A stretch of 64,000 nt of DNA from Octopus sinensis (GCF_006345805.1 NC_043019.1:26845360-26909359); one strand, 5' to 3'; counted from the first letter of the stretch, positions 1 through 64,000 are shown. The notes: generated by a model from the sequence alone, not told the origin. Numbers and translations are program-made.

Positions 1-1809
1 GATGAAGGAGAAAGAGAAGTAGGAGTAGGGAAAGAAGAAGAAGAAGAAGGAGAAAGAAAAGAAAAATACAGGAGTGCTGTGACATAGTAAATTGTTCGTG
101 GAGCCTTCTTTAATGCTCAAATGACCTAAAAGAGACCTGTTGTGGTTGTAGCAGTAGTGATTAGAATTGTTCTAAATTGTTGTAGTAGTTTCATTTGTGA
201 TGGGATTCAAAATAGGTTTCTATTTTGTGATCAATTAAAAGGTGACAGTTGCAAAAAAATCCAGTAGCAAGCAATGATGTCTCAATAAAACCACACAATC
301 AAGTGCTCAAGTGGTTTCACTTGAGTCGAATTGGTTTAAGTGGCCCCAACAGTCAAAGGTACTTGTGCCAACATGCCTTATATGCACAGAGATATGCATA
401 TATACATGCATCTCACACAAGTGCTGCAATCTGATAAGTATATATGCACGGTAATACACACACAAACATATAGGGCAGTTCTGAAAATTCCCAGCTTCAA
501 GGTTATTGCGAAAGACCTGGTTGGAGGCCCAACCTTCTGAGTTCTTTTACAAGGTTTAGAAAAACTGAAGGACCACTGCAATAAGTGTGTAAATCTGAGA
601 GAGGAATCATCATCATCATTTAATGTCTGCTTTCCATGCTGGCATGGGTTGGACGGTTTGACTGACGATTGGCAAGCCAAGAGGCTGAGCTGGGCTCCAA
701 TCTATTCTGGCTGGGTTTCTACAGCTGGATGCCCTTCCTAACACCAACCACTCCAACATTTTATGTGCCACCGGCATAAGGGCCAATCAGGTAGCACTGT
801 CAGTGACTTCGCTCAAATAGTGCTTTTTATGTGCCACCGAAATGGGAGCTAGTCAAGTGGCACTAGCACCAGAATGATGCTTTTTAGGTGCCACTGGCAT
901 AGGAGCCAGTCAAGTGGCACTGGCAACAACCACGCTTAAATGGTGCTTTTTACATGCCACTGGCATTGGTCACACTCAAATGGTGCTTTTTATGTACCAC
1001 TGGCATGGGTGCCAATCAGGAGGCATGAGGCATCAGCCACAACAACAATTTCACCTCTGAATGCACTCAAATATGTTAAATGAAATCATAATCAACAGAT
1101 CTTGCTGTATTTTCTTTTATTCAAAGCCAGGAACTTTTCAAGCACCACGCCCTGCCTCATACATTCTGTTAAAGAAGTCAGTTGTCCTGCTGAGTGAATA
1201 TCTCTTTGAAAGTCAAAGAGAAAGGAGAACTATGGACAACAGCTTCAAGACATCCAGTTTCTATATCCAGATTATAAATTCATATTTATGAATTGCCGGT
1301 GGCACATAAAAAGCACCATCCGATCGTGGCCGTTGCCAGCCTCACCTGGCCCCCGTGCCGGTGGCACATAAAAAGCACCATCCGTCCGTGGCCATTTGCC
1401 AGCTCCGTCTGGCACCTGTGCGGGTGGCACGTAAAAAGCACCCACAACACTCATGGAGTGGTTGGCATTAGGAAGTGCATCCAGCCGTAGAAACACTGCC
1501 AGATCAGACTGGGCCTGATGCAGCCTTCTGGCTTCACAGACCCCAGTTGAACCGTCCAACCCATGCTAGCATGGAAAACGGACGCTAAATGATGATGATG
1601 ATGATTTGCAGCGTGGAAGGTGTTTATAAGCCATTTAAGAAACACACAAAAACCGTTAGATTTACTTCAACAATTAAATTTAATTTGCCAAAATATTTTC
1701 ATCGCTTTGAGATTGTGACTTGTTCACTGACAAAATTCTGTGCTAGCACAGAAGAAGAATTCAAATACTTAAAAGCAAAAGATATATACATACATAATTC
1801 ACATTTATA

Positions 1810-1980
1810 TCTATAATAATTGGTGCACTTGGTTTTTGTGGGTAAATACCTAAGTGAAAGTCTGGATAAACTAGGGTTTTCAGAAAAAGAAATCAACCAA
1901 CTCACTTGTGCATTACAAATAGAATTTGTAAGGGGAACAGTAAAAGTATGCAAGACTTTTCTCAAATTTAAGATTTGTTG
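1810..1980 (+). mobile_element. C-terminal remnant of an RLE-type non-LTR retrotransposon (R4/Dong/NeSL-like)
   Basis: IIIGALGF/VGKYLSESLDKLGFSEKEINQLTCALQIEFVRGTVKVCKTFLKF* with one frameshift; resembles the xxIGALG...GTxxIxRxxL terminus of RLE LINEs. Confidence 0.55.
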
Positions 1981-2712
1981 AATATAGGTGGATATAGGCA
2001 CAGGAATGGCAGTGTGGTAACTAGCTTGCTACCAACCACATGGTTCGGGTTCAGTCTCACTGCGTGGCACCTTGGGCAAGTGTCTTCTACTAAAGCCTTG
2101 GGGTGACCAAAGCCTTGTGAGTGGATTTGGTAGATGGAAACTGAAAGAAGCCTGTCGTATATATAAATGTGTGTGTGTGTTTATGTTTGTCCCCCCACCA
2201 TTGCTTGATAACTGATGTTGGTGTGTCTACGTCCCTGTAACTTAGTAATTCAGCAAAAGAGACCGATAGAATAAGTACTAGGCTTACAAAGAATAAGTCC
2301 AGGGGTCGATTTGTTCGACTAGAGGCGGTGCTCCAGCATGGCAGCAGTCAAATGAATGAAAGAAATGTTTCTGTTATCTACATTCCAAAGATGGAGCTTT
2401 GTATCTTTGTTAGAAACCAGCTGCTTTAAATCATTCAAAACAGAAGAGAGCACCCGTCCATCCATCCATCCATCCATCCATACACACACACACACACACA
2501 CATACACCACACACATACATACACACACATACATACATACACACACATACATACACATACACACATACACATACACACACATACATACACACACACATCC
2601 ACATACATACATACACACATACATACACACATACATACATCCACACATAACATACACATTTTCAATGAGATTTTAGTGAAGCCCACAGTCAGGTCTTTAC
2701 GTTGATATTTAC

Positions 2713-17663
<14,951 letters not shown>

Positions 17664-18239
17664 GGTTACTGCCGCTTATATTGCTACTGTTGTTGTTGTT
17701 GTTGTAGCAGTTGGAGAACAAATTCTAACTGAATTCTTCTGAATGGTCCCTACCAGGGAAGAGGTGTCCCGGTAGAATGGTCAAAGCTTTGCAGTAAATC
17801 TTGTGCCTCCTAGAACCAGGTAGACTGATGTGTTGTGGCGTTTATGCCTCAGCCTTTTTGCAACTCTGATGGTGATGCTGACAATGTGACTATTTGGCTC
17901 TGACCAGGAATTGAAACTCGGTTCACCAAATCAGAATATAGATACCCTTTACTCTCTATTATAAGAGCCTTTGTTCAGATCCTTCTAAAATTAGTCTGAA
18001 GTAGTATTGGGGAAAAAAAAAAAAAAAGAAGGGCATAGAAACTATATCCCTTTCTTCTTTTTTTTTTTTTTTTTTATCTATTTTGGTTCAGTCGCTGTAT
18101 CTTCTGGCGCTGTTTCTTTCATGTGCATATATCGAATATACAAATTCTTGATAATTTTAAAATATTCACCGGGAATTCCTGAAAGTAAAAAATGAAAATA
18201 CAATATAAATTCAAGCATTTAAATCCCCCTCCTACTCCT

Positions 18240-18415
18240 CCTCATCATCATCGTCATCATCATCATCGCCATCATCGTCACCGTCGTCGTCGTCATCATC
18301 ATCATCGCCATCATCATCGTCATCGTCATCATCATCATCGCCGTCATCGTCCTCGTCATCATCATCATCGCCATCATCATCGCCGTCGTCGTCCTCGTCA
18401 TCATCATCATCATCA

Positions 18416-18461
<46 letters not shown>
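18240..18461. repeat. Compound (CAT/CGT)n-(TAT)n microsatellite
   Basis: Seen directly. Confidence 0.95.
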
Positions 18462-18464
<3 letters not shown>

Positions 18465-18660
18465 GGCAGTGAGCTGGCAGAATTGTTAGCATGACAGGCA
18501 AAATGCTTAGAGGTATTTTGTCTGTCTTTAGTTTCTGAGTTCAAATCCCACCGAAGTTGACTTTGCCTTTCATCTTTATGGGGGGTCAATAAAACAAGTC
18601 GATGTAATCAGTTTTACTCCTCCCCCGAAATTACTACCAAAATTTGAAACCATTATTACT
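18462..18660 (+). mobile_element. tRNA-derived SINE family C with (ATT)n tail, representative copy; others at about 18838, 28217, 28462, 34254, 48256, 53075-53690 and 53715
   Basis: AAGGC(A/G)G(T/C)GAGCTGGCAGAA...GAGTTCAAAT(T/C)CC...GACTTTGCCTTTCATC. Confidence 0.85.
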
Positions 18661-19802
18661 ATAATGATTATTATGGCGGCAAGCTGGAAGAATCATTGGC
18701 ACACTGAGTAGAATTTTGCCGATCACTATGTTCTGAGTTCAAATTCCACCGAGGGTCCATGTAATTGACCCTTCCCCTCCCCCAAAATGGCTACCCTTGT
18801 GGCAAAATTTGAAACCATTATTATCATTATGATTATTAAGGCAGCAAGCTGGCAGAATCGTTAGCACATCCGGACGAAATGCTTAGCAGTATCTCGTCTG
18901 CCACTACATTCTGAGTTCAAATTCCACCAAGGTCAATTTTGCCTTTCATCCTTTCAGGGTCAATAAATTAAGTACCTGTGAAACACTGGGGTCAATTTAA
19001 TCGACTAGTCCCCTCCCCACAAATCTGAGGCCTTGTGCCTCCAGTAGAAAGGATTATTATTATTACTATTATTATTATTATTATTATTAAATAATTAATA
19101 GCAATAGAAGCAGTATCAAAAACCAAAACGTAATACTTATTCCCATTAAAATAATTGTTGTGTTAGAACACAGGATACTGTTTTGTTTACCACGAGAGAA
19201 CTTCTCAAATGGGCTCTTGGTGCACATAAGCACTCACGTTTATATCTCAAGCAGGAGATAATTGTCTGCTACCACTGCAGGAACTAACAGATCATGTGAT
19301 TTCCCCTTCCCTAGGCTGTGTCAATGGTAGACAATCGCAGGTGGAGATAGCAACCGATTCTCAGTATCCCTGTTGGGGTTGATGAAATAAGCACCGTTTG
19401 AGCACTGGGATCAATGTAATTAACTTAACCCTGCCCCTGAAATTGCTGGCCTTGTGCCAAAATTTGAAATTAATATTTGCTTAATTTAGAGGTGACCATC
19501 CTTGCTTTGGAAAAAAAATAAGTAACTCAGAAAGGTTTTTGGTATGAAAGTTCCTGAAAATTGCTATTGTATCTATATGAGTGCAGAACCATTTATAAGC
19601 TGCATCAATTTACAAGCAGGAACTTCAAATTCCCACAGCTGCCAGACTAGTTTATTGAGCAGCTCTGTTTCATGGCACTTGCACAAAGCTATTAATAAGT
19701 CTCTATCACAATCATCGTTTCACACCTGTTTTCCAAGCTGCCAGGGGTTACCTGTATTTCATTTAATTACCTGGATAAATTTGATAATAGTTTAATCTAG
19801 AG

Positions 19803-22800
19803 AAGTGGTTCTCAACCAGGGTCTGTATGGCCCCTGGGGGTCTATATAAGGTTTTTAGGGGTCCACGCAACAAAATAATAAATTGGGGATCCATAATAGT
19901 ATTTTAAGGGCCCCTGAACAAATTTTACTTTAGATGCATTGATAAGTATTGCAAAAAAAAAAAAAACTAAACAGCTGGGTTTCTTTCTGACATTTTACAT
20001 TGTTCAACCTACAAAGGTTAATGTGTGGAAAACAAAATAGGAATTTTGAAAGGAGTTTGTAGAAAACTGGCTTTTAGACATTGAATGGCTATGGGGGTTA
20101 CCAGAATAAAATAGCAATCAAAGGGGTCCATAGATAAAGAATGGTTGAGAACCCCTGCTTTAGACATATGTATTGTTACGTTTTGCGAGAAACAGCTAGG
20201 GTTCTTTCTCCAACATTTTACATAGTTCAACCTACAGAAGTCAATGTGTGAAAAACAAAATAGGAATTCTGAAAGAAGTTTAGAATGGCTATGGGAGTCC
20301 ACCAGAATAAAATAGCAATCAAAGGGGTCCATAGATAAAAGAATGGTTGAGAACCCCTGCTTTGGATGTATGTATTGTTATGTTTTGCGAGAAACAGCTA
20401 GGGTTCTTTCTCCAACATTTTACATTGTTCAACCTACAGAAGTTCAATGTGTGAAAAACAAAATAGGAATTCTGAAGAAGTTTAGAATGGCTATGGGAGT
20501 CCACCAGAATAAAATAGCAATCAAAGGGGTCCATAGATAAAAGAATGGTTGAGAACCCCTGCTTTAGATGTATGTATTGGTATGTTTTGCACGAACCGGC
20601 TAGGTTTCTTTTTCTCACATTTTACATTGTTCAACCTACAGAAGTTAATGTGTGAAAAACAAAATAGGAATTCTGAAAGAAGTTTAGAATGGCTATGGGA
20701 GTCCACCAGAATAAAATAGCAATCAAAGGGGTCCATAGATAAAAGAATGGTTGAGAACCCCTGCTTTGGATGTATGTATTGGGATGTTTTGCACGGAACG
20801 GCTAGGTTTCTTTTTCTCACATTTTACATTGTTCAACCTACAGAAGTTAATGTGTGAAAAACAAAATAGGAATTCTGAAAGAAGTTTAGAATGGCTATGG
20901 GAGTCCACCAGAATAAAATAGCAATCAAAGGGGTCCATAGATAAAAGAATGGTTGAGAACCCCTGCTTTGGATGTATGTATTGGGATGTTTTGCACGGAA
21001 CGGCTAGGTTTCTTTTTCTCACATTTTACATTGTTCAACCTACAGAAGTTAATGAGTGAAAAACAAAATAGGAATTCTGAAAGAAGTTTAGAATGGCTAT
21101 GGGAGTCCACCAGAATAAAATAGCAATCAAAGGGGTCCATAGATAAAAGAATGGTTGAGAACCCCTGCTTTGGATGTATGTATTGTTATGTTTTGCGAGA
21201 AACAGCTAGGGTTCTTTCTCCAACATTTTACATAGTTCAACCTACAGAAGTCAATGTGTGAAAAACAAAATAGGAATTCTGAAAGAAGTTTAGAATGGCT
21301 ATGGGAGTCCACCAGAATAAAATAGCAATCAAAGGGGTCCATAGATAAAAGAATGGTTGAGAACCCCTGCTTTGGATGTATGTATTGGGATGTTTTGCAC
21401 GGAACGGCTAGGTTTCTTTTTCACACATTTTACATGTTCAACCTACAGAAGTTAATGTGTGAAAAACAAAATAGGAATCTGAAAGAAGTTTAGAATGGCT
21501 ATGGAGTCCACCAGAATAAAATAGCAATCAAAGGGGTCCATAGATAAAAGAATGGTTGAGAACCCCTGCTTTAGATGTATTATTGGTATGTTTTGCACGA
21601 ACCGGCTAGGTTTCTTTTTCTCACATTTTACATGTTCAACCTACAGAAGTTAATGTGTGAAAAACAAAATAGGAATTCTGAAAGAAGTTTAGAATGGCTA
21701 TGGGAGTCCCCAGAAGAATAAAATAGCAATCAAAGGGGTCCATAGATAAAAGAATGGTTGAGAACCCCTGCTTTGATGATGTATGGATTTTGGGATGTTT
21801 TGCACGGATCGGCTAGGTTTCTTTTTCACACATTTTACATTGTTCAACCTACAGAAGTTAATGTGTGAAAAACAAAATAGGAATTCTGAAAGAAGTTTAG
21901 AATGGCTATGGGAGTCCACCAGAATAAAATAGCAATCAAAGGGGTCCATAGATAAAAGAATGGTTGAGAACCCCTGCTTTAGATGTATGTATTGGTATGT
22001 TTTGCACGAACCGGCTAGGTTTCTTTTTCTCACATTTTACATTGTTCAACCTACAGAAGTTAATGTGTGAAAAACAAAATAGGAATTCTGAAAGAAGTTT
22101 AGAATGGCTATGGGAGTCCACCAGAATAAAATAGCAATCAAAGGGGTCCATAGATAAAAGAATGGTTGAGAACCCCTGCTTTAGATGTATGTATGGTATG
22201 TTTTGCACGAACCGCTATGTTTCTTTTTCTCACATTTTACATTGTTCAACCTACAGAAGTTAATGTGTGAAAAACAAAATGGAATTCTGAAAGAAGTTTA
22301 GAATGGCTATGGGAGTCCACCAGAATAAAATAGCAATCAAAGGGGTCCATAGATAAAGAATGGTTGAGAACCCCTGCTTTGGATGTATGTATTGGGATGT
22401 TTTGGCACGGAACGGCTAGTTTCTTTTTTCTCACATTTTACATTGTTCAACCTACAGAAGTTAATGTGTGAAAAACAAAATAGGAATTCTGAAAGAAGTT
22501 TAGAATGGCTATGGGAGTCCACCAGAATAAAATAGCAATCAAAGGGGTCCATAGATAAAAGAATGGTTGAGAACCCCTGCTTTGGATGTATGTATTGGGA
22601 TGTTTTGCACGGAACGGCTAGGTTTCTTTTTCACACATTTTACATTGTTCAACCTACAGAAGTTAATGTGTGAAAAACAAAATAGGAATTCTGAAAGAAG
22701 TTTAGAATGGCTATGGGAGTCCACCAGAATAAAATAGCAATCAAAGGGGTCCATAGATAAAAGAATGGTTGAGAACCCCTGCTTTAGATGTATGTATTGG

Positions 22801-23797
22801 TAGTTTTTTGCACCGAACCGGCTAGGTTTCTTTTTCTCACATTTTACATTGTTCAACCTACAGAAGTTAATGTGTGAAAAACAAAATAGGAATTCTGAAA
22901 GAAGTTTAGAATGGCTATGGGAGTCCACCAGAATAAAATAGCAATCAAAGGGGTCCATAGATAAAAGAATGGTTGAGAACCCCTGCTTTGGATGTATGTA
23001 TTGGGATGTTTTGCATGGAACGGCTAGGTTTCTTTTTCACACATTTTACATTGTTCAACCTACAGAAGTTAATGTGTGAAAAACAAAATAGGAATTCTGA
23101 AAGAAGTTTAGAATGGCTATGGGAGTCCACCAGAAATAAATAGCATCAAAGGGGTCCATAGATAAAAGAATGGTTGAGAACCCCTGCTTTAGATGTATTA
23201 TTGGTATGTTTTGCACGAACCGGCTAGGTTTCTTTTTCTCACAATTTTACATTGTTCAACCTACAGAAGTTAATGTGTGAAAAAAAAATAGGAATTCTGA
23301 AAGAAGTTAGAATGGCTATGGGAGTCCACCAGAATAAAATAGCAATCAAAGGGGTCCATAGATAAAAGAATGGTTGAGAACCCCTGCTTTAGATGTATGT
23401 ATTGGTATGTTTTGCACGGACGGCTAGGTTTCTTTTTCACATATTTTACATTGTTCAACCTACAGAAGTTAATGTGTGAAAAACAAAATAGGAATTCTGA
23501 AAGAAGTTTAGAATGGCTATGGGAGTCCACCAGAATAAAATAGCAATCAAAGGGGTCCATAGATAAAAGAATGGTTGAGAACCCCTGCTTTAGATGTATG
23601 TATTGGTATGTTTTGCACGGAACGGCTAGGTTTCTTTTTCACATATTTTACATTGTTCAACCTACACAAGGTAATGTGTGAAAAACAAAATAGGAATTCT
23701 GAAAGAAGTTTTCAAACATTCAAATGGCTATGAGGGCCCACCAAAATAAAATAGCAATCAAAGGGGTTTTTAGATACAAAATGGTTGAGAACCCCTG
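19803..23797 (+). mobile_element. hAT (Charlie-like) MITE whose right-hand 202 bp, including the TIR, is amplified into a 19-unit satellite
   Basis: Left TIR AAGTGGTTCTCAACC at 19803-19817. Right TIR GGTTGAGAACCCCTG occurs 19 times (20143 to 23783, period about 202). 8-bp TSD ATCTAGAG (19795) / ATCTAGAT (23798) fits the NTCTAGAN target preference of Charlie-type hAT elements. Confidence 0.88.
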
Positions 23798-24649
23798 ATC
23801 TAGATTGTGACCATCCCCTTTTGTTCGGTCGAATCAATAACCCAGGAAGGCTCTGGAACCAGAGGTTTTGGAAAATCAATGCCGTGCATGTGTGTTTCGT
23901 AGGGTATATAACGACAATTAGGATATGATACATTGTACAAAAGCCACAAAATGTATATTATGACTAGAAAACAGTATTACGTGCTAGAGAAAGTACCCTG
24001 CTTACCTGGTTGTATCACCCACACACAAACACACAACAAGGTAATAGGGTAAACTGACCCAGATAGTAGCAGAATTAGAAAAAGTCCAGACAGGTCAGTG
24101 GTGAGTGGATTGTCAGTAAATTATAGTAGTGTTAGCAGGCACTAAACAGAATTAGTCTGTTTACCCTCCACGCTAGGTTTTGTTTGCATCAACTATTGGT
24201 AAACAAAACAGCAGGTTTACAGAACTCTGTGTGTGTGTGTGCGTGTGTGTGTGTATGTGTGTTTGCATGTGGGTGTGTCACGTGTGTTGAGTATGTATGT
24301 GTCTGCGAATGGTTGGCTTGTGTGTAAGTGTGTTTGCTGGTTTGTGTTCATGTGCATGTGTGTGTGTGAATGACTGTTTATGTGTGTGTGCGTGTGTGTG
24401 TGAATATGTTCGTGTGTACAGTGTTGTGTATGTAAGTGTGCTGTGTTCTGTTGCGTGTGTGTGTGTATGAGTTGGTCAGTGTGTGTGATTATGTGTGTTG
24501 ACTTGTGAGCTTCAGGAGGAGTGGTTGTGTGTGTTGATTATACGAGTGTACGGGTGTGCATTATGCTGTTAGATAAACATATATATTCTTTTACTGGGTT
24601 CATTCATTGGACAGCGACCATGCTGTAGCACTGACTCCAAAGGTTTGCT

Positions 24650-24805
24650 CAATCCTTACATATATACATACCTATCTATATATACATATACATATAGAAA
24701 CATATATCTATATATACATACATATACACACATATATATATATACATATATATGCATATATATATACACATATATATACATTTATATATATACATATATA
24801 CATAC

Positions 24806-24882
<77 letters not shown>

Positions 24883-24959
24883 CATATATATATAATATAT
24901 ACATATATATATTATATATATATATATATATACATATATATATACATATATATATATAC

Positions 24960-24998
<39 letters not shown>

Positions 24999-25022
24999 AA
25001 CATATACATACATATATACACA

Positions 25023-25070
<48 letters not shown>

Positions 25071-25135
25071 ATACATATATACATACACAGATATACATAT
25101 ATTAGATACACACATATTTATGTGTGTGTGTGTAC
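24650..25135. repeat. Long (TA)n/(TACA)n microsatellite; a degenerate (GT)n tract lies at about 24225-24560
   Basis: Seen directly. Confidence 0.95.
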
Positions 25136-25790
25136 AAAAACATTATGGTTAAATCACCATCATCTTAACGTCCACTTTTCCATGTTTGCATGTATCAGAC
25201 GAAATTCTTTGAGGCGAATTTCCTGCGGCTGAATGGTCTTTCTTGTGGCAACCTCCAATTGCTTCCAAACCTGGTAATGTTCCCCCCCACCCAAGTCCTT
25301 CAAACACGACTGCACAATGGCTGGCCCAGTTTCCACAGAGGATTTCGAAGGAACAACACCGCCAGCGTAACAGAGACATTTGTTTTGTGATCAGCATGCG
25401 ATGTCAAGACAAGGTGACACACACACACACAGTGAGTAAAATGTGGTACAAGAGGATGACGAAGGAAAACACAGGAAACAGGGTAAAAAAAAAACACAAA
25501 GGACAAGGACACACCCCTTGTCCATTGTCACCAATAATCATCACAATTTCAGTCCCTGATGAATACACACACACACTCACACACACATACACAACATAGA
25601 CAATAATTTCTTACAGTTTCCATCTATCATGTGCACTCCCAATGTTTTCTATTACAGCCCACTCCTGGCATTAAAAAAAGAAAAGACTTGCCCAAGGTAG
25701 AGTGTGGTGAGACTGATTCTTATACTATATAAATACAAACCAAACTTCTTAAACACACAGCCACGCCTACACCTCTCTCCGTGTATATAT

Positions 25791-25823
<33 letters not shown>

Positions 25824-25914
25824 ATATATATATGTATATATGGAAAGAAAAGTCAAGATAGAAAATACTAAAATAATTTTATAAAAAACATTTCAGTATA
25901 TATATATATGTATG

Positions 25915-25985
<71 letters not shown>

Positions 25986-26067
25986 ATATATATATAGATA
26001 CACACACACACATCAACAGATGAATAACCGTACTTATGTAAGTGTGTGTTTTGGTATATATAAGTTT

Positions 26068-26114
<47 letters not shown>

Positions 26115-26206
26115 AAAGTAAATAAAAATAAATGAATATAAATAAATATAAATATATAAGTAAATATAAATAAATGAATATGAATATATATATATTAAAT
26201 TGTTAG

Positions 26207-26261
<55 letters not shown>

Positions 26262-26609
26262 TTAAATGTTATGTCATGTCTTGTATTGAAAAGTAATCAA
26301 CCGATGTTGGTCAATTTGTTTGTTTGTTTGTTGATCAAAAGCTTTCTCCATTTTCTGATTATCTAAATTCGATTCCTGATAAACTTTTGTTTATTCTGTT
26401 GTTACCTGAACTCTGTGAGCATAGTGTAACCTGCATAGGCATGCCCAGGGACAGCATAGGTAATTGATACCGATAAGAACAACAGATACTATTATCCATT
26501 AGACGGTTATTATAACCGCTAACTTTACTTAGCTTTAAAGATATATATACATATATAAAGTAAATATAAACAAATAAATAAAACTACATATATATATATA
26601 TACATAATA

Positions 26610-26804
26610 TTATTTAAAATTATAATTTAGGGTATCTAAGAGACACCACCATGCAGGAAATAGCAGTCAAAACTTGACTCTAAAACCACATTAAAACTTG
26701 ACTCAAAACTTGACCACATTTAATGTGGTTTTAGAGTCAAGTTTTGACTGCTATTTCCAGTGCAGTGGTGTCTCTTAGATACCCTAAATTATAATTTTAA
26801 ATAA
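26610..26804. repeat. Near-perfect inverted repeat, 86-bp arms with a 23-nt spacer
   Basis: 26610-26695 is the reverse complement of 26719-26804 apart from one 6-nt internal mismatch block. Confidence 0.92.
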
Positions 26805-28431
26805 TTATTACGTTTGAAAGTTTTTTATTCCTATGCTGGCCACCTGATAAGATCAGTATTTTAAATATCAATCTTATCTTTATTTATATATAATATATAT
26901 ATATATATATATCATCATATATATATATATAAGTAAATATAAATAAGTAAATATAAATATATAAATAGATATATACACACACGCATATATACACGTATAT
27001 ATATACAGATATAAGTATAAATAAATCAACATAGGTAGTTATGTATTTAAGCATAAACATAAAGACATAAACAAACCCACACACACATAACTATAGTGAA
27101 AAACAAAACATGCAATTAATCTCAATTATATAACAATGATAATAAACTATACCGAATCTTTGATGCTTCAAGTTATCATTGTCATGTTATCATGGCCTGT
27201 AATATCAGTGATGAAGTAGTAGTGATTCTACAGAAGTTGTAAGTAGAGAGGACTCTGGAGTTTGTCTGAAGTGTTTGCATTATCGTCTGATACTGATGAA
27301 TGAAGCGGGCGATGTAGAACTGAGCGCTGTGCAGTGAATGTCTCAGTTGATGCAATAATACACAGTGTTATGAAATAGCTGAAAATACGATGATGTCACT
27401 GCTAATGGGTGTGATGAAATAGTGACCGAGTATGATGAAATAGAGCATGAATGAGCTTGTAACAGATTAAATATGGTGACCCACAAACTGACAAATACCA
27501 GAAGATCCCTCAACTATGAATGGAATTCCTTACTCTAGGCTTTTTATGTTCTACCTTTTTATTAATGACAAGATAAATTAGGGTTTGTGTCTCTATATCG
27601 GTACTGCATTTAAGGGACTATCAGACATGCACCAAATGTCATCATTATCATCATTATCATCATTTAATGTCTGTTTTCCATGCTGGCATGGGTTGGACAG
27701 ATTGACTGAAAACTGGTAAGCTGGGGTGCTGCCCCAGGTTCCAATCTGGTTTGGCATAGTTTCTACAGCTGGATGTCCTTCCTGACACCAACCACTCCAA
27801 GAGTGTAGTGGGTGCTTTTTACGTGCCACCAGCACGGGTGCCACTTACAGAGTATTGGCATTGGCCATGACTACGATGTCACTTAGCTTGACAGATATTC
27901 TCAAGCACGGTATATTCTTTTCTACTCTAGGCACAAGACCCAAAATTTTGGGGGATGGGGCCAGTCAATTAGTTCTTAATTTATCGACCCTGAAAAATGA
28001 AAGGCAAAGTCGACCTTGGCGGAATTTGAACTCAGACAAAATACTGTTAAGCATTTCATCCCACGTCCCCGTAACTTAGCAGTTCGGCAAAAAGAGACCG
28101 ATAGAAGAAGTACTAGGCTTACAAAGAATAAGTCCTAGGGTTGATTTGCTCAACTAAAGGTGGTGCTCCAGCATGGCCGCAGTCAAATGACTGGAACAAA
28201 TAAAAGAAAAAAAACAAAGGTGGCAAGCTGGCAGAATTGTTAGCACACTGGATGAAATGCTTAGCAGTATTTCACCCACTGCTACATTCTGAGTTCAAAT
28301 TCTGCCAAGGTTGACTTTGCCTTTTATCCTTTTGGGGTCAATGAATTAAGTACCAGTGAAACACTGGGATCAATCGTAATCGGCTTATCCCCTCCCCCAA
28401 AATTTCAGGCCTTGTGCTCATAGTAGACAGG

Positions 28432-28463
<32 letters not shown>

Positions 28464-28594
28464 GGTGGTGAGCTGGCAGAATCATTAACATACCAGGCAA
28501 AATTCTTAGCAGCATTCCATCTGTCTTTGTGTTCTGAGTTCAATTTCCACCGAAGTTGCTTTTGTTTTTCATAAGCTTGAAATCAATACAATAG

Positions 28595-29375
28595 GCAGTG
28601 ATGATTAGATGTGACGACAACCGGTGATGGATGTGATGACAAGTGGAGATAGTTGTGATAACTGGTGATGGATGTGATGACAATTGATGATGGATGTGAT
28701 GACAACTGGAGATGGATGTGATGACGATTGGTGATGGATGTGATGACAATTGGTGATGGATGTGATGACGGTGAAGATAGCTGTGATGATAATGCTGATA
28801 GATGTGATGACAAGTGGAGATAGTTGTGATAACTGGTGATGGATGTGATGACAATTGATGATGGATGTGATGACAACTGGAGATGGATGTGATGACGATT
28901 GGTGATGGATGTGATGACAATTGGTGATGGATGTGATGACGGTGAAGATAGCTGTGATGATAATGCTGATAGATGTGATGACAAGTGGAGATAGTTGTGA
29001 TAACTGGTGATGGATGTGATGACAATTGATGATGGATGTGATGACAACTGGAGATGGATGTTATGACAATTGGTGATGGATGTGATGACGGTGAAGATAG
29101 CTGTGATGATAATGCTGATAGATGTGATGACAGCTGGTGATAGATGTGATGACAAGTGGAGATAGTTGTGATAACTGGTGATGGATGTGATGACAACTGG
29201 AGATGGGTGTGATGACAATTGGTGATGGATGTGATGACGGTGAAGATAGCTGTGATGATAATGCTGATAGATGTGATGACAAATGATGATACATGTGATG
29301 ACAGTAATGATGACAAAAAGATAGATGTGTTGACAATGGCGATAGATGCGATGACAACTCTAGTCATATGTGATG
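28595..29375. repeat. 22-bp minisatellite (GATGACAATTGGTGATGGATGT) with 149-171-bp higher-order repeats
   Basis: Higher-order marker GTGAAGATAGCTGTG at 28771, 28942, 29091 and 29240. Confidence 0.92.
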
Positions 29376-30493
29376 ACATTTTTGTCTAATTTAGTGCGAA
29401 TGTTGTGCAGAGAAGTGAAATAATATCCAATTTCATGAAATAACACTCTCTATGATGGGAGGGCCAAGTGGCTAAGGTGTTATTACATCACCAGTTTGAG
29501 TTCAAATCCACTGTGGTCACTGAATTGTGTTTTAGGACAGAACAGTTCATTTTACATCGCCTGCAATAAACCATGTCTTATCAAGGGGCTGATTTATCTA
29601 TCAAACCTTCAACACTAAAAACAAAAAAGGGCTTAAGTAGCAGCTCTTGGCACACATACATATTTCCACAGCTATAGTCACATCATCAATTCTTGTGATT
29701 ATTTAGTTATATTTCAGCAATGTATGTACTGACCCCCATCACATACATTTAAGAGTAATGATCATTTTCACTGATTAATACAAGGAGGAGTCAGATAACT
29801 GCATGTAAAAGTGTGGATGTAAGTAGGGTGAGTTTAGTGCTATTGTAAGAATATAGGATGGTATAGACAGAAACAGAGAAAGTGGGCACAATATTTATAT
29901 AGTGGACCAGGCATTTATTGAGACAGAACTTATCAAATATCATGCATATCATTCCTATTCCAGGGAATGCTTGGGAAAGGAGGAGGGTTGGTTTTTGTTC
30001 TGTGTGTAGTCTGTGATGGCAATGTTCGATGGGTGAACTGCATCATCACAAATATTGAGAATAGTATTCCATGATGATGATGATGATGATGATGATATAG
30101 GAGAAGAAAAGAAAGAAAGAAAAATGAAAAAGAAAAGAAAGATAATGAAAACTAAAACAAACGAAAAAAAGAAACCAAGAAACACGGAAAAACAAAATGC
30201 AGAAATATAAAATAGAAAAAGAGGAAGAAAATGAGAATAGAAGAGAAAAGGCAAATAAATAAAGAAAGAGAGAAGTAAGAGAAAAAGTAAAACTAGAAAG
30301 TGGGTGACGAGAAAAAGGAGAAAGATAACAGTGGGGTGATGAGGAGACAGGTGAGCGAGTCAGTTCTCGTTAAGTGAGACTGTCGAAACAGGTATTTATA
30401 TAACCAGTGAACAGGTGAGTATTATTGAGGTATGTCACGTATGTAATATGTGTGTGTGTATGTATACATATGCAGGTATGTGTGCGTGCATAT

Positions 30494-30542
<49 letters not shown>

Positions 30543-30667
30543 CATGACAGAAGTAAATAGACACCCCATAAACATTGTTTTATGCTTATTTTAATTTGTA
30601 AAGGTTTATATTTTTTTTAATTAATTAACAGTTTTATGTTTCAGGTTCTATATGTGACTGTTTAATC

Positions 30668-31050
30668 ATGCCATGTACAAAAGAAGCCTTGGAACTGTCT
30701 GAATTTCAAAGTGGTCACATTGTGGGTCAATCGGAAGGTGGACAAAGTGTAAAATCGCAGAAAACCTTGGGATCCCACTTTCTACAGTTAACAGAGTGGT
30801 TGTGCAATTCACCAAAGAGGAGAAGGAGTCCACATCACCTCGCCCAGATCAACCAGGGCCCTCTAATAGGACACTTCTCTTTGTTAAGAGAAGTGTGAAG
30901 GATAATCCTCGTTGCAAGGCCTTTGGCATAGCAGAACAAGTTAATGTCACTCACAGAACAGCTGTCAGGTAACTCCACAGATTTGGTTACAATGGCAGAG
31001 CAGCAACAAGGAAGCCACTTCTTTGACCAGCCAATATCAACCGGAGAAAA
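30668..31050 (+). mobile_element. Tc1-like transposase N-terminal (paired HTH) fragment, frameshifted
   Basis: [29 protein letters not shown]...LHRFGYNGRAATRKPLL across frames. Confidence 0.8.
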
Positions 31051-31353
31051 ATCAGAAATGCAAAAACAATTTTAAATATCTGGGTCAAATATAAGAGAAT
31101 CAGGTAAAAATGGGACATGGTATGAAATTAATGCAATTCAACTAAATAAATAAAAAAAAAAACAACATAGAATATTCTCTATAGCTTCTTCACAATCTGC
31201 TGGAGTGTCTCTCTTCCTAATATATTTACACAACATGCAGTTAAAGAGAAGAAATTTTAAGAAATCGGACATTACTCATTTTACCCCATTTCAGATATCA
31301 CTTTTTGAAACTTAAAAATGATCAAATTAGACATTAGTGTGGGAAAAATACTG

Positions 31354-31764
31354 GGATCTTTTCGGTTTGAATGGCAGTTTTTTTCTAGCGGTGTCATATG
31401 AAATTGTCACCCATAATTATGACCCTAGTATTGATCTATTGCATTTCAATCTGTTTTAGGGTTAGGGGTGAGGGGAAGGGTATCTTTTTTTCTTCACAAA
31501 TGTAAATAAACCCAATCTGTTTCTTAAATGAGGGACATATTCATACGGCACAGAATGTTTTTTTACCTCAATAGACGTCAGTGATTGGTTGAAATTGCAG
31601 AAATTGAAGAAAAAACAACAAATATCTTACAAACTATAGAATTTTCTCAATAAAGCCAAGAGAAAAAGATGTTTTATAAACATATTCTACCAGTATATGA
31701 AGTTTGAAATTTTTTAGTTACCTAGAAATTATGTTAAAAACTGCTGTTCAAACCGAAAAAATCC
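31354..31764. mobile_element. MITE with about 28-bp TIRs
   Basis: GGATCTTTTCGGTTTGAATGGCAGTTTT ... AAAAACTGCTGTTCAAACCGAAAAAATCC. Confidence 0.8.
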
Positions 31765-32097
31765 AAAAACTGACTTGGAATCCAACAGAGATAAAAAATA
31801 TTGATTGCTAAACACCCAAGTTTATTCCGATATTTTATTAGCAACTACAATTACAAAATCGGGTCAGAATTGAGGAAAAATTTCTTGATAAAAATAGTAC
31901 CTATCTATCATCTAACTAAATTCTAAACTCTCTCAATAACAACAACAAAATGATGCTGACCAATTTTTCTCCCAAAGATGATGCAACAGTAAAAAGTGAT
32001 GATGCAATACTTCCAATTTAACGATTTCAAACAGGCTGGAAGAAGATAACGAGCAATCAGAATTTACGCATTTTACCTTGTTTACTAATTATATATC

Positions 32098-32612
32098 ACT
32101 AGCAGTATCGCCCGGCGTTGCTCGGGTTTGTAAGGGAAATAACTATATAAGCATTTTTAGAGAGTAACTTCCCTTATAGATGCCAATTTGGGCTTTCTTA
32201 GCCATTTCTGTTTTGGTGTCTTCAAGCCATGCAGTTGTTGTTCTAAAAGAACGCTGGTCTCCTTGACAACGCTTTACGACGTTAATTTCCTTACACTCCC
32301 TTCCCCACAGCTTCACGAGGGAGGGAAGAAGGGGGAGAAGCAAACAGGTGCAGGTGTGACCATGGACGCCAACTCCGCCGCCATCGACACACGAAAAATT
32401 ATGCATTAAAATGGAATGAAAAATGATGTTAAATTATTTTTAAAATCGTAGACTCATCGTAGACGCGCGCTAATACTCAGACGGGCTCGATATTAATCAC
32501 GACTATAAGATACCCAAATTTGGTTACACTGCACCGCAAAATGTGGGAGTAGTTAGGAATCTAAATCGAAGGGGACAGACACTCACACAACTACAGTTTT
32601 ATATATATAGAT
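32098..32612 (+). mobile_element. Non-autonomous Helitron/Helentron-like element (Lep1/HINE type)
   Basis: Begins ACTAGCAGTATCGCCCGGCGTTGCTCGGG (5' hairpin) and ends GACAGACA...TTTTATATATATAGAT; CpG-rich, so probably young. Classification from recalled family termini. Confidence 0.7.
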
Positions 32613-32696
32613 TTATTGGGTCATCCCATAAATAATGTAGCTTTTTTTATACTTCTTTTATCTTTCAAAATTAAGATAAACAAAGTTCTTTTTTAA

Positions 32697-33229
32697 CCCA
32701 TTAAGTACCACTGTCCTATAAATAGGACGCTAAATGAGAACATTAAATAAGCTATATCACATTGTGTCAGTGTCCTATTTATAGGACACTGAGTATTTCC
32801 ATTTCTACTTGAAGTAAAGGAGTTTGGGAGAGGCACATGGCCTAGTGGTTAGAGCAGCGGAGTCGCGGTCGAGGGAGCGCGGGTTCAAATCTCAGACCGG
32901 ACGATGTGTGGGTTAATGAGCGAAAACACCTAAGCTCCACGCAGCTCCGGCAGAAGGTAATGGCGGACTTCTGCTGACTCTTTCGCCACAACTTTCTCTC
33001 ACTCTTTCCTCCTGCATCTTGCAGCTCACCTGCAATGGACCGGCGTCCCATCCAGGTGGGAACCTATATGCCAAGAAACCGGGAAACTGGCCCTTATGGG
33101 CCAGGCATGGCTTGAGAAGGAACAAACAAAGGAGTTTTGATAAATATTTTTTCATTTTAACCTATTTTCAATCATCTTTAAAACTTTTAAAGTAATATTC
33201 AGAAATTTAAGTATCTGGGACTTAATGGG
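32697..33229. mobile_element. piggyBac-type MITE inserted at the mariner stop codon and carrying a nested SINE
   Basis: TTAA|CCCATTAAGTACC...GGGACTTAATGGG|TTAA; the right TTAA overlaps the TAA of the mariner ORF. Confidence 0.75.
32828..33130 (+). mobile_element. Young tRNA(Arg)-like SINE with a conserved central domain (GC(A/G)ATGGACCGGCGTCCCATCCAGG); related copy at about 16425-16650
   Basis: Box A TGGCCTAGTGG, box-B-like GGTTCAAATC, no tRNA acceptor-stem closure, AAAC-rich tail. Confidence 0.75.
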
Positions 33230-33757
33230 TTAATCTAAAATATATTTTTCTTCATTTTCTACAATGCTCTTCCATCTATCTGGTAGACTTGCAAGGCCCT
33301 TCTTCCAAAATTCCCTTGTCCGTGATGAAAAATACTCCTCCACTACTGTTCTGACCTCGTCTACAGAATTCATATTTTTACCATCCAAACGATTTTGAAG
33401 ACTGTGGAATAAATGATAATCAGATAGGGCAATGCCCAGTAAATATGGTGGGTGGAGCATCGTTTACCATTCAAACTGCTCCAACCTTTGGAATGTCATC
33501 CTCACTGTGTATGGCCGAGTATTATCCTGATGGAAGAACACCTTTTGTCTTGAAACCAAAGATGGTCATTTTCTGATGGCATGCAGGTGTCAATGAATGG
33601 TTAAATGACCAAACCCAAGCTTCTCTGCTAGTTCCTCAACTGTTACGATGGGATTTTGTTCCACCAGGGTTTGTAGGACGTCCTTGTTGAGCTCTACATA
33701 TTTTCCAGGATGAGGTTCATCTCGGCTGTAGTTTCCGGCTTGGAATGTCTGGACCAC

Positions 33758-34520
33758 AAGGCCCTAGGGTGAATACTGCTGTGTATATTGAGGTGTTCAG
33801 GATAAAGTTGTTAAGTATTGGATTAACAGTGTATGCAATAGAAGGCCTTATGTCTTTCAACAAGATTCTACACCATCACACAGGGCTCAAATGACACATG
33901 AACGGATGGCCAACAATTTGCATGATCACATAACCCCCAACATTTGGCCTCCTAATTTTTCAGGTCCAAATCCACTGGACTACTATGTATGAAGCATTGT
34001 TGAGAAAAATGTCAATGACCACCCCCATAACACCAAAGATTCTTTGAAAGCTACCATAGTTTGAGTCATGTCTGAGCTGAACAAGGACCACTTAATCCAA
34101 GCTGGTAAATGATTTCGACCCTGCATAGAGGCAGTTAGCGATGCTTATGGTGGTTTTAGTGAATGAAATTATTAAATTGATAGTTTATCTTAATGTTTCA
34201 TGTTATTTTTATTAAAATACAGATTTTTTTTCTGTTATTATATAAGTGGCTTAAGGCAATGAGCTGGCAGAAATGCTAGTACACCAGGCAAAATGCTTAG
34301 AGGTATTTCATCTGTCTTTACGTTCTGGGTTCAAATTCCCCCGAGGTCAACTTTGCCTTTCATCCTTTTGGGGTTGATAAATTAAGCACCAGTTGCATAC
34401 TGGGGTCGATCTAATTGACTTGCCCCATCCCCCAAAATTTTGAGCCTTGTGCCTAGTGTAGAAAAGATTATATAAGCAGTTTTTAAAACTATAAATCTGT
34501 CCTCAAATACAGTCCGCACC

Positions 34521-34526
<6 letters not shown>
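33758..34526 (+). mobile_element. Degenerate maT/mori-type (DD37D) Tc1/mariner transposon, 3' part, with an inserted SINE (about 34254-34470)
   Basis: RPYVFQQDSTPSH...IWPPNFSGPNPLDYYV*: I counted 37 residues between the two Asp. Terminus ...CGCACCCTGTA followed by (TA)n. Confidence 0.85.
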
Positions 34527-34559
<33 letters not shown>

Positions 34560-35209
34560 CTTGATGTGTGTAAGAGGGCGGTATATATATATATATATAT
34601 ATATACATATATATAAAATATGTACTCTGCAAAAAGTATTAAATGATATCTTCAGTTCCATGTTAAACTGTTTTTATCATAACTTGACATAAGAAGTGTG
34701 TGTGTGTGTGTGTGTGTCCCCAAAATTCTCCTTCTTCTTAATATACAATATCTGTACACCACTTCAAACACTCTGTAGATATACATGTGTGAGTGTGTGT
34801 GAGTGAGTGCACAGTCTCTCCTTCACACACACACACACACACACATACACAATCCTCATTGTTTACATGACACTTCTGGGTTGGTGCAGTAAAACTGGTT
34901 CAGCTGAAGACAAATACCTGGTGTTATGTAGGGAAAAGTGGGTTTGCAATGAAGTTGTTGAGTGACAAAGAAATGGTGTTTGATTGAAAGTAGATACTTG
35001 ATGGGTGTGAGAGGGCAGTAAAATTGGTACAGTGTTAAAAAACTAGTTTGCTGGAGATGCAAACACTTAGATTTATCCGTGAGGCTATGAAGTTACTGAT
35101 GATGTTACACAGAGCAAGTATTTGTATTTGTATGTATGGGCAATTATATCAGTGTATGGGGCAACAATGAAATATTACAGCTGGGCTAGAAAGCTGAGAG
35201 ATAGGGGGA

Positions 35210-35299
<90 letters not shown>

Positions 35300-35328
35300 G
35301 GGAATAGATAGATAGAGAAATAGACAGC

Positions 35329-35360
<32 letters not shown>

Positions 35361-35613
35361 AAGATAAATAGATAAATAGATAGATAGATATGTTTCTTTA
35401 TTAGCCACACAGGGCTGCACACAGACGGGACAGATTACAAAGTAGAGCTTTTCTTTTTTGGGTAAAGAAAAAGAAAAAGTGTGGTAGGTTTTCGATCAAA
35501 AGGGATCGTAAAAGGGAAAGAAGGAAAAAAAAAAGAAAAGAAACAAAAGAAAAAAAAAAGAAAATGATCAATAGGGATCGGGTGTCACAGTGTCATGATA
35601 GATAGATAGATAG

Positions 35614-35657
<44 letters not shown>

Positions 35658-35877
35658 GGGATAAAGAGAAAGAGAAACATAGATAAAGAGAGAGAGAAAG
35701 ATAGATTTATAGAGAGAGGAAGAGAAAGGTACCACTCTGTTAAGTAGCTGGTGTTAGGAAGGGCATCCAGCCATAGAAACCAAGCCAAAGTAGACAGCAG
35801 GGCTTGGTATAGTACCTCTGGCTGGTTTGCCAGCTATTGTCGAAGTACCCAGCCCATAGCAGCATGGAAAACAGATG

Positions 35878-35916
<39 letters not shown>

Positions 35917-36299
35917 AAATAATTATATAGCAATTTTATAAAGGAAAAAATATCTATATTATCTATTAAAGTATCTATAATTGTAAATATAATTTTCTAT
36001 AAATAATTATATTGTGCTTTTATCTAATCTATGCTCCTGATATGAATGTTGTTCATTTAATGTTGCTATACTGCACTAAAGAGTAAGTTTATCTATAAAT
36101 GACCAACACCACAGAAACCATGGAACCCGACGTCAATACTGCACGATCATGTCCCATGCCATTGAGAGCTTATGGTGTGGGGCAGGGCTGTGAGAAGTGA
36201 ACATGGGGGTGGACAGATTGCTATACTTAATTAAATTCAGTTGGCAATCATTATATCCAACTTAATGTGGATGTCTTGTCAGAACACTATACTGTATTA

Positions 36300-36570
36300 A
36301 TTAGCCTTGAAAGATCCTCTCGTTTAGGTGTTTGGAGTATAGAGGTACACACATGGATCGCAGCAAATGAGAATCATCTACTATGGGATTTCAGCCGACC
36401 TGTTGCTAATAATTCAGAGAGGATGCTAATATTCTATATCACGTCCAGTAAGCTCTTCATCATCAATTCACAGCACCCCCTCAAACATGTGACACCCATT
36501 CATTCGTCCAATGGTCCTTCAAAGAGACCCATAACTTTCTCCTATACCACCACATTTCAAGTGCATTGAT
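36300..36570 (-). mobile_element. Degenerate RTE-like LINE fragment
   Basis: LEMWWYRRKLWVSLKDHWTNEWV resembles the RTE motif EMWxYRRMLRISWxxxxTNEEV; many stops. Confidence 0.5.
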
Positions 36571-36584
36571 TATGGTCCCTTTAA

Positions 36585-36805
36585 CCCTTTAGAGTTCAGA
36601 TTATTCTGTCAAATGTGATGCTTGTTTATTTAAAATGGTTTGAATTAATCATTCATTACCTTGTACTTTAGAGATTTCAGTGATGTGATTTTTTTATTTC
36701 TAGAATGACATGGTAGGGCTGAGGTGAGAGGCGAGATCTGGTCAGTTTCAATATAAAACAGGTTAAATATTTTAGCCAGATATGGCCGGTTTCAATGCTA
36801 AAGGG
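36585..36805. mobile_element. piggyBac-type MITE (TTAA TSD)
   Basis: TTAA|CCCTTTAG...CTAAAGGG|TTAA, 221 bp. Confidence 0.8.
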
Positions 36806-37049
36806 TTAAATTTGTTCAGAGTCTATGCTTCATAACCACAAATGCCTGTTGGCCAAACGCGCACTTGCACTAGCCATTTTTTTTTTTTAACTTAGTTGGG
36901 ACACTTTTGTTGGTCCAGATGTTATTAAGCTTTATCCATGGATGTTCTTGCCCATGGTCAGCCGGGTCCTGATTTCTTTCTTAGCAGCACTCGCAACACA
37001 CATGCACACACCACCACCACAAAACAACTGCATAACCATCATCTTCCAA

Positions 37050-37320
37050 CATCAGACCATAACCTGTGAAAGGTAGGAGAGTCCAGTTTGCTGGACATTG
37101 TTGTAGAGCTGAAAACGAGGTAATTTCTACTCTTCTCCTCTGGAAGCCATCTACTCGCAATACCAGAGGGCGCACACTCTCCTACCCTGATGTAATCGCC
37201 AGGGATACAGGCATCCAGCAACAGGACCTCCGTAATGCCATGATGGACCGTGAAGTCTGGCGTAGCATGGTAAATTCCATTGTCTCGACCATGGTCGAAC
37301 AATGATGATGAATGATGATA
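37050..37320 (+). mobile_element. RTE-clade LINE 3' end with (ATG)n tail
   Basis: RRVQFAGHCCR...RGRTLSYPDVIARD...AMMDREVWRSMV matches the RTE C-terminal pattern (WxGH...GRP...DRxxWR); 5'-truncated. Confidence 0.8.
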
Positions 37321-37338
37321 ACCTGTAACAACAACAAC

Positions 37339-37370
<32 letters not shown>

Positions 37371-38415
37371 CACCACCACCAACAACAACAACACACAGCA
37401 ACAGCACAAGAGTCCCAAACTGCCACCAGATGGACAACATGCCTCAGATGTAAAATAGCCAGCCCTATTAACAATCAAGCTGATTAATTAAATTGTTAAT
37501 TGAAATCTGATGAAATATCTTTTACATTAGCCAATCCCTCCCCCCCGCTCTCTCTCACTCACATACACAATACACCCCTCTCACTTCTTCACCCCCCCTT
37601 CTCATTCATATACAAACAATACTCCCTCTCACTTCTTTTTTTTCTCTCTCTCTCTCTCTCTCTACTTCTCTCTCCCACCCTTTCTAACTTTCTAATGTTC
37701 TTGCTCTCTCTCTCTCTCTCTTTCACCATTATTACAACCTTCATTCTTTTCTACTTCTCTCATTCAACTCACCCAGAACAATTCTTTCTTCCCTCCCCTC
37801 CTCTACTTCCACTACTACCACTACCTCACCACTCCCGCCTACCCTTAGTACTCTGTCTTTCTCTCTCTCTCTCTCTCTGACAAATCATTATTTACTCTTT
37901 CTCTCACTCTCCCAACCATTTCCTTACCTCTCTTTTGCTTTCAGTTCCTTATCACTCTCATATATTCTTCAATAACACCCCCTCTTTCTCTCTCTCTCCC
38001 TCTCGAACACACACACATTTGATATTATCTGGGTAATAAAGCTTCTAGCATGCTTTCCAAAGCTCCTCTAGCCAACAGCTATATATAGGAGTGGCTGTGT
38101 GGTAAGAAGCTTGCTTCACAACCACATGGTTCCGGGTTCAGTCCCACTGCATGGCACCTTGGGCAAGTGTCTTCTGCTATAGCCTCAGGCCGACCAAAGC
38201 CTTGCGAGTGAATTTGGTAGACTGAAACTGAAAGTAGCCCGTCGTGTATATATATGTGTGTGTGTCTATGTTTGTCCCCCACCATCACTTGACAACTGAT
38301 TTTGGTGTGATTATGTCCCTGTAACTTAGCAGTTTGGCAAGAGAAACCGATAGAATAAGTGCTAGGCATGCAAAGGATAAGTCCTGTGGTCGATTTGTTT
38401 GACTATAGGCAGAAG

Positions 38416-38696
38416 AATATAACCACTGGCTAGGCACACCACCAATATTCCCATCCTCCTCCCCGATTCACCCCTCTTCCTCCTCTCTGAAGAAGAGGGG
38501 CGAATCGGGGAGGAGGAAGGGGGGGAGGCGAATTGGAGGAGGAAGAGGAGGGAATTGGGAGGAAGAGGGGCGAATTGGGGAGGAGGAAGAGGGGCAAATC
38601 AGGGAGGACGAAGAGGGGTGATCGAGGAGGAGGAAGAGGGGTGAATCGGGGAGTAGGATGGGAATAGTGGTGGTGTGCCTAGCCAGTGGTTATATT
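38416..38696. mobile_element. Fold-back element: about 70-bp inverted arms around a G-rich minisatellite (unit about 22-24 bp)
   Basis: AATATAACCACTGGCTAGGCACACCACC... / ...GGTGGTGTGCCTAGCCAGTGGTTATATT; internal (GAGGAGGAAGAGGGGCGAATCGGG)n. Confidence 0.75.
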
Positions 38697-38701
38697 TAGA
38701 T

Positions 38702-39073
38702 TTGTGGTTCTCAACCGTTTCCCTTTTTTTTTAAACCTATGGATCCCTTTAGTACTCATCCACCCCACAATCATTCGCAGTTTTAAAAACTGGTGTCGTG
38801 GATACTTCTTTCAAAATTCCCATTTTGCTTTCCCCACATTCACTTGTGTAGGTTTGCAACAGAACTTGCTGAGAGAACATGTTTCAACGGCCAGAAACAT
38901 GTTGCATTATGTAAAACATGATGGAAAGAAATTGAGGTCTTTCTTAAGTAGCTTGCTTACCAACCACATGGTTCCAGGTTCAGTCTCACTCTGTGGTACC
39001 TCGGGCAATTGTCTTCTACAATAGTTTCGGGCCGAACAAAGCCTTGTGCGGGGATTTGGTAAATGGAAGCTTG

Positions 39074-39113
<40 letters not shown>

Positions 39114-39435
39114 GTTTGTGTGTCTGTGTCGCCCCAACATCACTTGACAACCGATGTTGGTGTGTTTATGTCCCAGTAACTTAGCAATTCGGCAAAAGAA
39201 ACCGATAGAATAAGTACTAGGCTTACAAAGAATAAGTCCTGGAGTCAATTTGTTTGACTAAAGGCGGTGCTCCAGCATGGTCGCAGTCAAATGACTGAAA
39301 TGAGTAAAAGCAGAAATTTTTCAGGGACCCTTAAAATACTACTATAGATCCCCAATTACTATTTTGCTTGCATGGACCCCACAAGAATCTTATAAGGACC
39401 CCAGGGGTCACAGGGACCCTGAGTGAGAACAACTG
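38702..39435 (-). mobile_element. Unamplified inverted copy of the same hAT MITE, interrupted by a SINE (about 38940-39305)
   Basis: 39320-39435 is the reverse complement of about 19803-19920, and 38702-38890 is the reverse complement of the satellite unit. Flanks ATTTAGAT / ATCTAGCT. Confidence 0.8.
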
Positions 39436-40426
39436 ATCTAGCTGGTAATTAGTATGGCAGATGTAATATAAGTTATGGTATTGGTCCTTAATTACTAAGG
39501 ACATTCCAGCTGGGACCACCCCACGCTAGGAACTTAGCACCTTGTTAACCAATATGTCTTAACCCTCTTGGGACATCTAGGGATCCTTCATTGGTGTGGG
39601 TTGATATTGGAGCAGGTTAGGGGTCGCTAGGGGCTGTTGGAATGTGTTAGCTTAGTCACTGTGAAGGTGGTGGTTAATATTGTTTATTTCAGGTTAATCC
39701 TGACTGAGCAGACTAATGGCTAAAGACTGATATTCCAACCATGACAATCCAGATTGGTTTTATGCAAACACATTGTATCAAGCTAGGGACCATTGTGATT
39801 TCAAAGAGGTTTGGCTGCTATATCTAGCAGGTTGAGTGGCCCCCCACATACAGGTGCCACATCAGAATGTGAAGGTGGTAGTTGACTTGATGCAGATCAG
39901 TTGACGGCAGTTGACTTAAATGACAGCAGTTGACATAGATGGCAGTAATTGACACAGATGGCAGCGGTCGATTTAACAATAGTGTAAAGCAGAATGGTGA
40001 TTGTAGAAAGGGACATTAGAAACAGCAGTAGCAGTAGTAGTAGTAGAAGGCAGCCTTAGTTGTGGCAGCAGTGACAGTGCATTGGTACCAGGAGTAGTGG
40101 TGGTGGTGGTAGTAGTGGCAGCTTAAACAGTAGTTGCTGTTGTAGGCGCCTATTAAAGGCAATGTGTGTGTGGGGGGAGGTGATGGTAGTTGTTGTTGTC
40201 ATGGGCAACAATGACGAGGTAGTGATGGGTGGAGTGGGGGTGGCAATGGTGATGGCGGTGGTGTAATGGTGATCCTAATGTTCTCTAATTGCATTCCAAT
40301 CAGCAGAAATGAATAAAACAAGTCGTTAATTAAATGAGTAATTAACACAGCAAAGCTGTTAGGGGAGAATTAATTAATGAGGGTTATTTTTGAGGATACA
40401 TCAACATGTTTGGGTATATATATATA

Positions 40427-40500
<74 letters not shown>

Positions 40501-40789
40501 TACATACATATATAGATGTATGCATATACACATATATAGATATATGTACACATGCACACATACGGGGGTGAGTTACTAAAATTTCAAGACCAGCTTGCTG
40601 TGACACAAATGTTTTAACCATCAATTCTGCAGAAACCATTTTTGCAAGTTAGTTATAAAAATACTCTTTGAATATAACATGTTGGTTAGTATAAGTGGAA
40701 AGGAACTCGGGGAGAGCGTAACAGCAGGTGATCCTCAGAGGAGAAACCCCCTTTAAGCAAGTGTTTCAGACCTTAACTCCTAACACTCT

Positions 40790-41060
40790 AAGGGGGTCGG
40801 GCCAGATCCGAGTCATGACTCCCGGATGTACACCTGCTGTCCGTTTTAGTACACCTTAGGTAGGATTGGTTTCTCTGGTTTCTATCACTGCTGTGACATG
40901 TGCTGCGGCCCTGAGAGGGGCTAAGTACCTGTTTCCAGCTGGGTACATTGGCAAGCACTCGGACGACCCAGTTGTGAGGGTTCTTTTTTCTCATGGTCCC
41001 AATGGGTTTTGAACTTGGATCGCCAGCTCCTGAGGTGCAGGCCTACACGACTACACCAAT
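40790..41060 (-). mobile_element. Single copy of a distinct tRNA-derived SINE
   Basis: Reverse complement begins GAGTGCCAGATTGGTGTAGTCG...CAAGTTCAAAACCC and contains CCCAGCTGGAAACAGGTAC, a core-domain-like motif. Confidence 0.55.
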
Positions 41061-41309
41061 CTGGCACTCGCTTGAATTGGGGCAAATTAAGCCATATGAA
41101 GTTGGCCTTTGTTCCTCCTAAACGAGGCTAAAATCTAGAATCCAAGAAAATGGTGAGGTATTGGAAAATCGGTAAAGTTTATTTACCACAAGGATCAAAG
41201 AATAAAATGTTTCTATGATTTGGTCCTTTGTTTGAACTTCAAGCATTGATTTCAAGGGGAAGATATTATACCAAGAGGGGAAATTAGAGGGTGTGAAAAG
41301 TTAAGGAGG

Positions 41310-41340
<31 letters not shown>

Positions 41341-44300
41341 CAGTGAGGGAGGGAGAGTTAATGGGACAGGTTAAAATACAGTGGAAAAATTAGGGAAACA
41401 GAAAAATGGAACAGCACAATATTAATAAGGTTAAAGCCACTATGGCAAGGTTGTGGGGAGGAATGAATAGAGGTGTGGCAAGGCTAATATAATATAGATG
41501 TGTGTGTGTGCATGCATGATGCCGTTCTTGGGTCTATTGGATTCTGTCAAACTGGACAAACCATCCAGCATGGAACAATGGATATTAAATGATGATAATG
41601 ATGATGATGATGCACATACACACACTCACATAAATGTAAGCATCACCGTCATTTAATGTCCATCTTCCATGCTGGCATGGGTCGGACAGTTTGACAGGAA
41701 CTGGCAAGCCAGATGACTGCACCTAACTCTACTGTCTGTTTTGGCATGTCTTTTACGGGTGGATGCCCTTCCTAATGCCCACCACAATACAGATTGGACT
41801 GGGTGCTTATATGTCCAGCAAAGTATGCTCACCTCATTTCTTTCTGGTCTGCAGCAGCCCTTCGTATTTAGGGCCTACATCTTGCTACCATGCAGAAAGC
41901 AACATACAATGTAACACAGAATTTGAAGAAGAAACCCTTTATTACCAACAGAAATAATAGCTCACTAAACTTTCTCCAGCTTGTTCTTATTCAGGCCACC
42001 ACACTCTCAGAACACTTGACCCCACCCCTTCCATTATTGCTCATTAGGTCATCTAAGTAAAAAAAAAACTAGGGTACCATCTAGGCATTTGAGGGGATCT
42101 ATTTCCCAAGCACTCCTAGTGCTTATTGCCCTCGTGCATATAATTCATCTGAAATCTCACCTTCTCTATTAACCTACCTCTGATCCAAACTCCATCCTTC
42201 ATGTGTCCATTAATTTACACTGGACAAAGGCAGTGAGTTGGCAGAATCGTTAGTGTGGAATTATTTTTGTTTACATTTTGAACCATTTACATGAACTTGA
42301 GGGCATCAAAACCTTTTAAGTGCTTAGGGCCTCTCTGAGTCTTAATCTGGTCCTGGTGACAAAGCTTGAATGTTAATATGTTTACACTATATACTATATT
42401 TCTAAGGTTGTGAGCTGGCAGAAACGTTGCCACGACGGGTGAAATGCTTACTCTTTTACTTGTTTCAGTCATTTGATTGTGGGCATGCTGGAGCACCGCC
42501 TTTAGTTGAAGAAATCAACCACAGGACTTAGTCTTTGTAAGCCTAGTACTTATTCTATTGGTCTCTTTTGCCAAAATGTTAAGTTACGGGGATGTAAACA
42601 CACCAACATCGGTTGCCAAGCGATGTTGGGGGACAAACACAGATACACAAATATATACACACACAGTGGGACTGAACCCTGTAACTTAGTGGTTTGGCAA
42701 GAGACTGATAGAATAAGTACTAGGCTTACAAAGAATAAGTCCGGGGTCGATTTGCTTGATTAAAGGCAGTGCTCTAGCATGGCCACAGTCAAATGACTGA
42801 AACAAGTAAAAGAGTATAAGAGAGTAACACGTTTATACAGCCCTGTTGAACACCTGAAGGAATTCTGAAAGGATCAGAATTATTGCCCTAACAGTAAACT
42901 TTTGCTTGCATAGAGCTGTAATGTCCTCTAATTAGATTCAGCAGGTAATCCACTTGCAATCATGATATCTCAGTGTAATGTGGTTGACAGAATTAATGGC
43001 AATTGTGAAATCCTCAAAGACAATGAATTTTTATTTAGCTTCAATGCATCATCTGTCCTATGGAAACCAAACTGATTCAGTTATGGACATTGACTACACC
43101 ATTATCATTTAATGTCTGTCTTCCAAGCTGGCATGGGTTGGGAAATCTGCACAGCAGGACGATATCTTGGTTACAGTGTCTACCACATGGATGCCCCATT
43201 AATTACAGCATGAATGTTTATCACCCTTCTTAAAAGAAACTAAGAACTACATCCATCATTCCGGTCTTGTAGAAGAGATTCCATGTTCCAGACCAAGTGA
43301 TCACAAGGAGTAGCCATGGAGCCAAGATAAGAACAGGTTTGAAAACCTTCATGTCTAGAACATTTTCATCTGGACCCTTCTTCAGATTGTGCATAGTCCC
43401 GTGCACTTCCCTTATGGTTGGTGCATCTGTATTGCATATGTAAAGAATGGTATTTGTGGAGCTTATGTGTTGTCAGTTAGCAGGTGAGTCTTTGCTGAGT
43501 AGGATCACCCGAGCTTGAAATAACTGCCCCCAGGTCGTTTCATTTGTTGGTGGGCAGCCTTTCATGCAGTTTGAAAAACTGGCACAATTTTTGTGAGTTT
43601 CTGTAGGTGTATCTTCTAAGTTTAGCGCAACAGTCGGCGTACGTTAGAGCAATAGTCTGCTTATGTTCATTATGATTAAGTTTGTCTTGAGTAGTTGATA
43701 AGTGATAGCCGTGTTAATAGCGGCCTTCTCAGCAAGTTGCCCTAATATACAAACTTTTCAATTACACTTAGTAACTAAATCTTAAGTTTTCTGCTTCGAT
43801 ACCCATGACAGCTGGACCGTGGAGTGGGGAAATTATATGGGATTTTAGGTTACAACACCATGTTCTTTCACACCCGGATCTATTTAGAGGTGCCCGGTAA
43901 GCAAGAAGGACGCACGGGAGGGAGTTCGTTGAGTAGCTGAACATGCCATATGGATCGACCATGCCAGAGGGACGTCAACGTCAGCTGTCCAGTTCTGTAG
44001 ATACCGATCATATATGCAAGGGTACGCCGGAACTGGATGAAAGTTAACTTTTATATATATGTATGTGCGTGTTTGTGTGCTGTGTTTGTCCCCCTAGCAT
44101 TGCTTGACAACCGATGCTGGTGTGTTTACGTCCCCGTCACTTAGCGGTTCGGCAAAAAGAGACCGATAGACTAAGTACTGGGCTTACAAAGAATAAGTCC
44201 CGGGGTCGAGTTGCTCGACTAAAGGCGGTGCTCCAGCATGGCCGCAGTCAAATGACTGAAACAAGTAAAAGAGTAAAGAGTAAAAGAGTATATATATATT

Positions 44301-44610
44301 ACTCACACACACACACATATATGTATCTAAGTATACACACACACACATGGCTAATATCTTTTGTCATCTGAAAGAACGCATAGACGCGGGAAACTCCGAG
44401 TAGCGACTTCGTCAATCACCAGCTTCCAGTGTCTATATATCATATATATTTATGGTATATATGTTGCAGTGTGGTCACATTTATAGAAATAACATCAATC
44501 TCTACCAGCAGGCATTCATCTACGCCAATAAATACATAATGTAATAGAGAAACAGATCTATTTATTTATCTATATCGGTGCACGCACATACATACACAAA
44601 CACACATGCC

Positions 44611-44656
<46 letters not shown>

Positions 44657-45083
44657 CACGCACGCACACATCTGTGCATACACATACACATGCGATGAAC
44701 TAAATATACAAACACGGTGTAAGAGGAAACTGTGTCACTGTACATATTTAGAACCGTCAGTGTCAGCAGCAACAGCAGTCCCCCACCCCCCGTTTCCGAG
44801 ACCATACACACACACACACATACATACAATCATAGATTTCAGTATGTGTGTATGTGCGCGTGTGTAAACACACACACATTCACATACAAATGCACACATA
44901 TGTGTACAAGTATGTGCGTGTGTAAACATATGTGTGTGTGTGTTGATGGAAGAGATCGTAAAAGAAAAACATTATCATTATCATTACAAGCAGCAGTGGG
45001 ATAACTTTTATGATGATTGTCAATAACAATAAATAGTAAATTAGAAATATCGTTGAGGATTAGGTTGACGATATGGTGGTTAC

Positions 45084-45244
45084 CTTGAAGAAGTGGAGGC
45101 GAGTTTAGAAGCCAATGGACGCGTGGATATACAGCTTGTGTGGGACATCGCCTTTAACCAAAATAATAAACCAAAAGGAAAACACGCACTAAGCCAGCCA
45201 ACATTGGTGTGTTTGGGCCCCACGACCCACGAAACATCTGAGGT
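45084..45244. promoter_or_regulatory. Candidate bidirectional promoter with divergent non-coding first exons
   Basis: Outward-facing donors AAG|GTAACC (minus, exon end 45084) and GAG|GTGAGT (plus, exon end 45242) flank CCAAT at about 45112, ATTGG at about 45203, GACGCGT and TGGGCCC in CpG-rich unique DNA. Confidence 0.45.
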
Positions 45245-45965
45245 GAGTGTCAGATCTAAGCAGGGAGAAAGGGGTGAGAGACGTGGTTGGAGGAAAGAGG
45301 AAGAGAGAGAGAGAAAGAATAGAGAGGGAGACGAGAGAGGACATATGTAGAAAGAAAGAGGAAGAGAGAGAGAGAGAAAGAATAGAGAGGGAGACGAGAG
45401 AGGACATATGTAGAAAGAAAGAGAGAGGACGTGTATATGTGTGTGTGTGTGTGTTTATTTATATATAGAGAGAGGGGGAGATATAAGGATTATAATAGAG
45501 GATGAGTGAGAGGAGAAGCCATGATAAAGAGTGGTGCCCAACGTAGTTGAGGTAGCTCCTTTATGGTAGATTCGTTTGCTAGAAATAGCATCCAAATGTC
45601 TTCAAATTTTAGACTTTATGTTAAAAAAGGAAGGACATTAGATAGTAACAGTCTTAAACATAATGTCTTATTAAAGAAAAATATGTACACACGCTTTTGA
45701 TCCAAAGCCTATCGAAATAACACTACAACCCTCAGATCCAACGAAAGGAGGGGAGAGCCTAAACGTGATCGCACGATTCACTAGAAATAACAGCCAAATC
45801 TCTCTTAAATTACGGCACTGCCGTCTTTAAAAAAAGTCACATTGGCTAGTGTATTCTTAGTTGCACAAGGTCTGAATAAAAAACAGGATGGTTATGGTTG
45901 GAACGTCTTTGAGCATAGATATTATAGATCAGACCTGATATGGGGCGAAGTAACGACAATACACT

Positions 45966-46135
45966 ATATAAATACGCGCCGCGTGTACACAGAATGCTGT
46001 GTGCCGCGTCATCAAAGATTGGGGCCTTGGAAATAGTTTGGTCTAGATTCCAGGCAAGTCGCGCCTGGTAATTCTACCTCGGGGTTCTCATTGTGATCGG
46101 CAGTGTGTAGAGGAAACATTCCTTCTGTTTTTTTT
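45966..46135 (+). ncRNA. Candidate structured non-coding RNA or conserved element (unassigned)
   Basis: TATATAAATA followed by GC/CpG-rich unique sequence with several hairpins, ending in a hairpin and a long T run. No recognised snRNA, 7SL or tRNA motif. Confidence 0.3.
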
Positions 46136-46227
46136 AAATTTTTAATGTTAGAATATGAAATCATGGCACCTGGAAGGTGTCAGCTGTTTCTACCGGCCTC
46201 AAGCTCGCGCGCACACACACTCACAAA

Positions 46228-46261
<34 letters not shown>

Positions 46262-46739
46262 CATGCATAGGCATACCTACACAAGTGTGCCCCGCCTGTC
46301 CAACTTCGCTCATAGCTTTCGAAGAAATGGTTATTTTTTTATAAAATTCTCTACAAATATCTTTCAGATGGTGTATATTCTGATTACATCGGAATGTAAT
46401 ATAAATAATAATGATAATAATCGGTGGGCGCGTGCAAATACATACTAAAGACACACGTCACATATATATCTACAAAATGAAATTTGAAATTTTGAAAAAA
46501 TTCATACGATGAGTGTGCACCCGCAATTTTTTATTATTATTATTATTAGTATTATTATTAAATTCCGATATAATCATCATCTGAAAAATATATTTCCTTT
46601 GTTCTGACAAAAAGTGATGGATCGTCTTTGCATGCATTGGTATTTGACTACCGATGATTCTTGGATTTGATTTCGAATCCAAGCTTAGAGAAGGAAGTGC
46701 TAACTCTTACACACCCTAAGCTAAGTTCCTTAACATGGA

Positions 46740-46990
46740 AGAGATATTGACACAGTGTGGCCGCTACTGGTTTGGGTATGAGCAAAGAACAGGGAAAACT
46801 TGCTTGTAAAGAAGACTATTTTATTAACAGGTGGCTGGAGGTGGGAGAAATCGGAGTAGATTCCAGAGTGAGATACAAGGATGTGAGCAAAAATAACTTG
46901 AGACCCGCTGAGGGATCAGGGCAGCCCAAGACAGAGAAACTCAGGGAAGAGACCGATCCATCTATGATGGGAGAACTCGAGACCATACAC
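46740..46990 (+). mobile_element. Degenerate RTE-like LINE C-terminal fragment
   Basis: ...GEIGVDSRVRYKDVSKNNLR resembles the RTE motif GRPxLRYKDVxKRDxK. Confidence 0.5.
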
Positions 46991-47012
46991 GCGTGTGCAT
47001 ACACACACATGA

Positions 47013-47068
<56 letters not shown>

Positions 47069-47070
47069 CG

Positions 47071-47145
<75 letters not shown>

Positions 47146-48719
47146 TAGCGAGGTAGATAGATAGATAGAAATCGTTCAATAGTATATTTCTGGTTTTGGC
47201 ATATAACAGGCCAGTCATATGCCATAACCAGCAAGACTGCCGGACAATATAAAACTTTAATTATTCAAATTCTCCTTCAGTGTGTGTTTGTGTGTACAAA
47301 TGCAAACGTACACATAATGTCACCGCTTAACCATTAATGTTTACTGAGCCTATATATGGTCGCACATACTGCTAGTAATAGCTCAAAACCATGCTATACC
47401 GTGCCGTCTTAGAGAAGGTCAGGTACGATAACGTGGTCCCAGATTTATCTGCACGGTTTCTTTCGTCATAAGTCGCCTTACTCAATTAAGATTAACCCGC
47501 GGCTAAACAACAACATTGCTAATTTGGCGGCATGCTTGTTAATCTTCGCATGGTTCTTATATCTTTCTCATGTAACACTATCAGCCTTACATTCGTCCAG
47601 TCACCATCTGCCAACCAGCCACTCACCCACCTGTACACTGTTCAGTGAGGTTTTATATTGCTTACGTTTACCTGCCGATCTTAATAAACGGAGGTAGTTG
47701 AGGACGTGGCATCGTTCAAGATGTGTAAATAAAACGATAATTACAAATAAGAATATGTTATATATTCTTTGTATTTCTTTGTAATTTAAAAAGCACAGGT
47801 GGGTCTGGATCTATCGAACACGATCATTTGCGCATATCACGCTGTGGTCGCGAACCCGGAACCTCGTAATTGAGAAGCGAATAACTTGAACATTTAGCCA
47901 TACCGATTTATTATTTTATTTTTATTCATACGTTTACATACATGCATGCACACACACACAAAATGGTTGAAATATGAGCTTGAAGGGAATCAGAAAAAAA
48001 GTGTAGCATCCATGTTAATGAATGTTGGAATCGTAGGCGAATGACCAATTACATGTGGCATTGAATCAATCTTGATAAAGTCCAGCATTTTAGAACACCA
48101 TGTGCCAGACATCTCAATGAGAAACAGGTGTGTGGAAAGCAGCATGCAGAAACCAGTGTGTGTGTGTGTGTGTGTGTAATATATTAATATACATGTATGT
48201 GTGTGTATATAGATATATAATATATTAATATATGTGTGTGTGTGTGTGTGTGGACGGTGAGCTGGCAGAATCGTTAGCACATTGGGCGAAATGCTTAGCA
48301 GTATTTCGGCTACCGTCATGTTCTGAGTTCAAATTCTGCCAAAGTCAACTTTGCTTTTCATCCTTTTGGGATTGATTAAATAAGTACCAGTTACGATGCA
48401 GCACGGATTTTGTCAGTGAACAGGTTGTGGTCTTAAAGCGACGAAAATATTTTAACAAATTAAACTTAAATGTTGAAGTGAATCGAACGGCTTTTGTGTG
48501 TTTCTTAAATGGCTTACAAACACCTTCCACGCTGCAATTGTTTTCGTTTCAGCACACGATCTCAGATCAGGTCACTTGCTATGCAAGTACATCTCCGTAG
48601 TTACGTACTGTTGTTGATGTAATCAACTTAATCCCTTTGTCTGTCCTTGTTTGTCCCCTCTATGTTTAACCCCCTGTGGGCAATAAATAAATAAATATAT
48701 ATATATTTCCTTTTGTTCT

Positions 48720-49048
48720 TGGGAAAACAAAGCATCAGAAAGCAAAACCTGGCGCCAATCCTGCTTCTCCTCAGTTCAAAAATTTGAGCAAAATCAACTC
48801 CAAAACTGAGACCAACTTCATGCAAGCATGAAGACACGCTGGCAAAATGCTGCTCCTCTAAATGAAAACCTTACCTGTCATTGTGGTTTTGTGGTATGAA
48901 GCAAAGCGGGCCTGGCCATTCACTCAAAAAAACACTTAGTAAATAATCCACAAACACTCAAACAAACTGAGTGCTCAACTTGTTCCATTTGCCAAAAGGT
49001 TTGCAAGGAACCAGCAGGCCTCAAGAGACACGTTTGTGCCCATTGAAC
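48720..49048 (+). mobile_element. RTE/BovB-like LINE C-terminal fragment with CCHH zinc-finger remnants
   Basis: SKTWRQSC...FEQ...LTCHCGF..SKAGLAIH...CSICQKVCKEPAGLKRHVCAH*, with internal stops. Confidence 0.7.
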
Positions 49049-49093
49049 AGGATCAATGCTTTTTTTACTCTCATTTATCGTCCATGACAAGAG

Positions 49094-49127
<34 letters not shown>

Positions 49128-49347
49128 CTTTACTCTTTTACTTGTTTCAGTCATGTGACTGTGGCCATGCTGGAGCACCGCCTTCAGTCGAGCAAACTGA
49201 CCCCAAGACATATTCTTTGTAAGCCTAGTACTTATTCTATCGGTCCCTTTTGCCGAACCACTAAGTTACGAGGGCGTAAACACACCAGCATCGGTTGTTA
49301 AGCAATGTTGGGGGGACAAACACAGATACACAAACATATACACACAC

Positions 49348-49378
<31 letters not shown>

Positions 49379-50324
49379 CAAGCCTCATACAATCTACCTT
49401 TCACCCAGAGAGCAAAGCCTTTCATTACAAATGGAGGTAATAATTTTCTGAACTTTCTCCAGCCAGTTCTTATCCTAGCAATTTACCCCATATGTAGCAT
49501 ATATATATATATATGGCCTATGCTAGGGGTGTAACTAGTCCACTTATGCATGCCTTTCTTCATTGGACACTAAACTCAGCTTGCGAAGACCAGTTGAGGC
49601 AAGTGAAATCGAAATCAAAGTCAAAATCAAATCCGTTGCTAGTGGAGCACTAAGAGTACCATACGAGTGAGATCGTTGCCAGAGCAACAAGCTGGCCTTC
49701 ATGCCGATGGCATGTTAAGCACACCATTCGAGCGTGATCGTTACCGAGTTGCCTTACTAGCACTTGTGCTGGTGGCACGTGAAACATTTGAGCGAGGTCG
49801 TTGCCAGTGCCACTGGACTGGCTCCTGTGCAGGTGGCACATAAAAAGCACCATTTGGGCGTGGCCATTGCCAGTACCACCAAACTGGCCCTCGTGCCGGT
49901 GGCACGTAAAAGCATCCACTACACTCTCGGAGTGGTTGGCGTTAGGAAGGGCATCCAGCTGTAGAAACTCTGCCAGATCAGATTGGAGTCTGGTTCGCCA
50001 GACCTCAGTCAAATCTTCCAACTGATGCTAGCATGGAAAGCGGACATTAAATGATGATGATGATGATATATATATATATGTAAAAGCGCCTGTGCAATGC
50101 TATGTAACAGTGCTTGTGTGATGCCATATAATAGTGCCCATGCAGTGGTATGTAAAAGCACCCAGCACATTCTGCAAAGTGGTTGGTGTTAGGAAGGGCA
50201 TCCAGCCATAGAAATCATGCCCAAACAGACTGGGGTCTGGTGTAGCCTACCAGCTTGGTCAAACTCTTCAACCCATGCCAGCATGGACAACAGATGGTGA
50301 TGATGATGATGATGATGATACATA

Positions 50325-50625
<301 letters not shown>

Positions 50626-53032
50626 CAAACATATTAGTTTCAAGTGTTTCTTTACCATCAGGTTAAGGATATAATTGGGAAGGAGAAGGTTGTGAAATGA
50701 TAGTAAAAGTAAAATGAAAGTGAGCAGAAGGACGAGTAGAATATGTGTCATACTTAACTGGAGTAGCATACAGGGAAAGAGTAAGAGAATTCAAATGAGA
50801 GTGAATTGGAGTGAGCAGTATGACAAGGAATAACAGGTATATTGACAGAAAATCAGATAATAACTGTATCCCTAACCTTATATACACAGATATGCACATT
50901 CTTTTATTATTTTACTTGTTTCAGTCATCTTGACTGCAGCCATGCTGGAGCACCGCATTTAGTCGAACAAATTGACCCCAGGATTTATTCTTTGTAAGCC
51001 TAGCACTTATCCTATGGGTCTCTTTTGCTGAACCGCTAAGTTATGGGGACCTAAACACACCAACATCGGTTGTCAAGCAATGGCGAGGGGACAAACACAG
51101 ACACACACACATAAAGTAACAAACTGAGGAAAAGGAATCTTTCAAAGGGGTGTGTTAGACATCCAGTTCACTGGTACATCAGTTGGATACCACATAACTT
51201 TATACACACACACACATACATATATTTATACAAAGAGCTTCTCTCAGTTTCCGTCTACCAAATCCACTCACAAGGCTTTGGTTGGCCTGAGGCTATAGTA
51301 GAAGACATTTTACCAAAGTGCCACGCAGTGGCACTGAACCTGGAACCATGTGGTTTGGTAAGCAAGCTACTTACCATACAATGCGTAGATATAAGGATAT
51401 AATATATATATGTATATTTATATATAGACACATACTACATATATACTGACATTTCTCTGTGATTATAAAGCTAGCATATCCCAACTACATGGTTGTGGGT
51501 TCAGTCCCACAGCAAAGCACCTTTGATGAGTGTCTTCTGCGATAGACTGGGGCCGATGAAAGGTCATGTGGGTAGATTTGGTAAAGCAAAATGATAAGAA
51601 ACCCCCTTATACATGTACTCATATATGTGCACACACATACACACACATGCACATGTATATGTGTGTGTGTCTATAAATGTATGTATGTATGTAGTTCTCT
51701 TTCTCCTTTTTGATTAAGAATTACTTTTCACTGGTCACCTACTCATTAGCAAGGGTGTGAAAGAAAGCATCTTGTTTTCTTAATCATCCTTTAAATCTTA
51801 AGAAGGTGTTGCAGACTTTTATAATCCCAGATATTTCTTACCATTTGTAGTGTATTAATTAAAGAATTGCATTCTCTCCCCAAAAACCTAAGTCCAGCTC
51901 TACGTTGCTCCAGACAGAGTTATAATAATAATAAAAATAATAATAATGAAATTCATGCCGGTGGCACGTAAAAAGCACCATCCGTTCGTGGCCGTTGCCA
52001 GCCTCGCCTGGCCCCCGTGCCGGTGGCATGTAAAAAGCACCATCCGATGGTGGCTGTTGCAGGCCCCGCCTGGCCCCCGTGCCGGTGGCATGTAAAAAGC
52101 ACCATCCGTCCGTGGCCGTTTGCCAGCCCCGTCTGGCACCTGGTGCGGGTGGCACGTAAAAAGCACCCACTACACTCATGGAGTGGTTGGCGTTAGGAAG
52201 GGCATCCAGCCGTAGAAACACTGCCAGATCAGACTGGGCCTGATGCAGCCTTCTGGCTTCCCAGGCCCCAGTTGAACCGTCCAACCCATGGAAAGCGGAC
52301 GCTAAATGATGATGATGATGATGATTGTATACAATGCTCAGGTGCACCACAACTTGTCAAAAGTGCATATAAAGCATATGCAGTAATGTACAAATGTCTG
52401 GAAAAGGGACAGTGTATGAGTCAGATACATGCTTGCGTGTGTATGGAGGGGAGAAAATCAGGTGTAGTGTTGGCGAATCTCAGAAAGCATGGAAGTTTTG
52501 AAGGATGCAGTGCTCCGACAACTAACAACTGATGCTGGCAGTTTGTTCCATACTCCAGCAACTCTTAGCGTGAAAAAATGTCATAGGTTCATAAAACCTG
52601 AGTCATACGTTGATAAGGCTGTTTTCCAGATTCCGTAGATCCATTTTCTGGATTTTGTGGTATATATTATATTCCACTCACATCACAAAATTATTCATTT
52701 TAGCCAGCAGAATGGACAAGGGTAATATGAAACAAAAGTAATTTGCTTAAGAATACAATGCTTAGCTCTATCCAGGATTTGAAACTACAACCTTACAATC
52801 ATCAGTGAAACACACTAACCTCTTAACCACATGCTTCCATATATAGTAAGATGGTGAGTCACATTTACCTCTGCCTGTAATCTTCCACTCTCAGACAATA
52901 CTGAGTACGCAATAAAAAGAATTTCATACAACCTTCCAAACTTTTTTTACAGACGAACTATAATTATTTTCATTAAATTGGTGACAAATGGTATAGGAAT
53001 CAAATGATACTATTCAATAAATTAGTAATAAT

Positions 53033-53067
<35 letters not shown>

Positions 53068-53829
53068 TAATGGTTTCAAATTTTGGCACAAGGCCAGGAA
53101 TTTTGGGGGTGGGGGCAGGAGTAAGTTGGTTACATTGACCCTGGTGCTTGAAAGGTAAAGTTGACCTTGGTGGCATTTAAATTCGACATAAAGAGCTGGA
53201 AGAAATTCTGCTTAGCATTTGTTTCTGCCAACTCATTGTTTTGATAATACAAATAATGGTTTCAGATGTTGGCTGAAGGCCAGTGATTTGAGGGGAGGGG
53301 AAAGTTGATTACATCAACCCACAGTTTTCCACTGGTACTTATTTTATTGGCCCTGAAAGGTCGAAAAGCAAAGTCGGCCCTGACAGAATTTGAACCGAGA
53401 AGAAATGGAAGAAATTGTGCAAAGTATTTTTTCCCGGCGTGGTAGCGATTTAACCAGTTCACTACCTTGATTGTAATAAGCCTTTCTATTATTGGCGCAA
53501 GGCCTGAAATTTGGGGGAGGGGAATAGGTGATTACATTGACCCCCCCCAGTATTCAACTGGTACTTAATTTATCAACCCTGAAAAGATAAAAAGTAAAGT
53601 TGACCTTGGTGGAATTTGAACTCAGAATGTAGCAACAGGCAAAATACCACTAAGCATTTCGTCCAGCATGCTAACGACTCTGCCAATGCCCCTTACCTTG
53701 ATTGTAATAATAACAAAGGCAGTAAGCTGGCAGAATCGTTAGCATGCTGGGCAAAATGCTGCCTTGACATTCTGAGTTCAAATTCTGCCAAAATCAACTT
53801 TGCCTTTCATACTTTCTGTGTCGATAAAT

Positions 53830-53996
53830 TACCATATTTTAAGATGTATAAGGAACCCTCTAATTTTTGGGGGCTTAAAATTTGGAAAAAAAGTTTTGTA
53901 AGGGATTATGATGCTATCCATGTATAAGAAACTCCCATATTTTTTAAACCTAATTTTTGACAAAAAAGGGTTCCTTATACACGTTAAAATACAGTA
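53830..53996. mobile_element. Tc1/pogo-type MITE inserted at a TA inside a SINE
   Basis: Ends TACCATATTTTAAGATGTATAAGGAACCC / GGGTTCCTTATACACGTTAAAATACAGTA (including the TA TSD); splits the SINE motif GATAAAT-TA-AGTACCAG. Confidence 0.8.
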
Positions 53997-55440
53997 AGTA
54001 CCAGTGAAATACCGGGGTTGATGTAATTGATTAGTCCTCTCCCCTAAAATTTAAAGCCTTGTGCCTTTAGTAAAAAGGATTATTATTATTAAGGTGGTGA
54101 GCTGGTAGAATGGTTAGCATGCCTGACAAATGGTTAGCAACATTTTGTCCATTGTAACATTCTGAGTTCAAATTCCGCCAGGGTTGACTTTGTCTTACAT
54201 CCTTTTGGGGTTGATAAATTAAGTACCAATGAAATATGGGGTCGATGTAATTGATTAGTCCTCTCCCCTAAAATTAAAGCCTTGTGCCTTTAGTAAAAAG
54301 GATTATTATTATTAAGGTGGTGAGCTGGTAGAATGGTTAGCATGCCTGACAAAATGGTTAGCAACATTTTGTCCATTGTAACATTCTGAGTTCAAATTCC
54401 GCCAGGGTTGACTTTGTCTTACATCCTTTTGGGGTTGATAAATTAAGTACCAATGAAATACTGGGGTCGATGTAATTGATTAGTCCTCTCCCCTAAAATT
54501 TAAAGCCTTGTGCCTTTAGTAAAAAGGATTATTATTATTAAGGTGGTGAGCTGGTAGAATGGTTAGCATGCCTGACAAAATGGTTAGCAACATTTTGTCC
54601 ATTGTAACATTCTGAGTTCAAATTCCGCCAGGGTTGACTTTGTCTTACATCCTTTTGGGGTTGATAAATTAAGTACCAATGAAATACTGGGGTCGATGTA
54701 ATTGATTAGTCCTCTCCCCTAAAATTTAAAGCCTTGTGCCTTTAGTAAAAAGGATTATTATTATTAAGGTGGTGAGCTGGTAGAATGGTTAGCATGCCTG
54801 ACAAAATGGTTAGCAACATTTTGTCCATTGTAACATTCTGAGTTCAAATTCCGCCAGGGTTGACTTTGTCTTACATCCTTTTGGGGTTGATAAATTAAGT
54901 ACCAATGAAATACTGGGGTCGATGTAATTGATTAGTCCTCTCCCCTAAAATTTAAAGCCTTGTGCCTTTAGTAAAAAGGATTATTATTATTAAGGTGGTG
55001 AGCTGGTAGAATGGTTAGCATGCCTGACAAAATGGTTAGCAACATTTTGTCCATTGTAACATTCTGAGTTCAAATTCCGCCAGGGTTGACTTTGTCTTAC
55101 ATCCTTTTGGGGTTGATAAATTAAGTACCAATGAAATACTGGGGTCGATGTAATTGATTAGTCCTCTCCCCTAAAATTTAAAGCCTTGTGCCTTTAGTAA
55201 AAAGGATTATTATTATTAAGGTGGTGAGCTGGTAGAATGGTTAGCATGCCTGACAAAATGGTTAGCAACATTTTGTCCATTGTAACATTCTGAGTTCAAA
55301 TTCCGCCAGGGTTGACTTTGTCTTACATCCTTTTGGGGTTGATAAATTAAGTACCAATGAAATACTGGGGTCGATGTAATCAACTAGTCCCCTTGCCCCA
55401 TATTTCAGACCTTGTGCTTTTTGTAGAAAGGATTATAATG
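53996..55440 (+). repeat. Tandem array of about 6.4 x 226-bp units made of tRNA-derived SINE sequence with (ATT)n tails
   Basis: SINE heads AAGGTGGTGAGCTGG at 54091, 54314, 54540, 54766, 54992 and 55218; units nearly identical. Confidence 0.93.

Positions 55441-64000: not shown

What the first reader, a model, noticed from the sequence alone, without database searches (positions are those of the whole stretch)
19795..23805. Satellite born from a hAT MITE: 19 copies of the right TIR, each joined at a transposase-target-like octamer
Seen: one left TIR and 19 right TIRs lie inside a single TSD pair (ATCTAGAG / ATCTAGAT). Almost every internal TIR is followed by CTTTAGAT or CTTTGGAT, the octamer also found inside the original element at 19928-19935. 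The unit therefore runs from that internal octamer to the TIR tip. Established: Charlie-type hAT elements target NTCTAGAN. Inference: the founding duplication may have been a one-ended or sister-chromatid transposition of the right end into the element's own target-like site, or slippage between the internal octamer and the TSD, followed by unequal exchange. Edge units are more divergent than central ones, and three unit variants are interleaved. A non-amplified relative at 38702-39435 serves as an in-window control.
Basis: partly seen in the sequence, partly recalled or inferred. Interest (0 to 1): 0.7.

Follow-up and report, generated by a model that had tools for sequence, protein, structure and literature searches.

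The report
Tandem array grown from one hAT MITE
A small non-coding hAT transposon in an octopus genome has had its right two-thirds copied 19 times head-to-tail, and the repeat joint looks like one transposase-made insertion into the element itself that was later multiplied by unequal recombination; this is a clear example of a known process, not a new kind of system.

Summary
Between the 8-bp duplications ATCTAGAG (19795-19802) and ATCTAGAT (23798-23805) lie one left end and 19 right ends of a SPIN/Charlie-like hAT MITE. Each of the 18 internal right tips (…GAGAACCCCTG) abuts CTTTAGAT or a one-step derivative. That octamer is the one found once inside the original element, at 19928.

The octamer is a real target for this kind of transposase. 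It fits the published NYYTARRN target consensus for elements with this end. In an unrelated host, elements with the same 15-bp tip use CTTTAGAT itself as their target-site duplication.

The joint begins with C, as the internal octamer does, and not with A, as the flank does. This argues against slippage between flank and octamer. It favours strand transfer of the right tip into the element's own octamer, either by hybrid-element (sister-chromatid) insertion or by a same-orientation nested insertion.

The 18 joints are copies of one event, because joint variants travel with unit variants. Growth was by unequal exchange: edge units are 9.5-11% divergent and central ones about 3.5-5%, with mosaic variants.

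This is one 3.9-kb locus, not a demonstrated genome-wide satellite. TE-derived arrays and hAT-made duplications are both already described. Interest is modest.

The parts
19795..19802 (+). Left target-site duplication, ATCTAGAG
   Evidence: It matches 23798-23805 at 7 of 8 positions and fits NYYTARRN.
19803..19927 (+). Left arm of the MITE, present once. It starts with the left TIR AAGTGGTTCTCAACC, a decayed CAGTGG…
   Evidence: It is the only left-end-oriented TIR in the region. It is 81% identical to 39434-39307 of the relative, whose tip reads CAGTTG.
19928..19935 (+). Internal octamer CTTTAGAT, the inferred self-target and the first 8 bases of every repeat unit
   Evidence: It is one of only two NTYTARAN sites and four NYYTARRN sites in the 355-bp founder. 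The same octamer is the TSD of three distinct elements with the same TIR tip in other DNA.
19928..20157 (+). Unit U01 (230 bp). This edge unit has the ancestral long form and an A14 run.
   Evidence: It keeps the 23-bp segment that the relative also has and that U02-U18 lack. Its mean distance to the other units is 11.1%.
20158..23587 (+). Units U02-U18 (198-206 bp). Each ends in …GGTTGAGAACCCCTG and each begins CTTTAGAT, CTTTGGAT or a derivative.
   Evidence: The alignment and unit table are. All 17 units share the derived 23-bp deletion.
23588..23797 (+). Unit U19 (210 bp), the edge unit carrying the terminal right TIR at 23783-23797
   Evidence: Its mean distance to the other units is 9.5%. 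It has its own smaller deletion. Its tip is followed by the TSD, not by the octamer.
23798..23805 (+). Right target-site duplication, ATCTAGAT
38702..39435 (-). Diverged, non-amplified family member in inverted orientation. Its TSD is ATTTAGAT (38694-38701) / ATCTAGCT (39436-39443).
   Evidence: blastn and a global alignment to the founder. The TSD matches at 6 of 8 positions, and the 38694-38701 copy fits NYYTARRN; the 39436-39443 copy departs from it at position 7 (C instead of R).
38945..39317 (-). SINE-like insert inside the relative, with an (AT)n run. It sits at the position homologous to the octamer.
   Evidence: At least 15 related copies are in the window. The founder/relative alignment breaks there. 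An ORF from it hits an Octopus vulgaris predicted protein.

Best explanation
Step 1. A roughly 355-bp non-autonomous hAT element with a SPIN/Charlie-like terminal repeat inserted at ATCTAGAK and made the usual 8-bp duplication.

Step 2. Later, a hAT transposase joined a right-end tip (…CCCCTG-3'OH) to the octamer CTTTAGAT inside a copy of the same element. That octamer is the best match to the family's target consensus in the element's left half and one of only two NTYTARAN matches in the whole element.

Two routes give the observed layout: left arm, octamer, right part, octamer, right part.
(a) A hybrid-element (sister-chromatid) insertion. The left end on one sister chromatid and the right end on the other act as one element and insert into the octamer of one copy. 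The left arm is lost as a circle.
(b) An ordinary same-orientation nested insertion of a sister or sibling copy into that octamer. This gives left-left-right-right, after which the two-copy left repeat collapsed back to one.
I cannot separate (a) from (b).

Step 3. Unequal sister-chromatid exchange and gene conversion then multiplied the tail-to-internal dimer to 19 units. A variant with a 23-bp deletion swept the centre, later variants were shuffled into mosaics, and the two edge units stayed old.

Shown: the anatomy, the family type, the target-likeness of the octamer, that there was one founding junction, and the edge/centre pattern. Inferred: that the transposase made the junction, and which route it took.
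For: (1) The junction is exact. All 18 internal joints lie between the last base of the TIR (…CCCCTG) and the first base of the octamer, with no filler and no loss.

(2) The ends match a published hAT group. The right end is CAGGGGTTCTCAACC and the left is AAGTGGTTCTCAACC. Anolis SPIN_AC has the TIR CAGYGGTTCTCAACCT, and the related families SPIN_NA1 and hAT-N1_AC have the TSD consensus NYYTARRN (PMC3014272). CTTTAGAT, the array's own TSD and one copy of the relative's TSD (ATTTAGAT) all fit it; the relative's other copy, ATCTAGCT, misses it at position 7.

(3) Elements with the same tip in other DNA use such octamers.
- A metagenome scan found more than 120 host-derived contigs carrying this exact 15-bp tip followed by CTTT.
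- Of 57 distinct left/right TIR pairs, 38 have the octamer repeated at 7/8 or better at the other end. Shuffled partners give about 5. So these octamers are true TSDs.
- After the imposed CTTT, position 5 is A in 60 of 66 ends, position 6 is G in 40 of 66, and position 7 is A in 40 of 66.
- CTTTAGAT itself is the TSD of three distinct elements.

(4) Target-like sites are rare in the founder. Only 4 of 348 octamers fit NYYTARRN and 2 fit NTYTARAN. A random breakpoint pair landing on the tip and on such a site has a probability of about 3e-5.

(5) Position 1 of the junction octamer is C in 18 of 18, as in the internal octamer. It is A in both flank TSD copies.

(6) hAT transposases are known to do this.
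- Ac ends inserting into the sister chromatid make tandem direct duplications whose endpoints coincide precisely with element termini and carry the 8-bp target (PMC3744419).
- A hobo array of 13-19 copies grew from one transposase-made dimer, and tail-to-internal tandem junctions can be formed by nested insertions (PMC5932611).

(7) Growth by unequal exchange.
- The junction A/G state co-segregates with unit type.
- U02-U18 share one derived 23-bp deletion that U01 and the relative lack.
- Edge units are 9.5-11% divergent against about 3.5-5% in the centre.
- Units U15, U18 and U19 are mosaics of the other types.
Against: - There was only one founding event, so the 'precise junction at a target-like site' is a single observation picked out after the fact.
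- No other array of this family could be examined.
- In 956 kb of another host's DNA holding at least 57 elements with the same tip, no same-orientation end arrays were found. Such events are therefore not common.
- The metagenome evidence was selected for CTTT after the tip, so positions 1-4 of those TSDs are uninformative.
- Those elements share only the TIR with this one; there is no other similarity.
- No transposase gene or active partner was seen in the window.
- The relative does not show whether the octamer belongs to the ancestral family sequence.
Confidence: 0.6

Rival explanations
1. Slippage or unequal exchange between two similar octamers. The right-flank TSD (ATCTAGAT) and the internal octamer (CTTTAGAT) match at 6 of 8 positions and lie 230 bp apart. 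Misalignment of them during replication or sister exchange would duplicate the segment between them. No transposase would be involved.
For: The two octamers share T at position 2 and TAGAT at positions 4-8. The unit boundaries coincide with them. Short-homology duplications are common, and this window holds other local duplications.
Against: A crossover inside the shared bases gives a hybrid octamer that keeps the flank's first base: ATTTAGAT or ATCTAGAT. All 18 junctions read CTTT…, and both TSD copies have A at position 1. Rescue needs a crossover in non-homologous sequence 5' of the octamer (…CCCCTG against …ATTTTA), or a later specific A-to-C change fixed before expansion. At about 9% divergence that change has a probability of roughly 0.03.
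Confidence: 0.12
2. Autointegration circle. The excised element attacked its own octamer and produced a deletion circle made of exactly one unit (octamer to right tip). Rolling-circle copying of that circle, followed by homologous reintegration into a resident copy, then built the array.
For: Autointegration of cut-and-paste transposons gives two deletion circles or an inversion circle (PMC3952818). The predicted circle has exactly the observed unit and junction.
Against: It needs three further rare steps: circle survival, rolling-circle copying and homologous reintegration. Autointegration was shown for Sleeping Beauty and piggyBac, not for hAT, in the paper read. A burst from one circle would give near-identical units. 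The observed graded, mosaic variant pattern with old edge units fits slow unequal exchange instead.
Confidence: 0.06
3. Coincidence. An ordinary tandem duplication by end joining or template switching happened to break at the TIR tip and just before the octamer.
For: It is a single event noticed post hoc. The window is full of tandem arrays built from interspersed repeats.
Against: The joint chance of hitting the exact tip (about 1 in 355) and one of four NYYTARRN starts (4 in 348) is about 3e-5. There is no microhomology or filler at the joint.
Confidence: 0.07
4. The array is real but its length or internal order is partly an assembly product, through collapse or expansion of near-identical 202-bp units in noisy long-read data.
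For: Among U02-U18, private indel columns (20) are as frequent as private substitutions (23). Variants shared by several units are mostly substitutions (14 against 3). Unit lengths scatter between 198 and 206 bp only from U08 onward. U17 differs from U04 and U11 by indels only.
Against: Distinct unit variants, mosaics and two divergent edge units anchor the structure. Artefacts would not create 9.5-11% divergent edges or a consistent junction.
Confidence: 0.15

Closest known systems
hobo (hAT) tandem array in Drosophila melanogaster strain I03, and the 'double insertion then unequal exchange' route to satellites (McGurk & Barbash 2018, PMC5932611)
   Same: Both involve a hAT-superfamily element. 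Both have about 13-19 tandem copies at one euchromatic locus. In both, every junction carries the same 8-bp target octamer, all copies descend from one transposase-made dimer, and growth was by unequal exchange. The paper also notes that tail-to-internal tandem junctions can arise from nested insertions.
   Different: There, whole elements lie head-to-tail (TIR, TSD, TIR) after a second insertion at the same genomic site. Here only the right two-thirds of a MITE is repeated, the left end is single, and the target was inside the element.
Alternative transposition of maize Ac/Ds: reversed-ends and sister-chromatid transposition, with P-element hybrid-element insertion as the analogue (Zhang, Zuo & Peterson 2013, PMC3744419)
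   Same: hAT ends taken from different copies or chromatids insert into a nearby site on the sister chromatid. This makes a tandem direct duplication whose endpoint is exactly the element terminus joined to an 8-bp target.
   Different: There, two separate elements in a special orientation duplicate kilobases of host DNA and yield two copies. Here a single 355-bp MITE is both donor and target, and the dimer went on to 19 copies. The event here is inferred, not observed.
MITE-derived tandem arrays and satellites, e.g. the hAT-derived gadMor-hAT-1784/8043 MITE arrays of Atlantic cod (PMC12368964), and the cases reviewed in PMC9659126
   Same: Non-autonomous hAT-derived sequence is arranged in tandem units of about 170-200 bp.
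   Different: In cod the repeats form long composite TIRs of a mobile family present at several loci. No TIR-tip/target-octamer junction logic is described there. Here the array is one locus inside one TSD pair.
SPIN / hAT-N1-type non-autonomous hAT families, related to mammalian Charlie elements (Novick et al. 2010, PMC3014272)
   Same: The TIR is CAGYGGTTCTCAACCT there and CAGGGGTTCTCAACC / AAGTGGTTCTCAACC here. Both have an 8-bp TSD fitting NYYTARRN and a MITE size of a few hundred bp.
   Different: Only the terminal 15 bases are shared, and internal sequence was not compared. The host here is an octopus, and no autonomous partner was identified.

Membership tests
hAT superfamily, non-autonomous (MITE) | 8-bp target-site duplication | tested here: met
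   ATCTAGAG / ATCTAGAT match at 7 of 8 around the whole array. The relative has ATTTAGAT / ATCTAGCT at 6 of 8.
hAT superfamily, non-autonomous (MITE) | Short TIRs with the terminal motif YARNG | tested here: met
   The right end reads CAGGG… when reverse-complemented. The left end reads AAGTG (C-to-A decay). The relative's homologous end reads CAGTT. The YARNG criterion is taken from PMC3014272.
hAT superfamily, non-autonomous (MITE) | Target consensus of the nTnTAnAn / NYYTARRN type | tested here: met
   Three of the four TSD copies in the window fit NYYTARRN; ATCTAGCT departs at position 7. Elements with the same tip in other DNA show TA at positions 4-5 and R at positions 6-7.
hAT superfamily, non-autonomous (MITE) | Small size, no transposase ORF, multicopy family | tested here: inconclusive
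   The founder is 355 bp. Its ORFs have no homologues. Only two family members are in the 64-kb window. Genome-wide copy number could not be tested.
SPIN family proper | Sequence identity to the SPIN consensus beyond the TIR, and a cognate SPIN transposase | not tested
   Only the 15-16-bp TIR was compared with the published string. I therefore call it 'SPIN/Charlie-like TIR', not a SPIN member.
Satellite DNA | Head-to-tail tandem repetition of a monomer | tested here: met
   19 units with a 202-bp period.
Satellite DNA | High copy number, long arrays or several loci in the genome | not testable with these tools
   It is one 3.9-kb array. No second array is in the window or in the one O. vulgaris locus reached. 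The protein-route and DNA-pattern searches found none.
Transposase-made (alternative-transposition or nested-insertion) duplication | Duplication endpoint coincides exactly with an element terminus joined to an intact copy of the 8-bp target | tested here: met
   The joint is …CCCCTG|CTTTAGAT, and the same octamer is present once at 19928 in the first unit.
Transposase-made (alternative-transposition or nested-insertion) duplication | Reciprocal product or intermediate (deletion chromatid, excised circle, or left-left-right-right nested state) | not testable with these tools
   This needs the orthologous locus in other individuals or species.

The most novel reading that the evidence does not exclude
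Self-targeted hybrid-element insertion may be a recurrent way that hAT MITEs seed satellites. In it, a hAT transposase pairs the two ends of one MITE across sister chromatids and inserts them into the MITE's own best target octamer. If so, octopus genomes (and others rich in SPIN-like MITEs) should hold many independent arrays. Their units would always run from an internal NYYTARRN octamer to a TIR tip, or, in the mirror product, from the TIR tip to such an octamer. That would give a sequence-readable signature of transposase-made satellite birth.
Probability: 0.15. Interest if true: 0.6.

Novelty: new member of a known kind. Interest (0 to 1): 0.35.

Why it matters
How a dispersed transposon turns into a tandem array is usually unreadable, because the founding junction has decayed. 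Here the junction is intact. It discriminates between slippage and a transposase-made joint through a single base: C rather than A at octamer position 1. If the same signature recurs genome-wide, it would extend the 'double insertion' and 'alternative transposition' routes to an intra-element version that needs only one MITE. As it stands it is one locus. It adds an example from a cephalopod, not a new principle.

Tried and rejected
Searches that found nothing:
- The 139-aa ORF spanning two units, meant to reach other arrays through called ORFs.
- Exact-ORF look-ups of the 56-aa and 99-aa array ORFs in public assemblies.
- Viral-contig scans for the right end and for a unit-internal 24-mer.
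- A bacterial/archaeal genome scan for the junction.
- Rfam on 18000-25000.
- Full-text search for strings from the SINE-like repeat.
- The supplement of the O. vulgaris repeat paper, which holds no TE sequences.

Searches that gave something other than intended:
- The metagenome scan for tip + CTTT found no arrays. It found more than 120 ordinary MITE ends in another host. These were useful for TSDs but are unrelated in sequence to this window.
- The search for same-orientation end pairs in those 956 kb gave three pairs. The two inspected (in L081 and L002) were adjacent, unrelated elements; the pair in L020 was not inspected.
- The GTPase exon search did not name the organism. The SINE-like ORF did.

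Readings considered and rejected:
- The unit is a small MITE of its own. Its two ends are not inverted repeats.
- The array arose from 18 independent insertions. The units lack left ends and share derived changes.
- The array has a regular higher-order repeat. Mean distance is flat, at 3.5-4%, for lags of 1 to 6 units.


Full report
**Observation.**
- TRF finds a single array at 20083-23805 with period 202, 18.4 copies and 94% matches.
- The exact string GAGAACCCCTG occurs 19 times on the + strand, with tips from 20157 to 23797.
- With up to three errors allowed, the only left-end-oriented copy in the region is AAGTGGTTCTCAACC at 19803.
- The 8 bp before that end are ATCTAGAG. The 8 bp after the last tip are ATCTAGAT.
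- The 18 internal tips are followed by CTTTAGAT (8), CTTTGGAT (8), CTTTAGAC (1) and CTTTGATG (1, in an indel-ridden unit).
- CTTTAGAT occurs at 19928-19935, 125 bp in from the left end.

The layout is therefore: TSD, left arm (19803-19927), then 19 units running from 'octamer' to 'right tip', then TSD. The units are U01 at 230 bp, U02-U18 at about 202 bp and U19 at 210 bp.

**What the element is.**
- The founder (left arm plus U01) is 355 bp and has no ORF with homologues.
- Its ends read CAGGGGTTCTCAACC (right, reverse-complemented) and AAGTGGTTCTCAACC (left).
- The lizard DNA-transposon survey lists SPIN_AC with the TIR CAGYGGTTCTCAACCT. It lists SPIN_NA1_AC and hAT-N1_AC with near-identical TIRs and the TSD consensus NYYTARRN. 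It gives 8-bp TSDs and YARNG termini as the hAT hallmarks, and it places these families near mammalian Charlie elements (PMC3014272).
- The array's TSD, the internal octamer and the relative's ATTTAGAT copy all fit NYYTARRN; the relative's other TSD copy, ATCTAGCT, departs from it at position 7 (C instead of R).
- I file the element as a hAT MITE with a SPIN/Charlie-like end. I do not file it as a SPIN member, because nothing beyond the TIR was compared.

**The in-window relative.**
- blastn of the founder against the window finds one other family member, at 38702-39435.
- It is in inverted orientation. One arm is 81% identical over 130 bp and the other 68% over 151 bp.
- It has one left and one right end.
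- It is interrupted by a SINE-like repeat (about 38945-39317) at exactly the position where the octamer would be.
- It therefore shows that single-unit members exist, and that the 23-bp segment present in U01 but absent from U02-U18 is ancestral.
- It cannot show whether the octamer belongs to the family consensus.

**Is the octamer a real target?** Inside the founder only 4 of 348 octamers fit NYYTARRN. Only 2 fit the tighter NTYTARAN: CTTTAGAT at 19928 and TTTTAGAC at 20072.

A scan of public metagenome contigs for the 15-bp tip followed by CTTT returned more than 120 eukaryote-derived contigs, each with one match.
- These are ordinary MITEs of other families. They share no other similarity with the window.
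- Pairing each right end with the nearest left end gave 57 distinct elements of 131-1074 bp.
- In 38 of them the 8 bp beyond the two ends agree at 7/8 or better. Shuffled partners give about 5 (that script listed each element on both strands, so I halved its counts).
- The CTTTnnnn octamers are therefore true TSDs.
- After the imposed CTTT, position 5 is A in 60 of 66 ends, position 6 is G in 40 of 66 and position 7 is A in 40 of 66.
- CTTTAGAT itself is the TSD of three distinct elements.
- Caveat: positions 1-4 were imposed by my pattern, and these are other families in another host.

**How the founding junction was made.** They make different predictions.

Misalignment of the right-flank TSD (ATCTAGAT) with the internal octamer (CTTTAGAT) would place the crossover inside their shared bases. 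The hybrid would then keep the flank's first base: ATTTAGAT or ATCTAGAT. Both TSD copies have A at position 1, yet all 18 junction octamers start with C. To rescue slippage, one needs a crossover in the non-homologous bases just upstream (…CCCCTG against …ATTTTA), or a specific A-to-C change fixed before expansion.

Strand transfer of the right tip into the internal octamer predicts exactly what is seen. The last TIR base is joined to an intact copy of the octamer, with no filler and no microhomology. A random breakpoint pair would hit the tip and one of the four consensus sites with a probability of about 3e-5.

**Routes that use the transposase.**
(a) Hybrid-element or sister-chromatid insertion. 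The left end on one sister and the right end on the other behave as one element and insert into the octamer of one copy. The left arm closes into a lost circle. The chromatid becomes left arm, unit, unit in one step. Ac does the equivalent in maize: it makes tandem direct duplications whose endpoints coincide precisely with element termini and carry the 8-bp target. P-element hybrid-element insertion is the Drosophila analogue (PMC3744419).
(b) An ordinary same-orientation insertion of a sister or sibling copy into the octamer. This gives left-left-right-right, that is, two 2-copy tandems. The left one then collapsed to one copy and the right one grew. McGurk and Barbash note that tail-to-internal tandem junctions can come from nested insertions. 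They document a 13-19-copy hobo array grown from one transposase-made dimer (PMC5932611).
(c) Autointegration of the excised element. This makes a circle of exactly one unit (PMC3952818). It needs rolling-circle copying and reintegration, and it fits the variant pattern less well.

I cannot separate (a) from (b) with this sequence.

**One event, then recombination.**
- The A/G state in the junction octamer travels with the unit type. B-type units have CTTTAGAT. C-type units and most A-type units have CTTTGGAT.
- U02-U18 all share a derived 23-bp deletion that U01 and the relative lack.
- So the 18 junctions are copies of one junction, not 18 pieces of evidence.
- Mean substitution distance to the other units is 11.1% for U01 and 9.5% for U19, against about 3.4-5% for most central units. 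U01 against U19 is 15.8%.
- Twelve diagnostic columns sort the units into types. A is U02, U03 and U07. B is U04, U09, U11, U12 and U17. C1 is U05, U06 and U13. C2 is U08, U10, U14 and U16.
- U15, U18 and U19 are mosaics of these types.
- There is no regular higher-order period. Mean distance is flat at lags of 1 to 6 units.
- All of this is the usual signature of unequal exchange and conversion, with edges that seldom take part.
- The roughly 9-11% divergence of the edge units and the decayed left tip suggest that the founding events are old.

**Data quality.**
- Among U02-U18, private indel columns (20) are about as common as private substitutions (23).
- Variants shared by several units are mostly substitutions (14 against 3).
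- Unit lengths wander only from U08 onward.
- This looks like long-read consensus noise. The copy number and the fine order in the right half need raw-read confirmation. The structure itself is anchored by distinct variants and by the edge units.

**Context.**
- The window is eukaryotic and dense in microsatellites.
- An ORF from its abundant SINE-like repeat matches a 'Hypothetical predicted protein [Octopus vulgaris]'.
- The 20-kb O. vulgaris locus around that gene shares 202 blastn segments with the window. The best is 96.8% over 528 bp.
- So the source is O. vulgaris or a close relative.
- O. vulgaris is reported to hold 134 hAT families covering 16.6 Mb (PMC13282606 supplement).
- The window also holds other arrays built from interspersed repeats: 226 bp x 6.4 at 53995-55436, and 185 bp x 4 at 56263-57000 with an inverted partner at 57303-57671.
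- It also holds a duplication with a 1,472-bp offset at 99.7% identity, aligned over 633 bp.
- Turning dispersed repeats into local arrays is thus commonplace in this genome.

**Comparison and verdict.**
- TE-derived tandem arrays are well described. So are hAT-MITE arrays (cod, PMC12368964), transposase-founded hAT arrays (hobo) and hAT-made tandem duplications (Ac).
- What is particular here is the intra-element version. One MITE is both donor and target, and the joint is intact enough to rule on its origin by a single base.
- That makes it a tidy new member of a known kind.
It could not be run, because every route to further octopus DNA failed.

Noticed in passing
window 53995-55436: A 226-bp unit repeated 6.4 times at 98% identity. 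The unit is related (70-85%) to dispersed copies at 18451-19065, 28217-28572, 34251-34471, 48256-48379, 53343-53830 and 57254-57382. This is another interspersed-repeat-derived array.
   Followed up: partly
window 56263-57000 and 57303-57671: A 185-bp unit repeated 4 times (85-90% identity), with two more units in inverted orientation 300 bp downstream. Together they form an inverted pair of arrays, also related to dispersed copies.
   Followed up: partly
window 9828-10459 and 11300-11932: A local duplication with a 1,472-bp offset, 99.7% identical over the 633 bp aligned. It includes a 62-bp internal tandem repeat and a (TG)n run. I did not map its full extent.
   Followed up: partly
window 931-1010, 1294-1442, 6582-6848, 10184-10342, 11656-11814, 49785-49911, 51956-52167: A dispersed element family carries a variable internal 62-63-bp tandem repeat (GGTGCTTTTTACGTGCCACCGGCACG…), with 1.9 to 4.2 copies per locus.
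   Followed up: no
window 38945-39317: The SINE-like insert in the MITE relative sits exactly at the position homologous to the octamer CTTTAGAT, after …CCCTGAAAAATTT. I do not know whether this is chance or a shared fragile or target site.
   Followed up: no
window 6975-7313 (- strand): An open exon encodes a translation-type GTPase G domain (Pfam GTP_EFTU, PF00009, in the hits). The best hits are 90% identical. The array lies about 12.5 kb away, and I did not determine whether it is in an intron of this gene.
   Followed up: no
window 21370-23587: Units from U08 onward carry many single-base indels and few private substitutions. U17 differs from U04 and U11 by indels only. This looks like long-read consensus error, not biology.
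   Followed up: partly
L001-L120 (JGI24021/24022/24158/24159, Ga0210059, Ga0209450, JAAUYM01 contigs): These 'metagenome' contigs are eukaryotic host DNA packed with 131-1074-bp MITEs. The MITEs share the exact tip GGTTGAGAACCCCTG but have different subterminal motifs (GGGGTAAA, GGGGTACA, GGGCCAC). The host was not identified.
   Followed up: partly
window 28599-29303: A nested 22-bp / 171-bp array (GATGTGATGACAACTGGTGATG…) stays open for 279 codons on the - strand. It is probably a repeat artefact, not a gene.
   Followed up: no
window 32089-32614 and L121 13978-14505: A 528-bp repeat is 96.8% identical between the window and an Octopus vulgaris chromosome (OX597823.1). This points to a young repeat family and to a source very close to O. 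vulgaris.
   Followed up: no
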